DNA from: Tepidisphaeraceae bacterium
GTDB taxonomy: Bacteria > Planctomycetota > Phycisphaerae > Tepidisphaerales > Tepidisphaeraceae
Reading direction: 5' to 3'
NCBI GenBank assembly: GCA_036794395.1
Contig: DAIRGS010000003.1
Span: 1-62,748 of the forward strand
Length of the DNA stretch: 62,748 bases
Positions 1-62,748 of this stretch are shown one piece after another. Position numbers and translations under genes: made by a program. Under the pieces are notes generated by a model. That model was given only the letters and a program-made list of their open reading frames with translations, ran no database searches and was not told where the DNA came from. The number at the start of each line of letters is the position of its first letter. Within the stretch, counting starts at the first letter, position 1.

Positions 1-174
1 AACCAAGTTTCGACAGTTGGACAACCTTCTGAATTGATCACAAGAAAATGCCCGGCTCCGGCGAGTTGGTTTTCCCACATCTCACCCGGCGCCAGACCCG
101 AAGCCTCCACGACCACGGCCTGGAAGGCCGTGCCACTTAAAAGCAATGGCGCGGAATCGAGCACGGTCATTTAG
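1..174 (+). repeat. Dispersed ~150-170 bp repeat unit, copy U1 (left end cut by window edge)
   Basis: About 80% identical by eye over its whole length to 44074-44245. Shared core is TTGGTTTTCCCACATCT.ACCCGGCGCC ... GCCGTGCCAC ... GCGCGGAATCG.GCAC.GT.ATTTAG. The terminal TTAG overlaps the stop codon of the adjacent minus-strand gene. Confidence 0.8.
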
Positions 175-2447
175 TGGCGATCGCTCTCGCACCACGCCTT
201 CCACATCTCCCGATATTCCCGCTCCACATCGCGCGCAAATCCCGCCCCATCCATCAAGGCCGAGCGCGACATGCGATCGCGCATCGTTGACCGCAACTCT
301 GCCAGCCGCGACAAATCCCCCGCCAGCTCCACCCCGATCTGAACATACCGCTCCTTCGAATCCGCAATCAGCTCCGTCAATCCGACATTCGACAGAATGC
401 TAACCCCTCCCCGCGTCGCGGCCGTCGGCCCGGCCAGTGTGATCACCGGAACGCCCATATAGAACGCATCACACGTCGTCGTCCCGCCGGGGTAAGGGAA
501 CGTGTCGAGGGCGATATCGACACTGTTGTATTGGTGCATGTATTGACTGATGGGAATGCGCGAGACGAAATGAATTCGATCCGGACTGATGCCCGCCTGG
601 GCAAAATCACCCTGAACCCGTTCCCGGTGCGCACCTTCACCCGCGTGGATGATCAGTTCAGAGCCAGGCACCTTCCCCATAATCTCCATCCACACACTCA
701 ACGCGGCCCGGCTGACTTTCCCAAAGTTATTCAACGATCCAAACGTGACGTGCCCCTTGGTCGCCGCCGGAAGTGGGGCAACCCCCGGTGCAGTGGCCGG
801 CGGCTCATAGCACCAATAAGTGTGTGCAAGACGAACCGATTTTTCCGAGTAAATCGATTCATCGATGCCCGGCGGATCGAGAAACGGATCGGTCAGCCGG
901 TAGTCAATCGTCTCCAGCCCGGTTGTGCTGCAATAGGCGAGATAAGTAACCTGCACAGGCGCCGGCTTGCGGGCAAAGGTCAGCATCCGCGTGCCATCCA
1001 TATGCATGGCAAGATCCACAAGGATGTCGATTCGGTCTTCACGAATCACCTTTGCAAGCGCCTCATCAGACAGGCCCGTGGTCGTTCGCCAGGCGTCAGA
1101 GGCATTTTTCAGTTTTTCAGTCACCGCATCAGGGCGCGCCAGATCGGTGTAACAGAAAATCTCAAACGCGCTATGATCGTGATGCTTCAGCAGCGGCAAA
1201 AGAAAACGCCCGACAGGATGTTCCCGCAGATCCATTGAAACATATCCCACCCGCAACCGCCGATCCGGCGAGCGCTCGTTGTCGTTCGGAATGATCTGGC
1301 CCGCAAGCGGCCTGGCGTACGCCTGGTTCCACGCCGCGTGCTCATCGGCAAGCTGTTTGGCGTCATACCCGGGATGAAAATGCAGACTGTATAAAAGATT
1401 CTCCGCCACCCGCGTATGCGGATCGAACCGCGCCGCCTGCCGATAGCACGCAATCGCTCCCTCGATTTCTCCCGTGTCCTTAAGCGCGTTGCCCAGGTTG
1501 TTGTAAGCCCCGCCAAATTCGTTGCGCAGAACAATTGCCTGACGAAATGCGTCTGCCGCTTCGTCAATTAGCCCTTTTTCGCACAGGATAATGCCTAGGT
1601 TGTTGTGCGCATCCGCATGATTTGCGTCGAGCGCAATCGCTCGCCGGGCCGCGACCATGCCCTCATCCAGCCGTCCCCGTTCACGGAGCGTATACGCCAA
1701 CTGATGAAACGATTCCGCCCTCCCCGCCTGAAGCTCGGTCGCCCGTGTGAACGCCTCAATGGCCTGCTCAAACCGTCCCACCCGATGAAGCGACACGCCC
1801 AGATTGTGATACACATCCGCGGCATCGCCCCCCTCGGGCCGCAGCGCGATGGCGCGCCCGTAAGTTTCGATGGCCTGTGCGAATTCGCCGGCCATGTGCA
1901 GTGCGGCGCCGAGATTGTTGTAACCTGCCGGTAGATCGGGCCGAAGCGAGATTGCCTTTCGGCCAACCGCGATCGCCTCGGTCAGGTCCCCGGTCAGGCG
2001 AAGCACGTTGCTCAAATTGGAGAGGATTTCAGCATCGCTGGGGGTAAGAGCCAGCGCTGCTCGAAATTCCCCCAGTGCTGCCCCCGGCTGACCCGCCCTG
2101 ACGAAAGAACGGGCCAGGTTGTTGTGCGAATCAACATCGGTTGGATCGAGCGCCACCGCATGACTCTGCGCAGCAATGGCATCCGAATGTCGCCCAACAG
2201 CGCTCAATGCAACCCCCCAGTTATTGTAATACGGCGCCGCATCAGGGCGCACGGAGATCGCCTTTCTAATCAGATCCACCGCGTCCGCGTTCCTCCCAAT
2301 CTGATGCGCAAGCACGCCCAGCAGATGCAGCGCATCGGCGTGATCCGGCTGTTGCGCTAGAATAGCGCGGTAAAGAACCTCCGCCTCCCCCAAACGCCCG
2401 GCACGGTGATGGTTCATCGCCTGTTCCAGCGATTGCTCAATGGTCAT
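171..2447 (-). CDS. TPR-repeat protein with C-terminal SPINDLY/OGT-like (GT41-type) glycosyltransferase domain
   Basis: 758-aa ORF. The N-terminal two thirds are tandem TPR units (recurring A..Y..Al.l.P....a..NLG pattern). The C-terminal ~350 aa resemble the O-GlcNAc-transferase-like catalytic region (VTFGSLNNFGKV, DTFPYPGGTTTCDA). Confidence 0.85.
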   Translation of the reverse strand: MTIEQSLEQAMNHHRAGRLGEAEVLYRAILAQQPDHADALHLLGVLAHQIGRNADAVDLIRKAISVRPDAAPYYNNWGVALSAVGRHSDAIAAQSHAVALDPTDVDSHNNLARSFVRAGQPGAALGEFRAALALTPSDAEILSNLSNVLRLTGDLTEAIAVGRKAISLRPDLPAGYNNLGAALHMAGEFAQAIETYGRAIALRPEGGDAADVYHNLGVSLHRVGRFEQAIEAFTRATELQAGRAESFHQLAYTLRERGRLDEGMVAARRAIALDANHADAHNNLGIILCEKGLIDEAADAFRQAIVLRNEFGGAYNNLGNALKDTGEIEGAIACYRQAARFDPHTRVAENLLYSLHFHPGYDAKQLADEHAAWNQAYARPLAGQIIPNDNERSPDRRLRVGYVSMDLREHPVGRFLLPLLKHHDHSAFEIFCYTDLARPDAVTEKLKNASDAWRTTTGLSDEALAKVIREDRIDILVDLAMHMDGTRMLTFARKPAPVQVTYLAYCSTTGLETIDYRLTDPFLDPPGIDESIYSEKSVRLAHTYWCYEPPATAPGVAPLPAATKGHVTFGSLNNFGKVSRAALSVWMEIMGKVPGSELIIHAGEGAHRERVQGDFAQAGISPDRIHFVSRIPISQYMHQYNSVDIALDTFPYPGGTTTCDAFYMGVPVITLAGPTAATRGGVSILSNVGLTELIADSKERYVQIGVELAGDLSRLAELRSTMRDRMSRSALMDGAGFARDVEREYREMWKAWCESDRH

Positions 2448-2612
2448 TGATCGCCATTCTAGCCGAACAGGCTAATCGTATCTTGAGGCGGTACTTTGCA
2501 TGTTGATGAGTCGGCCCGATGCCAAATTAAATAGGCTGGAATCGAAGAGTCGCCGCAACAATCCCGTGTACCGTGCGTCCAATTGACGTCATCTCACTAG
2601 GAGCACCCAATT

Positions 2613-3518
2613 ATGCAGCTCGTCACATCGCACGCGGCACGTCATATCGCATTGCTACTGGTCGCAATTGCAGGTTCGGCAGTGCGGGGTGGACCGGCTG
2701 ATGCCCCGAAAGAACCACCTCCTAATACCGCCCCAGAGCTGAAAATCCTGTCTGAGCCCGGACTTGTGCAACTCCAGGATGCATCGCGAACGCAAACCCC
2801 GCCGCCATCTGTTCGCAGCCGGTACGGCGGCTTGCTTAAGCAAATCGAGGTGCCGACCGACCGCGCAACGTATGGCGACTTCTACGATTTCGGGTTTTGG
2901 CAGGGCAGCGCCTACGCCGGCCACACCGATCTGCCCGCCGGATATTGGGTTTATCTCGCCCCAAATTGGTACATATTCAAAGAGGATGTCTCAACGGCCC
3001 CCGCTTCGCCGCCCGCCATCCCCCGCGCCTGGGGCCCAGAGCAGGCCACCGGCGCTCCCGATACCTGGCCCAAATCCGGCGACATCGGAACCGCCTGGGC
3101 CTCCAAAACCCCCGACGGCCAGCCCGAGTGGCTTGAATTAACCTACGCCGAGCCAATGCATCCTGCCGCAGCCCTGGTTTATGAAACCTACAACCCCGGC
3201 GCCCTGACTCGCATCACCGCAATCGACGCCGATGGAAAAGAACTCGAACTTTGGGCTGGCGCCGATCCGACCGCGGCCGGAAGTGAAAAGGGGATTTCCG
3301 TCGTCCCTCTCCACGCCGCCACCGAGTTCAAGACAATTCGGATTTACATCGATTCCCAGAAAGTGCCGGGTTGGAACGAGATCGATGCCGTCGGTCTTGT
3401 GAACGAAAAGGGCGAAACCCGCTGGGCCGTTTCCGCGAAAGCCAGCAGCACCTACGCCGAGCGGGGTTCTATTCCCCCCGCATCGCCGCCCATCTTCGAC
3501 AGCCTTCGCAATCGCTAA
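2613..3518 (+). CDS. Secreted hypothetical protein (signal-peptide-like N-terminus; C-terminal WGPEQATGAPD...GWNEIDAVGL domain)
   Basis: 301-aa ORF with AGGAG about 9 nt upstream of the ATG. Hydrophobic N-terminus HIALLLVAIAGSAV. Codon usage looks coherent. Confidence 0.75.
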   Translation: MQLVTSHAARHIALLLVAIAGSAVRGGPADAPKEPPPNTAPELKILSEPGLVQLQDASRTQTPPPSVRSRYGGLLKQIEVPTDRATYGDFYDFGFWQGSAYAGHTDLPAGYWVYLAPNWYIFKEDVSTAPASPPAIPRAWGPEQATGAPDTWPKSGDIGTAWASKTPDGQPEWLELTYAEPMHPAAALVYETYNPGALTRITAIDADGKELELWAGADPTAAGSEKGISVVPLHAATEFKTIRIYIDSQKVPGWNEIDAVGLVNEKGETRWAVSAKASSTYAERGSIPPASPPIFDSLRNR

Positions 3519-3526
3519 CCAGGATT

Positions 3527-3677
3527 ATTCACCGCAGAGACGCCGAGTACGCAGAGAATTCAGAACGAGCAAGAACTTATGTGCAGAATCAACTAGTAGT
3601 TTGTCACGCATGTTGCGCAGCTTACACATCTCATCCCTCCCCGTTTTCTCTGCGATCTCTGCGACTCCGCGGTGAAT
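3527..3677. repeat. Long imperfect inverted repeat (hairpin) built from CGCAGAG-type words, between convergent genes
   Basis: Left arm attcaccgcagagacgccgagtacgcagagaa (3527-3558). Right arm ttctctgcgatctctgcgactccgcggtgaat (3646-3677). The arm ends are perfectly complementary and the centre is imperfect. Confidence 0.7.
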
Positions 3678-3962
3678 CATGAATTTTCCGGGCTAACCGC
3701 CATGGCCTGCTAACCTACCACCAACATCTTCACATAAGAGTATGACTCGCCGCCCAATCCCCCGCCCCCGCCGGACCCAACTTTTACCACCCAGCAACCC
3801 CCACGCCGGCGGCACAGCCGTAAGCCGTCCCGCCGCGGTTCGATGAACTCACGCCACTTCCGCCACGTCGGAGACGAGGGCAGATTCATTCGCCAACAAT
3901 CCGCCGACCGACACCCCGTATGAAAAGTTGCGGTTCATGCAACGCACATGTGCCTGCTCGCC

Positions 3963-5495
3963 TTACTCCTGCGCCAGCTTCCCAGCGAGTGCCAATTCAA
4001 TTTCCTCGATCACCTGTTTGTTATCGGGCGTGGTCTTGCTTGCCCAGCGGCCGATCACGTTGCCGTTGCGGCTGACCAGGAACTTCGTAAAGTTCCAGGT
4101 GATTTCTCCGGCGAACTCCCCGGCGGTGGATTTCTCGGTGAGGAACCTATAGAGCGGCGTTTTTCCTTCGCCGACGACCGCCACCTTTGACATCATCGGA
4201 AAGGTCACATTGTAATTGCCCGAACAAAAAGCCTTGATCTCTTCATTGGTTCCAGGCTCCTGTTGGCCAAAGTCATTGGCGGGAAAGCCGATCACGACCA
4301 AGCCTTGGGTGGCGTACTTTTTGTAAAGCGATTCGAGGCCCGTGTACTGAGGCGTGTTGCCGGACTTGCTGGCAACGTTCACAATCAAAACCACCTTGCC
4401 CTTGTACTGGTCGAGTTTGGCGTCTTTGCCATTGATGTCCTTTACGGGAAAATCGAGTGGGCTGGCGCCGTTCGACCTTCGCGCGTTCATGACCACCCGC
4501 TCCATCCAGCCCTTCCGATCAATCCTCGACATAATCTGCAATGCGTTGTCATCACCGGCTTGGAGGATGCCCAGTTCCTTGAGTCGCAACCCCGCCTCTC
4601 CCCCTTCGCTTGCAAGGTTCAGTTCCAACGCCGCCAGCGCACGGATCAGCCAGATGTCGCGGTCCTTGGGTTGGTTCTTCAGGTAGGTAGCGCTGGCCTT
4701 GAGGATCTCATTGAGGTAACCCGTCGAGGCCTCGGCGTTGCCGCCCTTGGCGGCATTGCGGTAATCGGCGACGGCGCCCATGACGTTGGCACGCAGGAGC
4801 CTGTCGGAATCACTGATCGCCGGTGTGGCGGGCGGTACAGCAGCCGCCGTCACAGCCGGCCTGAGTGTCGCGGCTGATTTCAATCGGGCCAGTGCCGTGG
4901 TTGCCTCGGCACTGCCCAACTGGCTGCTCTTCTCATACCACCTGGAAGCCTCGGCGAGATCAACCTTGCCGCCCAGTTCCAGTTCGGAGCATCGGCCAAG
5001 CCACAGGCTGGCCCACCGCGCTTTTGTTTTGTCCGAACCTTCCGCGACGGTCAGAAGCTGTTTTCGCAGATAGCCCTCGGCTAGCCATCCTTTCTGTGTC
5101 AGAAGCGCCAGCACCCGAGCGGCTTTCTGCTTGTCGGCGTCTGAGACATTGCCCGCGGGAAGCGCGCGAATCCGCTCGCCGGCAAGGCTGCCGAAGAGGC
5201 TGTCGTCGGTCTCCAGCGCCCCGGCAGCCATGAGAAGCAGCGCGTCGAGCTTTTCGCCGTACTGGACGGTGAAGCTTTCGCACTTTGTAACAAGCCGAGT
5301 GAGGGCGGTACGCCGCTCCGGGCTGCCGGCGGGCAGGGCCTTGGCAGAGTTTGCAAGGTCGGTGATTGAGGCGTAGTCGGCTTGCGCGGAAGCCGACAAT
5401 GGATCGGCGGCGAATGAGGCACCGCATTGAAGTGAGAAATGGAACAGGACCGCAATTGATATAATTCGGAACATGATGAAAAATCGCCAGCGCAT
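3963..5495 (-). CDS. Secreted two-domain protein: helical (Sel1/TPR-like) N-terminal region plus C-terminal glutathione-peroxidase-fold domain with Ser in place of the peroxidatic Cys
   Basis: The C-terminal ~165 aa match the GPx signature (LIVNVASKSGNTPQYTGLESLY, GFPANDFGQQEPG, WNFTKFLV). The start was chosen at the MRWRFFIMFRII signal-like segment; the ORF track extends to 5567. Confidence 0.8.
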   Translation of the reverse strand: MRWRFFIMFRIISIAVLFHFSLQCGASFAADPLSASAQADYASITDLANSAKALPAGSPERRTALTRLVTKCESFTVQYGEKLDALLLMAAGALETDDSLFGSLAGERIRALPAGNVSDADKQKAARVLALLTQKGWLAEGYLRKQLLTVAEGSDKTKARWASLWLGRCSELELGGKVDLAEASRWYEKSSQLGSAEATTALARLKSAATLRPAVTAAAVPPATPAISDSDRLLRANVMGAVADYRNAAKGGNAEASTGYLNEILKASATYLKNQPKDRDIWLIRALAALELNLASEGGEAGLRLKELGILQAGDDNALQIMSRIDRKGWMERVVMNARRSNGASPLDFPVKDINGKDAKLDQYKGKVVLIVNVASKSGNTPQYTGLESLYKKYATQGLVVIGFPANDFGQQEPGTNEEIKAFCSGNYNVTFPMMSKVAVVGEGKTPLYRFLTEKSTAGEFAGEITWNFTKFLVSRNGNVIGRWASKTTPDNKQVIEEIELALAGKLAQE

Positions 5496-5563
5496 TTTGC
5501 AACAAATGCCGCACCTTACACTCGTGCCGCAATCCTTTGTTGTGGCGCCCCGAGGTATCGAAT

Positions 5564-6079
5564 TCATGGAAGGATTATCTCGAGTGCCCCTTGCGTCTTC
5601 ACCGGCGAAGTTGCTTTTGATGCGGTCGATTCGGAGGAAAGGACGTCGTCGAGAGGGGATGACGCGCTAGTCGCGATTGTTCCAGTCGAAAGCACATCGT
5701 CCAAAGCCGAGGTTCCACGCGCTGGAACGCCGATCGCACGTTTCATAAGCTCATCCCAAACCATTCTGCGTCTCTGGCGCGCGGAGTTTGCCGCATCGTT
5801 CGCCTCCCACATACTCGTGGCGTAATTCTCAGTCATTTTGTCGATTGCGGTAGACATAGCCGACCCTTGCCCCTCTCCCTTAACGGCCAGGCCAACTGAT
5901 GCGGAGGCAGCGGCGGTCCCCGCACCTTTCCACAGATTTGATTCAAACTCGTCCCGTTTAGCCTTTTCCTCCACAATAAGCTGCGCGCTAACCGAATATA
6001 GCTGCGCGGTAGACGCATCAGATAAATCTGAAGAAAGACGTTGGTTGGTGTTGGCCGTGATCTGCCGAGTCGCATTCAT
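5564..6079 (-). CDS. Hypothetical protein (171 aa), translationally coupled to the upstream gene
   Basis: The internal ATG at 6079 overlaps the TGA of the upstream ORF (TGATG). The part of the 281-aa track ORF upstream of this ATG overlaps the upstream gene and looks like high-GC read-through. Confidence 0.55.
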   Translation of the reverse strand: MNATRQITANTNQRLSSDLSDASTAQLYSVSAQLIVEEKAKRDEFESNLWKGAGTAAASASVGLAVKGEGQGSAMSTAIDKMTENYATSMWEANDAANSARQRRRMVWDELMKRAIGVPARGTSALDDVLSTGTIATSASSPLDDVLSSESTASKATSPVKTQGALEIILP

Positions 6080-6720
6080 CAAACCGTCCCACGACTGCTT
6101 GCCCTGTGCCGTCCATGTGCCGCCTGTTGTTTGGCCGACTGAAGCTTGGAGGCGGCTTGCCGGGCATCGAATTGCTGTTGCTGCACCGCCTCGGCCTGCC
6201 GCTGGCCGGCGTAAATACGGTCCCAGGATTGAATGCTTTGCATCGACCTTTGAAACGACTGATCCACCGGTGAGGGCGTAATGCCGCCTCGTTGACCTGC
6301 ACCCGGATTGGTGCCGTTCTTCGTCACTTCGATGCCATCGCCGATCGAAGGTCCGACTTGACGCCAGCCGGGCGTATCGTTTGGCCCCGTCGCTTCGTGA
6401 TATTGCCACTGATATTTCGATCCGTTGACGGTTCCACCGTTGCCTGGTGCGTTTGAACTGGTCTGATTGCTTGCTGATTTACTGCCCGAATTGCTGCCGC
6501 CGGCAGGCGGGCGCGCCGTGCTCTGCGACCCAGCGGAGGACGTCCCGGAACTGCCTCCCCCGCTGGAAGCGCCGCTCGATGAGCCGCCGGAAGAACCATG
6601 CGAGGCGCCGCCGCCACTTGGCGGAGCGGCGGAGAGGTTTGAAATACTGAAGAATGCGCCCAACGACAGCGATGCAATGATTGCGAGCGAACGACGACGG
6701 GGGAAGTGTTTTGCACCCAT
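6079..6720 (-). CDS. Secreted Gly/Ser-rich hypothetical protein
   Basis: 213-aa ORF with a signal peptide (RRRSLAIIASLSLGAFFSISNLSAA), a long GS-rich low-complexity linker and a Gln-rich C-terminus. Confidence 0.6.
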   Translation of the reverse strand: MGAKHFPRRRSLAIIASLSLGAFFSISNLSAAPPSGGGASHGSSGGSSSGASSGGGSSGTSSAGSQSTARPPAGGSNSGSKSASNQTSSNAPGNGGTVNGSKYQWQYHEATGPNDTPGWRQVGPSIGDGIEVTKNGTNPGAGQRGGITPSPVDQSFQRSMQSIQSWDRIYAGQRQAEAVQQQQFDARQAASKLQSAKQQAAHGRHRASSRGTV

Positions 6721-6930
6721 CGGGGGAATCCTTTACATGGCGTTAGAGGCACAGATATGCGGATCGACCCGTCACGAACGGCTCATTACATTTTATACAC
6801 GCGCAATTTAACTGCGAGGCCAGACCTGTCAAGACAAAAATGCGGCCGGTAACCGCTGAAGGGTCCGTGACACTCTGGTACGCCTTAACGGGATCGCTCT
6901 GAATTGGACACGGACCCGCTTGCCTAGGCA

Positions 6931-7032
6931 CCAGCAACCAGCAACTGACAACTGACAAGTGACAAAGGATAACTGACAAAGGACAATCAGCAAACTTTCG
7001 ACAAATGCAACGCAATGAAACGAAATGCAACG
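6931..7032. repeat. Degenerate tandem heptamer tract (CTGACAA / ATGCAAC words) in an intergenic region
   Basis: cagcaaccagcaactgacaactgacaagtgacaaaggataactgacaaaggacaatcagcaaac...aaatgcaacgcaatgaaacgaaatgcaacg. No complementary partner lies nearby. Confidence 0.6.
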
Positions 7033-7136
7033 TTCCCCAGGAATAACTAAAACCGTTGACCCGGCTGCGAGCACTGATGGTGTAGGTCCGTCGTTGGTGC
7101 GATGATTCACCCCGTTCGGAACTCACAGGAGATGCG

Positions 7137-8438
7137 ATGGCAAGGTGCTTACTGACGTTGTCCGTAGTTTTGATGCTGGTCACGATGGCGGCTGGCGCGC
7201 AACTCACCATCCGTGGCGGCAATAATACCTTCCAAAATCAGGTCACGATCACCATCGAAGGCGATTTCCGCGTCATTCGATCCAACGGCATTCCCAATCA
7301 CCCAACCGGCCAATTCCCCGGCCGCGGGAATCCCAACACCATCTCGCCCCAGAAATACGAGTTTCGCGTCATGGCAAATCCCAAACCGGCCGCCGCCAGC
7401 ACACCGCTCATCCTTGGGCCTTTCGGAATCGCAGTGAACGGCGTCCTGTTCGATCCCGGCGCGGATGAATGGTGGAACGGAGATCGCACCTCCGGCTGGC
7501 AATATGAGCCGCTCAAGATGGCGCCACTCTTCCTGGGAACGGATTCCAGCCACGCACATGTGCAGCCCAACGGCGCATATCACTACCACGGCATCCCCAC
7601 CGGACTGCTCTACACCCTCACCGATGGCAAAGAAAAAATGGTGATCCTCGGATGGGCCGCCGACGGCTTTCCCATCTACAACAACCTCGGTCACACAAAG
7701 CCCACCGACGCCGCCAGCCCACTCCGAATCCTCAAATCCAGCTACCGCGTCAAGCCCGGCCAACGCCCCAACGGCCCCGGCGGAAACTACGATGGCGCAT
7801 TCGTCGCCGATTACGAATACGCCCCCAACACCGGAGACCTCGACGAATCCAACGGCATCTTCGGCCCAACCCCCGAATACCCCAACGGAATCTACCACTA
7901 CGTGCTAACCGACCAGTTCCCCTACATCCCGCGCCAATTTCACGGAACACCCGACAAGAGCTTCATGCGCGGTCCAGGTGGCGGCCGTGGCCCCGGCGGC
8001 CGTCGCGGTCCAGGCCAGGGTCCACCCAACGGCGGCTTCCACCTGATTCCCCCCTTCGCCGAAGAACCCCTGAACCTCACCAATTACCAGCGTCAAAAGA
8101 TCACCCCCATCGAAGGCCAGGCAAGAAAAACTCTCGAAACCATCCTCACTCCCGATCAACTCAAAACGCTAAAAGAAACACGCCCTCCTCGCGGTGGCCC
8201 CGGTGGCGCAGGTGAACGGGACGGAGGCAACCCCCGACAAAGATCAACCCCGCCACGCGGCGGCATCCATCTGATTCCCCCCTTCGCCGTTGCGAAATTA
8301 AACCTCACCGATTCACAAGAGAAGCAGATCGCCGAAGCCCAAGCCATCGCCAAAGAACAGCTCGCGAAAATCTTAACCCCCGAGCAATTGAAGACACTCG
8401 AAGAAGCCCGCCCACCCCAGGGCGACCGCATCCCGTGA
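7137..8438 (+). CDS. Secreted YHYH-domain protein with Pro/Gly-rich linker and two C-terminal LTxxQ (Spy/CpxP-like) modules
   Basis: Signal peptide, then NGAYHYHGIP and NGIYHYVLT motifs. Two ~55-aa repeats follow: GGFHLIPPFAEEPLNLTNYQ...LTPDQLKTLKETRPPRG and GGIHLIPPFAVAKLNLTDSQ...LTPEQLKTLEEARPPQG. Confidence 0.8.
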   Translation: MARCLLTLSVVLMLVTMAAGAQLTIRGGNNTFQNQVTITIEGDFRVIRSNGIPNHPTGQFPGRGNPNTISPQKYEFRVMANPKPAAASTPLILGPFGIAVNGVLFDPGADEWWNGDRTSGWQYEPLKMAPLFLGTDSSHAHVQPNGAYHYHGIPTGLLYTLTDGKEKMVILGWAADGFPIYNNLGHTKPTDAASPLRILKSSYRVKPGQRPNGPGGNYDGAFVADYEYAPNTGDLDESNGIFGPTPEYPNGIYHYVLTDQFPYIPRQFHGTPDKSFMRGPGGGRGPGGRRGPGQGPPNGGFHLIPPFAEEPLNLTNYQRQKITPIEGQARKTLETILTPDQLKTLKETRPPRGGPGGAGERDGGNPRQRSTPPRGGIHLIPPFAVAKLNLTDSQEKQIAEAQAIAKEQLAKILTPEQLKTLEEARPPQGDRIP

Positions 8439-8459
8439 CTCCGGCAGATAAATCCCCGC

Positions 8460-9260
8460 TCATTTCAGCACCGGCAGCAAAATCACCTGACGCAGGTCCA
8501 TCACAGGGCCGGTCGCGGCCTTGGGTTTGAGAGTAAGGGTTTGGATGCCGGGCTTGTCGAAGGTGACCGTGCCAACTTCCAGGAAGGTGAAGGTGTGGAA
8601 GCTGCCGGTGTTTTTGGTCGAATAGTTGATGGTTTGATCGGCGACAGTGATCGTGATCTCCTTGGTTCCGGGGCTGCCCTGCATGGCGACTACGTTGAAT
8701 TTGCCGGGTTTTTTCACCTCAAAATCCCAACTCACCCAGTCTTTCGGATTGGACCAGTAACCGAGTGTGTTTTTGTCGGGGCGAAATTCATATCGAAGAT
8801 TCACGCCGTGAACCGTTGCATCGTGTGCGTGCAGCGTAATGGACAGATCGTCGGCCTGAATGATCGGCTTGCCCTCCGGCGCCGGCGTAAAAACCAGTGA
8901 TTTGACGACCAGCGGCGCCTTGGCATCGGCCGGCTCGGTCTCAATCGCGAGTGGCCGCTCATTGGCAGTATCAATGTAAATCCGCCCGAGTTTAGCCGCT
9001 GCCCCATCCGTCGTGCCGGCCATATCCTTTCCCGCGATCGTAAGCTTCACCTTTCCTGCCGCGGCGTTCTCCAACCGCGCTTCCACGTCATACATCCCCC
9101 ATCGAGAAGGCTTGTATTTTCCCTGTACCTGCGCGCCAGCCTGAGACGGAGTCCATGTGACGACCCCATCACCATCGCTCACCGCGCTATCCGCCGCACG
9201 GATGATCGATGTGAATGCCGAGACGATGACCCAGATGCACACCAGTAATCGAACGCGCAT
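8460..9260 (-). CDS. Secreted hypothetical beta-sandwich (carbohydrate-binding-module-like) protein
   Basis: The start was moved to the internal ATG at 9260, which gives a clean signal peptide (MRVRLLVCIWVIVSAFTSIIRAAD). The upstream 86 codons of the track ORF run through a palindromic repeat. Confidence 0.65.
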   Translation of the reverse strand: MRVRLLVCIWVIVSAFTSIIRAADSAVSDGDGVVTWTPSQAGAQVQGKYKPSRWGMYDVEARLENAAAGKVKLTIAGKDMAGTTDGAAAKLGRIYIDTANERPLAIETEPADAKAPLVVKSLVFTPAPEGKPIIQADDLSITLHAHDATVHGVNLRYEFRPDKNTLGYWSNPKDWVSWDFEVKKPGKFNVVAMQGSPGTKEITITVADQTINYSTKNTGSFHTFTFLEVGTVTFDKPGIQTLTLKPKAATGPVMDLRQVILLPVLK

Positions 9261-9346
9261 GGCAGGTTCCTCACATGAAGGTCGAAGGGAATTCGCGACC
9301 GCGAGCATACTCGAAACAGTATGCGTTAAAAACGCGCTTCGCCCCG

Positions 9347-9506
9347 CCTTGGCGGCTCGGTTTAGGGCAATCGCATGTGCCGTCTTTGGGAGTGCGAGGC
9401 TCCCGCCGAGCCGCGTTTTTCGGCAAAGCTTCAGCTCGGCGGGAGCCTCGCACTCCCAGGATCCATGCACAATCGCTCCATATGCGATTGCCTTGGCGGC
9501 TCGGTT
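9347..9506. repeat. Composite palindromic intergenic element (24-bp perfect stem flanked by 16-bp direct repeats)
   Basis: gggagtgcgaggctcccgccgagc (9388-9411) is the perfect reverse complement of gctcggcgggagcctcgcactccc (9434-9457). ccttggcggctcggtt occurs at 9347-9362 and 9491-9506. gcaatcgcat and atgcgattgc lie between them. Confidence 0.8.
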
Positions 9507-9564
9507 GCACCGGGGCAACTCACGCGATAACGTTCGACCTCAGTTCTCAAACGACGGAGGCGAT

Positions 9565-9960
9565 ATGCGATGGTTCGGTTTTGTTTTGGCGGCAACAATT
9601 CTGGTTCCAGCCCTCCAGGCCGTCGCCGCAGGCACGGCAGCGGGAGCGGGAAAAAAAGAACTCAATCACGTCGTGCTCATCAAATTCAAACCAGCCGCCA
9701 CCCCCGAGCAGATCAAAAAAGTCGAAGATGCGTTCGCCGCCCTCAGGGAAAAAGTTCCCGGCGTCACATCCCTTCGCTATGGCACCAACGTCAGCCCCGA
9801 GAACAAAAACAAGGGATACACCCACGTCTTTATCCTCACTTTCGCCACCGAAAAAGACCGCGACGGATACCTGATCCACCCCGCCCATAAAGCCTTCGGC
9901 GGAATCCTGGGCCAGGTCATGGACGACGTGCTCGTCGTCGATTTCTGGTCGCAGGACTAA
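9565..9960 (+). CDS. Secreted Dabb (stress-responsive alpha/beta-barrel) domain protein
   Basis: ATG at 9565 is preceded by GGAGG. Signal peptide MRWFGFVLAATILVPALQAVAA. Dabb pattern HVVLIKFK...GTNVSPE...GYTHVFILTF...YLIHPAHKAF. Confidence 0.8.
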   Translation: MRWFGFVLAATILVPALQAVAAGTAAGAGKKELNHVVLIKFKPAATPEQIKKVEDAFAALREKVPGVTSLRYGTNVSPENKNKGYTHVFILTFATEKDRDGYLIHPAHKAFGGILGQVMDDVLVVDFWSQD

Positions 9961-9972
9961 TGATGAAACGAG

Positions 9973-9997
9973 AACCCCCGGACATGCCGGGGGTTTC
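9973..9997 (+). terminator. Rho-independent-terminator-like hairpin after the Dabb gene
   Basis: aacccccgg acatg ccgggggtt: a 9-bp GC-rich stem with a 5-nt loop. The T residues at the 3' side are few, so the T tract is weak. Confidence 0.5.
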
Positions 9998-10026
9998 GAT
10001 AAGTGCTAATGAGCACAAAACTAAAG

Positions 10027-10047
10027 TACCCCCAAGGGGGGTTGAAC
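10027..10047. repeat. Degenerate copy of the tRNA-Glu 3' end (outer att remnant of element A)
   Basis: tacccccaaggggggttgaac versus the tRNA 3' end tacccccaaggggagtcgaac. The first 13 nt are identical and 19 of 21 match overall. Confidence 0.6.
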
Positions 10048-10450
10048 ATTCTTCAAAAACAGCCGAAAAACAGGCTGTTTCGGACCTGCGCGGCACAGAT
10101 TCCGGCACACCTGCGGACGAATCGGCAAGCAATCGACAACCGGCGGACCCCGAGCTTGCGGCGGTGGTGACGGCATGGCCAGACTTGTCGGCGGCGGTGA
10201 AGGCCGGCATCCTGGCGATGGTGAAGGTGTCTGGCCGGGGCTGACTGTCCGCCGGGGCGGACACCTGAACCCTTTCGAGCCTTTGACCATGCGGGCGGAG
10301 GATTGGGATTGAATCGCGACGCCCGTAAGATTGAACCATTGGGACGGCGGGCGCTGTTGCAACGGTGCCGGCCAAGCGGTTCGGGCGGCGGCGGCGTTCC
10401 TCACCTGTCCGCTGCCCCGCCCGGATCGACCCGAACCCGACAGGTGAGAC

Positions 10451-11827
10451 ATGGACCAACCCGCGCCCGCTGCGCCCTTACCGCCCGAGGCCATTCGAGC
10501 CGAAACGCTACGCCTCAAACTGGCGGAATGGCGCATTGAACTTACGGCCGGGCGAACGGTGCAACCCGCCGACCCGTCCGACCCCGATCCCTTGGCCAGT
10601 GAGTGGATGCGGTACCGCAAGGCGGAAGATGACTTTTGGCAGCATCACGCGGGCAAGTTGCCGCCGGCTTCCTGGCATACCGTCCAGACGCCCGTTGATT
10701 TCTACTGGTGGCTGCTGGGGCGCATCGAGTGCCTGAACCAGTTGTGCCCGGACCTGATCGGCCCGTTTCATCCTGGCCGTCGCTATCCTGTCCCGCTTCG
10801 ATGGATCAATGAAGCGTGCGACCTGGCCGACCGCTACCGTATCCCAAGGGGTTTTGCGAAACCGCCTGCCGACCTGACGCCCCAACAGGCGCTTTCAATC
10901 TTCGATGCCTTGTTACTCGGAACGGACAAGGAAATCCGCCGGCGCAACGGCGGCCTGCCATGGCGAGGGACGCTGGCCATGGGGGCGGCGGCGCAGCAAT
11001 TCGACCGGATGGCCAACGCCTTTGACGACCGGGGCCGAGTTGCGGCAAAGGCGGCGCACCTTCAAACGGACGTGAACGAGCTGGCGACGCAGGCGGGGCG
11101 GATTCTCTATCAGGCAATCGACGGCGGCGCGTGGCGGGGACAATGGCCGTGGGCGCGAGGGCGCAAGCCGGCCCGTGACCTGTTCATTTACAAGGACGAT
11201 TTCAGCATGATTCCGAGCGATCAAGTTACGGACATGGAGGCGAACCCTGAGCGCTTCCGTGACGGCGAGCGGTTTCGGCTTCCCCGGCCGGAAGTCCTAC
11301 CCGACGAACTCATCAAACCCGATCGCATGGCGTCCGCCTTCTGGATTGCCGCCATCAACGTGGCGGGACAGTACCCCAACGCATTCCGCATCAACCCGTA
11401 TCGCTTGGACGTGACCGACGCGGAAGGCGACGAAGCCGACCGGCTGGCGTTCTGGCGACGACGGGCGGACGTGTTTGCCGATGCCTGCCGCTTCATTTCC
11501 ACCTTGCTTCGGCAACAGCCGCCGCTGCCTGACGAGCCGGCGGGCGCGGCCACCCCGCCCCCGAGCTTAGACCCTGAAAAAGCAAAGCACTCCCCGGAGG
11601 AATCCGGCGGCCGGCGGCGCGGAAGGCTGACCAAGGATGATGGCAAAGCGAAGCGGGCGCACCTGCTGGCGACGATCCGCGAGCATCCGAGCTTGAAAGA
11701 TGATGCCCGCAAGCTGGCGAGCATGATCGGCGTCAGTGAATCGTCGGCGCGCCGATGGATTAAGGATGAGGAACGCCAGTACCGGGAGAGCCGCGCCGCC
11801 CAACCGGCGGAAGACGACGAAGAATGA
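10451..11827 (+). CDS. Hypothetical protein with C-terminal HTH-like segment
   Basis: 458-aa ORF. The C-terminus KLASMIGVSESSARRWIKDEE resembles a helix-turn-helix. No other recognisable motif was seen. Confidence 0.6.
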   Translation: MDQPAPAAPLPPEAIRAETLRLKLAEWRIELTAGRTVQPADPSDPDPLASEWMRYRKAEDDFWQHHAGKLPPASWHTVQTPVDFYWWLLGRIECLNQLCPDLIGPFHPGRRYPVPLRWINEACDLADRYRIPRGFAKPPADLTPQQALSIFDALLLGTDKEIRRRNGGLPWRGTLAMGAAAQQFDRMANAFDDRGRVAAKAAHLQTDVNELATQAGRILYQAIDGGAWRGQWPWARGRKPARDLFIYKDDFSMIPSDQVTDMEANPERFRDGERFRLPRPEVLPDELIKPDRMASAFWIAAINVAGQYPNAFRINPYRLDVTDAEGDEADRLAFWRRRADVFADACRFISTLLRQQPPLPDEPAGAATPPPSLDPEKAKHSPEESGGRRRGRLTKDDGKAKRAHLLATIREHPSLKDDARKLASMIGVSESSARRWIKDEERQYRESRAAQPAEDDEE

Positions 11828-11865
11828 ACGCGAATTGACAATTCCGAAAACCGAACGAACCCACA

Positions 11866-11890
11866 AAAAGCCCCGGAATCCGGGGTTTTT
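11866..11890 (+). terminator. Rho-independent terminator
   Basis: aaaaagccccgg aat ccggggtttttt: a GC stem followed by a T6 run, 39 nt after the stop at 11827. Confidence 0.7.
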
Positions 11891-11958
11891 TCATTTAATA
11901 ATGCGCCCGAAATGCAAATTCGACCGGTTGGTTGAAGGACCATCAACCGGAGATTTGC

Positions 11959-12168
11959 ATGAGACGAAAACGAAAACGGATCGACCCGGACCTGACCCGC
12001 CGCGATGAAGCCCCGTACTGGGCCGCGGCGCTGGTGCTGGCGATCCGTGCTGGTGACGCGAGCCGGGCCGACAAAGCCCGATCTGAGTTGGAACGGCTGG
12101 GGGTAAACCTGGCGACGTGCGGCGCGATCCACAATCGGGCGCGAAAGGGGGCGGGCAATGAGCGTTGA
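11959..12168 (+). CDS. Small hypothetical protein (69 aa)
   Basis: Internal ATG of the track ORF 11932-12168. It overlaps the next gene by 11 nt. Confidence 0.4.
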   Translation: MRRKRKRIDPDLTRRDEAPYWAAALVLAIRAGDASRADKARSELERLGVNLATCGAIHNRARKGAGNER

Positions 12169-12367
12169 ACCCCTGACACCCATTGGCACGCCGCGCCTGC
12201 TGTTCACGCCCCGCGAAGCGGCGAAGGCGCTGAGCGTTTGCGAAAAGACACTTTGGAGCCTGAGCAAGCGCGGCGACCTGCCGGCGGTGCGGATCGGGCG
12301 GGCGGTGCGGTACGACGTGGCGGACCTGCGAGCCTTCATCGACGGGCAGAAGGGCGGTGCCCGATGA
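12158..12367 (+). CDS. Excisionase-family (AlpA/MerR-like) HTH DNA-binding protein
   Basis: LLFTPREAAKALSVCEKTLWSLSKRGDLPAVRIGRAVRYDVADLRAFID matches the excisionase-type HTH pattern. The stop overlaps the next ATG (ATGA). Confidence 0.8.
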   Translation: MSVEPLTPIGTPRLLFTPREAAKALSVCEKTLWSLSKRGDLPAVRIGRAVRYDVADLRAFIDGQKGGAR

Positions 12368-14445
12368 ACCGCGAGACGAATTGGCTGCGGGTGCGGAATG
12401 ATCGGCCCTGCCCGATCTGCCAGCACACCGACTGGTGCATGGTAGCGGCAGACGGATCGGCGGCGCTGTGCGCTCGCATCGAACAAGGCGCGGCGACGAA
12501 GACAAAGGGCGGGTGGGTACATCGGCTGACAGAATCGGCCGAGACGCAACCCAACAGAACGCGAAGTGTTGGGAAGGCGAAAACGTCCGCCCGGAAGGGA
12601 ATGACCACAAAAGCGTACCCAACTGCCGACGCTGCGATTGAAGCCGCTGGCCGGCAGGCCGGTGGTGATGCGGTTGCGCAATGGAGCTACCACGGCCGCG
12701 ACAGCACCGAAGCCCTGCGCGTGATCCGCTTCGCCCTGCCGAACGGCGACAAGCAATACCGGCCTATCCACCATGCGAAAGACGGCTGGCGGATCGCCGA
12801 TCCTTCCGGCCCGCTGCCGCTGTATCGGCTGGGCGACCTGCCGGTGACGGGCACGGTATGGGTGACAGAGGGCGAGAAAGCGGCGGACGCTGCCCACGGT
12901 ATCGGGCTGCCAGCTACCACGTCGGCGCACGGTTCGGGCGCTGCCGAGAAAACCGATTGGACGCCGCTGGCCGGGCGGATGGCGTGCATCTTGCCCGACG
13001 CCGATGAGCCGGGGCGGAAGTACGCGCAGGACGTGGCGCGGTTGCTGGCGAAGCTGGACCCGCCGGCCCGCGTGCGGATGGTGGAACTTCCGGGACTGCC
13101 GGACAAGGGTGACGTGGTGGAGTACATCGACGCCCGCGCCGGGCAACCGCCCGCCGCGATCCGCGCCGACGTGGAAGCCGTTGCGGCGAAAGTGCCGGAG
13201 TTGTCCGCCGGCGACGTGATCGGCGGGCCGGTGCTGGTGTGCCTGGCCGACGTGGAGGCGCGAGAGATTGATTGGTTGTGGCCGGGCCGCGTGGCACTGG
13301 GGCGCATCACGCTGCTGGTGGGCAGGCCCGGCGAGGGTAAATCATTCCTGACAACCGATATGGCTGCGCGGGTGACGACTGGCACGCCCTGGCCCGATGG
13401 AACGGATTGCCCCGCCGGATCGGTGATTCTCGTTTGTGCCGAAGACGACCCTGGCGACACCATCCGCCCGCGACTAGACGCACACCATGCCGACGTGCGG
13501 CGCGTTCACCTACTGTCGGCCGTTCGACGGATCGGCGCGGATGGTAAGCGGCATGACGTGATGTTCACTCTGGCCGACGTGGTGGCGCTTGAAGCGGCGT
13601 TGAAGACGCATCCCGATTGCAAGCTAATCGTGGTGGACCCCATCGGCAGTTTCCTTGGCGGCGACACCGATTCCCACCGCGACAACGAAGTGCGTAGCGT
13701 GCTTTCCCCGGTGGGCATGTTGGCAGAGAAGTACGGGCCGGCAGTGCTGGTTGTGGCGCATCGACGGAAGAGCGCGGGCAGCAACGCGGACGAAACCGCA
13801 CTGGGAAGCCGGGCGTTCACTGGCATTGCCCGAGCCGTCTGGCACCTGAGCCGCGATACCGAAAACAAGGCCCGCCGGCTGCTGTTGCCGGGCAAGAACA
13901 ACCTGGCACCGGAAGGCGACGGGCTGGCGTTCACGATTCACGGCGAACGGCCCGCCATCATTTGGGAACGCGATCCGGTGACGATGAGCGCGGATGACGC
14001 CTTGGCCGTTGAGAACGGCGGCGGTGGTGACGGGCCGGGAAGGCCGGCGGAAGAACGGGACAACGCGGCGGCATGGCTGGCGGCGGAACTGGCGGACCTG
14101 CAACCGCATCCCGTGGCGGACCTGCGGCGTGACGCAACGGCGGCCGGCATCGTCTGGCGAACGGTGCAACGGGCGGCCGTGACGCTACAGGTGATCCGCG
14201 AGCGGAGCGGTTTCGGGGGCGCGTTCATCTGGCGTCTTCCGAAACCCGGAACGCCCCTACCGGGTGACGCCCCGCCCATACGTGCCACAAGCCCGGAGAG
14301 TAGCAATTCTGGCACGAATGGCACGATTGACGAATCACGCGAAAAACACGGGTTTTCGTCGGCTGCGAGCGTGCCATTATCCCATACGTGCCACAATGAT
14401 TCACTTGGCACGAATGGCGATGGCAGAGAGCGGGGTGAGTTATGA
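12364..14445 (+). CDS. Primase-helicase: Zn-finger plus Toprim plus RecA-like (AAA_25/RepA-type) ATPase
   Basis: CPICQHTDWC...C zinc motif. Toprim motifs VWVTEGEKAADAA and ILPDADEPGRKYA. Walker A LLVGRPGEGKSF and Walker B-like VILVCAEDD. The start was chosen at the ATGA overlap; the track ORF begins at 12238 inside the previous gene. Confidence 0.8.
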   Translation: MNRETNWLRVRNDRPCPICQHTDWCMVAADGSAALCARIEQGAATKTKGGWVHRLTESAETQPNRTRSVGKAKTSARKGMTTKAYPTADAAIEAAGRQAGGDAVAQWSYHGRDSTEALRVIRFALPNGDKQYRPIHHAKDGWRIADPSGPLPLYRLGDLPVTGTVWVTEGEKAADAAHGIGLPATTSAHGSGAAEKTDWTPLAGRMACILPDADEPGRKYAQDVARLLAKLDPPARVRMVELPGLPDKGDVVEYIDARAGQPPAAIRADVEAVAAKVPELSAGDVIGGPVLVCLADVEAREIDWLWPGRVALGRITLLVGRPGEGKSFLTTDMAARVTTGTPWPDGTDCPAGSVILVCAEDDPGDTIRPRLDAHHADVRRVHLLSAVRRIGADGKRHDVMFTLADVVALEAALKTHPDCKLIVVDPIGSFLGGDTDSHRDNEVRSVLSPVGMLAEKYGPAVLVVAHRRKSAGSNADETALGSRAFTGIARAVWHLSRDTENKARRLLLPGKNNLAPEGDGLAFTIHGERPAIIWERDPVTMSADDALAVENGGGGDGPGRPAEERDNAAAWLAAELADLQPHPVADLRRDATAAGIVWRTVQRAAVTLQVIRERSGFGGAFIWRLPKPGTPLPGDAPPIRATSPESSNSGTNGTIDESREKHGFSSAASVPLSHTCHNDSLGTNGDGRERGEL

Positions 14446-14804
14446 CGCCCGCCTGTTCCACTGGCCGGACGCTATATCACGCCCTGCGCCGCGCCGGGGT
14501 GGTGCTGAGTGCCAACGGCGAACGGCTGACGTTTGATGCCCCTGCCGGAACGCTGACGCCCGATCTGCGCGGGCTGATGAAGGCCCGCAAGCCCGAGTTG
14601 TTGGCGGTGGTGCGGGGCGACTACCTGCGGGCCGCGCTGGCGATGGTGTTGGATGAACCGGAACCCGACCGGCAGAACGCCTTGGCGGAATGGTTCGATG
14701 AGCAGGCCGGCATCGGCGAGTACGACGGCAGCATGAGCCGTGGCGAAGCTGAGCGATCCGCCTACATCGCATTGTGCCGCGCTGTGGAAGGGGGCAGCGT
14801 ATGA
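14442..14804 (+). CDS. Hypothetical protein with TubC_N-like N-terminal motif
   Basis: LRRAGVVLSANGERLTFDAPAGTLTPDLRGLMKARKPELLAVV resembles the TubC N-terminal docking-domain pattern. ATGA coupling occurs at both ends. Confidence 0.6.
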   Translation: MTPACSTGRTLYHALRRAGVVLSANGERLTFDAPAGTLTPDLRGLMKARKPELLAVVRGDYLRAALAMVLDEPEPDRQNALAEWFDEQAGIGEYDGSMSRGEAERSAYIALCRAVEGGSV

Positions 14805-15031
14805 GCCTGTGGACGCTGACCCTTCGCCCCGAGGGCGACGGCCCGCCGGAAGCCTGCCGGGTGCGGCGGCTGCTGAAACTGGCGTTGAGAAGCTGCGGGC
14901 TGCGGTGCATCGACGTGCGGCATGAGGACACGCCGCGCCCAACACACGCTGACGAACGAAACGAAGCCCCAATGAAGCCGAAGGCATCCGAGCCGACCGC
15001 AGGCCGCTGCGATGCGGAGAACGAAACCTAA
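14801..15031 (+). CDS. Small hypothetical protein (76 aa)
   Basis: The ATG at 14801 overlaps the upstream stop (ATGA). It reads MSLWTLTLRPEGDGPPEACRVRRLLKLALR. Confidence 0.45.
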   Translation: MSLWTLTLRPEGDGPPEACRVRRLLKLALRSCGLRCIDVRHEDTPRPTHADERNEAPMKPKASEPTAGRCDAENET

Positions 15032-15055
15032 CAAAACATAACGTCTGGAAAGGCA

Positions 15056-15730
15056 ATGACCATGAAGAAGCGAACGAAGAAAACGACGCTGGCGAAGAAA
15101 CCGGCAACAACGCCCCAGCCGAAGGCCGCGCCGGTGCCGGCGGAGATTCACCACACGTTCACGCTGCTGGCGACCCTCAACCGCTACCAGATGGAAAAGA
15201 TTGGCGGGAAGGTTGGCAATCCGATTGCTGAGTCGTCGGCCAAGTTTGTGTGCGACCTGATGGAACGGTTCAAGGCCCGCGACCCCATCGAAGAAATGCT
15301 GTTCAGTCAGATGGTGTTGACCTATGGCCGCATGGCGTACCTGACGGCCTACGCGGACCAACAGAGCAACATCAAGTGGGCGACGATGATGCACGAAGCG
15401 GCGGATCGCGCCGCCAACACGTTCCGGCGGCAGATGCTGGCCCTGGCCGAATACCGACGCCCGCCGCGAGCCAACAGCTTTACCGCCATCGGGCAGGCCA
15501 ACATCGCGCAACAACAGGTAGTGCAAAACAGGATTTCCGAAAATGAGACGACGAACGAACAAGGATCGTCCGGCACGCCCGGAACCGCGAAGATGCTACC
15601 GCCTGACGGCCAAGGGGCTGCAAGCCCTGCGGGAAGCCGCGCGCCGGGTGCGGCCGTGGCTGGCGAGCACGGGACCGAAGACGGCGGCCGGGAAGGTGCG
15701 GGCGAGCGGGAACGCCCGCAAGCACGGTGA
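15056..15730 (+). CDS. Hypothetical protein; the C-terminal ~60 codons overlap the next ORF and look non-coding
   Basis: The first ~160 aa have normal composition. After ...QNRISENETTNEQ the sequence becomes G/A/P/R-rich and overlaps 15543-15851 in another frame. Confidence 0.5.
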   Translation: MTMKKRTKKTTLAKKPATTPQPKAAPVPAEIHHTFTLLATLNRYQMEKIGGKVGNPIAESSAKFVCDLMERFKARDPIEEMLFSQMVLTYGRMAYLTAYADQQSNIKWATMMHEAADRAANTFRRQMLALAEYRRPPRANSFTAIGQANIAQQQVVQNRISENETTNEQGSSGTPGTAKMLPPDGQGAASPAGSRAPGAAVAGEHGTEDGGREGAGERERPQAR

Positions 15731-15851
15731 ACGATCCGCCGAAGCCATGGCACAGAGGCGGGAAGCGGCAGCGCTGTTCCGCATGATGCGGACGATGGAG
15801 CGCGACCCGAACTCCGAAGGCCCGGCGGCCGGCGGAAGCATCAACATTTGA
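15543..15851 (+). CDS. Hypothetical protein with STGPKT..GK..S..NA.KHG motif
   Basis: ASTGPKTAAGKVRASGNARKHGERS is a recurring motif of small proteins in integrative elements (from memory). Confidence 0.5.
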   Translation: MRRRTNKDRPARPEPRRCYRLTAKGLQALREAARRVRPWLASTGPKTAAGKVRASGNARKHGERSAEAMAQRREAAALFRMMRTMERDPNSEGPAAGGSINI

Positions 15852-15873
15852 TGTTGACTATCAGACAACTATC

Positions 15874-16122
15874 GTGGAGAATGAAGCCGTGGCACGAAAA
15901 TCGAAAACTCTGGTGGATCAAATCCGCCGCGCCGTGGATGACTGCGGGATGAGCCGCTACGCGCTGGGGCAGTTGATCGGCATGGACAAGGCGCAGATGT
16001 CCCGCTTCATGGCGGGCAAAGGCTTCCTGTCCGAAGACTCGATGAACCGCCTGGCGGAATCGCTGCACCTGAGCATTTCGAGCGGGGCGAAGCCGAAGGC
16101 TGCGAAGACAAAGGACAGGTGA
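15874..16122 (+). CDS. XRE-type HTH transcriptional regulator
   Basis: MSRYALGQLIGMDKAQMSRFMAGKGFLSEDSMNRLAESL matches the Cro/C1-type HTH pattern. Confidence 0.7.
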   Translation: MENEAVARKSKTLVDQIRRAVDDCGMSRYALGQLIGMDKAQMSRFMAGKGFLSEDSMNRLAESLHLSISSGAKPKAAKTKDR

Positions 16123-16125
16123 AGC

Positions 16126-17454
16126 ATGGCGACGATTGGCAATGACCCCAATGGCTACCGGCGGATTCTTTTCGTGGCGGGCGACAGCAGCCGCAAGACA
16201 ATCCGGCTGGGCAAGGTGACGATGAAACAGGCCGAAGCCTTCAAGGTGAAGGCCGAAGCCCTGATCGGCGCTGGCATCACCGGCAACATGGACGATGAAA
16301 CGTCCCGCTGGCTGGCGACGATTGACGACAAGATGCACGCCCGCTTGGCGGCGGCGGGGCTGGTAAAGGCGCGCACCGGCGGCCGGGCGGTGCTGGGGAC
16401 GTTCATCGACGCCTTCATTGCGAGCCGGCCCGGCATGAAGGAACACACGCGATTGAATTGGGTGCAAGTGCGCCAATGGCTGGTGAAGCATTTCGGCGAG
16501 AGCCGCGACATGCGGAGCATCGACCACGGCGACGCGCTGGACTGGCAGACGTTCATGGCAAAGGGCGGGCTGGGGGAGAACACGTTGCGCCGGCACATCG
16601 GCCGCGCCCGCCAGTTGTTCAAGGCGGCGATCCGCCGGGGGCTGGTGCGCGGCGTCAATCCGTTTGAAGGAATGGCCGCGACGGTGCGGGCCGACAAGGA
16701 ACGGCTGGTGTTTGTCACGCGGGACGCGATAGCAAAGGTGCTGGACGCCTGCCCCGACGCCCAATGGAAGCTGATGATTGCCCTGAGCCGCTACGGCGGG
16801 CTGCGCTGCCCGAGCGAACACATGATGTTGAAGTGGGGCGACGTGGATTGGGAACGTGGGCGCATCACGGTACGAAGCCCGAAGACAGAACACCATGAAG
16901 GCAAGGATTTGCGGATGGTGCCGCTGTTCCCCGAGCTGCGGCCGTACCTGTTGGAAGCCTTTGAACAAGCCGAGCCGGGGACGGAGTACGTCATTACCCG
17001 CTACCGGGACAAAAACGCCAACCTGCGGACGCACTTCGGCCGGATCGTCGCTAAGGCCGGGGTGAAGGCGTGGGCGAAGCCGTGGCAGAATCTTCGGTCA
17101 ACGCGGCAGACGGAGCTTGCCGAGACGTACCCGATTCACGTCGTCTGTGCGTGGATCGGCAATAGCGAAGCCGTGGCGCAGGAACACTACCTGCAAGTGA
17201 CCGATGCGCACTTTGCGGCTGCGATCCGCGAGCCGGTGCCTGCGACCGGGCAGACACCGGCAAGCCCCGCTAACACCGCGGCACAGAATCCGGCACAGTA
17301 CCCGGCGGAATCGAGCTTACCCGAGCGGGAAACGGCAGGGGCTGAAAAGCAAAATCGCCCGGCTTTACCGGGCGATTCTGCTAAGTACCTGTCAGTACGG
17401 GACTTGAATGTACCCACAAGGGGAGTCGAACCCCTGTTCATATGCGTTTTTTAG
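16126..17454 (+). CDS. Tyrosine recombinase / phage-type integrase (element A)
   Basis: Catalytic region ALSRYGGLRCPSEHMMLKWGDVDW and LRSTRQTELAETYPIHVVCAWIGNSEAVAQEHYLQV (R, H-x-x-R/W, Y). The last 15 codons read through the att copy at 17411-17437. Confidence 0.85.
   Translation: MATIGNDPNGYRRILFVAGDSSRKTIRLGKVTMKQAEAFKVKAEALIGAGITGNMDDETSRWLATIDDKMHARLAAAGLVKARTGGRAVLGTFIDAFIASRPGMKEHTRLNWVQVRQWLVKHFGESRDMRSIDHGDALDWQTFMAKGGLGENTLRRHIGRARQLFKAAIRRGLVRGVNPFEGMAATVRADKERLVFVTRDAIAKVLDACPDAQWKLMIALSRYGGLRCPSEHMMLKWGDVDWERGRITVRSPKTEHHEGKDLRMVPLFPELRPYLLEAFEQAEPGTEYVITRYRDKNANLRTHFGRIVAKAGVKAWAKPWQNLRSTRQTELAETYPIHVVCAWIGNSEAVAQEHYLQVTDAHFAAAIREPVPATGQTPASPANTAAQNPAQYPAESSLPERETAGAEKQNRPALPGDSAKYLSVRDLNVPTRGVEPLFICVF
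17411..17437. repeat. 27-bp direct repeat of the tRNA-Glu 3' end (shared att site between elements A and B)
   Basis: tacccacaaggggagtcgaacccctgt versus 40497-40523 tacccccaaggggagtcgaacccctgt: 26 of 27 identical. Confidence 0.85.
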
Positions 17455-17479
17455 CTAATAATACGGTTTTTTGTCACTC

Positions 17480-17510
17480 TAATTCGGTATTGTGTTGCTT
17501 AATTCGGTAT
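17480..17510 (+). promoter_or_regulatory. Two direct TAATTCGGTAT repeats (putative integrase/excisionase arm-type sites, left end of element B)
   Basis: taattcggtat occurs at 17480-17490 and 17500-17510, a 20-bp period. The same motif pair occurs at 40402-40432, and inverted at 17599-17630. Confidence 0.6.
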
Positions 17511-17531
17511 TCAAGCCTACCATCTCGGGAG

Positions 17532-19091
17532 ATGAAAAAAACCACCAAGGGGCATCAGCGTAGGTCGCCGAAGGGGGAAACGCCGCAAACGCGCCGCAAT
17601 ACCGAATTAGCGGAAATCAATACCGAATTAACGAACCAGGGCGCCACCGCTACTGCCGCGCTCGCCGACACTGCCGCCACCGACACCGCCCAGACCGAGT
17701 TCAAGGGCCGGGTGCGACGCCAGCCGCGCCGCGTTCGGCCGCACCCGAGCGGGGCGTGGACGATCTGCATCGGCAAAGCGCTCAACAAGCGCAAGACCAA
17801 GCTGCGTGCGAAGGACTGGTATTTCCCCAATACCACCGAGGCAGATGCGAACACCGAGGCCGGCCGCATCAATCAGCGGTGGGACTTCCTCTGTGCCCAC
17901 TGGGCTCGGCTCTACCGCGACCGACTGGAATTGCTCGGCTCGTCGTTCGCCGCGGTCCCCCACTGGCAACCCGAACTGACGATCCAGGAGCCGACCGAGG
18001 CCGAAATCTCCGAACTTCAAAATCAGCCGCCGACCGCGGAGGAAATTGCCGAAGCCTATGTCGATGCCACGTTGCGCGCAGTCTTCGGGCTCTACAAGCT
18101 CCAGCAGGAAATGGACGTGACGGTGGGGGAGAAGCAGAACGTGACCCGAGGCGCCCTGCTCAAAAACATCCGCAATGGGTTGCGGTTTTTCCCCGACCCC
18201 GTGAAAGTGACCGACATCACGGCCGATCTGGTGCAAAGGACCAAGGCGGCGATGCTCACCGCCGGGCTGGGACGGCGGACGGTCAAGAATTACTTGGGCG
18301 GCATCCGGTCTATGCTGCTGTGGTTTTACGATTCCGAGTACGGCCGGACTCATGAAAAGCCGCCTCGGTTCGATGCCGCCTTCGCCGTTCCTCATGCAAT
18401 CCGCACTGATATCAAGACCCACGGCGCGCCGGAGTTGAAGGCGATGCTGGGTGCCGCCACCGAACGCACGCGGCTGTTCGCGATGCTGGCCCTGAACTGC
18501 GGCATGTACCAGAGCGACATCGGTCGGCTGACGCTCGACGAGATCAACTTGAAAGAGGGCTACATCTTCTGGGATCGCGAGAAGGAGCCGCAGAATCCCT
18601 TCCGGGTGCGGCACGACCTGTGGCCCGAAACGCTGGCGCTCGTCGGCAAATTCATCCAGAAGCCTGTCGGCGAACCGCGCCTGTTTGCAGATTTTCGCAA
18701 GGGCAAAGCTGAACAGATCGACTGCTCAAAGCTGGCGTTCGTAGATCGAAACGGGCTGCCGCTGTATCGCGTTCGAGAAAATGGCGATTCCTACGACAAG
18801 ATCAGCGACGCGTGGAAAGACCTCAAGGAGAAGCACGAGACTGCCCCACGCTTCAAAGACATCCGCAAATCAACCAACCAGCGCATCTGCGAGTTGGTTG
18901 CCGGCCAGCTCGGCGGCGACGATCCGCACCGTCTTGAAGCCGTCGGCGAAATCTCCAAAGAGTTCCTTGCCCAGAAGACGCCGACTCTCTCCCGCCTCTA
19001 CCTTCAGAGCGGGATGAGCCTTTACGACCGGATGAATCGTTTCCTCCGGCTTGTTGGGGAAGAATTTCGCAGGGTTCGAGTCTTCGCTTAA
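17532..19091 (+). CDS. Tyrosine recombinase / integrase (element B); start uncertain
   Basis: C-terminal catalytic region LFAMLALNCGMYQSDIGRLTLDEINL, FKDIRKSTNQ and PTLSRLYLQ. The ATG at 17532 follows GGGAG. The N-terminal codons NTELAEINTEL are encoded by the inverted arm-type repeats, so a later start is possible. Confidence 0.75.
   Translation: MKKTTKGHQRRSPKGETPQTRRNTELAEINTELTNQGATATAALADTAATDTAQTEFKGRVRRQPRRVRPHPSGAWTICIGKALNKRKTKLRAKDWYFPNTTEADANTEAGRINQRWDFLCAHWARLYRDRLELLGSSFAAVPHWQPELTIQEPTEAEISELQNQPPTAEEIAEAYVDATLRAVFGLYKLQQEMDVTVGEKQNVTRGALLKNIRNGLRFFPDPVKVTDITADLVQRTKAAMLTAGLGRRTVKNYLGGIRSMLLWFYDSEYGRTHEKPPRFDAAFAVPHAIRTDIKTHGAPELKAMLGAATERTRLFAMLALNCGMYQSDIGRLTLDEINLKEGYIFWDREKEPQNPFRVRHDLWPETLALVGKFIQKPVGEPRLFADFRKGKAEQIDCSKLAFVDRNGLPLYRVRENGDSYDKISDAWKDLKEKHETAPRFKDIRKSTNQRICELVAGQLGGDDPHRLEAVGEISKEFLAQKTPTLSRLYLQSGMSLYDRMNRFLRLVGEEFRRVRVFA
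17599..17630 (-). promoter_or_regulatory. Two inverted copies of the TAATTCGGTAT motif inside the 5' part of the integrase B ORF
   Basis: ataccgaatta occurs at 17599-17609 and 17620-17630, a 21-bp period. Confidence 0.55.
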
Positions 19092-19369
19092 ATCCCGACG
19101 CCTTCAGCGGTTGGTGCCCACTTCCGCCTTCGGGACGCCCCAGCGTGATCGTTGATGAGCATGAAAGGCATTATTACCAACTCCGGCAGCCGGCAAGAAC
19201 GCGCGCAGCTGCGCGGTGACGCGGCTAAGATGGGGAGTCAGACGCCGTTCTCGGCCGAAGAATCGGCCAGTGGGACACCCCGGCGCGGCCGACAAGTTCA
19301 GTTGAGAACGGATGCCGCTTACCGTACAATTCACTAATTCATGGTTCCGGACCCGTGACAGGAGACCCG

Positions 19370-19615
19370 ATGGCAGAAGCAGATAAACATCCGTCGCACT
19401 TTGAGATACACGTGGATGGCGTTCGAATCGAAGTGACCGAGCAGAATCTGACTGGTGCTCAGATCAAGGCAAAAGCGGGCAAAGACCCGCAGTACCAACT
19501 CTTTCTTGAAGAGAAGGGAAACGCTCCGGATCAACTGATCGCGGACAACCAAACGGTGAAGATTCAGAACGGCCTGCATTTCTACACGGTTCCACCCGCT
19601 ACCTTCGGAGCATGA
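19370..19615 (+). CDS. Ubiquitin-like beta-grasp protein, single multiubiquitin-type domain (81 aa)
   Basis: FEIHVDGVRIEVTEQNLTGAQIKAKAGKDPQYQLFLEEKGNAPDQLIADNQTVKIQNGLHFYTVPPATFGA fits the Multi_ubiq pattern (I.V.G......TG.qI...AG......L......g...i.d...V.i..G..F...P). GGAG lies 5 nt upstream of the ATG at 19370. The stop overlaps the next ATG. Confidence 0.75.
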   Translation: MAEADKHPSHFEIHVDGVRIEVTEQNLTGAQIKAKAGKDPQYQLFLEEKGNAPDQLIADNQTVKIQNGLHFYTVPPATFGA

Positions 19616-20004
19616 TGGGTCTCGTCGAAGAACATTTTGAGTCGCTCAAGACAAGGGATCGCTTCCACGAGGCGACGTTAATCGCCGTACCAAACGGCAC
19701 CTATGTCGTAAGGATTCCGCGCTTCCCGTTGCCGCAGGGGTGGAATCGCTCTGAGACCACTCTGTACTTCGTGATACCCGTTGGGTATCCGGTGGCAAAA
19801 CCCGATACGTTCTGGACCGAACCAGGTCTTGCCCTTGCGAGCGGAGCACAACCGCAAGCTGCGAACCCGGGTGGCAATCACTTGGAGGGGTTGCCGTCGG
19901 GCCTGCTTTGGTTTTCCTGGCATGCAGGCACGTGGAACCCAAATCGGGATAACCTACATAGCTACGTCGGTCTAATCGGAAAGCGCTTTCAGGAATTGCG
20001 ATGA
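19612..20004 (+). CDS. Prokaryotic E2/UBC-like protein (Prok-E2_E-like), no cysteine in the whole protein
   Basis: IPVGYPVAKPDTFWTEPGL ... LLWFSWHAGTWNPNRDNL resembles the bacterial E2 family that accompanies multiubiquitin and JAB-E1. The 130-aa sequence contains zero Cys. ATGA coupling occurs at both ends. Confidence 0.7.
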   Translation: MMGLVEEHFESLKTRDRFHEATLIAVPNGTYVVRIPRFPLPQGWNRSETTLYFVIPVGYPVAKPDTFWTEPGLALASGAQPQAANPGGNHLEGLPSGLLWFSWHAGTWNPNRDNLHSYVGLIGKRFQELR

Positions 20005-21359
20005 CATCCTATGTCTTTCCAGCCGACGAATTGGTCAAGTTGCGACAGTCCTTACTGAGCGAAGGACCGAAAGAAGCGGCTGCCGTCATCCTCGCGGGCC
20101 GCGCCGCGAACAGTGGCAGGACCGCTTTACTTGTGCGCGAATGTTTTCCTGTCCCGAGCGTCGGGTACGCGGTACAAGAATCTCTCCGACTCACGATAAG
20201 ACCTGAATTTTTAGCTCCGCTGTTGAAACGTAGCCGAATAGAAGGCTGGAGCATCATCTTTGCCCATACGCATCCCTTTTGCACGGATGATGTTCGATTT
20301 TCTCCCACCGATGATTCCGGTGAAAGTATTCTGATGCCCTCGGTGTTTAGCCGAGCGCCATCGCGGCCACATGCAAGTTTAGTGCTGGGAAGCCGCGGGT
20401 TCGACGCGCGGGTGTGGACCGCACCATCGTGGCCGCCTGAATCGGTAGACACGATCGTTGAATCAGGGAGTGAACTGCGAGTACACGCCCGTAGGCCCTC
20501 CGAAGCAGTTCCCCCCCCCGATGAGTTTGATCGTAGCGTGCGTGCCTTTGGATCAGCGGGGCAAGCCCTGCTTAAACGGCTTACGGTGGGAATAGTCGGA
20601 CTCGGAGGTATAGGGTCAATCGTTGCTGAAGAACTTGCGCACCTTGGCGTTGGGCGCATGATCCTCCTCGATCCTGATGCGGTTGAGCCCACGAACCTCA
20701 ATCGGCTTATTGGTGCGAACGCAATGAGTGTCGGTCGTCCGAAAGTCGATATCGCGGCGGAACACGTTAGCCGTATTCGACCGTCTATCCAATCAAATGC
20801 CGTAAATGGCAGTATTCTATCGGGTCATGACGGAAAGGCGCTTCTCGAAGCTGACTTGCTATTTGGTTGTACCGACTCACACGGAAGCCGTGCGGTACTC
20901 AACCAAATTGCATATCAATACATGATTCCCACAATCGATCTTGGGATCATCATCAACGTTGTGGACTTCAAAGTTCGGAGCGTCACGGGGCGCGTTCAGA
21001 TGCTCGCTCCGGGCCTTCCATGTCTTGTATGTCAGAACTTACTCAATCCTGAACAGGTGCGTCGGGATTTTCTGTCTCCGAAGGAGCGCGCGCTCGACCC
21101 ATATATTGTGGGTCTTCCTCGACCCGAGCCTCAACCATCTGTCGTTTCCCTAAATGGTACGATGGCATCGTTGGGGGTAACGATGATGCTGGCCGCTGTC
21201 ACCGGCCTGCCGTCTCCAGCGCGTCATCAGGTCTTCATTGGGGAGCGCGGTATTGTCCGAGCTGTCGCGTCCTCGCCGCTTGAAGATTGTGTCGTCTGCT
21301 CTCGCAGTGGTGCGTTGGGCCGTGGCGATCTGTGGCCGATGATGTGGAGGCCGGGGTGA
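20001..21359 (+). CDS. JAB/JAMM deubiquitinase-like domain fused to ThiF/MoeB-type E1 adenylyltransferase
   Basis: N-terminal JAMM motif AHTHPFCTDDVRFSPTDD (HxH...SxxD). E1 Rossmann motif VGLGGIGSIVAEELAHLGVGRMILLDPDAVEPTNLNRL. CxxC pairs PCLVCQN and CVVCSRS. Confidence 0.85.
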   Translation: MTSYVFPADELVKLRQSLLSEGPKEAAAVILAGRAANSGRTALLVRECFPVPSVGYAVQESLRLTIRPEFLAPLLKRSRIEGWSIIFAHTHPFCTDDVRFSPTDDSGESILMPSVFSRAPSRPHASLVLGSRGFDARVWTAPSWPPESVDTIVESGSELRVHARRPSEAVPPPDEFDRSVRAFGSAGQALLKRLTVGIVGLGGIGSIVAEELAHLGVGRMILLDPDAVEPTNLNRLIGANAMSVGRPKVDIAAEHVSRIRPSIQSNAVNGSILSGHDGKALLEADLLFGCTDSHGSRAVLNQIAYQYMIPTIDLGIIINVVDFKVRSVTGRVQMLAPGLPCLVCQNLLNPEQVRRDFLSPKERALDPYIVGLPRPEPQPSVVSLNGTMASLGVTMMLAAVTGLPSPARHQVFIGERGIVRAVASSPLEDCVVCSRSGALGRGDLWPMMWRPG

Positions 21360-22936
21360 ATGTCCCCAAGCGCCCAAATGTGCTATGGATCGGTGACGAG
21401 ATTGCCGATGGGTTGCGGTCTGCCGTGGAGGCACTGGGCCTCACTGTTATATTGACGAACGTTGAGGGGGCCGAGCCGGAGCGTCAGAATCCACATGCTG
21501 TGGTAATGCCATTCGACGGAGTCACAGAGGAGAAATTTCGTGGGCGGCTTGCGCATCTACTCATTCGATCACTGGACAGTGGCGCCCTTGTTACGGTCTT
21601 GGCGCAACCACACACCGATTACGAAGTTGCATCCAAATTGGCAATGGAGCGAGTCCAGGTTGAAGACGCACACGCCACCGATCTTCGTGATGTATACCCA
21701 AACTTTCATGTAATTCATCCTGATGTACGGGAATTGGCCCGGCTACTGCGCGATCACAATCCGGGACTTGCGGCAGACCAGCACCTTGTGCTTCAAGATC
21801 ACGAGGGAAGTACAACCCCGGCGGAAAAGTTGCTCCTCCGAAGGGCGTTCAGTGGATTCGACAGAATCGTATTGAAGCCACTTAGCGGGGGCCGCTCACC
21901 CGATAGCAAGGTCTGGAGAGTCGAGGCCCATGCTGGAGAACGATGTTGCGAGCCTTTCGTCGCCAAATGCGCGCGGCGTCTTACATTGGTCGAAGAGCTG
22001 AACACGTGGCGAGAACACGTGTTGAATTATATTCCATTTCCTTTCCGCGCGCCACCCGTTCCGGAACGTTTTGTGACGGGAGCAACCAGGGCGCTACTAG
22101 TCTCGATGCTTGCAAGTCGAGCACATCGTTTTGACGAATATGTTGCAACCGTCAAGGGTCCAGAACTGGCGATCGCTGCGCTTTTTGATGGTGCGTTGCG
22201 AAATTGGCGGCGCCAATCCCGGCCAGTTCGGCTCCAGCTGGGGCAAGTTTATACTTGGGAAGCCGATCAAGCAGAGCGGACAAGGGAGGCTGATCGTCGG
22301 TCTGGAAGACTCTCCCGAGCTGTGTTGCCGAGTCGTAGTTCTCTGACAGATGCATTTGAGCTTGCGAAGAAACGACAGTCGGACGTGGCAAACCCAGACG
22401 TGCTCTGGGCAATGCTCGCAGCGCTGCCGGAACTTGAGTACCACGAATGTCGTATGCATGGGGATCTGAACCCGCGGAATCTCTTCGTACGCTGGAATGG
22501 GGTCGATATCATCCTGATCGATTTTTCTCATGCTGGCGATTGGGCGCCGATGTCTCGTGATCCCTCACGGCTGGAGGTGAGCACGGCATTCGATGTGTTT
22601 GTCAAAATCAACGGGGAGAAACAGTTCTTAAGTGACGACATTCTCAACCGCTTTTACCGACCGCCACTTCTGCCACCGCGTATTCCGGCTAGTGAGGACG
22701 GGCGATTAGAGGCCGTTCGACAACTTAGGTTGCTCGCCGGTGGCGAGGGAATCAAGAACGCGGAGTATGCGACAACCACCGCCTGTCACCTATTGAAATA
22801 TGCGCGTGCGGGCAGCCGAACGGCAAGCGAAGTTTCGGAAGGTGAAGCGCGACGACTCCGTGGATTGAGCTATCTCCTCTCCGCAAAACTTATTCAATGG
22901 CTGCGTGAAGGGAATAATGCGAGGGGGGGTGACTGA
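21356..22936 (+). CDS. Kinase-like (APH/protein-kinase-like fold) protein with uncharacterised ~170-aa N-terminal domain
   Basis: Kinase-lobe motifs: LKPLSGGRSPDSKVWRV (Gly-rich), FVAKC (Lys), HGDLNPRNLFV (catalytic loop) and ILIDFSHAG (DFG-equivalent). A GTG start at 21356 overlaps the E1 stop (GTGA). The track ORF starts at 21287 inside the E1 gene. Confidence 0.7.
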   Translation: MNVPKRPNVLWIGDEIADGLRSAVEALGLTVILTNVEGAEPERQNPHAVVMPFDGVTEEKFRGRLAHLLIRSLDSGALVTVLAQPHTDYEVASKLAMERVQVEDAHATDLRDVYPNFHVIHPDVRELARLLRDHNPGLAADQHLVLQDHEGSTTPAEKLLLRRAFSGFDRIVLKPLSGGRSPDSKVWRVEAHAGERCCEPFVAKCARRLTLVEELNTWREHVLNYIPFPFRAPPVPERFVTGATRALLVSMLASRAHRFDEYVATVKGPELAIAALFDGALRNWRRQSRPVRLQLGQVYTWEADQAERTREADRRSGRLSRAVLPSRSSLTDAFELAKKRQSDVANPDVLWAMLAALPELEYHECRMHGDLNPRNLFVRWNGVDIILIDFSHAGDWAPMSRDPSRLEVSTAFDVFVKINGEKQFLSDDILNRFYRPPLLPPRIPASEDGRLEAVRQLRLLAGGEGIKNAEYATTTACHLLKYARAGSRTASEVSEGEARRLRGLSYLLSAKLIQWLREGNNARGGD

Positions 22937-22939
22937 ATC

Positions 22940-23314
22940 ATGTACCTCTATCGCGACGTGATTTACACGCAGATCGTGAGAGTCGCCGATCAATCCACGG
23001 CGGCGCAGTTCCTCAAACCGGGGACATTGGTGCTCGTGATGCCGGGCGAGAAGCCGAAATGGTTAAAATTCATTTGTCCATGTGGCTGTGGCGAGGTCGT
23101 TTCGGTCAACTTAATGCCTGGGCAAAGTCGAGCGTGGAGAATTACCTTAGAGCCTAAGCGGGGCCTCTCGTTATGGCCGTCGGTGCACTTGCAAGCGGGA
23201 TGTAAAAGTCATTTCACACTGTTCAACAATACGGCGCGACTCCTCTATCGCAAGCACCCGCAGGCAGATGAAGGGGGTGCGGAGACAAATGACCGCGGGG
23301 GCTGGATTGCATAA
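22940..23314 (+). CDS. Small Cys-rich zinc-ribbon protein (CPCGCG ... GCKSHF; DUF6527-like)
   Basis: WLKFICPCGCGEVVSVNLMPG...WPSVHLQAGCKSHFTLFNN. From memory this matches the small family that trails multiubiquitin/E2/ThiF operons. It begins 3 nt after the kinase-like stop. Confidence 0.6.
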   Translation: MYLYRDVIYTQIVRVADQSTAAQFLKPGTLVLVMPGEKPKWLKFICPCGCGEVVSVNLMPGQSRAWRITLEPKRGLSLWPSVHLQAGCKSHFTLFNNTARLLYRKHPQADEGGAETNDRGGWIA

Positions 23315-23322
23315 CTTTCCGC

Positions 23323-23655
23323 TCACCTCGATGAACCGTCCGCAGCCGTACCCGGTATCATGCTAATCTTCGCTTGGAACAGATCCACTGCGTGCTTCCG
23401 CTCTTCCGGCGTAAGCCCCGCCGCATCCATCCGCCGGTTCCAGTTGTTTCGCAAGTCCTCCAGGCTCTGGAGGCCGTCAAACCCGACGGCGCCGGCCTTG
23501 CGGACGTACACGAGGTTCTCGGGTTCGCTGACGGTAATCTCCGCGATTTCGGGATCGGTGAACGACTCGCCCAAGACGTACCCCACAATGGCCGCCATGA
23601 ACGGCGACATACCGGGAAACCTTGAAGGCCGAAGTTTTGTGACAAGAGCATCCAT
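23323..23655 (-). CDS. Hypothetical protein (110 aa), last gene of the minus-strand operon
   Basis: ATG at 23655; the track ORF uses a TTG at 23676. It lies 9-30 nt downstream of the helicase stop, and its own stop lies 8 bp from the stop of the convergent gene (23314). Confidence 0.5.
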   Translation of the reverse strand: MDALVTKLRPSRFPGMSPFMAAIVGYVLGESFTDPEIAEITVSEPENLVYVRKAGAVGFDGLQSLEDLRNNWNRRMDAAGLTPEERKHAVDLFQAKISMIPGTAADGSSR

Positions 23656-23685
23656 CGATTGACGATCTCTGCCCAATGCGAATTC

Positions 23686-26600
23686 TCAGGTTAGAAGGTC
23701 CGACAGTCCACGAATATGACTCACCGTTGAATCTGCCGCACCATCGGCGACGGAGACGATCACACGAAATAGCGGTCCATCGGGCAACAGAAGCTGATGG
23801 CTTTCAAAGTGGTCATCAAAGATATCGGGGTCGGCGGTGACTCGCGCCAAACCCGGTTCGCCCGGCAACGAGAGGCTAAACGTCCGAGGTTCCAACTCCT
23901 TACATACCGTGCCGGGCGGCAGCATCTCGGATTGCAACAGCAATTGACCGATCTGGGCGGGTGTGTACGGCGGTGGCGAAAACGCCGGAGGCAGAAGATC
24001 CGCATCGCTCAGCTCATCAATGTCAAACGTTGACGCCTCGGCGGCGCCCACGAGTATCTCGACGTTCCGCACGGCTTCGTGCCGTCCCTTTTCGCGGTCT
24101 TCTCTGCGTCGCAGCGCGGCCGCTTCGAATTCCTTGGGTAGCTGCGCGAGAATCGGCTGCAATTTTCCGATCACGCCGTTAAAAAGCCCGATCCGCGCGC
24201 TGAGCGCAAAATAAACATCCGCCTCCACGGTATCGGCGTACGCGAGATTGATGACGCGCACCTCTGGAAACCGCTGTCCGATGCGGTCAATGCGGCCGAT
24301 TCGCTGCTCGACCTTCATTGGGTTCCACGGCAGATCGTAATTCACGACCACGCCACAGCTTTGTAAGTTCAGTCCCTCACCAGCGGCGTCGGTGCATACG
24401 AGAACCTTTACAGTGCCGTCCTTGAGCATTCGCTTGATCTGCTCCTTCGTCCGTCCGGTCCATCGACCGGCCGCATCGCGAATCTCGCCGCCGCGCCCGC
24501 TGAAACAGCCGACCGATACCTCTAGCTGGTCTGCAAGGAACTCGCGCAGAAAGTCCATCGTGTCGGTGTATTGCGTGAAGACGATCGCCGAGTCGTACCC
24601 GTCGGCGAACGCGCTCTGAAGCTGGTCGCGCACTTCGCGGGCCTTGGTGTCGGTCCCGAGCTTTGCGATCCCCTTCAGCAGATCCTGAATCGAACTCTCC
24701 TCTTCCACGCCTAGCGCCTTGGCCTGAAGTTCATCCGCCTCGTCATTAGCGAGGACTTCCAACGCCCGGTCGTCCTGGGGGAGATCCTCCTCCAGCCGAT
24801 CTTCATCCCCGCGGCCCGGCTCGAAGCCCTTGATCCGGGCCAGTCGCGATTCCAACGTCTTTCGGAGCGAATAAAAGCTGCTGGCCAATCGGCGACGATA
24901 AATCGTCATCACGAACCCGACCGCAGTTTTTTTGTCCGGCGACGCGGATTGATACGTGGTGCTGATGTAATCCTCCACCGCGTCGTACAGCTCGCGCTCC
25001 GCCGTGCTAAGAACGACAGCTTTGTCCAGCACCTTCCGGTCCGCGATGGGCGAATCAAGCAGCCCCTTTTTGAAATACCGCCGAAGAAGGTTGCGCGTGT
25101 GCCGCGACATCCGGTGGTAGATCGGGCTGCACGATCGGAGAAGCGCGATCAGGGCTTGGCGTTGCTTTGTGCTGAGCCGCTTAATTGGGATCGTCGTGTT
25201 CGGCTCCCGCGCGGCGGCCAACACTTTGTTGACATCAATCTTCGATAGATGCATCGCGTCGCTGATTCGATGGACCAGCGTGTCCGGCGCGGCCCCGAAG
25301 TCGCGTTCGGTGGCCTGAAACAGCACTGCGGCGCGGTAAAGGTCCTCGTCGCCCGGATTGCCCCCGAGCATCTCAAAGTAATTCGTGAAGACGCCCGGCG
25401 ACCATTCATCGGGCATGCCCAGAAGGCTGAGAAGGTCCCACATCTCGACCGGATGGACTTGCATCGGCGTCGCGGTGAGCAGCAACAAGGATTTCGCCTT
25501 GTGTTTGATCGAATGCATCAACCGCAAGAGGCGGTTTGGACCGCCCTCCTGCGGCGTTCCCGGCGCGCTTCGGCGGGCATGATGTGCCTCGTCGAGCACA
25601 AATAAATCCCAGTCTTCGGCTTCGATCAGCTCCTGTTGCCGCTCCCGGCGCCGCATCAGGTGGCTGCTGACCAGCACGATGGGCTCTTTCGTCCATTCGC
25701 CTCGGCTGACCGGCCGTTCAAGTGGCCCCGTTCGGTGATGGTACTCCGGCCAGCACAGTGACTTCCCCGTGTAGATCGGCACCAGCAGATTGAACTTCTC
25801 ATAAAGCTCCGATTGCCACTGCTTCAGCAGCCCCTTGGGCGCCATGATCAGCACCCGCTTGGCCAGCTCCGCGATCCACGTGTGCCGGATAATCAAGCCG
25901 GCCTCGATCGTCTTGCCGAGCCCCACTTCGTCCGCGATCAGCAGACGTAGGGGCCAGGTGTCGATCATCCGCTTGTAGGCCCGAAGCTGATGCGGCCATG
26001 GTTTCACAGCGCTGGTGACCACCGCCACCATCGCGCCGTCGGGCCGCTTGGGCGCATGTTTAATGAAGGACCAGATCAGACGTCGTCGCTCATCGATCGG
26101 CATTGGCGGCGGCGCATCGTCCGCCGGGGCGTCGCCATTTTCTTCATTGGTGGTCTTCTTGTCCTTCGCCTTCGGCGGCTTTACGAACGTGTCGTCGATC
26201 GGAAGAAACTCCAGAAGCTTCTCTTTGAGCGCCTCCGGGAAGTCGAATACTTTGGCGCTTTTCGCTTTCCCCGACCAGAGCTTGGCAAACTCGCCCTCGG
26301 TTTTCCTGACTTTCGCGGCGTCCCACTCACCTCGCCACGAGCAGCTCACGTCGAACGATTCGCAATTGTTCAGCCACCCCGCCGGCGTCTCGTTGATCGA
26401 TCCCTTGAACACCAGCTTGTCGCCGGCATCGTCCACGATGACGCCGGCCTTGGCGTGATACAAACCCAACCCAGCTCGCATCTCGCCGTGCTCATCCAGC
26501 GGCACGGCAATTTTCACGTCCAGAAACCCGTGCGCGATCATCCACGCCAGATAGCCGATGTTTCGTCGCGCTTGAGGGGATTCGTGAGTAAGTGGAATGC

Positions 26601-26907
26601 GGTTGATCGACGATCGCGTCACCGCCTCGCGAACGTCGTACCCCTTCTTGATGTCTTCCACATCCTGTTCGCTCAGGGTGCAACCGACGAGCAACTGCAT
26701 CCGCCCGCCGCGGGCGATCAGTGCGTCCAGCCCGCGTGCCGCCAGCGCCAGCACGTCGCCCGAAAAATACCCCGTTGCCCGCAGGTACAGGCGCGCCCGC
26801 GACAGCGCCGGGACGAAGAACATCGCAACCAGATCGCCGTCCTCGTGGCTGTACCCGACGTCCCAGTCCCGGTCTCGCAGCGATGATGTCCCCGTCCCCT
26901 CGTTCAC
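23686..26907 (-). CDS. PLD-like nuclease domain fused to SNF2-family helicase
   Basis: N-terminal HKD-like motif [12 protein letters not shown]...[8 protein letters not shown]. SNF2 motifs [41 protein letters not shown] and [22 protein letters not shown]. A GTG start at 26907 overlaps the methylase stop (GTGA). The track ORF's extra 164 N-terminal codons overlap the methylase gene. Confidence 0.85.
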   Translation of the reverse strand: [1073 protein letters not shown]

Positions 26908-29900
26908 GGCTTCCCCGCCTCCGGCTGGTCGAACAGCATCCATTCCTTGGATTGCGGCACCTCGCCAGAAAACATGAGCTTCCGTAGCTTCTCCATCGCC
27001 TCCGCGTCCGCCGCCGCGCCGGCAAGCGCGCCCTTGCCGCTCACCATCCGTGGGGTTGGCAGCACCTGTAGCGCGGCCTCCATCGCCATCAAGAAGGCGC
27101 TGTCCTTGTGCAGTTCGGATCGTTCGATTAGTTCCTTGGCCACACCCACATTCCGTTCCCGCACCGCCTGGGCGACCTGGTGAAGGGCGTCGAGCCGGCA
27201 AATACCGTTGAGCGATCCAATGGCGCTCTTCTTGGCCCGCTGGCCGGAATCCCACACGATGACGTCGCCGCCCTTGAGTTCCAGCACCTTGTTGCGCAAC
27301 TGCTCGTCGAAATTGACGCCGACCACCCGCGCCAGCTTCAGTGCTTCGTCTGCCGGAAACTGCGGGCTTTTGAAAGCGTCCCACGCCAGCACGAACCACT
27401 CGGTTACCGGATCGAGGCTCGCCTTTCGATGGACCGTGGTCAACTCAAGAAGACGCCACTGCTTTACCGCCTTTCGAGCGGCCATGAGAGCGTCTTCAGG
27501 TCGCACCGCATACGGGTCCCACTCCTCATCCTCCACGAGCTTCAACTGCGCGCCCTTGACCGGCAGTGGCCTCTGGTTCGCCCGGCCGCGCTTCATGGGC
27601 CAATTCTTGCTGAACACTTCAAGCGCCGGTCCGAAGCACGACAAATACAGGTCCACACCGCTCATGCCGATGTCGTGAAATAGCCCTACTTTTTGAAGCA
27701 CAATCTCCGTTACCTTTGGCTCGACGTCTTCCCAGTATGTGGTTTCGGCATTCGCGGCCGGCGTCTGGCGCGGACGGCAGACCAGGAAGATCGTACTCTT
27801 CGCGGCGTTCTTATCCTTGATGTGCAGGCTCCCCTCCGCTTCAGTCTGGATCGGCCAGCTTGCCGTGATTACAAATCCCGCGTCCACCAGACCCTTGGCA
27901 AGCGCGTCCCACGCGCCGGTGGCCTTGTGGGTGAACATGAGGGTCATGATGCCCTCGGGCTTCAGTACCCGACGGGCCTCGGTAAAGATCGCCTGCATCC
28001 GCTCCTGGTAGTCGCGGCTGGCGCGTTTCTTCGCCCCGCCGCTTCCTTTGACCTTGGAAAAATCCTTGAACTTCGCCGGGTTCGCGACGGCCTCGCGGTC
28101 CTTGTCGGTCAACTGGTCGGCGAACTGTTCGGGGAACAGCAGCCCCGCAGTCCGCTTCAGCCACACGTAAAAGAAGTCCGCCAACTCCGCGTACATCACA
28201 TTGTCGTAGTAGGGAGGATCGAGTACGACCGCGTCGATGCTGGCGTCGTCGAGTTGCGTAACATTGTCGCCAGAACCTCGAATTATCGTAATTTGGGAGG
28301 TGCCATCTGTCTCCGCCGACGAGCGACGAAAATCGAGGGTAAGGCCGTCGCCGGACAACTCGGTACCACTAAGCTGAATAAGCTCCGCCAAAGCTTTCCC
28401 AGTCTGCTTGATCGCCCAGTCATAGCCCAAACCTGCAACACATGGAGCCATTTCCGCATAGCTCCAAAGGAACGCGAAATCGTGCCGATCAAAGACTCCG
28501 GCGACCACTTCACGATTGGCGTGCCAACGGACTGATCTCGCGTTGTAATTCAGGAGTTTGTCCAATCCAATCGCCAGGTAGGACATCGCCGCTTTGTCGA
28601 TCTCGTTGAGTTTCTTCGATGTTGCGCATTCGGCGACAAGCTCGTGGAAGACTTCCACGCTCGTCCCGTGGCCGAGCAACTGGCGAGGTGAAAACATGTC
28701 GCGCCACTTCAACATGCCGACCTTGCGAGGCTTGTCTGTGCCGCTGCCGGTGTCATCGCCGGTCTTGTGCCCGTGCGGAATCTCCTCGTCCGGCACGATA
28801 TTTCTCGCCAGCCATTCTGGCATCTTGGCATCCAGCGCCTTTTTCACCTGATCGGCGATGTCGTCTTCGGGGCGTGGGGCGCGGAAGCCGCGGGTCTTCT
28901 TGATCTTGGGTTTACCGTTCTTGGCGTGACCGATCACTTTGCGTTCGGTGTAGACGACGGCGTAGAGCTGCTCGCCCATGGCACCTGCAATGGCTTGAGC
29001 CTGAATCTCCGTGTTGTTGAAGACCCGACGACAGTCGGGAAACGGGCAGAGGCCGTCGCCACCTTTGACGGTACCAGCAGATTGGTGGGACGTATCGTCG
29101 ACAATTTCAAACTTGCAGACGCGGTCTTCCGGGTTACCCGTCTGCGGCACCACCCGCACGCCAACGCCCTTGTTGTTCAACCTCCAATTCGGCGACAGCG
29201 GCACAAGCCCGTTGCAATAGGGGCAGTGAACGGTGCGGGCCCACAGATAAGTCGCATCCTCACGTTCGGGGTTCGGATCGCTTGGAAAGAATGGCTGCAT
29301 CCGCTCCTTCATCACCGTCAGCCACTTCCCAGCGAGCACTTTGTACCGTTGCAGCAACTCAGGACCAAAACGTGCGGGGAATTCGACCGTTGCCTTCAGG
29401 ATGAGCCAAGCGACGGGGTTGAGGTCATTGGCGTAGGTATCACAGCCGAGCCGCATCGCTTCGAATGGGATTGACCCACCACCTGCGGTGCTATCGAGGA
29501 CACGGGGAGAAACACCCTGCCCCCCGAGGGTGCGAACATAATCGCGATCTGCTTCGGTTGGGTTGTAGCCAAATGCTCGGTCATATCCATAAGGGTTTGT
29601 AACCCGAACGCCGGTCCGTATTGCCTCTTGTATTAAGACCCTTGCTTTCGCTGGGTCGCCGTGGATGCCAAGGGCGTGGAGGAATTTCTTGTGATCGGCG
29701 TCGGCGGGAAGAAGGGACGCCAACACCGCGGCCCGGCTGGCGACGAGCGGACGACGCGCCCACCACACGTGCAGCCGGTTCGGCGCCGGGAACGGCGTCA
29801 TCGGCGTCCGCTCGCGCAGCGACTCGATTCCAATCTCCACGATGGGCAACCACTCCTCGATCAGCCGGCGCGTTGAACCAACGGCGGGCTTGCGGCTGAT

Positions 29901-29921
29901 GTCGGCGGCGGCATTGGTCAT
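26904..29921 (-). CDS. DUF1156-type DNA methyltransferase (DPPY motif, Zn-ribbon insert)
   Basis: N-terminal NRLHVWWARRPLVASRA (DUF1156 signature). SAM motif VLDSTAGGGSIPFEAMRLG. Catalytic VLDPPYYDNVMYAELADFFYVW. CPYCNG...CPFPDC zinc ribbon. The ATG at 29921 is preceded by GGAAGGAG. Confidence 0.85.
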   Translation of the reverse strand: MTNAAADISRKPAVGSTRRLIEEWLPIVEIGIESLRERTPMTPFPAPNRLHVWWARRPLVASRAAVLASLLPADADHKKFLHALGIHGDPAKARVLIQEAIRTGVRVTNPYGYDRAFGYNPTEADRDYVRTLGGQGVSPRVLDSTAGGGSIPFEAMRLGCDTYANDLNPVAWLILKATVEFPARFGPELLQRYKVLAGKWLTVMKERMQPFFPSDPNPEREDATYLWARTVHCPYCNGLVPLSPNWRLNNKGVGVRVVPQTGNPEDRVCKFEIVDDTSHQSAGTVKGGDGLCPFPDCRRVFNNTEIQAQAIAGAMGEQLYAVVYTERKVIGHAKNGKPKIKKTRGFRAPRPEDDIADQVKKALDAKMPEWLARNIVPDEEIPHGHKTGDDTGSGTDKPRKVGMLKWRDMFSPRQLLGHGTSVEVFHELVAECATSKKLNEIDKAAMSYLAIGLDKLLNYNARSVRWHANREVVAGVFDRHDFAFLWSYAEMAPCVAGLGYDWAIKQTGKALAELIQLSGTELSGDGLTLDFRRSSAETDGTSQITIIRGSGDNVTQLDDASIDAVVLDPPYYDNVMYAELADFFYVWLKRTAGLLFPEQFADQLTDKDREAVANPAKFKDFSKVKGSGGAKKRASRDYQERMQAIFTEARRVLKPEGIMTLMFTHKATGAWDALAKGLVDAGFVITASWPIQTEAEGSLHIKDKNAAKSTIFLVCRPRQTPAANAETTYWEDVEPKVTEIVLQKVGLFHDIGMSGVDLYLSCFGPALEVFSKNWPMKRGRANQRPLPVKGAQLKLVEDEEWDPYAVRPEDALMAARKAVKQWRLLELTTVHRKASLDPVTEWFVLAWDAFKSPQFPADEALKLARVVGVNFDEQLRNKVLELKGGDVIVWDSGQRAKKSAIGSLNGICRLDALHQVAQAVRERNVGVAKELIERSELHKDSAFLMAMEAALQVLPTPRMVSGKGALAGAAADAEAMEKLRKLMFSGEVPQSKEWMLFDQPEAGKP

Positions 29922-29991
29922 GGTCACGAACTCCTTCCCAGGAAATGCATCTTCCTTCTGGGCTGGCGGAAAGCAAAGTGTTCGCATTCGG

Positions 29992-30441
29992 TCAGACGGT
30001 CTTGCCCGTGTTCTGGTCGATTCGAACAAGCCGGAGATGCGATGGCGAGAGGTGATCGAAATCGCGGTCGGTGGTCATCAAGGACGCCTGAGAAACATGA
30101 GCTACGGCGGCGATCCAAAGATCGTTTTTGCCCATTTGGTTACGGCCGACTGATCGGCTGTGGGCGTCGATCTCCGCGTAGGCATCGATGATTTGGGATT
30201 CATTGATATCGACGGTGACGAACTGCGCAAGGATGTGATTGACGGTTGTGACTTTGGCATTTCCCCACGCGCGTTTTTTCGCGAAAGCCAGTGCTTCGCC
30301 TCGGGTGACGACGCAAATCAGTGGTCGGTACGGTGAGGTCAGCAGCGTGTAGTCGGCCTCGATTTGCTGACCAACAGTCTTGCCCCGCGAATAATGGATG
30401 ACGATGTTGGTATCCAGGAGGTAAAGCAACGGCGCGGTCAT
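29992..30441 (-). CDS. PIN-domain (VapC-like) ribonuclease toxin
   Basis: LLDTNIVIHY...DLWIAAVA...LMTTDRDFDHL carries the PIN acidic residues. The ATG overlaps the upstream stop (ATGA). Confidence 0.85.
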   Translation of the reverse strand: MTAPLLYLLDTNIVIHYSRGKTVGQQIEADYTLLTSPYRPLICVVTRGEALAFAKKRAWGNAKVTTVNHILAQFVTVDINESQIIDAYAEIDAHSRSVGRNQMGKNDLWIAAVAHVSQASLMTTDRDFDHLSPSHLRLVRIDQNTGKTV

Positions 30442-31391
30442 TCGACCTCCGCCAGGGTGCGGAGAATCTCATCGTCGCTTTCGTCGCCGGGCCATTTTCC
30501 GAAGACCGCTTTCATTCCAGTGGTAGCCGTCTGCGGTTGCAGCAAGTGTGACTTGCGAAGCGTGAGACCTCCCGGAGGTGGCAGTCGGGAGAACAGCCGA
30601 TCGGCCGCGGTGGCGGCATCAATCGCTTCGGCATCGATGCGCAGCGCCGTGCCGGAAGCGCGGTAGGTCACCTGGCCGTTGACGACCACGTCCTGGTCAA
30701 GATGTTGCCGTAGCGGAGCCACGTTGGACCCGAGCCAGATGCCCCGGAGTTTCTGGCCGTCCTTGAGGATCAGGATGAAGACCTTGTCGCTGGCCCGGAT
30801 CATGTCCAGATGGCCGGTCACACGCGCTCGCACCGGCACCGGCGTTTCCATGTACAGCAAGCTGGCTATCTCGGCCAGCGCGCGGTCGATCTTCGGGGGA
30901 CGCTCGACCGGTAGCCGGCCGCCGAGTAACGAGATCTCATCCACGCCATGATGGAAGACCGGCTCTTTGAAGCCTTCGAGCCGCCTGAGAACACCAATAT
31001 CAAACCGATCGCTGTCGCGAACGTTCCTTGCAACGTCGGTGACCATGTCACCTATCGCGTCGAATGCGGTATCGTCCTGACTGGGCAGCGCACCAAAAAG
31101 CTGGCCTTGCTTGTACACCTCGTCGGCCACGTCCCCGAACCGTGGCGCTTGGAAATGCAGACGCGTGCTGTTCTCAGCGCCAGCACTGATGCCAACAAAT
31201 CGCACATCGGACGCCCGGCGCATCCACTGCGGTCTGCGCCCACGTCCGCGACTGGAACCTCGGAAGCCCATGCCGACCGAATCGATGGCGAGGCTCTTCA
31301 TCCGTCGAAGGATCGCGCCAACGGGCTCGGGGTCGGGCCGGCCCTCGGCTACACGCCTTCCTCTGATGCTGACTTGATGTTCAACAAGCAT
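30438..31391 (-). CDS. 317-aa protein coupled to the PIN toxin (antitoxin position, unusually large; C-terminal GKWPGDESDDEI tail)
   Basis: No recognisable enzymatic motif. The C-terminus AVFGKWPGDESDDEILRTLAEVE resembles antitoxin-type tails. It has a 4-nt overlap with the PIN gene. Confidence 0.6.
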   Translation of the reverse strand: MLVEHQVSIRGRRVAEGRPDPEPVGAILRRMKSLAIDSVGMGFRGSSRGRGRRPQWMRRASDVRFVGISAGAENSTRLHFQAPRFGDVADEVYKQGQLFGALPSQDDTAFDAIGDMVTDVARNVRDSDRFDIGVLRRLEGFKEPVFHHGVDEISLLGGRLPVERPPKIDRALAEIASLLYMETPVPVRARVTGHLDMIRASDKVFILILKDGQKLRGIWLGSNVAPLRQHLDQDVVVNGQVTYRASGTALRIDAEAIDAATAADRLFSRLPPPGGLTLRKSHLLQPQTATTGMKAVFGKWPGDESDDEILRTLAEVE

Positions 31392-31496
31392 GACAGGCCA
31401 AGCCTTTCCGCAGTTCAGGAGCGCCCCGCGGCGGCGGGGGCGTTGGGCAATGTCTGATACTATTCTACGCCGGACACCATCGGTCAGGGGAGCATG

Positions 31497-31982
31497 CTAA
31501 GGCGTGGTGAGCAAAACCCGAAGCGCAGCCAAGACGCGCCGCGGATAGACGCGATGGACAGCCATGCCGAGCCAATACCCCGCCTCTTCGCGGCTCATTT
31601 TATCGATGCCGTCGGCGACCATCTTGATTCGATCGACGCTTCGCATCGGCGCGAGCACGCGGAAGAGCAACGCCATGGTGAGCGCCAAGTCCTCGTCGAT
31701 CTGAAACTCAGCGACCTGGCCCTTCCTGACATTTGCGATACTGATGCCGGCCTGGCGAAGGCGCTTGGTAATGCGTGATTCCATCATGCGCCACGGTCGC
31801 CCGGCGAGCGAAGCTGTCCGTTCGGCCTGCTGTAAACGCGGGGTAGACGTGCTGGGCAATTGCCAGATCGCCACCTCGATTTCAGTGTTCGTCGTGGCAG
31901 CGACGCGCAGTTGATAAATTGGATGGCTGTCGGCCCGACTGAGCGAGAGATTCGGTCGAAGCGGAATTGGATTCGCAGTCAT
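31497..31982 (-). CDS. Small protein (161 aa) in the slot occupied by DUF3780-type genes in DUF499/DUF1156 loci
   Basis: The ATG lies 1 nt after the TAA of the ATPase gene. The C-terminus reads DEDLALTMALLFRVLAPMRSVDRIKMVADGIDKMSREEAGYWLGMAVHR. The family assignment is from memory and is not verified. Confidence 0.6.
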   Translation of the reverse strand: MTANPIPLRPNLSLSRADSHPIYQLRVAATTNTEIEVAIWQLPSTSTPRLQQAERTASLAGRPWRMMESRITKRLRQAGISIANVRKGQVAEFQIDEDLALTMALLFRVLAPMRSVDRIKMVADGIDKMSREEAGYWLGMAVHRVYPRRVLAALRVLLTTP

Positions 31983-31983
31983 G

Positions 31984-34900
31984 TTAAGCACTCTTTTCTG
32001 GCGCGGCTTCAGCTTCAACGTAAGCTTCGCCGCCGCCGTACTTGGTCATGGCATTCATGAACGCGTCGGCCTTTTCGGTTGCTGTCGCCAGGGGCGCTCC
32101 GAAGGCCAGTGTGTATTGCGCTTCGAACTGATGATCGGAAGCGGCGCGGATTTGTGTGTCGATGAACGACTTCACGGCATTGGCCTTCGTCATATTGCCG
32201 CCGAACTCGACCTGAAGCGCGTCAATGCCCTCGGCATCAACGTTGGCGGAAAAGTGGCACGTGATGGTCGCATCGCGAAAAGTGGCCAGAGCCTGATGGA
32301 CCATCCATGCTGGGTTGGCTTCCCAGAGACGAATGCGAATCTGACTAACTGTTTTGATCCCCCCTTTACGCAACTTCTCGAACAGTTCGGCGAGCGCCTG
32401 TTTTAGCGGTCCTTGTGCTGAGAATTCAGGCTTCGGCTTCGCGGGCTCGGCGGCGGACAGGCCGATGCCTCCAACGCCGGTAATCGGTGCCGCGCCTGTT
32501 GGTGAGGTCTTCGTGCCACCACCGCTGACGCCGCCGTATGTCTGGATCGGTTCTTCTTTCGGTTTGCGCGGCCAAAGCCCAACCTTGTTCGCCTCCGACA
32601 TCGTGTAGACGAAGGCGTTGTCACTGATTGAAATAGAAGGCGTCGGATCACCTGGACCCCAGACCAGATCGCCTTGTTTATAGACGAACAACCCAGTGTC
32701 GATCCCCTGGCGAATGCATTGCATCAGGGGACCGTTGTCGAGCAGCATCGACAGCTTCGGCGCGCGCCGGAATTCGTTTCGCAATTCCTGCGTAGTGAGA
32801 AAGCCCTTCACTTTTAGCGGCGTCTGGTCGCGCACGAAGCCAGGCGCATCGGGCTGATCTCCCGCTTCGAGGAGCTTCTTTTGATCGCGGAGCGCACGAC
32901 GGATGTGGACCTGCCCATTGCCGGGATCGCTGGAGACGTTCGCCAGCTCGATCGCGGTGTGGCCGAGTTGGACATTTCCGCCGCCGACCGCAATGTGGCT
33001 GGGGTAAAACAGGTGGCGGTAGCATTGCATGATTGCTTGCGCGATGCGGAAATTCGACTTATCGAATTCTTCGTTCACCGTGCGCTGTTGATGATCCGCA
33101 AGTTCGCGCATGCGATCGGGCTTCTTCAATTCCACCAACGCAAGTTTTCGGCGAACCGCTTGCTTCATGTCCTCGCGATAGCGCTCATCGGCTACGAGGA
33201 AGACCAGGTTGTTCTGATAACTTCGAAGTTCTTCTTTCGTTCCTTTACGCTGGAACATGCGCACGATATCCCCAGGCAGCGACGTTGGCTCATCGGACAC
33301 GGCAAACGCGTCGTAGCCGAGCAGCACGAGATAGGGTCTGCCATCGCCGATGTCGTCCGGCACGTTGTAAGGAGCCGCCGCAAAGGGAATCAGTTCAAGG
33401 TTTTGGCCGCGACCGTCGAATAGATCACTGAGCGTTTCGTTTAACGTTGTTCGCAATTCATCTGCATCAACATTGTTCATCGCCTTGCGGATCATCTGTG
33501 TGAGGTTCGCCTCAACCCGGAATCGCAACGGCGCGCCGGGGCGGTCGTCGAGATAGAGCGATTCGGCGACGAACTGCTTGCGCGCCGACTCAATGAAGGT
33601 CGGCTCGATTGACGGCGAGCAGACGGAGTAACGAAGCTGATCCGGTTTGACGCCCTGCGCGGCCTCTCCATACGCGAGCGTGTGAAGAAAGATCGTATTG
33701 GCGACGTAACTGGTCACGGGCGGCTGACCGGGAAAGTTGATTGAGTCGAGCCGCTGTGCGATAGCCGCATCTTTTCCCGGTACCGCGGCCACGTCGGTGG
33801 CAAGTGCGGTTGTGTAGGACCCTTGGCCGAGACGAGTAGTGATCTCCTCCCGGATTGGGCCGTAGGCGGGGTCAATGTGGTGAAGGTGAATGGCATGAGC
33901 ATCGGCTGGCCTCGATTCCCAGAGGTGCCGAACGGTGCGCGACAACAGCCGAAGCATCCCACGAGTCCGTTGAAACGTGGAAAGGCTGCTGGTCTTCTCG
34001 ATCAGCGTGTTTAGCGTCTCGGGATGAAGCGGGTATCCGCGGCGAAACTGGTCGCGCGTCTCCGCACTGAACGCTTCGGCCGGGAGTGCCTCTTTGTTCT
34101 TGTCCCACATGCCGAAATACGCCGAGAGGACCGGGGTCGCGGCGTCGAGATCGACGTGATCGAAGAGCCGGCGACGAAGGACATCGACGGTTTCGTCCTC
34201 CTCCGTGGGATTGAGCTGGGTGGATTTACGCGAGACGATTTGCTCGGCCTCCTCGAACGCCTTCAACGCAATCTGATGTTCTGCCTTGTAGGCATCTTTG
34301 GCTTCTTTGTCGTCCGCCTTTACGGCGAGCGTGAAAACCAGCGCAACCTGAGGTGTGGCGGACACGGCTTTAATAAGACCCTGAATGAACGCGGAGAACT
34401 GCTCAGCGCCGTTCGGAAAAACCCTGGCCACCTTTCGGAGATAGACCGAAACCTCATCTATGACGATGAGCGTCGGCTCGCCGCCGAATAGCTCGGCGAT
34501 TGTGCGGTCTCCCGGTGCAGTATGCGTTTCATCGCTCTTGCGGACACGCTCGAAACCGGCGCGCCCGGCGAGACGGTAGGCCATCTCGCCCCAGAGGCTG
34601 CGAGCAACCAGGCCTGGCTCCAGCGCCAGACCATTGGCGGGATCGGCATTCTCCCCATCGAGTGCTGCGACACGGACGTGCCCCTTCGGCAGAAGACTTG
34701 GATCGACGAACTCCTTCACGTTGGCGACTTTGTGCATCCCGCGGACAGCGTGGATCAGGGCGATCAAGCTATGGGTCTTGCCGCCGCCGTACTGCGTATC
34801 CAGTCGAATGACCGAGTTCATCTCGCCGCCGACGCCGCTCAGTCGTCGGCACACCGTTTCCAGCAAGGTCCGCAAACCCCGCGTGGGGTACGTATTCTGA

Positions 34901-35043
34901 AAGAAAACCGCGGGATCGCTGTATTCCCGCACCTTTCCATCGGGAGTGGTGACAGCGGATAAATCAGCGGCAAACTCCTCGTCCCGGAGTCGGCCGGACA
35001 ACACGTCCTTTCGGGGATGGCAAAGATCAAAGATTGTCTGCAT
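31984..35043 (-). CDS. DUF499-type (BrxC/PglY-like) large ATPase
   Basis: N-terminus MQTIFDLCHPRKDVLSGRLRDEEFAADLSAV and P-loop LDTQYGGGKTHSLIAL are typical of the DUF499 ATPase family. 1019 aa. Confidence 0.8.
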   Translation of the reverse strand: MQTIFDLCHPRKDVLSGRLRDEEFAADLSAVTTPDGKVREYSDPAVFFQNTYPTRGLRTLLETVCRRLSGVGGEMNSVIRLDTQYGGGKTHSLIALIHAVRGMHKVANVKEFVDPSLLPKGHVRVAALDGENADPANGLALEPGLVARSLWGEMAYRLAGRAGFERVRKSDETHTAPGDRTIAELFGGEPTLIVIDEVSVYLRKVARVFPNGAEQFSAFIQGLIKAVSATPQVALVFTLAVKADDKEAKDAYKAEHQIALKAFEEAEQIVSRKSTQLNPTEEDETVDVLRRRLFDHVDLDAATPVLSAYFGMWDKNKEALPAEAFSAETRDQFRRGYPLHPETLNTLIEKTSSLSTFQRTRGMLRLLSRTVRHLWESRPADAHAIHLHHIDPAYGPIREEITTRLGQGSYTTALATDVAAVPGKDAAIAQRLDSINFPGQPPVTSYVANTIFLHTLAYGEAAQGVKPDQLRYSVCSPSIEPTFIESARKQFVAESLYLDDRPGAPLRFRVEANLTQMIRKAMNNVDADELRTTLNETLSDLFDGRGQNLELIPFAAAPYNVPDDIGDGRPYLVLLGYDAFAVSDEPTSLPGDIVRMFQRKGTKEELRSYQNNLVFLVADERYREDMKQAVRRKLALVELKKPDRMRELADHQQRTVNEEFDKSNFRIAQAIMQCYRHLFYPSHIAVGGGNVQLGHTAIELANVSSDPGNGQVHIRRALRDQKKLLEAGDQPDAPGFVRDQTPLKVKGFLTTQELRNEFRRAPKLSMLLDNGPLMQCIRQGIDTGLFVYKQGDLVWGPGDPTPSISISDNAFVYTMSEANKVGLWPRKPKEEPIQTYGGVSGGGTKTSPTGAAPITGVGGIGLSAAEPAKPKPEFSAQGPLKQALAELFEKLRKGGIKTVSQIRIRLWEANPAWMVHQALATFRDATITCHFSANVDAEGIDALQVEFGGNMTKANAVKSFIDTQIRAASDHQFEAQYTLAFGAPLATATEKADAFMNAMTKYGGGEAYVEAEAAPEKSA

Positions 35044-35170
35044 CGGATAAGACCTTCAAGCTACCGAGGGGTGTCATTACCGTCGGTCAGAGTTGAAGGA
35101 TAATCGGATGGTGCTCAACAAACCAGAATGGTCGAAGCCGCCGCGGCGCGATGTCGCGCGCCGAGCAGTT

Positions 35171-37144
35171 TTATGCCGCTCGTCGGCAAACGTAGCAGGG
35201 CCGTTTTATGAAACCGTCGCTTGGCAGGCCAATATGCTGCTCGGTGCAGTCAAAACGCCCCAACTCGATGCGGAGGAGCCGATGCGTCTCGTCGGAAGTT
35301 GATGACGCTGAAGTTCCTACGAGACGCATCGCATGTTGACCCTCCATGTCCCCAAAAAAATTTTTGGGATCGAGGGGCAGCGATAACTTCACCTCGACCG
35401 CCTTGGTTTCCATGTCAACGACAATCGAACCGATGACCGCCGCCAGCAATTGCCGTTGGGCGAACTTGGGCATGTCGGCAACGTTCGTCGCCATCGATTG
35501 AAGTTGGGCAACGACCTTATCGGCGATGGCCGCTGGATCGAGAGACTGCATCTCTATTGCTACTTCGGCGGCGGCGATCTGCTCGTCGAGCATCCGACGT
35601 TCCGATTTGAGCCGATCAAGCTCAATACGGGCATCGGCGAGCGTTTCCTCGTCCAACGTCGAGACAATCAGCTCTGTGCGCCGTCGGATCTGATCTCGCC
35701 GTTTCTGCATGTCGGCGATCTGCTCGGTCGGCATCGTGCGCTGGGCTTCGGCTTCGACCGACTCAACGATTCGGTCGCGCAACCCGTCGATGTCGGTCAA
35801 AACCTCGGCGACGAGTCTGACAACCGCCTCCTCGATCGGCTTGGCGGGTATCATCCGATTGAAGATGCTGCCTTTGATGTACCCGCGCCGCCCACGGCGA
35901 TGGCGGTAATACCGAACCTTTTTACCGGCGCGCCCGCAGAGGACGCCCACCAGCGGCTCGCCATCCTGCTGGGCGAATAAAAGCCCAGTCAGCAAGTAGT
36001 CGCTTGCTTGATGCTTGCTCTTGGTTCGTTTCTGTCGATCGGGATCGCCTCGCCGCTCCCAAATCCGCTCATGTTCAGCCAGGGCGAGTTTTCGAAGCTC
36101 CGGTTTAAGAAAGGGCTCCATCATCGGTTGATCCTGAACGAACCATTTGGACACGGGTCGCTGGCGCACCGGGATGTTCTTGGCGGTTGCCTGGATCGCA
36201 ATATCCAAATGGACGCGCTTGGGCGCGCTGGGCTGGCGCTCGTGATAGATGGCGCTGCTCGTTCGGTTGGCGATCGATCGACCCGTATACGCTTCCTGCT
36301 CGTAGATGACCTCAACCTGATGTTGGCTCCATTGGCGACCTTGCGGAGAGCGGACGCCGCGCCGATTCAGAAGATCGGCAATGCGTTTACCGCCCCAGCC
36401 CTTGCGGAAGTGCAGGTCGAAAATCTCACGCACGATGGCGGCTTCCTTAAGAAAACCCGGCATCAACAGAACCTTCTCATTCTTCTGCTTGCGATAATGA
36501 CCTTTGCTGCCGCCGCCGATCTGGCCGTAGGTATCGATGACCGCCTCCGTTTTGGCGTCGAGTTTCTGCTGACGCCCGTCGCGCAGATCACAGATAATGT
36601 GGCTCCGCTCGCCGTCGGCGGTCAGATACAGCCGCCAGCACCCATATGGCGTATGACTGCTGGTGACTTTGCAGCCGTTTTCGAGCGCCAGCTGCGCGCC
36701 CTGGGTCGAGCGCTGCGAGATACTGAACGCCTGCTCCTGCGCGGCTTCGTACTTGGCAACCTTAATCAGATTCGCGTAAGGACCATCGGGAACGTCATCG
36801 GCGACGGCGATTAAACGGATGCCGACGCTACTGCACTCATGCTCGAACCAGAATCCGTGGGCCGAGCCACCGCGGGTCAATCGGTCCAACCGCTGCAAGA
36901 GGATGAAGTCGAAGTCATTCTTCTCCCGTTTGCGCGCCAGCAGCGCGGTCATGTCCACCCGTTTGCCGGGCATCGAACCTGTCACTCCATCCAGCACGAC
37001 CTTGTCCACGAAGATCATGCCCATCCTGTCGCCGTAATCCCGCAGTAGCGCCAGTTGGGCGTCGGTTGAGGTCGTCCCCTCCGAGTCGTCGCTGGCGCGC
37101 ACGAGGCAGATGTATCGCTTGTTCTCAGTTTCCTTCCTATCCAT
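35171..37144 (-). CDS. Large serine recombinase
   Basis: Resolvase-type N-terminal domain (YICLVRASDDSEGTTSTDAQL, LLQRLDRLTRGG), a recombinase domain and a C-terminal coiled-coil (LDRLKSERRMLDEQIAAAE). 657 aa. Confidence 0.85.
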   Translation of the reverse strand: MDRKETENKRYICLVRASDDSEGTTSTDAQLALLRDYGDRMGMIFVDKVVLDGVTGSMPGKRVDMTALLARKREKNDFDFILLQRLDRLTRGGSAHGFWFEHECSSVGIRLIAVADDVPDGPYANLIKVAKYEAAQEQAFSISQRSTQGAQLALENGCKVTSSHTPYGCWRLYLTADGERSHIICDLRDGRQQKLDAKTEAVIDTYGQIGGGSKGHYRKQKNEKVLLMPGFLKEAAIVREIFDLHFRKGWGGKRIADLLNRRGVRSPQGRQWSQHQVEVIYEQEAYTGRSIANRTSSAIYHERQPSAPKRVHLDIAIQATAKNIPVRQRPVSKWFVQDQPMMEPFLKPELRKLALAEHERIWERRGDPDRQKRTKSKHQASDYLLTGLLFAQQDGEPLVGVLCGRAGKKVRYYRHRRGRRGYIKGSIFNRMIPAKPIEEAVVRLVAEVLTDIDGLRDRIVESVEAEAQRTMPTEQIADMQKRRDQIRRRTELIVSTLDEETLADARIELDRLKSERRMLDEQIAAAEVAIEMQSLDPAAIADKVVAQLQSMATNVADMPKFAQRQLLAAVIGSIVVDMETKAVEVKLSLPLDPKNFFGDMEGQHAMRLVGTSASSTSDETHRLLRIELGRFDCTEQHIGLPSDGFIKRPCYVCRRAA

Positions 37145-37328
37145 GTTCTTTTCCTTCGCGGCCCATCTGCTGACGGACGAGTTCCGTCAGCAGCGCATCG
37201 ATCGCCGCTCTGAACCGATGCTGTTCTTCCGGCGTTTGATTGCGCCGAATGACAGTTATGGATATCGCCTTGGTATGAGCCGCTGGCGCAATCCGCTTCT
37301 CCGCCACCTTCTTCTTCAACAGTGCCAT
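37137..37328 (-). CDS. Small hypothetical protein (63 aa)
   Basis: The ATG at 37328 is preceded by GGAG. It overlaps the recombinase start by 8 nt. Confidence 0.45.
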   Translation of the reverse strand: MALLKKKVAEKRIAPAAHTKAISITVIRRNQTPEEQHRFRAAIDALLTELVRQQMGREGKEHG

Positions 37329-37339
37329 CTGGACTCCTT

Positions 37340-37954
37340 CTATCGAATGAAGAACTTTTCCCCGACGACGTTTTGCGTGCCCGCAGGGCATTCGCCCGTG
37401 GTGTGGAAATGCGCATCGACGACCGATTTCATCACGGATTCGGTGGCGACGGCTGATGGGCAATGGGTTGTTCGCCAGGCGCTGAGATTGAGCGCATCAG
37501 CACCGCTCGCCTTCAGCTCGACGACAACCGCAGCGGTTAAGTTGGCCCGACACCAGTTGAGCAGCGCCGTCTGATCGGCAATCTCCAGCCGCGATGCGGC
37601 GGATCGGAATCCAATCGTGCCCGAGGGCAGCGGTATCGACCGGCGGCGGCTGCCGGTGTCTTGAAGATGCTGGCGCGCCCACGATTCCAGTTGCGCGCCG
37701 AAACGCTGCATGAGAAAACGCTCCTCGTTCTCGGCCCGGCGGATTTCGGCCGCGGCCCAGGATTGGACGTTCTCTGCGTAGGCGCGGGATTCAGCGATCT
37801 TGCGAAGAACCCAATTCGCCGACGAAGTGTCATTGACGGCAAACCATTGGGGGATCTGCGGTAGCGCCGGCACATCGTTACCGTTCTCGTCATCGCCAGC
37901 TTTGGGCGACGGATTTGGCAATTCCGATTCATTCATAACGAGCTTCCTGTTCAT
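37340..37954 (-). CDS. Mu Gam-like host-nuclease-inhibitor family protein (tentative)
   Basis: DTSSANWVLRKIAESRAYAENVQSWAAAEIRRAENEERFL resembles the N-terminal pattern of Gam-like proteins. An alternative ATG at 37936 has a better RBS (AGGAAG). Confidence 0.55.
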   Translation of the reverse strand: MNRKLVMNESELPNPSPKAGDDENGNDVPALPQIPQWFAVNDTSSANWVLRKIAESRAYAENVQSWAAAEIRRAENEERFLMQRFGAQLESWARQHLQDTGSRRRSIPLPSGTIGFRSAASRLEIADQTALLNWCRANLTAAVVVELKASGADALNLSAWRTTHCPSAVATESVMKSVVDAHFHTTGECPAGTQNVVGEKFFIR

Positions 37955-38183
37955 GCATCTCGATCAGCGTCGCCAACACGCGGCAGCCCAGTTCCAGCAT
38001 CATGTGAGCCAGTTCGCCCTCATGCTGTTCGAGAAAGTGTTGGGCTTCGGGTCCGGACCACGCGGGCCGCACGCGCCGCACATCATCGATAGTCAGCGCA
38101 ACTGTCGCGTAGTCTCCGCTGCGCCTGGCCAGCGCCAGCGCGCTGAGCTTGGGCTTGGGTGTGGATTCATCAGACATGGCCAT
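37929..38183 (-). CDS. Small hypothetical protein (84 aa)
   Basis: Coherent ORF that overlaps both neighbours by a few codons. Confidence 0.45.
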   Translation of the reverse strand: MAMSDESTPKPKLSALALARRSGDYATVALTIDDVRRVRPAWSGPEAQHFLEQHEGELAHMMLELGCRVLATLIEMHEQEARYE

Positions 38184-38529
38184 CTCCTTTTGGGTCGTTG
38201 GGTTCGGTGGGCTCGATCGGGTCGGGTTCGTCGCCCATCAGATCCCGCCATAATTCGTAATGGGCCAGATGTTGGGATTCGACGCAGACCAGCGTCCGCA
38301 ACAGCACCTCACGCTCGACCCACTCGACGAACCGGCGGTTTGCTCCTGCGATTCGTGCTGTGTCTGCGATCAGCGCCGCGGAGCAGATCACATACACCGC
38401 GAGCGAGGATTCGCGCTCGGCCAAGTCGTTCAGTGCAGGATCGACGCCACCCTGAAGCACCTGTTCCTGAACGCGCTTAATCTGCTCGCTGCTGACGCAG
38501 TCGTCTCGGTCGTTTCCGTTGTCTGCCAT
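38170..38529 (-). CDS. Hypothetical protein (119 aa)
   Basis: The ATG at 38529 is preceded by GGAGG. The track ORF's longer N-terminus overlaps the RadA-like gene. Confidence 0.5.
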   Translation of the reverse strand: MADNGNDRDDCVSSEQIKRVQEQVLQGGVDPALNDLAERESSLAVYVICSAALIADTARIAGANRRFVEWVEREVLLRTLVCVESQHLAHYELWRDLMGDEPDPIEPTEPNDPKGDGHV

Positions 38530-38542
38530 GGGGCCTCCGGTT

Positions 38543-39943
38543 TCAGCGCAGTTCGGGCCAGGTTGAGTAAATGGCATCGTCGAGCCTTCGGCATGGCACA
38601 ACTTCGATGCCCGCCGCTGGCGCGATGTGCTGGGCAGCCGATGGAGGGCACAGCAATCGCACCGGCATTCCCAGTTCTTCCATCTCCACCGCTTGAATCA
38701 GTTGTTCCAGATACATTCCCGGCAGATCACGCACCGAACGAAGCAGATCAATCTCGCCCACCTGCATTTGATGAGAAGGAATGGGCCGCTGGATATAGGA
38801 AGAGACTAGCGCCATGCAGAGCGGCAAGCCCAGCACATGCTGGTACGGTCGCGAACCCGGCATGCGGCAATGCACGGTGAAATCCAGTTCATCAATGTCG
38901 ATGCCCGGTACGCCGCCCAGACATGCAACAAGCTGCTCGATGTCGCGCCGTGGGAGACCCGGTGCCATCACCTTGCCCCGAGCCCCAAAGCTGGAGAGAG
39001 CAACCTGCGCCTGCATTTCAGCCAACCCCAGGCCGTTGCCCATGAACGTGCGGGCAACACTCGTAACCGCTTGAGCATGCGGGACGCGGCGGAGCGTCAC
39101 GCTGATCGGGTCGAGTTCGAGCGCCAGCGGCTTGAGGGCGCTGGGTCCAAAGCGATTTTTCGGCACGAACAGCATGCGGTAGCTCATGGTCTTGCGAAGC
39201 AGCCAGACGGCATCGCAGTTGTGCTCAAGCGCCCGAGGGCCGGCAATCTCACCTTTCTTTGTGACGTGTGAAACGAGGATCGATGTGATGTTCGCGGATT
39301 TGGTCAGCCGCATCGCTTCATAAAGCTGGCCGTATGCACGTGTGGCTGCGGCGGCCAAACCATGGCCCTGAATGCTGTCCAGCACGATCATCTCGATGCC
39401 GTGGTATCGCCCGCCGGGGCTCAGCACGTGCGTTGCGATGAATCGTGGCAGCGACTCAATGTCGTGCAGATCGCATTCGACATGCAGATGCGACAGAGCC
39501 CTTTCCACATCCGCTCGCGGCCAGTGCGATGTCATCCGCACGGCGCGATCTTTGAGGCGGTATGACGGCTCTTCGGTCAGAATCGTTAGCGTGCGAACGC
39601 CCTGGCGGCTGAGATCAAGGGAGACCTGTAGCGCCAGTCCCGACTTGAATCCGCCCGGTGCGCCGCCCAGCAGATAACAACCACCCTGGACCACTTCACC
39701 GCACAGTTCCGACAGCCAGCGCATCTCATCGGAGAGCGGCAGCGGGTTGTGGCGGACTTGCCCCACATCCATCAGACAGGTTGCCGCTGGGCGATTTGCC
39801 ACTTGGTTCAACGTGGCCAATGGTGTTGCCACTGGCGCTGCTCCAATCACAGCACTCAGCGCGGTGGAAGCCGACGGTGTTGCCGGCGAATTCTGCGTAT
39901 TCAGCGGTGAAGGCACCGCCCTTCGATTTGATCGATCTGACAT
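38543..39943 (-). CDS. RadA/Sms-like RecA-fold ATPase with C-terminal Lon-protease-like domain (no N-terminal Zn finger)
   Basis: Walker A LLGGAPGGFKSG. HVTKKGEIAGPRALEH. The RadA-specific KNRFGPS motif. Lon-like C-terminus GLPLCMALVSSY. The ATG at 39943 is preceded by AGGAG. Confidence 0.75.
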   Translation of the reverse strand: MSDRSNRRAVPSPLNTQNSPATPSASTALSAVIGAAPVATPLATLNQVANRPAATCLMDVGQVRHNPLPLSDEMRWLSELCGEVVQGGCYLLGGAPGGFKSGLALQVSLDLSRQGVRTLTILTEEPSYRLKDRAVRMTSHWPRADVERALSHLHVECDLHDIESLPRFIATHVLSPGGRYHGIEMIVLDSIQGHGLAAAATRAYGQLYEAMRLTKSANITSILVSHVTKKGEIAGPRALEHNCDAVWLLRKTMSYRMLFVPKNRFGPSALKPLALELDPISVTLRRVPHAQAVTSVARTFMGNGLGLAEMQAQVALSSFGARGKVMAPGLPRRDIEQLVACLGGVPGIDIDELDFTVHCRMPGSRPYQHVLGLPLCMALVSSYIQRPIPSHQMQVGEIDLLRSVRDLPGMYLEQLIQAVEMEELGMPVRLLCPPSAAQHIAPAAGIEVVPCRRLDDAIYSTWPELR

Positions 39944-40079
39944 ACAGAACACTCCTGTGCGAAGCACGGAAAAGAGCAGTGCCGCGGCTGCGGGCCGCGG
40001 CACGGACGAACAGTTGATTCGGGTCGCATCAGTGCGCGGCGCACTTGATTTGTCAAGTGCGCTGCTTGAAACTTGTTTC

Positions 40080-40346
40080 ATGAAGAAGGAAAACGTCAAC
40101 GTGTGGGTCAATCGGCGGCTGGCGCAGGAATTCCGCAAGACGGCAAAGGGCTACTTCAATCGGTTGGGCATGTGCTACGGGGCGGCAATGCTCATGTTCC
40201 TGGAGGCCGACCCGGCGACGCAGGGCGAGTATCTGAAACGGGTGTTCCACGCCGACGTCGATGACGAGGTGGTTGAGTTGCTCAAAGCCGCCAAGGGGGA
40301 ACAGGCCCGACGAATCGCGGCGCGCGAGTCAAAACCGAGGGCATGA
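40080..40346 (+). CDS. Small hypothetical protein (88 aa), divergent from the RadA-like gene
   Basis: Internal ATG of the track ORF 39747-40346. It reads MKKENVNVWVNRRLAQEFRKTAKGYF. Confidence 0.45.
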   Translation: MKKENVNVWVNRRLAQEFRKTAKGYFNRLGMCYGAAMLMFLEADPATQGEYLKRVFHADVDDEVVELLKAAKGEQARRIAARESKPRA

Positions 40347-40401
40347 ATGGCCTGTGGAGGGGGTGATCGGCTTGCTCAAAAAGGCTCCCGCAATCGAGTC
40401 A

Positions 40402-40432
40402 CTAATTCGGTATTGGGTTCGGTAATTCGGTA
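40402..40432 (+). promoter_or_regulatory. Two direct TAATTCGGTA(T/A) repeats (arm-type sites, right end of element B)
   Basis: taattcggtat at 40402-40412 and taattcggtaa at 40422-40432. The flanking gtcact...aattcggtattg.g matches 17474-17495. Confidence 0.6.
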
Positions 40433-40438
40433 AAATAA

Positions 40439-40489
40439 GCAAGTCGTTGCAGATAAAATCGTCGTAAGTAATTTATCTGCAACGACTTG
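40439..40489. terminator. Perfect 18-bp-stem hairpin immediately 3' of the tRNA-Glu gene (inside attR)
   Basis: caagtcgttgcagataaa (40439-40456) pairs with tttatctgcaacgacttg (40472-40489), with a 15-nt loop. Confidence 0.55.
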
Positions 40490-40496
40490 TATTCAG

Positions 40497-40569
40497 TACC
40501 CCCAAGGGGAGTCGAACCCCTGTCCTCTGGCTGAGAACCAGATATCCTAGGCCACTAGACGATGGGGGC
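40497..40569 (-). tRNA. tRNA-Glu (anticodon CTC), 73 nt, CCA not encoded
   Basis: Manual cloverleaf of GCCCCCATCGTCTAGTGGCCTAGGATATCTGGTTCTCAGCCAGAGGACAGGGGTTCGACTCCCCTTGGGGGTA. The acceptor stem is 7 bp, the anticodon stem is TCTGG/CCAGA with loop TTCTCAG, and the T arm is AGGGG-TTCGACT-CCCCT. Confidence 0.92.
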
Positions 40570-40884
40570 GTGTGGGGGCACGTTCTCAGCGCGTGCGATT
40601 ATGGGATGGTTCCCGGCCACGGTCAAGCGGGCAGCCCAACTCCTGCGCTCTTGAATCAAAACCGCATTTTTGTCACACTTCAGCTCCTGCCGGGCGATTG
40701 GCCCGTCGGATGTTTTTTGACTTTTCCATAAGCCACGGGCCTCGGCCGATGAAGACCAAGACGACTCGGAAAACGCCGCTCGGTAAGTGAAGGTTCACTC
40801 CTTTCCTTTCCGCCCGGCGTTTTCCAGGTGTTCTTGTGTCGCTTCAGCTAAGTCCCGTGGCTTAATTGTTTTGGGAGTCGTGAG

Positions 40885-41886
40885 ATGGCCGTCAATGTCG
40901 CGATCGTGGGCGCAACCGGCGCCGTGGGTCAGGAATTCCTGAATGTGCTAGCCGAGCGGAATTTCCCCATCAAGACGCTCAAACTGCTCGCCAGCGCCCG
41001 CAGTGCCGGCAAGCAGGTGCAGTTTGCCGAACAGACCTACACCATTGAGGAGCTTACCCACGATTCTTTCAAAGACGTGAAGATCGCGTTCTTCTCCGCC
41101 GGCGGCTCGATCAGCAAAGAATTCGCCCCGGCAGCCGTGAAAGCTGGCGCGGTCGTCGTCGACAACACCAGTGCATTCCGCATGAAAGATGGAATCCCAT
41201 TGGTCGTGCCGGAAGTGAACCCCGAGCAGATCCAGCGTCATGCCGGGCTAATCGCCAATCCCAATTGCTCCACCATAATTATGAATGTCCCCATTTGGCC
41301 GCTGCATAAAGTCAATCGCGTGAAGCGGCTGGTGGTCAGCACCTACCAGGCCGTCAGCGGAGCCGGCGCCTGGGGCTTGTACGAACTCGATGCCCAGATG
41401 AAGGCCCACGCGCTCGGCCAGGAAATCAAGAAGGAAAAATTTCCCCACCCGATCGTCAACAACCTCTTCAGCCACAACAGCAAAGTCGCCGCCAACGGCT
41501 ACAACGAAGAAGAGAACAAAATGGTCGGCGAAACCCGCAAGATCTTCGCCGATCCCCGAATCATGATCTCCGCCACCTGCATCCGCGTACCGATCCCGCG
41601 CGCCCATTGCGAATCGATCAACATCGAATTCGAACGCCCCATGACCGTTCAGCAGGTCCGCGACATCCTCGCCAAAGCGCCCGGCGTAAAGATCGTCGAT
41701 AATCCCGAAGCCAACCACTTCCCCATGCCCGCCGAGGCCAGCGGCCAGGATGATGTCCTGGTCGGCCGCATCCGCCAGGACATCAGCCGCGAAGACGGCC
41801 GAGGCATCGATCTCTTCGTCAGCGGCGACCAGATCCGCAAAGGTGCCGCGACCAACGCCGTGCAGATTGCGGAGAAGTTGATTTGA
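40885..41886 (+). CDS. asd: Aspartate-semialdehyde dehydrogenase
   Basis: VAIVGATGAVGQEFLNVL, NPNCSTI (active-site Cys) and STYQAVSGAG motifs. 333 aa. Confidence 0.9.
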   Translation: MAVNVAIVGATGAVGQEFLNVLAERNFPIKTLKLLASARSAGKQVQFAEQTYTIEELTHDSFKDVKIAFFSAGGSISKEFAPAAVKAGAVVVDNTSAFRMKDGIPLVVPEVNPEQIQRHAGLIANPNCSTIIMNVPIWPLHKVNRVKRLVVSTYQAVSGAGAWGLYELDAQMKAHALGQEIKKEKFPHPIVNNLFSHNSKVAANGYNEEENKMVGETRKIFADPRIMISATCIRVPIPRAHCESINIEFERPMTVQQVRDILAKAPGVKIVDNPEANHFPMPAEASGQDDVLVGRIRQDISREDGRGIDLFVSGDQIRKGAATNAVQIAEKLI

Positions 41887-41935
41887 TCAAATCGCCAGAC
41901 ACCGCCGGAAATTCGCGGTATAATGCGGGTGATTT

Positions 41936-42538
41936 ATGACGACGGTCCTGAATCAACATCGGCCGCCAGAAGATCCAAAGGTCCGCCGTTGGACCAAGGC
42001 CGAGTACCACGAAATGGCCGAACTCGGGTGGTTTCGCAACCAACGCGCCGAGCTAATCGAGGGGGACATAGTGGTCCTGAGCCCACAGAAATTCGAGCAC
42101 GGCCAAATTGCCGACCGTGCCGCCGAGATCCTCCGAAATCGCCTCGGCGGCGACTATTGGATTCGAATGCAGTTGCCGCTCGACTTGGGGATCAACTCCG
42201 AACCTGAGCCGGACGTCTCTGTCGTGCCCGGCCGACGTGAGGATTATCACGCACATCCGACCGAGGCACTGCTGGTCATCGAGGTGAGTGATACTACGAT
42301 CGCCTATGACCGCCGGGAGAAGGCGAGTTTATACGCCCGCGGCGGAATCTCCGATTACTGGGTGCTCGATGTCGTCCGCCGACAGCTTCACGTTTATCGC
42401 GATCCCGCGCCAGATGCGACTGCGGCGCACGCTTTCAGCTATCGCTCCATCACGACGCTGCAAGGAGCTCAGACCGTCAATCCTCTTGCGGCCCCGCAAG
42501 TAACCATTGTCGTGAATGAGTTACTGCCGGGCGGATAG
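41936..42538 (+). CDS. Uma2-family (DUF820) putative restriction-endonuclease-like protein
   Basis: WTKAEYHEMAELGWF...RAELIEGDIVVLSPQ...PDVSVV...LVIEVSDTT...DRREKASLYARGGISDYWVLD fits the Uma2 pattern. Confidence 0.8.
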   Translation: MTTVLNQHRPPEDPKVRRWTKAEYHEMAELGWFRNQRAELIEGDIVVLSPQKFEHGQIADRAAEILRNRLGGDYWIRMQLPLDLGINSEPEPDVSVVPGRREDYHAHPTEALLVIEVSDTTIAYDRREKASLYARGGISDYWVLDVVRRQLHVYRDPAPDATAAHAFSYRSITTLQGAQTVNPLAAPQVTIVVNELLPGG

Positions 42539-42561
42539 CTGGATCAATCAAAAGGGGGATC

Positions 42562-42660
42562 ATGCGAACCCTCGTCATCGGCGATATTCACGGCTGCCCC
42601 CGCGCCTTCGACGCACTTCTGGCGGTCATCAACCCCGCGCCCAGTGTGCAGTACATCTAA
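42562..42660 (+). pseudogene. 32-codon remnant of a metallophosphoesterase (ApaH/PP2A-like) gene
   Basis: MRTLVIGDIHGCPRAFDALLAVINP matches the N-terminal GDIHG motif of calcineurin-like phosphoesterases, then stops after 32 codons. Confidence 0.6.
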
Positions 42661-42662
42661 TC

Positions 42663-43916
42663 ATGCAACGACACGCCCACGGCCGCTTCCGCCTCGCGTT
42701 CATTCTGATTGTCTCTGCCTTTGCCACCCTCGCTCGCGCCCAATCCGACCCCTACTTCCCCCCGCCCGATGCCCAGGGCGGCTGGCGCACCGCCTCCACT
42801 CCCGCGGAGGTTCAAAAACTTGCCGGTCTGGATGCCGCACAGCTCGATCACGCCTTCGAACTCACCCAGCGATCCACCCAGAACGGCGGCCTGGTCGTCG
42901 TCCGCCACGGCTACCTCGCGTTGGAAAAGTATTTCGGCCGCGCCAGCCGCAATATCAACCCCGACATGGCCTCCACCGGCAAAGCCTACACCTCCATCGC
43001 TTGCGGCATCATGCTCCACGAATTCCACGACAAGATCCCCGACGGCCTCGATACCAAAGTCTTCACCGAAAAATATCTCCCCGAGGCCTTCCCGCTCGAT
43101 GATCCTCGCCGGGCCGACATCACGCTCGGCCAGCTCCTGTGCATGAGCGCCGGCTACAACGGCGAAGGCCAATCGCCCATCGGCGTCGTCAATGGCAAGG
43201 CCTCGCCCATGAAAGCCGCCCGCGGCCAAAACATTCGCGACCTCGACATGTCCTCCCTTCGCTGCCCGCTCTGGACCGCCCCCGGCGCCGGCTACTCGTA
43301 CTCTTCGCCTTCTCCGCACATCGCCTCAATCGTCCTGCGCCATGTCACCGGCCAAGAGCTTCAGGCTTACATCGACGAAAAGCTCGCCAAGCCGATGGGC
43401 TGGGGCCCGTGGGGCTACTGCCTGCATCGCGGGGATTTTGTAATGCCGCACGCCAACGGCGCTGGAAGCACTGCCGTCCACGCCACTGATGCCATGCGTT
43501 TTGGTTATTGCCTGCTCCACGATGGCAAGTGGAAGGATCAGCAGCTTGTCCCCGCCGACTACATCGCCATGTGCAACAAGCCATCGAAGTACAACCCGCA
43601 TAGCCCCTTCACGCTTCAATTCGAAAACAATTCCGATGGCCACGTCGTCGGCGCCCCGCGCGATGCCTACTGGAAATCCGGAGCCGGCGGCTTCGGTATC
43701 TTCATCGTCCCCTCGCTCGATCTGGTCATCTACAAAATGGGCGGCCGCAACAACCAATACGATCCCAACTTCACCGGAATCCCCCAGCCCGACCCCGATA
43801 CCTCCCGCGATAACTGGCAGCCGATCGCCCGCTCGCCGTTCAACGAAGGCAGTCTGGGCGGAGACGATGGCCTTCGTCGCGTCCTGGAAATGGTCTCAGC
43901 TGCCGTACGGGATTAA
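42663..43916 (+). CDS. Secreted serine hydrolase (beta-lactamase/transpeptidase-like, SxxK)
   Basis: Signal peptide FRLAFILIVSAFATLARAQ and active-site-like MASTGKAYTS. The start was moved from the track's 42516 to the internal ATG at 42663. Confidence 0.75.
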   Translation: MQRHAHGRFRLAFILIVSAFATLARAQSDPYFPPPDAQGGWRTASTPAEVQKLAGLDAAQLDHAFELTQRSTQNGGLVVVRHGYLALEKYFGRASRNINPDMASTGKAYTSIACGIMLHEFHDKIPDGLDTKVFTEKYLPEAFPLDDPRRADITLGQLLCMSAGYNGEGQSPIGVVNGKASPMKAARGQNIRDLDMSSLRCPLWTAPGAGYSYSSPSPHIASIVLRHVTGQELQAYIDEKLAKPMGWGPWGYCLHRGDFVMPHANGAGSTAVHATDAMRFGYCLLHDGKWKDQQLVPADYIAMCNKPSKYNPHSPFTLQFENNSDGHVVGAPRDAYWKSGAGGFGIFIVPSLDLVIYKMGGRNNQYDPNFTGIPQPDPDTSRDNWQPIARSPFNEGSLGGDDGLRRVLEMVSAAVRD

Positions 43917-43949
43917 TCGGATCAAGCGCATTTGCCTCCACACCAGGTC

Positions 43950-44245
43950 CTAAATGATCGTGCGCGATTCCGCGCTTCGTGGCATGGGGCTTCCCCTTCG
44001 GGTCTGAGCCTCAGGGTCGAAGACAGCCCATGATCGAGGGAGATAACCATCAGCGACGCGCCCGATTTGGGAAAACCAAGTTTCGACAGGTGGACAATCT
44101 TCTGATTCGCCGGCAGAAATGCCCCGTCCCGGAGAGTTGGTTTTCCCACATCTGACCCGGCGCCGGACCCGAAGCGTCCCCAACCACGGCTTAGAAAGCC
44201 GTGCCACGAAAACGCAATGTCGCGGAATCGCGCACCGTAATTTAG
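43950..44245. mobile_element. MITE-like element: two inverted ~150-bp repeat units with ~40-bp terminal inverted repeats
   Basis: Left end ctaaatgatcgtgcgcgattccgcgcttcgtggcatgg. The reverse complement of the right end is ctaaattacggtgcgcgattccgcgacattgcgttttcgtggcacgg. The right half (44074-44245) matches 1-174. The reverse complement of the left half matches 60125-60278. No ORF is present. Confidence 0.75.
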
Positions 44246-44246
44246 A

Positions 44247-45182
44247 TCACTTGAGCAATGTCTCCTGTTCCTCAGCGCTCAGATATTCCCCGCGCTGATA
44301 GAGCAATCCTTTTTCAAAATAAGCTTTCCTCCACACCTTCCACAACGAAAGATGCACCACCCCGATCGCATTGCCCGGCGGCAGCGCAACGCGAACCATC
44401 CCCTGCTCATCCCGAAACGGCATTCCCCACATGCACAAATAATTAAACAGCGGATCCACCAACACAGCACACTGATTTCGCCTGGCCAGCACGTTCAGCG
44501 CAATCTGCTCAGCCATGTGCCGCACGCGCTCCGATTCAGCTCCGTAATCACGCTGATACAACTCAACCAGCTCATTCCACCACATGTCCCACAGCGGGCA
44601 CTTCGCCGCCATCGCAAAAACCCCGCAATTCAAAACCGGCCGGCCGTACATCTCTCGAACCATCTCTTCGCCATATATAGTCCGGTGATAAAACGCGAGA
44701 TTCTTCAGTTGGTTTTCCACAAAGGTGTCGTTCAGATCGGAGTAGCCGTAATGCCATTCAGGGCAGATGAAAATCCGATCGCCCCCGCTCCGCGCCAGAT
44801 CGGCCAGATATGCCACCGACTGCGGCTGCTGAACCCACGTATCGCTGTCCAACCAAACAAACGCTTCAACGCCAGGAAACAACTTGGGCAACAACGGCCG
44901 AAACACCAGCGACCGCAAATATCCTTGCGCGAGCGGCTCCAACGCCCCAAGGGCGGAAGCGTCCAGTGCCCTTACCTCCACGCCGCGCGCCTTAAGCCAG
45001 TCCAGAGCCGTGCGATCACAGCCCGCATCCAGAAATGCCAACCCGATGTGCTCACAATCCAATTCACACTGCAAAAGTGAAAGAACAAGCCCTTTGGCCA
45101 ATAGGAAATAGTTCTGATCGCACGAGAAGACAACAAGAGTGTGAGGCATAAAGAGCCCGATCAAGCCCTGCTCATTAACCAC
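44247..45182 (-). CDS. Putative nucleotide-diphospho-sugar glycosyltransferase (GT8-like)
   Basis: VVFSCDQNYFLLAKGLVLSL and DxD-like VWLDSDTWV. An alternative start (MPHTLVV) lies at 45149. Confidence 0.55.
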   Translation of the reverse strand: MVNEQGLIGLFMPHTLVVFSCDQNYFLLAKGLVLSLLQCELDCEHIGLAFLDAGCDRTALDWLKARGVEVRALDASALGALEPLAQGYLRSLVFRPLLPKLFPGVEAFVWLDSDTWVQQPQSVAYLADLARSGGDRIFICPEWHYGYSDLNDTFVENQLKNLAFYHRTIYGEEMVREMYGRPVLNCGVFAMAAKCPLWDMWWNELVELYQRDYGAESERVRHMAEQIALNVLARRNQCAVLVDPLFNYLCMWGMPFRDEQGMVRVALPPGNAIGVVHLSLWKVWRKAYFEKGLLYQRGEYLSAEEQETLLK

Positions 45183-45350
45183 GATTTGGCGCGAAGCAAT
45201 CTAGCCCCGACGCGCTCGGATGCAAATCGCCCATCCGCAAATCCGTGCCAATATCGCCTATACTGCTGCCGCAAGGGCTCCTCACTACCCTCCCCGATCC
45301 AGACTCCCTAATATTATGTCGAATCCTTTTTCGTTCGGAGATAAACCACG

Positions 45351-48300
45351 GTGCGACCTGATTTCCTGAGTTTCTGTGCCCGGCGTGTCGCCATTCTGGA
45401 TGGCGCGATGGGGTCCAATCTTCAGTGCCGAACCCTCGACGTTCAGCGCGACTGGATGGGTCACGAGAATGCTTCGGAGGTGCTGAACTTCAGTCGCCCC
45501 GATATTATCCAGGAGATCCACGAGGCGTTTCTTGCCGTCGGCTGCGATGCGGTGGAAACCAACTCCTTCAACGGCAGCGCGGAGGATTTGTCCGACGCCG
45601 ATCTCTCGAGCCGCGCGGAAGAAGTCAATCGCGCCGCGGCCGAAATCGCGCGCCGCGCCTGTGACAAATTCGAAACCCCCGAAAACCCAAAGTACGTGGT
45701 TGGATCGATCGGCCCCACGCGTAAGTTGATCAGCATCGGGAACACCGATTGGGCCACATTGTTAAAAAGTTTCACGCCGCAGATGCGCGGCCTGATTATG
45801 GGCGGAGCGGATGTCCTTCTTATCGAAACCCAGCAGGATGTGCTGGCGATCAAGTGTGCCATCAACGCCGCCAATCGCGCTATGAAAGAACTGGGCAAGC
45901 GCGTTCCGATCATGGTGCAGGGTTCCTTCGACACCAATGGCGGACAGCAGATGCTGGCCGGTTCGGATCCCTCTGCCCTCGTCGCGGCAATCGAGCCCTA
46001 CGCCGAAGTCGCGTCATTAGGCGTCAACTGCGCATTCGGCCCGCCAGAACTCACTGAAACTGTTCGCTTCATCGCCGAAAACTGGCCCCGGCTGGTTAGC
46101 GCTCTTCCCAACGCGGGCTTGCCTGTGCTGGATGACAAGGGCCGGGCCAGTTTCCCCATGACGCCTCCGGATTTCACCCGGGGCATGATGCGCTTCGTCG
46201 AAGATTTCGGCGTCAACATCATCGGTGGGTGCTGCGGCACCATGCCCGAACATCTCAAGATGCTCGTGGATGCCGTAAGAGGCCGGGCGCCCAAAGCGCG
46301 AAATGTGCAGCGCAAGCCGCAAATTTCCAGCCTCTACAGCGCTGAAGATATTCGCCAGGACAAGAGCTACCTCGTCGTCGCCGAGCGAACGAACACCAAT
46401 GGCTCGCGCCAGTTCAAGCGGCTGCTCCAGGAAGATAATTGGGATGGCCTGGTCTCCATGGCCCGCGACGAAATCCGCGATGGCTCGCACATGCTCGATG
46501 TGTGCGTCGATTTTGTCGGCCGCGATGGCGTGCGCGACATGCACGAGGTCATCTCGCGGTACGTCCGCCAGATCAAAGCCCCGCTGATGCTCGACAGCAC
46601 CAACGCCGAAGTTATGGAAGCCGGCCTCAAGCTGGCCGGCGGTCGTTGCGTGCTCAACTCGATGAACCTCGAAGATGGCGAAGAGCGCATCGCCCATATC
46701 TGCGGCATCGCACGAAAATATGGCGCTGCCGTGGTCGCGGGAACGATCGACGAAGACAAGCTCAACGCCATGGCCCGAACCGCCGAGCGGAAGATCGCCA
46801 TCGCCACGCGCATTCGCGATTTGGCCGTCGGCAAGTACGGCATGCGCGATGAAGACATCATGTTCGATCCGCTCGTTTTGCCGATCTCAACCGGCATCGA
46901 GGAAGATCGTCGCAACGCATTGGAAACCATCGAAGGCACCCGCCGGATTTCCAGCGAGCTTCCCAGGTGCCACACCGTGGTTGGATTGTCCAACGTCAGC
47001 TTTGGCCTGAAACCCGCCGCGCGCGTCGTGCTCAACAGCGCGTTTCTCAACGAGCTGCGCGAGGCGGGTCTCACCGCGGCCATCGTTCACGCGTCCAAGA
47101 TCCTGCCCAGGAATCGGATTCCAGACGATCAGTGGAATGCCGCGCTCGATCTGATTTACGATCGTGGCCGCCGCGAAGGTTTCGATCCGCTCACGCACTT
47201 TATCTCGCTGTTCCCCGAGGACGGCCAGACGACGACCAACAAAGTCGCGGAGGATGAAAACCTGCCGATCGAGGAAAAGCTCAAGAAGCACATCATCGAT
47301 GGCGAAAAGCGAAATCTGACCGAGCACCTGGCCGAGGCCATGAAGACCTATCCGCCGCTCGAGATCATCAACAACCTTCTGCTCGAAGGCATGAAAGTGG
47401 TTGGCGAGCTCTTTGGGAACGGAACCATGCAGCTTCCGTTTGTGCTCCAAAGTGCTGAAACCATGAAATCAGCAGTGGCATACCTTGAGCCGTTCATGGA
47501 GAAGGCGGACGGGCAATCCAAGGGCAAAATTGTTCTGGCGACCGTCAAGGGCGACGTTCACGACATCGGCAAGAACCTCGTTGACATCATCCTCACCAAC
47601 AACGGCTACACCGTTTTCAATCTCGGCATCAAGCAGCCGATCACCGACATCCTCAAGGCCGCGGTCGAGAAAAAGGCCGATGCGGTGGGCATGTCCGGAT
47701 TGCTGGTCAAAAGCGTCGCCGTGATGAAGGAAAATCTCGAAGAGATGAACGCACGCGGCGTCCGCGTTCCCGTTCTGCTGGGCGGCGCGGCGCTCACCCG
47801 CGACTACGCCGAGGACGAACTCGCCAATCTCTATCAGGGCCCGCTTCTTTATTGCAAAGACGCCTTCGATGGGCTGCACGTGATGGATGCCATCGCCGGC
47901 GGTGAAACTCAAACCATCGTCACCACACAAAAAGAGCGATCCCAGAAAAGAAAACGACTCAAAGCCGAAAGCCAGGCCAAGTACGGCGACATTTTCAAAG
48001 GTTCCACCGCTGTCGATGCCCCGAAGATTGCCGGCGACAATCCCGTTCCACTGCCGCCATTCTGGGGCAAGCGCATCGTGACCGATATCCCGTTGCCCCA
48101 ACTCTTTCCCTACATCAATCCCGATGCCCTCTTCGGCGGACAATGGGGCTTCAAAAAACGCGGCATCAGTGAAGCCGAGTTCGAACGGCTGCTCGACGAG
48201 AAAGCGCGCCCCGCATTCGAGTCACTCCAACGCCGGGCAATCGAAGAACATCTGCTCGAGCCCAAGGTCACGTACGGCTACTTCCCCGTGCAGGCCCACG

Positions 48301-48893
48301 GCAACGATCTGATCCTCTACCACATCCAGGAATTCCAAGGCTGTACCTGCCACCCCGGCGGCCCCGGCCGACTCGAGCCCACCGGCAAACCCCGCGAGTG
48401 GATGCGCTTCAGCTTTCCGCGCCAGGAAGGACGGAGACGCTTGTGTATCTCCGATTTCTTCCGCTCGACCGAGAGCAAGCAATTTGACGTCCTGGGCATT
48501 CAGTTGGTTACCGTCGGCGATCGCGCCACCGAAGCCGCCGAGGCCCTTCGCGCCCAGAACAAGTATCAGGATTATCTCTTCCTCCACGGCTTCGGCGTCG
48601 AATCCGCCGAGGCCCTGGCAGAAATGTGGCACAAGCGCATGCGGCAGGAACTGGGCTTCTCCAGCGAAGACGCCCCAAAAATCAACGACCTGTTCCACCA
48701 GGCCTACCGCGGCAGCCGCTACAGCTTCGGCTACCCCGCCTGCCCCGATCTGGAAGGCCGGGCGAAGATCGTGGAACTGTTAGAGCCAGGAAGGATCGGC
48801 GTCACCCTCAGCGAAAACTTCATGCTGGTGCCCGAACAATCCACCGACGCGTTGGTCGTCCATCATCCCCAAGCAAGGTACTTCGACGTCTAA
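45351..48893 (+). CDS. metH: Cobalamin-dependent methionine synthase
   Basis: 1180 aa with all modules: Hcy-binding (ILDGAMGS), pterin-binding, B12-binding (GDVHDIGKN) and the AdoMet activation domain (RYSFGYPACP). GTG start. Confidence 0.93.
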   Translation: MRPDFLSFCARRVAILDGAMGSNLQCRTLDVQRDWMGHENASEVLNFSRPDIIQEIHEAFLAVGCDAVETNSFNGSAEDLSDADLSSRAEEVNRAAAEIARRACDKFETPENPKYVVGSIGPTRKLISIGNTDWATLLKSFTPQMRGLIMGGADVLLIETQQDVLAIKCAINAANRAMKELGKRVPIMVQGSFDTNGGQQMLAGSDPSALVAAIEPYAEVASLGVNCAFGPPELTETVRFIAENWPRLVSALPNAGLPVLDDKGRASFPMTPPDFTRGMMRFVEDFGVNIIGGCCGTMPEHLKMLVDAVRGRAPKARNVQRKPQISSLYSAEDIRQDKSYLVVAERTNTNGSRQFKRLLQEDNWDGLVSMARDEIRDGSHMLDVCVDFVGRDGVRDMHEVISRYVRQIKAPLMLDSTNAEVMEAGLKLAGGRCVLNSMNLEDGEERIAHICGIARKYGAAVVAGTIDEDKLNAMARTAERKIAIATRIRDLAVGKYGMRDEDIMFDPLVLPISTGIEEDRRNALETIEGTRRISSELPRCHTVVGLSNVSFGLKPAARVVLNSAFLNELREAGLTAAIVHASKILPRNRIPDDQWNAALDLIYDRGRREGFDPLTHFISLFPEDGQTTTNKVAEDENLPIEEKLKKHIIDGEKRNLTEHLAEAMKTYPPLEIINNLLLEGMKVVGELFGNGTMQLPFVLQSAETMKSAVAYLEPFMEKADGQSKGKIVLATVKGDVHDIGKNLVDIILTNNGYTVFNLGIKQPITDILKAAVEKKADAVGMSGLLVKSVAVMKENLEEMNARGVRVPVLLGGAALTRDYAEDELANLYQGPLLYCKDAFDGLHVMDAIAGGETQTIVTTQKERSQKRKRLKAESQAKYGDIFKGSTAVDAPKIAGDNPVPLPPFWGKRIVTDIPLPQLFPYINPDALFGGQWGFKKRGISEAEFERLLDEKARPAFESLQRRAIEEHLLEPKVTYGYFPVQAHGNDLILYHIQEFQGCTCHPGGPGRLEPTGKPREWMRFSFPRQEGRRRLCISDFFRSTESKQFDVLGIQLVTVGDRATEAAEALRAQNKYQDYLFLHGFGVESAEALAEMWHKRMRQELGFSSEDAPKINDLFHQAYRGSRYSFGYPACPDLEGRAKIVELLEPGRIGVTLSENFMLVPEQSTDALVVHHPQARYFDV

Positions 48894-48901
48894 CGACGAA
48901 G

Positions 48902-49242
48902 ATTAAACACGAAGGCACGAAGACACGAAGAATACAAAGTCAGAAGAATCAACCACAGAGGGCACAAAGAGCACAGAGGAAATCACAGAGAAGAACGTTT
49001 AGCCGCAGATGACGCAGATGGCCGCAGATGAAGAGAAAACAAAGCCAAAACCCATTTCAAATCGCGGTTTGTCTACCACGTTAACCATGCATTTTTTGTA
49101 TTTATCTGGCGCCCATCGGCGTCATCTGCCGCCAAATCTCTTGCATTAGATTTCTCCGTGTTTTCCTCTGTGAGCTCTGTGTTCTCTGTGGTTAATCGTC
49201 TTTGCCTTTTCTTCTTCGTGTCTTCGTGCCTTCGTGTTTAAT
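48902..49242. repeat. 341-bp three-tier nested inverted repeat (giant hairpin) between convergent metH and gltX
   Basis: The outer 31-bp arms are perfectly complementary: attaaacacgaaggcacgaagacacgaagaa (48902-48932) and ttcttcgtgtcttcgtgccttcgtgtttaat (49212-49242). The middle CACAGAG-word arms (48951-48983 / 49161-49193) and the inner GCAGATG-word arms (49002-49030 / 49114-49133) are imperfect. Confidence 0.85.
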
Positions 49243-49266
49243 TCTTATGTCTTGAAATTAGCGCCG

Positions 49267-50898
49267 TTAACTGCCCGCGAGGCATCGGTCGATCCGTGCC
49301 AGCGTGTGCTCGCGCCCAAGCATTTCAAGACTCTCAAAAATCGGCGGGCTGATCGTTGTTCCCGTCACCGCCACCCGCAATGGTTGAGCAACTTTCCCCA
49401 ATCCCAATTGCTTCTGCTCGGCATACTTCTTCACCAGCTCATCCAATGTCGCAGCCATCCATTCCGGAGCCGCCCCAAGCACCGGCCGCAGTTCGCGAAG
49501 CGCATTGAGTCCCTGCCCATCCTGCTTCTTCAGCACCTTCTCAACCGCATCGGCATCAAAAACAATCGCCTGATCCTCAATAAACAAGAACCGGCTCATC
49601 TCATCCACTTCCCGCAGTACGTGGAATCCCTTTTTCATCTGAAGCAACCGGGCCAGTTGCTCGTCGCTTGCCGAGTTGAGCGGTGAATCAGGATTAGCCT
49701 TTAGGTAATCCCGAAATGCCGCGATCATTCGCGGCAGCGGGGCGGCGGCGCATGCGTCGGTATTGAAGCTCAGCAACTTCTCCCGATTAAATTTCGCATT
49801 GCCCTTGCCGACCTGTTCGAGGGTGAAAAGCTCGACAAGGTCATTCATGCTCATGTGTTCCCGATCGTGCCCTGGATTCCACCCCAGCAGCGCGAGGAAG
49901 TTGTTGAGCACTTCCGGGAGATAACCGGCTCTCCGAAAATCATGAACCATGATCTCCGGCAGATCCGATTCGATTAGGCCAACTACCTTCATCACCTTCG
50001 GCTGCTCGGAAAGCTCCAGCTGTTTCTTGTCGTTGCCCAGCCAGTCCGCCAATCGCTCCGCCGGCAGCCCCGCCAGCCCGGCCACGTCCTCAATCGTCTT
50101 CTTCCGGCTCTTGAGAAATTCATGCGTCCGCTGGCGAACCTTCCGATCTCGATCGCGCTTGGAAAGCTTCTCGCCGGTTTCCGGTGCGAGGATCACCGGA
50201 AGATGCGCATAAACCGGACGCGGATAACCGAGCGCTTCCTGGAGGGCGATATGGTTCACCGTATTAAGCAGATGCTCCTGACCGCGAAGCACATGGTTCA
50301 CGCCCATCTCATGATCGTCCACCACAACCGCGAAATGGTACGTCGGCATCCCATCGGATTTGCGAATGACAAAATCCTGAACCTGGTCCGGCCCAACGCC
50401 CTGTCCATGCCCAAGCACCGCATCCTCAAACCGGAATTCTTTCACCGGCATCTTAAACCGCACCACGTGCGGCCGGCCTTCGGCTTCGTAACGCTTGATC
50501 TCTTCATCCGTCGGCTTCCCGCGGCGATACAAAAACGCCCGCTTCTGCTGCTCGGCCTGCTTTCGCAGCGCATCCAGCTCCGCCGAAGTCTCATACGCCT
50601 TATACGCCTGCCCCCGCGCGATCATGTCTTCAATGATGCGGTTGTAAATCTCAGTGCGCTTTGATTGAAACACAAGCTCCGAATTGTCCCAGTTAAATCC
50701 AAGCCACTTCAGGTCTTCAACCAGTTGATCACACGCTTCCTGCGTGCTCCGCGCCAGATCTGTATCTTCAATGCGAAGCAGGAATTTCCCCCCAAAGTGG
50801 CGCGCAAGCAGCCAGCTGAACAGCGCCGTGCGCGCGCCTCCCACATGCAGGTAGCCAGTAGGCGATGGAGCAAAACGCGTAACGACTTCGGTTGGCAT
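49267..50898 (-). CDS. gltX: Glutamate--tRNA ligase
   Basis: RFAPSPTGYLHVGGARTALF (HIGH) and KLSKRD (KMSKS-type) motifs. The start was chosen at MPTEVVTRF; the track ORF extends to 50943. Confidence 0.92.
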   Translation of the reverse strand: MPTEVVTRFAPSPTGYLHVGGARTALFSWLLARHFGGKFLLRIEDTDLARSTQEACDQLVEDLKWLGFNWDNSELVFQSKRTEIYNRIIEDMIARGQAYKAYETSAELDALRKQAEQQKRAFLYRRGKPTDEEIKRYEAEGRPHVVRFKMPVKEFRFEDAVLGHGQGVGPDQVQDFVIRKSDGMPTYHFAVVVDDHEMGVNHVLRGQEHLLNTVNHIALQEALGYPRPVYAHLPVILAPETGEKLSKRDRDRKVRQRTHEFLKSRKKTIEDVAGLAGLPAERLADWLGNDKKQLELSEQPKVMKVVGLIESDLPEIMVHDFRRAGYLPEVLNNFLALLGWNPGHDREHMSMNDLVELFTLEQVGKGNAKFNREKLLSFNTDACAAAPLPRMIAAFRDYLKANPDSPLNSASDEQLARLLQMKKGFHVLREVDEMSRFLFIEDQAIVFDADAVEKVLKKQDGQGLNALRELRPVLGAAPEWMAATLDELVKKYAEQKQLGLGKVAQPLRVAVTGTTISPPIFESLEMLGREHTLARIDRCLAGS

Positions 50899-51022
50899 GG
50901 GGGAAACGTAGGCCCGCAAGAGGCGCTGGGCAAGTAACGCCACAGCGAAGAAGCACGAGGGCTAACCCGGAAAGCGGAAACAGCGCGGAATCATTGTCTC
51001 CAGAATTCATGGGAAAAAGCTT

Positions 51023-51167
51023 AACCACAGAGAGCACAGAGAACACAGAGGGGGATACAAGATGACACAAAGAAAATGCTGGTTGGCAATCGTTCGGAGG
51101 TCCGTCAAACAGCCTGTTTGATGCTCTTCTCTGTGTTTCCTCTGTGTTCTCTGTGCCCTCTGTGGTT
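51023..51167. repeat. CACAGAG-word inverted repeat (29-bp arms, 1 mismatch) between pssA and gltX
   Basis: aaccacagagagcacagagaacacagagg (51023-51051) versus the reverse complement of cctctgtgttctctgtgccctctgtggtt (51139-51167). It uses the same word family as the middle tier of 48902-49242. Confidence 0.85.
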
Positions 51168-51190
51168 CAATTCTTTTTTTGTGTCGGGAA

Positions 51191-52156
51191 TTAAGTCGAC
51201 GGCATCAATCCCCGCCGCCGTACTCGCGCCAACGCCCACGACACCGGTCCCCAGAACGCATATATCAGCGTGCCGATGCCCAACGTGTAGCGATGGACGA
51301 TCACCAGCAGAAGCAACAGCATCAGTGACATCACCAGCCGCTGAATGCTTCGACGCCCGCGGAGATAGCGGTTCACCAGATGCGGATAGCGAATGGTGCT
51401 GACCATCAGCAGGCCCGCGCAGAGGACCAGGAGCGGGAGCAGCCAGACCATGGCGGCGGCGACGTCGTACATCGGGCCGTGGCGGATCAGGGCGTGGTCT
51501 CCCGGATCGATGAGATCCTGCTGCATGAGGATAAAGGACGCGACGACGGCCGCGGCTCCCGGGCTTGGGAGGCCGAGGAAGCTGAAGTGGTGTTGCTCAC
51601 CGTGCTCGTTGCTGACGTTGAATCGGGCGAGACGGATCATCGCGCAGCTCATATAGAGCGCGCCAATGCACCAGACCGTCTTAGCGACGAACGGGAAAGA
51701 CGCCACGCCCGAGTCGCGCGTGAAATCGTGAAAAAGCTTGAGCGCGACGACCATCGGCGCTACGCCGAAACTGACGACGTCGGCGAGGCTGTCGAGCTGA
51801 CCGCCGAAATCGGTCGTGTGGCGCGTGAGGCGCGCCAGCCGGCCATCGATTGCGTCGAACAGCATCGCCAGAAAGATAAAATAGGAGGCGGCAATTAATG
51901 GCGGGAGTGTCAGGAACTGGATGTCGAGCATCGCGATCCAGACGGCGGCGAAACCGCAGATCGCATTGCCCAGCGTCGCCAGCGAAGGCAGCGAATACAC
52001 CGATCGAATGTAAGCGCGTCGGCCGCGCCGTCGTGTTCGCCGCCGGCGGTGTTCGCGCTGGTCTTCGGTCAGGTCCTTGCGACGAAGGCGTTTGCGGCGG
52101 CGCTTGCGGTCGGGGCCGGGGGGGTCAGGTTGGGGCAAACCCGAAGGTTCGCTCAT
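51191..52156 (-). CDS. pssA: CDP-diacylglycerol--serine O-phosphatidyltransferase (CDP-alcohol phosphatidyltransferase family) with basic N-terminal extension
   Basis: DAIDGRLARLTRHTTDFGGQLDSLADVVSFGVAP equals the D-x2-DG-x2-AR...G-x3-D-x3-D motif. Multiple TM segments. ATGA overlap with psd. Confidence 0.85.
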   Translation of the reverse strand: MSEPSGLPQPDPPGPDRKRRRKRLRRKDLTEDQREHRRRRTRRRGRRAYIRSVYSLPSLATLGNAICGFAAVWIAMLDIQFLTLPPLIAASYFIFLAMLFDAIDGRLARLTRHTTDFGGQLDSLADVVSFGVAPMVVALKLFHDFTRDSGVASFPFVAKTVWCIGALYMSCAMIRLARFNVSNEHGEQHHFSFLGLPSPGAAAVVASFILMQQDLIDPGDHALIRHGPMYDVAAAMVWLLPLLVLCAGLLMVSTIRYPHLVNRYLRGRRSIQRLVMSLMLLLLLVIVHRYTLGIGTLIYAFWGPVSWALARVRRRGLMPST

Positions 52157-52884
52157 GCGGGAGTCTCCCGTGGAACGGTACGCTCAAAATCCTCGCCGTC
52201 GATTTGGGGTGCGGCAACGGTCGTGTGAATCGGGTTGCCCAGCTTGAAGATCACGTCAGCCGCTCCGCGAACCGTCTGGCCGACCTTCACCTGTACCTGC
52301 GGATCAAGCGATTTGAGGACGGTCAATTCCGTCCGGCTGCCGAACTTGATCATCCCGATGCGCTGTCCGCGCTTCAGAACATCGCCGGTATCGGCCGAGA
52401 ATATGATCCGCCGGGCGATGAGGCCGACGATCTGCTTTACCACCGCGATCGGCTTTCCGGTCGTCGGCTCGCCTAGAACGATCGTGTTGGATTCGTTCTC
52501 GTCGCTGGCCAACTGGTGGCGCATCGCGTTGATGAACTTGCCTTTCTTGTATTCGTGCTTCACGACCACCGCGTCGCATGGCGCGCGGTTGATATGGACG
52601 TTGAAGACCGACAGGAAGATGCCCACGCGAACCGCCGATCCGCCTAATGATTCATCGTGGGGCAGTTCGGAGATATCCGAAACGGTCCCGTCGGCCGGGC
52701 TCACCATTGTGTCCTGATCAGCCGGCACTTCGCGTTCCGGATCACGGAAGAAGGCAAACAGCCAGATCAGCACCGGCACAATTAACAGCGCCAGCGGCCA
52801 GAAAACATACCCAAGCCCGACGGCCACCGCCGCCAGAACCACAAACCCAATCAACATTTCGCGGGCGCCGTGGCGCGTTACCAT
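52153..52884 (-). CDS. psd: Phosphatidylserine decarboxylase proenzyme (short type)
   Basis: LSVFNVHINRAP and the self-cleavage site-like MIKFGSRTEL. Two N-terminal TM helices. Operon with pssA. Confidence 0.85.
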   Translation of the reverse strand: MVTRHGAREMLIGFVVLAAVAVGLGYVFWPLALLIVPVLIWLFAFFRDPEREVPADQDTMVSPADGTVSDISELPHDESLGGSAVRVGIFLSVFNVHINRAPCDAVVVKHEYKKGKFINAMRHQLASDENESNTIVLGEPTTGKPIAVVKQIVGLIARRIIFSADTGDVLKRGQRIGMIKFGSRTELTVLKSLDPQVQVKVGQTVRGAADVIFKLGNPIHTTVAAPQIDGEDFERTVPRETPA

Positions 52885-53005
52885 ATGACGCGCAAACTAA
52901 CCGGGACAGCCGGAATGTTCAATGTGAAAAGCGATTGCGCGGATTCGCCGCATCCCGAGCCCGATCACATGGCGAATCAAAGGTTCTCACGGATAAAATC
53001 CCGAC

Positions 53006-53224
53006 ATGCTCCATCGCCTTCCACTCGTATTTGCTCGACAACCTGAAGGTGGGTTCACGGTTACCTCACCGGCTCTTCCAGAGCTTTTGACAGAAGGCGA
53101 CACACTCGAAGAGGCTTATGCCAACGTGTCTGATGCGCTGGCGACGGTAATCGAACTCTATACAGAACAAGCGCGGCCGCTTCCCGAAAGAATCAACCGA
53201 GTCCACTTTCTTCCCACTGCATGA
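53006..53224 (+). CDS. HicB-like (UPF0150) antitoxin-fold protein, no adjacent HicA
   Basis: PEGGFTVTSPALPELLTEGDTLEEAYANVSDALATVIELY matches the HicB N-terminal domain pattern. Confidence 0.7.
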   Translation: MLHRLPLVFARQPEGGFTVTSPALPELLTEGDTLEEAYANVSDALATVIELYTEQARPLPERINRVHFLPTA

Positions 53225-53419
53225 CAGCGCGGTGTAATGTACAACGAGCAAATTTCTCCCAGCCCCGTTCGCGCCGAATGCCCCGTCCCATCCCGCAGAC
53301 CCCCACGCCGGGGTACAGCGGTACTCCGCGCCACCCCGGCTTTCCCCGGCGCCGCAATTCGCGACCGGAGAAGCCGAGACAATACCGATAGCACTTGTCC
53401 CAGATACCGGACCAGTCCT

Positions 53420-54526
53420 CTACACATCTTCCTCTTCAAGTGACCGCACGTAAGCCAGCGCCTCGGCGATCGTGCATACAATCGCGCCGCGCCGGCGGCC
53501 GGCTGTATCGACATCCCTTAGAAGCATCAGGTCATCAAAATCTTCGTTCTCGCGCAATCTCAGTTTTGCGCGATGACCGAGTTCTCCGGATCGGTACGCA
53601 AGGGCATCCATGTGATGGGCGATCAGGAATCGGGTTCGATCGGTGATCGTGTCTTCCAGTGCTTCGATCGCGGCGGCGGGGTGATCGGCCGGGTCGATGG
53701 CTTTGCCGATGTCGTGAAGCAATGCCGCGAGGAGGAATTCCTCGTCCCATGGCCGCTCTTGGCGCGCCAGCTCGAAAACCTGGAGGCTGTGATATAGCGC
53801 ATCGCCTTCTGGATGATGCTGCGGGTTTTGCCGGACGTTTTCCAGCGGCTGGAGGAGCAGGCGATACAGTTCCCAGCGGTCCAGCGCATCGTCGAACTTC
53901 GCCGCCTCGGCGTCGGGATCGACACCGGGATGCACGCGGCGGATTAATTCCTCCAGCTCGGCAATCGTCGCCTTTTCGATTGTCGTGCCTGTGATGGAAC
54001 TCTTGAATCCGTAGTTCACCTTGTCCATCGCATAAAGTGTAAGTTCAAATGAAAACGTATCGGCGACGTGAATGTGGGTGAAGGTTCGCTCTTCGTTGTG
54101 CTTGATGATGCGCTTCCGCTCAACCGTGAAAGTCAGCCGTTCTTCCTCCAGCACGGTTGTTACCGCTGAAGGATGATCGGTGAAGACGTGGATATCAATA
54201 TCGGAGCCCTTGCGCACGTGGCCGGTCAGCGTGCTGCCGATGAGTTTGGGACGGAAGACGCACAGCAGCCGCATCATGTGCAGGGCGGCGATGCGCATCT
54301 GGCACAGGTTTTCCAGGCGTTTGTCGCCTTCGTAGAGATTGGCCAGCGCCTGGATCTGGTCGCGGATTTCGCGGTTGGAGGGGAGATCCTTGGGGCGGAA
54401 GCGTGATTCGACGCCCAACTGGCGTGCGGCTTTGCGCTTGGCGGTGAAGTATTCGGATTCTTCGCGTGCGTACATCAGACGCGCTGCGAGCAGCGCGATC
54501 TGCCTGCGGATTCGTTCATCTGCCAT
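53420..54526 (-). CDS. Nucleotidyltransferase-domain plus HD-domain protein
   Basis: NTase motif LIGSTLTGHVRKGSDIDIHVF. HD motif HHPEGDALYHSLQV...LLAALLHDIGKAID. Confidence 0.75.
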   Translation of the reverse strand: MADERIRRQIALLAARLMYAREESEYFTAKRKAARQLGVESRFRPKDLPSNREIRDQIQALANLYEGDKRLENLCQMRIAALHMMRLLCVFRPKLIGSTLTGHVRKGSDIDIHVFTDHPSAVTTVLEEERLTFTVERKRIIKHNEERTFTHIHVADTFSFELTLYAMDKVNYGFKSSITGTTIEKATIAELEELIRRVHPGVDPDAEAAKFDDALDRWELYRLLLQPLENVRQNPQHHPEGDALYHSLQVFELARQERPWDEEFLLAALLHDIGKAIDPADHPAAAIEALEDTITDRTRFLIAHHMDALAYRSGELGHRAKLRLRENEDFDDLMLLRDVDTAGRRRGAIVCTIAEALAYVRSLEEEDV

Positions 54527-54869
54527 GTCCTGTTCTCGCCGCGGATATCAAGCCCGGTTGTGCGGCGGTGGGCTGAAAATCAAAACTCGCGCGACATTCG
54601 TCGCGACGGAGGCATGTTACCACATGTATCGGATCATGCTGCAATAGCGGTCTTGCCGTTTGGGGGCTGGATCGGCTGCGGATGAGGGGCGGGCTGCGTT
54701 CATATCCAGTGATGGCAATGTGACAGATGGTACGAAATGTGACAAAAACAGCCCTGTCAGCGGTGTGTCACGTCACATATATCAATAGTTTGCTAAATAA
54801 TTCATCCAAGATTTATTTGGAATATCGGAAGGGGGTGAAGCGTACTAATGGTGCGAACATATCCCTAAC

Positions 54870-55496
54870 ATGCCCGTTCCGGGCAAGGAGAATTTCATGT
54901 CTGATCTGAATGAAGGCGGCTCTGAGAATGGCGGTGTGATTGAGACTTCCGGCTCATCGTCAGGGGATGCTGCGGGGGCGAAGGATGCGGCGCGCGAGGC
55001 GCTGGGAGAGTTGGTGCGTGCGGTTGCGACGCCGGCCGGCGGAGGGCAGCCGGCACAGTTGACGCCGCTCCAGGCGACGGTGATGGAGAAACTGTCGATC
55101 GGGATGCGCATCACGGACATCTCCAATCTGTTGAAGGTATCGCGTAACACGATCTACCGATGGCTGAAGGCCGATCCAAGAGTTCGGGCGGCTTACAACC
55201 GCTGGAAGCAGGTCTGTGCGCAGTCCGCCGAGACGCGGCTGCTGGCGATGCAGGATACGGCGCTGGATATCGTGCTCGAGCAACTGGAGGTCAAGCGGGA
55301 CGGACGATTGGCCCTCACGCTGCTGCGCCACCTCGGTGTTCTAAAGCCGCCCAGCATTCAAGCCGCGACCGAGGAATGGGCGGAGCGGGAGATTGAAGCC
55401 GAGCGGATGATGGCGGAAGGAAACCTGACGCGGTTCGTGGAGGAGGCGCGGGAGGCGGGGAAGGGGAAAGATGAATCGGATGCGAAATCCGAATGA
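54870..55496 (+). CDS. HTH-containing hypothetical protein (phage-like)
   Basis: ITDISNLLKVSRNTIYRWLKADP is HTH-like. The acidic, coiled C-terminus gives no further clue. An alternative ATG lies at 54897. Confidence 0.55.
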   Translation: MPVPGKENFMSDLNEGGSENGGVIETSGSSSGDAAGAKDAAREALGELVRAVATPAGGGQPAQLTPLQATVMEKLSIGMRITDISNLLKVSRNTIYRWLKADPRVRAAYNRWKQVCAQSAETRLLAMQDTALDIVLEQLEVKRDGRLALTLLRHLGVLKPPSIQAATEEWAEREIEAERMMAEGNLTRFVEEAREAGKGKDESDAKSE

Positions 55497-55674
55497 CGAA
55501 AGGAGGTAGGGCGGTTTCGGTTCGCTGTGAGCGAGAGGAGGATAGGTGGGGAATTGCTTACAGTCTTCGTGCCGAATTTCACATGACTCGATCGGCGGTA
55601 GTGGGTCAGTTTGAAGTATCCGGTTTTTGTGGTGGCATGGATTTTATCTGGGAGGCCGGAAAGATACGATTCGC

Positions 55675-56097
55675 ATGATGATGGATGATGGATTCGTCAG
55701 GGCGTTTTTTGCCTCGTACCTTCATCGATTGGCGTCGATGGTTGAAGCGACAGAGGCTTTTGCGTTCGGGTTGAGTGAAGGCAAAGACGATGTCCACTTC
55801 GCTCTCATTCAGCATATTCGCCCCGGCGGGGCAAAACCCGAGGTTATGGAGACGGCTCGAAGAGCATTCATCGAGATTGCGCGGCCGTGTGTGGCGGCCG
55901 GAAAGTCCGGAGCGATTGAGATCGAGGAACTCGATCACGGAAAACCGCCACAATTTTGTCTGGTTGTGCCCCTCGTGGATCGGCAGCGCGTCGCCGGTGT
56001 CATCGGGCTCATCTCCCGCTGCGAGAACATGGACCAGGCAAAGAGGAAACTCGCGGTGATTTCGGTGTGGGCACCGCGACTCGGCGACTCGCGCTAG
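55675..56097 (+). CDS. Hypothetical protein (141 aa)
   Basis: The start was moved to MMMDDGF because the first 16 codons of the track ORF lie in a repeat shared with 57194-57250. Confidence 0.45.
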   Translation: MMMDDGFVRAFFASYLHRLASMVEATEAFAFGLSEGKDDVHFALIQHIRPGGAKPEVMETARRAFIEIARPCVAAGKSGAIEIEELDHGKPPQFCLVVPLVDRQRVAGVIGLISRCENMDQAKRKLAVISVWAPRLGDSR

Positions 56098-56136
56098 TGA
56101 ATCCCTCGCCCCTAATCAATTAGCCCCACCAATCCC

Positions 56137-56295
56137 TCAAGTTTCAATAGATGGCCCGTGAGGCCATCGGCCATCGCGGGGCGTAACTCCGAGGCTCTGG
56201 TGAATTCGGCAGAAGTTGTAGTGCATGAAGTGAAGGGCGATGTTGAATTCGTGATTCTCGACGTTCGTTGAAAAGGCGTTGGTCAGCCTGGTAGA
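56137..56295 (-). pseudogene. C-terminal remnant of an IS1-like DDE transposase
   Basis: TRLTNAFSTNVENHEFNIALHFMHYNFCRIHQSLGVTP resembles the conserved C-terminal ...FSKKLENH..A.ALHF.YYNFCR.H..L..TPA segment. No upstream transposase body is present. Confidence 0.6.
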
Positions 56296-56651
56296 TCGCC
56301 GCATTGCTTTCGGCATTCCGGGCAGACGCCGCTGGTGTTGGCGGTGAGATCGTAGCCGCACTGTCGGCACAAATGGGGATTGGCTTCGAGGACGAAGCGA
56401 TTCAGGGTCGCGAATTGAATGTGGGTGATCACTGCCCAAACGCCGAGCCATGGCGCAAGAAAGATGCAACCCAGCGGCGTCTTAAATCGAAACATCGCCA
56501 AGAGGAGAAGGGCCGTGTTGCCAAGATGCGCCAGGAGGATGCCCCAGAATCGCGGACTTCGACGTGCTTTCCGATAGGCAAGCCGCAAGGCTTCTGCACG
56601 CTCTGCGGGGTTTGCCCTGCAAACGGACGGCATGTTTCTGGCGAACAGCAC
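56283..56651 (-). CDS. Small membrane protein with C-terminal CxxCGYDL...CPEC zinc ribbon
   Basis: Two TM segments and the C-terminus CRQCGYDLTANTSGVCPECR. It is a paralogue of 56917-57192. Confidence 0.6.
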   Translation of the reverse strand: MLFARNMPSVCRANPAERAEALRLAYRKARRSPRFWGILLAHLGNTALLLLAMFRFKTPLGCIFLAPWLGVWAVITHIQFATLNRFVLEANPHLCRQCGYDLTANTSGVCPECRKQCGDLPG

Positions 56652-56916
56652 GCACTGGTTTTACCCGATCAGCGCCGCCGGTTCCTCAAGTTCCCAAACA
56701 TGAGTGGTGCGGCAAGGGGGTATTGCGGGCGTGATGCGAAGGCCCCCGTTGCGTTCTTGTTTCTTGGTAACTTTCATATGTTGACGCAGGGGAGTGAGAT
56801 CATTTTCCCGAATGGGTTAGTTGCAGCACGTGGAGGATCCGGGCCGGCGCTGGGTACAGCTCTGGCCCGGCGTGGGGTGGGGTTGGGTGAGTTGGCGTTA
56901 TTGTTGGCGGGATGTG

Positions 56917-57192
56917 CTATGAGGAGAGCGCATATGGGGAGATGGTGGTTCCGCATTCGGGGAAGGTGCCGCTGGTGTTGGCGGTGAGCGAGTGCGCGCA
57001 GCCGACGCAAAGTCTCTTTGACGCCCTGCGTTGCTTGAGTGATGGGCGGCATACAAGCCAGATCACGGTGGTCACGACCGGCATCGTGAGGATGCATATG
57101 AAGCCGAAAAGCCAAGCGAGAGGGATCAAGCCGTACCGATAGGTGTCCTCGGGATCGTGACCGGCCAGCATCCGAACGGTAGTCATTGTCAC
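56917..57192 (-). CDS. Small membrane protein with degenerate C-terminal zinc ribbon (CVGCAHSLTANTSGTFPECG)
   Basis: Its tail shares LTANTSG..PEC with 56283-56651. Confidence 0.5.
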   Translation of the reverse strand: MTMTTVRMLAGHDPEDTYRYGLIPLAWLFGFICILTMPVVTTVIWLVCRPSLKQRRASKRLCVGCAHSLTANTSGTFPECGTTISPYALSS

Positions 57193-57206
57193 GATTCGGT
57201 AGTGGG

Positions 57207-57653
57207 TCAGGTTGAAATATCAGGATTTTTCGGCGGCACGGATTTCGATCGCATCATCCATCGACCGAACTTCGTGGCAGGCAGGAGGAGAAAGAATATG
57301 GCAAGCAGCCAGAACGGTAAGCCGATCATGCCCCAATCCGCCGCACGATGATATGAAAATCCCAAACGGTTTAGAAAAGACTCGTGAGGTAGAATGGGCT
57401 TTCCCATTGGTTGGCTTGCCCATCTCCAATGCGTTGGACGCGGGATCGTCCCGGGAGGCGGAGGGGACATCTGGTAATGGGATATGAGAATGATTCCCTT
57501 CAATGATCCGATCGCGATGTCCGCGTGAACTTCATTAGATGCCGTGCGGTACAACGTGCTCTTAACGAAGTGGTTCCGCACCCACAGCACGACCGTTGCG
57601 GCGCACAGCAGCAGCGACAGAAAAGACGCAATGGAAAAGAGGCGGCGGCGCAC
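57207..57653 (-). CDS. Membrane protein (N-terminal and C-terminal TM segments), same local paralogue group
   Basis: MRRRLFSIASFLSLLLCAATVVLWV ... LPFWLLAIFFLLLP. The 5' leader repeat is shared with 56283-56651. Confidence 0.55.
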   Translation of the reverse strand: MRRRLFSIASFLSLLLCAATVVLWVRNHFVKSTLYRTASNEVHADIAIGSLKGIILISHYQMSPPPPGTIPRPTHWRWASQPMGKPILPHESFLNRLGFSYHRAADWGMIGLPFWLLAIFFLLLPATKFGRWMMRSKSVPPKNPDIST

Positions 57654-57977
57654 CGTTACAGTTTACCCGATCAGCTTCACTTGTTCCTCAAGTTCCCATA
57701 CATGATCGGTGGGGCCAGCGGCCATCGCGGGCGTGACGCGCACCCGATCCCATCAAAAGACTCAAGACCAGCATGACCTTTATCACCGCCCGTTGGGCAA
57801 TGATCCTCAGCATTTTCGCCATCTTCCAAGTTGCCGTCTCTCGATCCTCGGCCTGCTCACAAGCCGAAGGCCGAGGCGGTCTTCGAGCAGGTGTGGCAAA
57901 CGTCCAGATCGAAGCGGGCCTCGAGATGCGGGGCAGGGGAAGGCGAATGATGAATGAAGTGGGCCGCATGCCTGTGA

Positions 57978-58436
57978 TTGCGACGGGTTGCACGCGGCGA
58001 TAATGTCCCAAGTATGGCGGCAGACGAAGGGCGGGAAATAGAATCTGAATTGCGGCGCATCCTAGAACGCACGGATGTCGATGCCGCCTATGACGCCTTG
58101 CCGGGTTGCATGGGTGGAAAGATCCTGAATGCAGACATGGCGCGGGAGTTATCGCCACGATATAAGACGATCGCTGACCGAATCGCATTTACTCACGCCA
58201 CTTATGCGCCCGCCCGCGACTATGTTTTCAATCGCTACATGCGAACCATAAAATCAAGTCGCGGCAAGTTGGCGATGATCCTTGCAGGGGGTGCAGCGTC
58301 GGGGAAATGTACTTCGGTTCGGGGTCTCCTGGAACGTGCGGACTTGGTCTTCGATAGCAATTGCGCGGAGTTTCAAACCGCGAATAAAGGGTCGGGAGTC
58401 TTTGATTCTGATCGTCGGTCTGTTATGCTGCTTTGA
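57978..58436 (+). pseudogene. Zeta-toxin/AAA_33-like P-loop kinase, apparently truncated shortly after the Walker A motif
   Basis: KLAMILAGGAASGKCTSVRGLLERADLVFDSN is followed within 12 codons by the left inverted repeat of the RAYT element and a stop. Confidence 0.5.
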
Positions 58437-59131
58437 TGCCCAGACGCCTGCGTCTTGCCACCGGTGGGATGGTTTATCATGTGCTCAATCGCGCCGTGGG
58501 AAAGGGCCGCATCTTTGAGGACGAGGGTGACTACCTTGCCATGGAGCGGGTGATCGAACGGACGTGTGAGCGGGTGCCGATGCGCATCGTGAGCTACTGC
58601 CTCATGCCAACCCACTGGCACATGATTCTCTGGCCGAAGAAGGATGGGGAACTGAGTGAATTCATGCGGCTGCTGACCGTCACGCACACGCAGCGTTGGC
58701 ATGCCCATCATCACTCAGCGGGCACCGGGCCGCTGTACCAGGGCCGGTTCAAAAGTTTTCCTATTCAGCGAGATGACCATTTTCTGATTGCCTGCCGGTA
58801 TGTGGAACGCAATGCGCTGCGGGCGAATCTCGTCGGGTCCGCCGGGAAATGGCCGTGGTGCAGCCTGGCCAGGCGAAATGCCAAAATGAGGCCGGCGTGG
58901 CTGATGCCGCCGGATCAGTGGCCGGTCGAGCCACCTGGCAACTGGGCGGCGCGCGTCGATCGCGCCCAGTCCGCGGCGGAAATGGATGCGATCCAGTTGT
59001 GCGTCAAACGCGGCCGGCCTTTCGGCGATGATCGATGGCAACGCCGCACGGCTGAAAAGCTGGCGCTGGAATCCACGCTGCGGCCGCGGGGGCGGCAATG
59101 GATTCATCCGATCAAAGACTCCCGACCCTTT
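58386..59131 (+). mobile_element. RAYT-type element: Y1 (IS200-like/REP-associated) transposase gene flanked by 21-bp perfect inverted repeats
   Basis: aaagggtcgggagtctttgat (58386-58406) is the exact reverse complement of atcaaagactcccgacccttt (59111-59131). Confidence 0.8.
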
Positions 59132-59134
59132 TGA
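58433..59134 (+). CDS. REP-associated tyrosine transposase (RAYT, Y1 HUH family)
   Basis: YHVLNRA, the HUH motif CLMPTHWHMILWP, and GPLYQGRFKSFPIQRDDHFLIACRYVERNALRANLV with the catalytic Tyr region. Confidence 0.85.
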   Translation: MMPRRLRLATGGMVYHVLNRAVGKGRIFEDEGDYLAMERVIERTCERVPMRIVSYCLMPTHWHMILWPKKDGELSEFMRLLTVTHTQRWHAHHHSAGTGPLYQGRFKSFPIQRDDHFLIACRYVERNALRANLVGSAGKWPWCSLARRNAKMRPAWLMPPDQWPVEPPGNWAARVDRAQSAAEMDAIQLCVKRGRPFGDDRWQRRTAEKLALESTLRPRGRQWIHPIKDSRPF

Positions 59135-59290
59135 CTTCTCTTTTGACTTCTTTACATACATACCAGATTCTCCGACACATGGAACAATTCAACCCAGATC
59201 TCCTATGCCGTTATCCGCGTACCGAACGGCGCATGCGGTTACTGGTCCGCTCTGGGTATTTGTTACTGATTGACGCCAAATAGGACGAAT

Positions 59291-59773
59291 ATGGCTTGGA
59301 TCTTTCAATTAGGTGCTGAGTTCGGCGATGATTACATTGCTGCAACGGAATTTGCGCGATTCTTTGAGCACACACTATGGCGTGTACGGACTGAGCCGCT
59401 GTTTGAGACTATAATCCGATCGGGCGTTCAATCCGGTGAAAGTGGAAAATGGTGGGCCATTGCAAGCCCGACCGGTGTGAGCACGTCCGGTGTTTCGAGT
59501 GTCGACGAAGCCCAAAGGCTGAGTGATATCGGGTTTTTACTTTACGAGAAGCTACGAAGCGCGCCTCCTTATCGATTCGCGGCAGTTGGTTTTGAAGTCT
59601 TCGATTTTAGGGATGTTGAGGATCTCCCTGCAATAATCTCACTGCCGCAGACAAACGGATTAGTGTTATCACAGGCACTGTGGACGACGTTCGGAAGGCC
59701 TCTAATGTATGTTCCATTTAGTGATGGATACTGGTGGAATCCATATCGGGGAGAGCAGTTTCGTCGATGCTGA
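59291..59773 (+). CDS. Hypothetical protein (160 aa)
   Basis: Lower-GC ORF starting MAWIFQLGAEFGDDYIAATEF. No motif was recognised. Confidence 0.45.
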   Translation: MAWIFQLGAEFGDDYIAATEFARFFEHTLWRVRTEPLFETIIRSGVQSGESGKWWAIASPTGVSTSGVSSVDEAQRLSDIGFLLYEKLRSAPPYRFAAVGFEVFDFRDVEDLPAIISLPQTNGLVLSQALWTTFGRPLMYVPFSDGYWWNPYRGEQFRRC

Positions 59774-60124
59774 AAAGGTGGCGCCCACGAATGACTTTAT
59801 CCGTAAGTGCGTGCCGTATCTATATTTATAAGATTTTCGTAAGACTCGACCCGTGTGGTCAAAATATTCAGCCGCCGGAAAGTGGCGGCTGACAAGGGCC
59901 AAACGACGGCATTCGGAAGAACGTCGAACGCCGTTTGCCTGTTGACAAAGTGGATAGCGGAGCCTTCTCGCCACGCGAAGTGTGGCGCGCGGGTCGGGCC
60001 GGAAGTTTTGTCGGGTGGTTACGCCGCCGCGCGGTGGTAGAACTAGGCGGAAAAGGGGCCATTCCTAATTCTCACTTATGTCCACAATTAGGAGTGTCCC
60101 TTTGTCGTCTTCCCGTTTTCGTCT

Positions 60125-60278
60125 TTTGTATCGAAACTTGGTTTTCCCATATCTCACCCGTCGCCGGTGGTCAACTCCCTCGATCATGGGCTGGAAGCCC
60201 CATGCCACGCCGTCCGGGGAGACGCCCCTTGCTTCTTATATCTTCACGGAATTGCGCGGAATCATGCACGGTCACTTA
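60125..60278 (+). repeat. Dispersed repeat unit, copy U3
   Basis: tcgaaacttggttttcccatatctcacccg...ctccctcgatcatgggctg...gaagccccatgccacg...gcgcggaatcatgcacggtcacttag aligns to the reverse complement of 43950-44095. Confidence 0.7.
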
Positions 60279-60486
60279 GGGCTGGGGTGTGGCGGACCTG
60301 CTGAATCATCTTGTGGCACCGCCGCCCTCGGCTATGTTCGACCGAAGTTGGAAGTCCGGCGACAAATAGCCATCTGCCTGCGGCAGATCACAGCCGAGGG
60401 CGGCTGTGCCACATGGATCGCCGGGGGTTGGCGGTTGGATTGGGCGTTGAGAATGTGTGGCGTTGATTGTTGGTGGAAGGGGTGCG

Positions 60487-62610
60487 ATGCGAATTAGAAT
60501 GGTGCGCATGCGAGAGATGATCCTGGCGGCGGCGGTTGCGTTGATTGGGGGCCTGATGACGGCAGTCCCGGTGGGAGGCGCGGAAACCGCGAACGGGGCG
60601 CGGGGGGATGCGATGTTGAAGGGGTATTTTGAGATTGAAGTGCGGGGCATTGAGGCGAAGGGGCTTTGGGAGGGGAAGACGCTGGAGGAGTGGAAGGCGA
60701 AGCGCGGGGCGTATCGGCGGGAGCTGGCGGAGATGCTGGGGCTTTGGCCGGAGCCGGTGCGGAGGGATTTGAAGGTGACGGTGACGGGGCGGGTGGAGCA
60801 GGCGGAGTTCACGGTGGAGCGGGTGGCGTTTCAGTCGCTGCCGGGGTTGTATGTGACGGGGGATGTGTTTGTGCCGCGGGGGATGAGCGGGCGCTTGCCG
60901 GCGATCTTGTATGTGTGCGGACACGGGGAAGTGAAAGAAGCCGGGGTGGCGATGGGGAACAAGGTTGCGTACCAGCACCACGGCGAGTGGTTCGCGCGAA
61001 ACGGGTACGTGTGCCTGGTGATCGATTCGCTGGAGCTGGGGGAAATCGCGGGAATCCATAAGGGAACGTATTCGAATGGGATGTGGTGGTGGCACTCGCG
61101 CGGGTATACGCCGGCCGGGGTGGAGGCGTGGAATGGGATGCGGGCGATCGATTACCTGTGCAGTCGGCGCGACGTGGACGCGAAGCGGATTGGGATGACT
61201 GGCCGGTCGGGCGGCGGAGCGTATACATGGTATGTGGCGGCGCTGGACGAGCGCGTGGCGGTGGCCGCGCCGGTGGCGGGGATCACCGATCTGCGGAATC
61301 ACGTGGTGGACGGGTGCATTGAGAATCACTGCGACTGCATGTTCATGGTGAACACGTATCGCTGGGATTTTGCGCGCGTGGCGGCGCTGGTGGCGCCCCG
61401 GCCGCTGCTGTTTGCCAACAGCGACAAAGATACGATTTTTCCGCTCGATGGAGTGATGCGCGTGCATGGGCAGGTGCGAGAGATCTACAGGCTGTATGGG
61501 CAGGAGAAGCAGTTGGGGTTGTTGATTACCGAGGGGCCGCACAAGGACACGCAGGACTTGCAGGTGCCGGTGTTCAGGTGGTTCAACCGGTTTTTGAAGG
61601 GCGAACTGGGTGCGGTCGAGAAGGTGGCGACACCGCTGATGACGGCGCGGCAGTTGAAGGTGTTTGAACAATTGCCGGGCGATGCGATCAATGGGCGGGT
61701 GCAGGAGACGTTTGTGCCGGCGGCGGGCGAGCCGGCGGTTGCTGCGTCTCAAGAGAAATGGGCGGCGCAGCGGTTCGATTGGATGGAGGCGCTGAAGACG
61801 AAAACGTTTGGCGGGTGGCCCGAGATAGCGCCGGCGCTATCGGCGCGGGTGGCGTTTGATGTGACGCGGAACGGCATTCGGCTGCGGGCGGTTGATTACG
61901 TCAGTCAGCCTGGTGTGACATTGCGGCTGTATGTGGCGGGAAATGCGGACGGGCCGGCGGCGCGGGAAGTGGCGTTGCGGGTGCTGGATGAGGAGGAGTG
62001 GCAGCCGTGGCTGGCGCGGATGCGGGGCGGAGGATTCGATCAGGAATTCCGAGAGGAAATGGCAAGCGACACGGACGCGCCGGGGTTTGCGCGCGTGGCG
62101 GCGGCGCTCAAAGGCAATCCGATTGCGCTGGCGTGGGCAGCGCCGCGCGGCGTGGGGCCGACGGCATGGACCGCCGATGTGAAGAAACGCACGCAGATTC
62201 TGCGGCGATTTGAATTGCTTGGGCAAACGCTGGATGGGATGCGCGTGTGGGATGTGCGGAGAGCGGTCGAGGCGGCGGGAGCGACCGCGGGGCTGGAGGG
62301 ATTGCCGATCCGATTGCGGGCGCGGGGGCGGATGGCGGGGGTCGCGTTGTATGCGTCGCTGTTTGGGCGGGGGGTGAAGTGGGAGGAATTGGCGGCGCTG
62401 CCACGGTCGCACAGGGATGGACCCGACTTGCTTAATGTAATGAAGACGATGGATATTGATGTGGCGCTGGCGATGGCGGCGGAGCGGGCGGAGGTGAAGC
62501 TGTTTGAACAGCCTGGCGAGGGGCGCGGATACGTGCGCGCGGTGGCGAAGGCGTTGGGGTGGAAGAAGGGGATTGAGATTGAGCGGGGTGTGGGGGAACT
62601 GTGGCCGTGA
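60487..62610 (+). CDS. Secreted alpha/beta hydrolase (acetyl-xylan-esterase / S9 peptidase-like)
   Basis: Signal peptide MILAAAVALIGGLMTAVP. Nucleophile elbow IGMTGRSGGGAY. AXE1-like N-terminal region (GYFEIEV...VERVAFQSLPGLYVTGDVFVP). The exact start is uncertain (60457, 60487 or 60517). Confidence 0.75.
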   Translation: MRIRMVRMREMILAAAVALIGGLMTAVPVGGAETANGARGDAMLKGYFEIEVRGIEAKGLWEGKTLEEWKAKRGAYRRELAEMLGLWPEPVRRDLKVTVTGRVEQAEFTVERVAFQSLPGLYVTGDVFVPRGMSGRLPAILYVCGHGEVKEAGVAMGNKVAYQHHGEWFARNGYVCLVIDSLELGEIAGIHKGTYSNGMWWWHSRGYTPAGVEAWNGMRAIDYLCSRRDVDAKRIGMTGRSGGGAYTWYVAALDERVAVAAPVAGITDLRNHVVDGCIENHCDCMFMVNTYRWDFARVAALVAPRPLLFANSDKDTIFPLDGVMRVHGQVREIYRLYGQEKQLGLLITEGPHKDTQDLQVPVFRWFNRFLKGELGAVEKVATPLMTARQLKVFEQLPGDAINGRVQETFVPAAGEPAVAASQEKWAAQRFDWMEALKTKTFGGWPEIAPALSARVAFDVTRNGIRLRAVDYVSQPGVTLRLYVAGNADGPAAREVALRVLDEEEWQPWLARMRGGGFDQEFREEMASDTDAPGFARVAAALKGNPIALAWAAPRGVGPTAWTADVKKRTQILRRFELLGQTLDGMRVWDVRRAVEAAGATAGLEGLPIRLRARGRMAGVALYASLFGRGVKWEELAALPRSHRDGPDLLNVMKTMDIDVALAMAAERAEVKLFEQPGEGRGYVRAVAKALGWKKGIEIERGVGELWP

Positions 62611-62615
62611 TAGGG

Positions 62616-62748
62616 CTAAATAACCGTGCGTGATTCCGCGCCATTGCATTTTCGTGGCACGGCCATCCTGGCCGTGCGCGGGGCAGCCGCGGGTCCGGCG
62701 CCGGGTCAGATGTGGGAAAACCAACTTGCCGAATCGAGCATTTCCTGT
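62616..62748 (-). repeat. Dispersed repeat unit, copy U4 (inverted orientation, cut by window end)
   Basis: The reverse complement reads ...gttggttttcccacatctgacccggcgccggacccg...ggccgtgccacgaaaatgcaatggcgcggaatcacgcacggttatttag, matching 1-174 and 44074-44245. It begins 5 bp after the hydrolase stop. Confidence 0.8.

What the first reader, a model, noticed from the sequence alone, without database searches (positions are those of the whole stretch)
29992..31391. PIN toxin with an oversized 317-aa partner inserted in the middle of the DUF499/DUF1156 operon
A VapC-type PIN gene (149 aa) overlaps by ATGA an upstream 317-aa ORF. That ORF is three to four times the size of ordinary VapB antitoxins. 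It has no HTH, AbrB or RHH motif that I can see, and ends in GKWPGDESDDEILRTLAEVE. The pair sits between the small protein and the methylase gene, after a 105-bp gap (31392-31496) that could hold an internal promoter. The pair could be an addiction module stabilising the island, or an abortive-infection effector arm wired into the R-M-like system.
Basis: partly seen in the sequence, partly recalled or inferred. Interest (0 to 1): 0.65.

Follow-up and report, generated by a model that had tools for sequence, protein, structure and literature searches.

The report
PIN toxin with multi-domain antitoxin
The two genes are a self-contained toxin–antitoxin cassette with an unusually large, uncharacterised antitoxin, and it recurs inside DNA-methylation-based phage-defence operons in many phyla, which makes it a credible but untested back-up anti-phage module.

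Summary
A 317-aa ORF (30438-31391, minus) overlaps a 149-aa PIN gene (29992-30441) by ATGA. The pair lies between the DUF7680 gene and the DUF1156 methylase gene of an Hma (DUF499 ATPase / methylase / SNF2 helicase) operon.

The 317-aa protein ('A') belongs to a large unnamed family: about 1,500 clusters at 50% identity, with no Pfam, NCBIfam, PADLOC or PHROG model. It has four parts:
- an N-domain of about 180 aa with no structural match in PDB or BFVD;
- an OB fold;
- a disordered linker;
- a near-invariant GKWPGDE(S/T)-helix tail.

The same tail ends short antitoxins (Phd/YefM, RHH_3, or minimal 65-aa forms). Two of the three whose neighbours I checked precede the same PIN subfamily, so the tail is the likely PIN-neutralising element.

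A is followed by this PIN in about 70 of 80 species-level loci. The PIN active site is conserved. PIN decays far more often than A.

The cassette is not a core Hma part, since 0 of 80 related Hma loci carry it. It is cargo in a known Hma embedding hotspot. Across phyla, 25 of 55 well-flanked loci link it to restriction-modification (R-M) systems, 18 of them as hsdR-hsdS-A-PIN-hsdM.

Verdict: a new variant of VapBC-type toxin-antitoxin modules. A defence role is plausible but untested.

The parts
30438..31391 (-). Gene for the 317-aa 'A' protein, a multi-domain antitoxin candidate from an unnamed family
   Evidence: ORF and translation. Family of about 315-aa proteins. No Pfam, NCBIfam, PADLOC or PHROG hit. 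AF2 model pLDDT 89.8, pTM 0.83.
30846..31391 (-). A residues 1-182: alpha/beta N-domain with no known structural relative. Conserved loops GRSxxRGRxPxW (about 45-57) and DSDRFD (126-131; S127 and D131 invariant).
   Evidence: Domain-only AF2 model pLDDT 94.3, pTM 0.91. Best Foldseek hit in PDB has E 0.14 and in BFVD E 0.18. Profile against PDB sequences found nothing. Conservation. It is the least conserved folded region, at 36% mean pairwise identity.
30606..30845 (-). A residues about 183-262: OB-fold domain resembling tRNA_anti / RPA / LysRS anticodon-binding domains. Conserved motifs LDMIRAS and RPSGxLLRIDA.
   Evidence: Foldseek against PDB: RPA14 E 4.5e-4, prob 1.0; also LysRS N-domain, CspA, IF1 and SSB; target-normalised TM 0.44-0.67. 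One homologue matches PF01336 over the full profile length, but sub-threshold at E 0.089.
30441..30605 (-). A residues about 263-317: low-confidence linker, then the near-invariant tail GxAAvFGKWPGDE(S/T)DEEIxxaLxEv. This is the proposed PIN-neutralising element.
   Evidence: pLDDT 58-72. It is the most conserved region of the family, at 55% identity. The same tail ends short Phd/YefM-, RHH_3- and minimal antitoxins. Two of the three whose neighbours I checked precede the same PIN subfamily.
29992..30441 (-). Gene for a 149-aa VapC-like PIN-domain nuclease, the toxin candidate. Its start overlaps the stop of A (ATGA).
   Evidence: PF01850 E 6e-12. NCBIfam VapC models match below their cut-offs. 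Nearest solved structures are VapC 6nkl and 3dbo. D10, E49, D107 and D125 are kept in at least 98% of 61 partner PINs.
31392..31496 (-). 105-nt spacer between DUF7680 and A. It carries a -10-like TAGAAT (31467-31462), CTGACC 14 nt upstream (31487-31482), and GGAAAGG ahead of the ATG.
   Evidence: Sequence. Alignment with five relatives places TACAAT at the TAGAAT position in L171 and L001, and shows the RBS region conserved. The consensus scan finds no canonical sigma-70 promoter or terminator. No operator-like palindrome.
31497..32018 (-). DUF7680 small protein. It is a regular accessory gene of this Hma subtype and the upstream boundary of the cargo slot.
   Evidence: PF24728 E 2e-40. It follows HmaC directly in 80 related loci.
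31984..35043 (-). HmaC / DUF499 ATPase
   Evidence: PF04465. PADLOC HmaC E 2.5e-98.
26904..29927 (-). HmaB / DUF1156 DNA methyltransferase, the downstream boundary of the cargo slot. Likely start is GTG 29927 or ATG 29921.
   Evidence: PF06634 and N6_N4_Mtase. PADLOC HmaB E 1e-65. SD and start read.
23686..26907 (-). HmaA SNF2/PLD-type helicase. Likely start is GTG 26907, overlapping the HmaB stop in GTGA.
   Evidence: Pfam helicase domains. PADLOC and NCBIfam hits. Junction sequence. The same 4-nt overlap occurs in L171.
17410..40523 (.). About 23.1-kb genomic island in tRNA-Glu(CTC) that carries the whole Hma operon with its cargo
   Evidence: tRNA at 40496-40569. A 28-nt direct repeat of the tRNA 3' end lies at 17410-17437 (27/28), with 0 expected by chance. 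A 13-nt arm-type motif occurs five times near both ends. Integrase and recombinase genes are present.

Best explanation
The pair is an autonomous, horizontally mobile VapBC-type (type II-like) toxin-antitoxin cassette. The 149-aa PIN protein is an active RNase toxin. The 317-aa protein 'A' keeps it silent through its C-terminal GKWPGDE-helix tail.

In place of the usual small DNA-binding domain, A carries about 260 residues made of an orphan alpha/beta domain plus an OB fold. I propose that this part is a ligand or nucleic-acid sensing module that decides when the tail lets go. The trigger could be a phage protein or nucleic acid, or loss of A by proteolysis. Once released, PIN cleaves tRNA or rRNA and infection is aborted.

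In this window the cassette is cargo embedded in the known hotspot of an Hma operon, between DUF7680 and the methylase gene. It is co-transcribed with the methylase gene or lies just upstream of it. It probably acts as an independent second layer of defence rather than as a subunit of Hma.

Shown here:
- gene anatomy and family membership;
- the fold of A;
- an intact and conserved PIN active site;
- strict A-PIN synteny;
- sharing of the tail with short antitoxins of the same PIN subfamily;
- cargo status within Hma;
- recurrent embedding in R-M systems.

Inferred, not shown:
- toxicity of PIN;
- neutralisation through the tail;
- a sensing role for the N-domain and OB fold;
- anti-phage function.
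For: 1. PIN domain with all four acidic residues present. They are conserved in at least 98% of 61 partner PINs.

2. In 80 species-level loci from more than 10 phyla, about 70 have this PIN subfamily directly downstream on the same strand, mostly with a 1- or 4-nt overlap.

3. Decay is asymmetric. Nine loci have an intact A with a truncated PIN, 2 have a split A with an intact PIN, and 7 have both broken. A is twice as long, so it should be hit more often under neutral decay. By my own binomial arithmetic, P is about 1e-3. This is the pattern expected when only the toxin can be lost safely.

4. The tail is the most conserved part of A and is predicted to be disordered on its own. It recurs on 35-100-aa proteins, including Phd/YefM+tail, RHH_3+tail and minimal linker+tail forms. 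The minimal form P0263 is followed by a PIN that scores E 1.7e-54 against the A-partner PIN profile. The Phd/YefM form P0338 lies right after hsdS and is followed by an ORF starting MPLSGGYLLDTNILVALVRGK.

5. Cargo status. None of 80 Hma loci related through DUF7680 contain A or this PIN. DUF7680 and hmaB abut in about 30 of them. About 15 carry other inserts in the same slot, including HipA-like, HIRAN and MqsA/Panacea genes. This fits the published finding that 62.7% of Hma systems carry embedded genes, many of them defence systems (bioRxiv 10.1101/2024.01.29.577857).

6. Autonomy. Close relatives L170 and L172, and also L004 and L008, stand alone among housekeeping genes.

7. R-M association. 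18 of 55 well-flanked loci are hsdR-hsdS-A-PIN-hsdM, 3 lie beside a type I system and 4 beside other methylase systems. The PIN stop overlaps the hsdM start by 4 nt in 11 loci.
Against:
- The tail is acidic (net charge -4). Many solved VapB tails place a basic residue in the PIN active site (my background knowledge), so the inhibition geometry may differ.
- One Phd/YefM+tail protein (P0320) is followed by non-PIN genes, so the tail may not be exclusive to PIN.
- The sensor role of the N-domain and OB fold rests only on analogy and on the N-domain being the least conserved folded region.
- The N-domain loops (DSDRFD, GRSxxRGRxPxW) are conserved strongly enough that an enzymatic role cannot be excluded.
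- The PIN scores below NCBIfam's VapC equivalog cut-offs.
- Many loci are MAG contigs, so frameshifts and truncations may be assembly errors.
Confidence: 0.7

Rival explanations
1. It is a plain addiction (post-segregational killing) module. It stabilises the tRNA-Glu island or the host R-M operon and has no role in phage defence. The large antitoxin is simply an unstable protein, and its extra domains serve autoregulation or turnover.
For: The operon sits on a 23-kb integrative island with att repeats and recombinases. TA modules are classic stabilisers of such elements (background knowledge). At least 30 of 55 copies stand alone among unrelated genes. Type-I-embedded and stand-alone copies are interleaved across the tree, and three immediate neighbours are phage-type integrases, all typical of selfish mobile cassettes. 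PIN decay in 9 loci suggests weak selection for the toxin.
Against: The cassette occupies a precise, translationally coupled position inside type I operons across phyla: an ATGA overlap with hsdM in 11 loci. It also recurs next to four different kinds of methylase-based defence. Random island stabilisers would not be expected to do this. Genes embedded in Hma, BREX and type I systems were experimentally enriched for defence, with 7 of 9 tested candidates active. No operator-like palindrome or DNA-binding domain for autoregulation was found.
Confidence: 0.2
2. It is a PrrC-like guard that is physically wired to the methylation system. A, through its N-domain and OB fold, docks on the methyltransferase/specificity complex (HsdM/S, or HmaB). 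When a phage anti-restriction factor disables that complex, A changes state and PIN is released.
For: Its position directly upstream of the methylase gene is conserved in two unrelated system types: type I hsdM in 18 loci and Hma DUF1156 in the window, L171 and L173. There are further cases beside type IIG and N6_N4 methylases. Translational coupling to hsdM is seen. A short Phd/YefM-tail antitoxin with the same PIN occupies the same hsdS/hsdM slot. The precedent is PrrC within EcoprrI (background knowledge; notes that PrrC is almost exclusively embedded in type I systems).
Against: At least 30 of 55 well-flanked copies have no R-M neighbour, including relatives 73-75% identical to the window copy. 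An R-M partner therefore cannot be obligatory. Pairwise distances of A and HsdM correlate only weakly (r 0.37, 11 loci). The host systems are of several unrelated kinds, which would be hard for one docking surface to serve. The slot between hsdS and hsdM, and the slots between hma genes, are general cargo hotspots.
Confidence: 0.15
3. It is not a toxin-antitoxin pair. A and PIN would form a constitutive two-subunit nuclease in which the OB fold and N-domain of A recruit a specific RNA or ssDNA substrate and the tail tethers the catalytic PIN subunit.
For: The OB fold resembles anticodon-binding and ssDNA-binding domains. The N-domain has strongly conserved charged loops. Strict 1:1 synteny and translational coupling are equally compatible with an obligate heterodimeric enzyme.
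Against: The same tail occurs on 65-aa proteins with no other domain and on Phd/YefM and RHH antitoxins, which are inhibitors, not substrate adaptors. PIN is lost preferentially while A stays intact, which is unexpected if PIN were the useful catalytic half. Genomic contexts are scattered rather than linked to one pathway.
Confidence: 0.07

Closest known systems
VapBC type II toxin-antitoxin modules (PIN toxin VapC with antitoxin VapB)
   Same: The antitoxin gene comes first and overlaps a roughly 150-aa PIN gene. The four PIN acidic residues are present. The antitoxin C-terminus is flexible and conserved. The tail is shared with bona fide short Phd/YefM- and RHH-type antitoxins.
   Different: The antitoxin is 317 aa and has no AbrB, RHH, Phd or HTH DNA-binding domain. 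Instead it has an orphan alpha/beta domain plus an OB fold. No Pfam, NCBIfam or PADLOC model covers it. The PIN falls below the NCBIfam VapC equivalog cut-offs.
Hma-embedded candidate HEC-03 (ABC ATPase + VapC-like PIN; Payne et al., bioRxiv 10.1101/2024.01.29.577857)
   Same: A two-gene cassette with a VapC-like PIN and a large non-VapB partner, embedded between hma genes. In HEC-03 both genes are needed for phage defence.
   Different: The partner here is not an ATPase: it has no P-loop and no ABC fold. It also carries an antitoxin-type tail. Neither protein matches any PADLOC v2 model, including the HEC/PDC models.
PrrC / RloC anticodon nucleases embedded in type I R-M operons
   Same: A latent RNase gene nested between hsd genes. 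The family is found as hsdR-hsdS-A-PIN-hsdM in 18 of 55 well-flanked loci.
   Different: PrrC is a single ABC-ATPase/ACNase protein silenced by the R-M complex itself and is almost exclusively embedded in R-M. A-PIN carries its own inhibitor, has an unrelated fold, and is stand-alone in at least half of loci.
Sensor-antitoxin systems such as fused CapRel(SJ46), and Panacea-domain antitoxins (background knowledge; Panacea cargo seen)
   Same: Large antitoxin moieties whose extra domain is thought to sense a phage cue or to act as a versatile neutraliser. They are found in the same Hma slot in relatives (L093, L095, L173).
   Different: There is no sequence or fold relationship. The trigger and sensing role are proven for CapRel and only hypothesised here.
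PIN TA modules 'transcriptionally coupled' to type I R-M subunits (Matelska et al. 2017, PMC5499597)
   Same: The general observation that PIN-type TA genes occur inside type I R-M operons.
   Different: That survey found the arrangements mostly not conserved between related species and did not describe this antitoxin family. Here one arrangement recurs across phyla with ATGA coupling to hsdM.

Membership tests
VapBC-type type II toxin-antitoxin | Toxin is a PIN-domain protein with the conserved acidic quartet | tested here: met
   PF01850 E 6e-12. D10, E49, D107 and D125 are present and kept in at least 98% of 61 family partners.
VapBC-type type II toxin-antitoxin | Antitoxin gene immediately upstream, co-oriented, usually overlapping | tested here: met
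   ATGA overlap in the window. The same order occurs in about 70 of 80 loci, mostly with -1 or -4 nt spacing.
VapBC-type type II toxin-antitoxin | Antitoxin is small (about 70-100 aa) with an N-terminal DNA-binding domain (AbrB, RHH, Phd/YefM or HTH) for autoregulation | tested here: not met
   317 aa. No such Pfam or NCBIfam domain. The AF2 model shows an orphan alpha/beta domain plus an OB fold.
VapBC-type type II toxin-antitoxin | Antitoxin C-terminal segment binds and inhibits the toxin | tested here: inconclusive
   Indirect evidence only. The tail is shared with short antitoxins that precede the same PIN subfamily. It is the most conserved region and has low pLDDT on its own. No complex model or binding assay exists. 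P0320 is a counter-example.
VapBC-type type II toxin-antitoxin | Toxin arrests growth and cognate antitoxin rescues | not testable with these tools
   Needs expression assays. The 9:2 decay asymmetry is the only proxy.
VapBC-type type II toxin-antitoxin | Meets the NCBIfam VapC equivalog score | tested here: not met
   NF047959 scores 44.1 bits against a cut-off of 80. NF047863 scores 33.4 against 140.
Hma (helicase-methylase-ATPase) system, core component | Present in Hma operons of the same subtype | tested here: not met
   None of 80 loci retrieved through DUF7680 (42-80% identity) contain A or this PIN. Only the window, L171 and L173 do.
Hma (helicase-methylase-ATPase) system, core component | Matches a PADLOC Hma model | tested here: not met
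   No PADLOC hit for A or PIN. HmaA, HmaB and HmaC hit their neighbouring genes.
Published embedded defence candidates (HEC/PDC in PADLOC-DB v2) | Embedded between genes of Hma, BREX, DISARM or type I R-M | tested here: met
   In the window it lies between DUF7680 and hmaB. In 18 well-flanked loci it lies between hsdS and hsdM.
Published embedded defence candidates (HEC/PDC in PADLOC-DB v2) | Sequence match to a HEC/PDC model | tested here: not met
   Zero PADLOC families at E<=0.01 for either protein.
PrrC-like R-M guard nuclease | Almost exclusively embedded in type I R-M | tested here: not met
   18 embedded and 3 adjacent of 55. At least 30 of 55 have no R-M neighbour.
PrrC-like R-M guard nuclease | ABC-ATPase N-domain fused to the anticodon nuclease domain | tested here: not met
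   No ATPase domain or fold in A or PIN.
PrrC-like R-M guard nuclease | Silenced by binding the R-M complex and activated by a phage anti-restriction factor | not testable with these tools
   Requires biochemistry or phage genetics.
OB-fold nucleic-acid-binding domain (tRNA_anti-like) | Five-stranded beta-barrel fold similar to solved OB domains | tested here: met
   Foldseek: RPA14 E 4.5e-4, prob 1.0. Also LysRS anticodon-binding domain, CspA, IF1 and SSB. Target-normalised TM 0.44-0.67.
OB-fold nucleic-acid-binding domain (tRNA_anti-like) | Pfam PF01336 match above threshold | tested here: not met
   The best result is one homologue at 13.2 bits, E 0.089, against a cut-off of 27. The window copy has no hit.
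OB-fold nucleic-acid-binding domain (tRNA_anti-like) | Binds ssDNA, RNA or tRNA | not testable with these tools
   Conserved R/K positions in LDMIRAS and RPSGxLLR are only suggestive.

The most novel reading that the evidence does not exclude
The A family is a new class of 'sensor antitoxin' that couples an RNase toxin to the state of DNA-methylation-based immunity. Its orphan N-domain and OB fold would detect a product of failed or inhibited restriction, for example a phage anti-restriction protein, unmethylated or single-stranded phage DNA, or tRNA fragments. Detection would then release the PIN. This would explain why the cassette sits immediately upstream of methylase genes in type I, type IIG, type III-like and Hma systems in many phyla. 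The single tail-only ORF on a viral contig (L174) would then be a phage-encoded antitoxin mimic that counters it.
Probability: 0.15. Interest if true: 0.8.

Novelty: new variant of a known kind. Interest (0 to 1): 0.55.

Why it matters
- It defines a large protein family with no name: about 1,500 clusters at 50% identity, spread across Planctomycetota, Myxococcota, Acidobacteriota, Bacteroidota, Verrucomicrobiota, Chloroflexota and at least one archaeon. The family has an orphan domain and is absent from Pfam, NCBIfam and PADLOC.

- It shows that one PIN-binding tail has been joined to very different N-terminal modules: none, Phd/YefM, RHH, or a 260-residue OB-containing module. This is a clear example of antitoxin modularity.

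- It supplies a concrete candidate for the 'guilt-by-embedding' catalogue of defence systems. The arrangement hsdR-hsdS-A-PIN-hsdM recurs across phyla and is translationally coupled.

- If the large module is a sensor, the system would offer a tractable model for how TA-based abortive infection is triggered, and for how it cooperates with R-M-type immunity.

Tried and rejected
- Sigma-70 promoter and terminator scan of 29800-32200 found no minus-strand promoter and no terminator. The internal-promoter idea therefore rests only on a partly conserved -10-like element.
- Searches for operator palindromes in the gap and for repeats flanking the pair found only short chance matches. The pair has no transposon- or integron-like footprint of its own.
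- The A-family profile and the tail profile against PDB sequences found nothing meaningful.
- The N-domain model against PDB and BFVD by Foldseek gave no hit below E 0.1. Weak resemblances to ferredoxin-like, ACT and BMC folds were not accepted.
- Relaxed Pfam scans of the OB region and tail gave one sub-threshold tRNA_anti hit and nothing for the tail.
- A viral-contig scan for the family found no full-length relative and one tail-only ORF.
- Co-divergence of A with HsdM was weak (r 0.37, 11 loci), and A with PIN only moderate (r 0.59), probably blurred by my crude ORF starts. I do not use this as evidence for co-inheritance.
- The first genome scan with the 60-sequence alignment failed for lack of a conserved stretch. 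It was repeated with 13 sequences.
- The tail query of 31 aa was too short for the protein search. It was repeated with 55 aa.
- A heterodimer structure prediction was not possible.
- Literature searches found no paper describing this family.
Full report
**1. Checking the observation**

On the minus strand, ORF 30438-31391 encodes 317 aa ending in ...FGKWPGDESDDEILRTLAEVE. ORF 29992-30441 encodes 149 aa. The stop of the first overlaps the start of the second in GTCGAATGACC.

The second protein is a PIN domain (PF01850, E 6e-12). It is VapC-like but scores below the NCBIfam equivalog cut-offs. Its nearest solved relatives are VapC structures 6nkl and 3dbo.

The neighbours are all on the same strand:
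- DUF499/HmaC ATPase, 31984-35043;
- DUF7680 small protein, 31497-32018;
- DUF1156/HmaB methylase, 26904 to about 29927;
- SNF2/PLD helicase HmaA, 23686-26907.

This is an Hma system as defined in PADLOC. The 317-aa protein has no hit in Pfam, NCBIfam, PADLOC or PHROGs.

**2. The 317-aa protein ('A') is a real, widespread, unnamed family**

A search of 5.8 billion proteins gave 90 clusters. Nearly all are about 315 aa, and every one that carries a source name is called 'hypothetical protein'. An exhaustive profile search of 1.84 billion representatives gave 1,502 clusters at E<1e-3 and 528 at E<1e-30.

In one genome per species, 136 relatives were found. They come from Planctomycetota, Myxococcota (including complete Sorangium genomes), Acidobacteriota, Bacteroidota, Verrucomicrobiota, Chloroflexota, Gemmatimonadota and a Methanoregulaceae archaeon. 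The closest relatives are from Tepidisphaeraceae MAGs, so the window is probably from that lineage.

**3. Architecture of A**

The AF2 model built on 60 homologues is confident (pLDDT 89.8, pTM 0.83) apart from the last 45 or so residues.

| Region (residues, approx.) | What it is | Evidence |
|---|---|---|
| 1-182 | alpha/beta N-domain, no accepted structural relative | Domain-only model pLDDT 94.3; best Foldseek E 0.14 in PDB, 0.18 in BFVD; sequence profile finds nothing in PDB |
| 183-262 | OB fold | RPA14 E 4.5e-4, prob 1.0; also LysRS anticodon-binding domain, CspA, IF1, SSB; one homologue grazes PF01336 at E 0.089 |
| 263-289 | variable, low-confidence linker | |
| 290-317 | tail TG.AAvFGKWPGDE(S/T)DEEI..aL.E | near-invariant across the family |

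The N-domain has two strongly conserved loops, GRSxxRGRxPxW and DSDRFD.

Mean pairwise identity by region is tail 55%, OB fold 44%, N-domain 36% and linker 28%.

**4. The partnership with PIN**

In the 80 species-level loci, a PIN of the same subfamily lies directly downstream on the same strand in about 70. The usual spacing is -1 or -4 nt. In 61 intact partners, D10, E49, D107 and D125 are kept in at least 98%.

Where the pair has decayed, the loss is lopsided:
- 9 loci keep an intact A next to a truncated PIN;
- 2 have a split A with an intact PIN;
- 7 have both broken.

A is twice as long as PIN, so neutral decay should hit A more often. By my own binomial estimate, P is about 1e-3. This is the expected signature of a toxin and its antidote. 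MAG assembly errors are a caveat.

**5. The tail is a portable module**

A profile of the last 55 residues retrieved 222 proteins at E ≤ 1. The 120 best listed are 33-100 aa long and carry the same tail. They include:
- Phd/YefM+tail: P0338 (PF02604), P0320 and P0353;
- RHH_3+tail: P0328;
- minimal 65-75-aa linker+tail proteins on long contigs: P0263, P0260, P0251 and others.

Neighbourhoods were checked for three of them:
- P0263 is followed, with a 4-nt overlap, by a PIN that scores E 1.7e-54 against the profile built from A-partner PINs.
- P0338 lies directly after hsdS in a type I operon. It is followed by an ORF beginning MPLSGGYLLDTNILVALVRGK, to be compared with the window PIN's MTAPLLYLLDTNIVIHYSRGK.
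- P0320 is the exception. It is followed by non-PIN genes.

The simplest reading is that the tail is the PIN-neutralising element. In the A family, a 260-residue module has taken the place that a DNA-binding domain occupies in ordinary antitoxins.

**6. Core Hma part, or cargo?**

A metagenome scan with the window's DUF7680 protein returned 80 Hma loci at 42-80% identity. None contains A or this PIN.

The canonical order is hmaC-DUF7680-hmaB-hmaA. DUF7680 and hmaB abut in about 30 loci. About 15 loci carry 0.8-9 kb of other genes in exactly this slot. In close relatives that cargo includes a HipA-like kinase, a HIRAN protein and MqsA/HTH-Panacea antitoxins.

This matches the published finding that 62.7% of Hma systems contain embedded genes, many of which are defence systems (bioRxiv 10.1101/2024.01.29.577857). 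Neither A nor its PIN matches any PADLOC v2 model, so the pair is not one of the published HEC/PDC candidates.

The embedding is nevertheless not unique to this window. Two relatives carry A-PIN directly upstream of a DUF1156 methylase gene:
- L171 has A-PIN-DUF1156-helicase.
- L173 has DUF499-DUF7680-[toxin + Panacea antitoxin]-A-PIN-methylase.

Their Hma proteins are 79-83% identical to the window's and their A and PIN are 71-77% identical. The embedding therefore predates the divergence of these three loci. Two equally close relatives (L170, L172) stand alone among housekeeping genes.

The cassette has no flanking repeats of its own. Its GC3 is unremarkable.

**7. Association with R-M systems across phyla**

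Of the 80 species-level loci, 24 show the order hsdR-hsdS-A-PIN-hsdM. Their HsdM proteins are 58-84% identical to each other. Four more lie beside a type I system.

Four more lie beside other methylase systems:
- L037: N6_N4 methylase, then A-PIN, then a 1,068-aa protein;
- L059: a type IIG Eco57I/MmeI-like enzyme;
- L062 (archaeal): A-PIN, then an N6_N4 methylase;
- L078: A-PIN, then methylases and a helicase.

Among the 55 loci with at least 3 kb on both sides, the counts are 18 embedded, 3 adjacent and 4 other, which is 25 of 55. In 11 type I loci the PIN stop overlaps the hsdM start by 4 nt. In several, the hsdS stop overlaps the A start.

Type-I-embedded copies are scattered over the whole A tree and interleaved with stand-alone ones. 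The window's clade is sister to type-I-embedded copies. The remaining neighbours are heterogeneous: M32 peptidases, FtsK, transporters and a few integrases.

I did not compute a formal background. My inference is that type I genes make up far less than 1% of a genome, so the enrichment is large. A general link between PIN TA genes and type I operons was noted in 2017. That survey called the arrangements mostly non-conserved and did not describe this antitoxin family (PMC5499597).

**8. Mechanism**

Best supported (about 0.7): an autonomous VapBC-like TA cassette. The tail of A silences an active PIN RNase. The cassette is embedded as cargo in the Hma operon.

By the guilt-by-embedding argument, a role as a second-line abortive-infection module is plausible, roughly even odds. 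That the N-domain and OB fold act as the sensor is a hypothesis. It rests on analogy with sensor antitoxins and on the N-domain being the least conserved folded part.

Rivals:
- a pure addiction module for the island (0.2);
- a PrrC-like guard physically coupled to the methylase complex (0.15), favoured by the constant position upstream of methylase genes and disfavoured by the many stand-alone copies;
- a constitutive two-subunit nuclease (0.07).

**9. The promoter question**

The consensus scan finds no sigma-70 promoter or terminator around the pair. A -10-like TAGAAT (31467-31462, minus) lies 14 nt after CTGACC. Among the five relatives aligned, TACAAT stands in its place in L171 and L001, and a TGAYC-type element at the same spacing is seen in L001 only. 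The GGAAAGG ribosome-binding region is conserved in all six sequences. A cassette-borne promoter is possible but unproven. In type I loci the cassette is packed without room for one.

**10. Wider context**

The whole operon lies on a 23.1-kb island (17410-40523) integrated into tRNA-Glu(CTC). The island is bounded by a 28-nt direct repeat and carries 13-nt arm-type repeats and integrase and recombinase genes.

**11. Verdict**

This is a new variant of a known kind: a VapBC-type module with a novel multi-domain antitoxin family, recurrently embedded in methylation-based defence operons. It is moderately interesting (0.55). The concept of embedded TA and defence cargo is already established. The family, its orphan domain, the modular tail and the conserved type I arrangement are, as far as my searches show, undescribed.

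Noticed in passing
window 17410-40523: A genomic island of about 23.1 kb is integrated in tRNA-Glu(CTC) (tRNA at 40496-40569, minus). A 28-nt direct repeat of the tRNA 3' end lies at 17410-17437 (27/28) and at 40496-40523. The motif TAATTCGGTATTG occurs five times near both ends (17480, 17500, 17597, 17618, 40403) and probably marks integrase arm sites. The island also carries a large serine recombinase (35171-37144), a Mu Gam-like gene (37340-37954) and a KaiC/AAA_25-like ATPase (38543-40138).
   Followed up: partly
window 20001-23314 (+ strand): A second candidate conflict system sits on the same island. It has a ThiF/E1-like protein (20001-21359), a TCAD9/APH-like kinase-domain protein (21287-22936) and a DUF6527 protein (22940-23314). 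This resembles the ubiquitin-like or 'ternary complex' conflict systems described from comparative genomics.
   Followed up: no
window 10000-17454: GC rises to 62-67% at 10-17 kb. A tyrosine integrase gene (16126-17454) ends on top of the left att repeat. This may be a second island integrated in tandem at the same tRNA site. No third copy of the 28-nt repeat was found in the window.
   Followed up: partly
L174 7782-8108 (IMG/VR UViG_3300047678_000247; protein P0342): A small ORF (79-108 aa) on a viral contig ends in TGLAAVYGKWPGDETEEQIMAALKELD. That is the A-family tail alone, and there is no PIN gene anywhere in the 16 kb held. It could be a phage-encoded antitoxin mimic against this PIN. 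It was the only relative found in the scan of 2.9 million viral contigs.
   Followed up: partly
L093 10442-13690; L095 1715-3600; L173 6085-7424: In the closest related Hma loci, the same DUF7680|hmaB slot holds other TA-like cargo: a HipA_C-like kinase, a HIRAN-domain protein and MqsA/HTH-Panacea (SocA) antitoxins. In L173 a Panacea pair and A-PIN occupy the slot together.
   Followed up: partly
L096 912-2654; L098 1977-3240: Two related Hma loci carry, in the same slot, a gene pair of about 283 aa and about 151 aa. The sizes resemble A-PIN, but neither Pfam (checked for the L096 pair only) nor the A or PIN profiles match them. This may be another uncharacterised two-gene cargo.
   Followed up: no
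L177 2315-3403 (protein P0320): A Phd/YefM+tail antitoxin is followed not by a PIN but by a 50-aa and a 201-aa protein without Pfam hits, and then by an N6_Mtase fragment. The 201-aa protein could be a different toxin served by the same tail.
   Followed up: no
L001, L041, L043, L047, L049, L050, L061, L071, L073, L075: These loci keep an intact A gene while the PIN is reduced to N- or C-terminal fragments or is absent. They look like orphan-antitoxin remnants.
   Followed up: yes
window 26904-26907 and 31984-32018: The Hma genes are translationally coupled. The hmaB stop and hmaA start overlap in GTGA at 26904-26907. The mechanical ORF list puts the hmaA start about 490 nt too far upstream, at 27399. 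The first possible start of the DUF7680 ORF overlaps the end of hmaC by 35 nt.
   Followed up: partly
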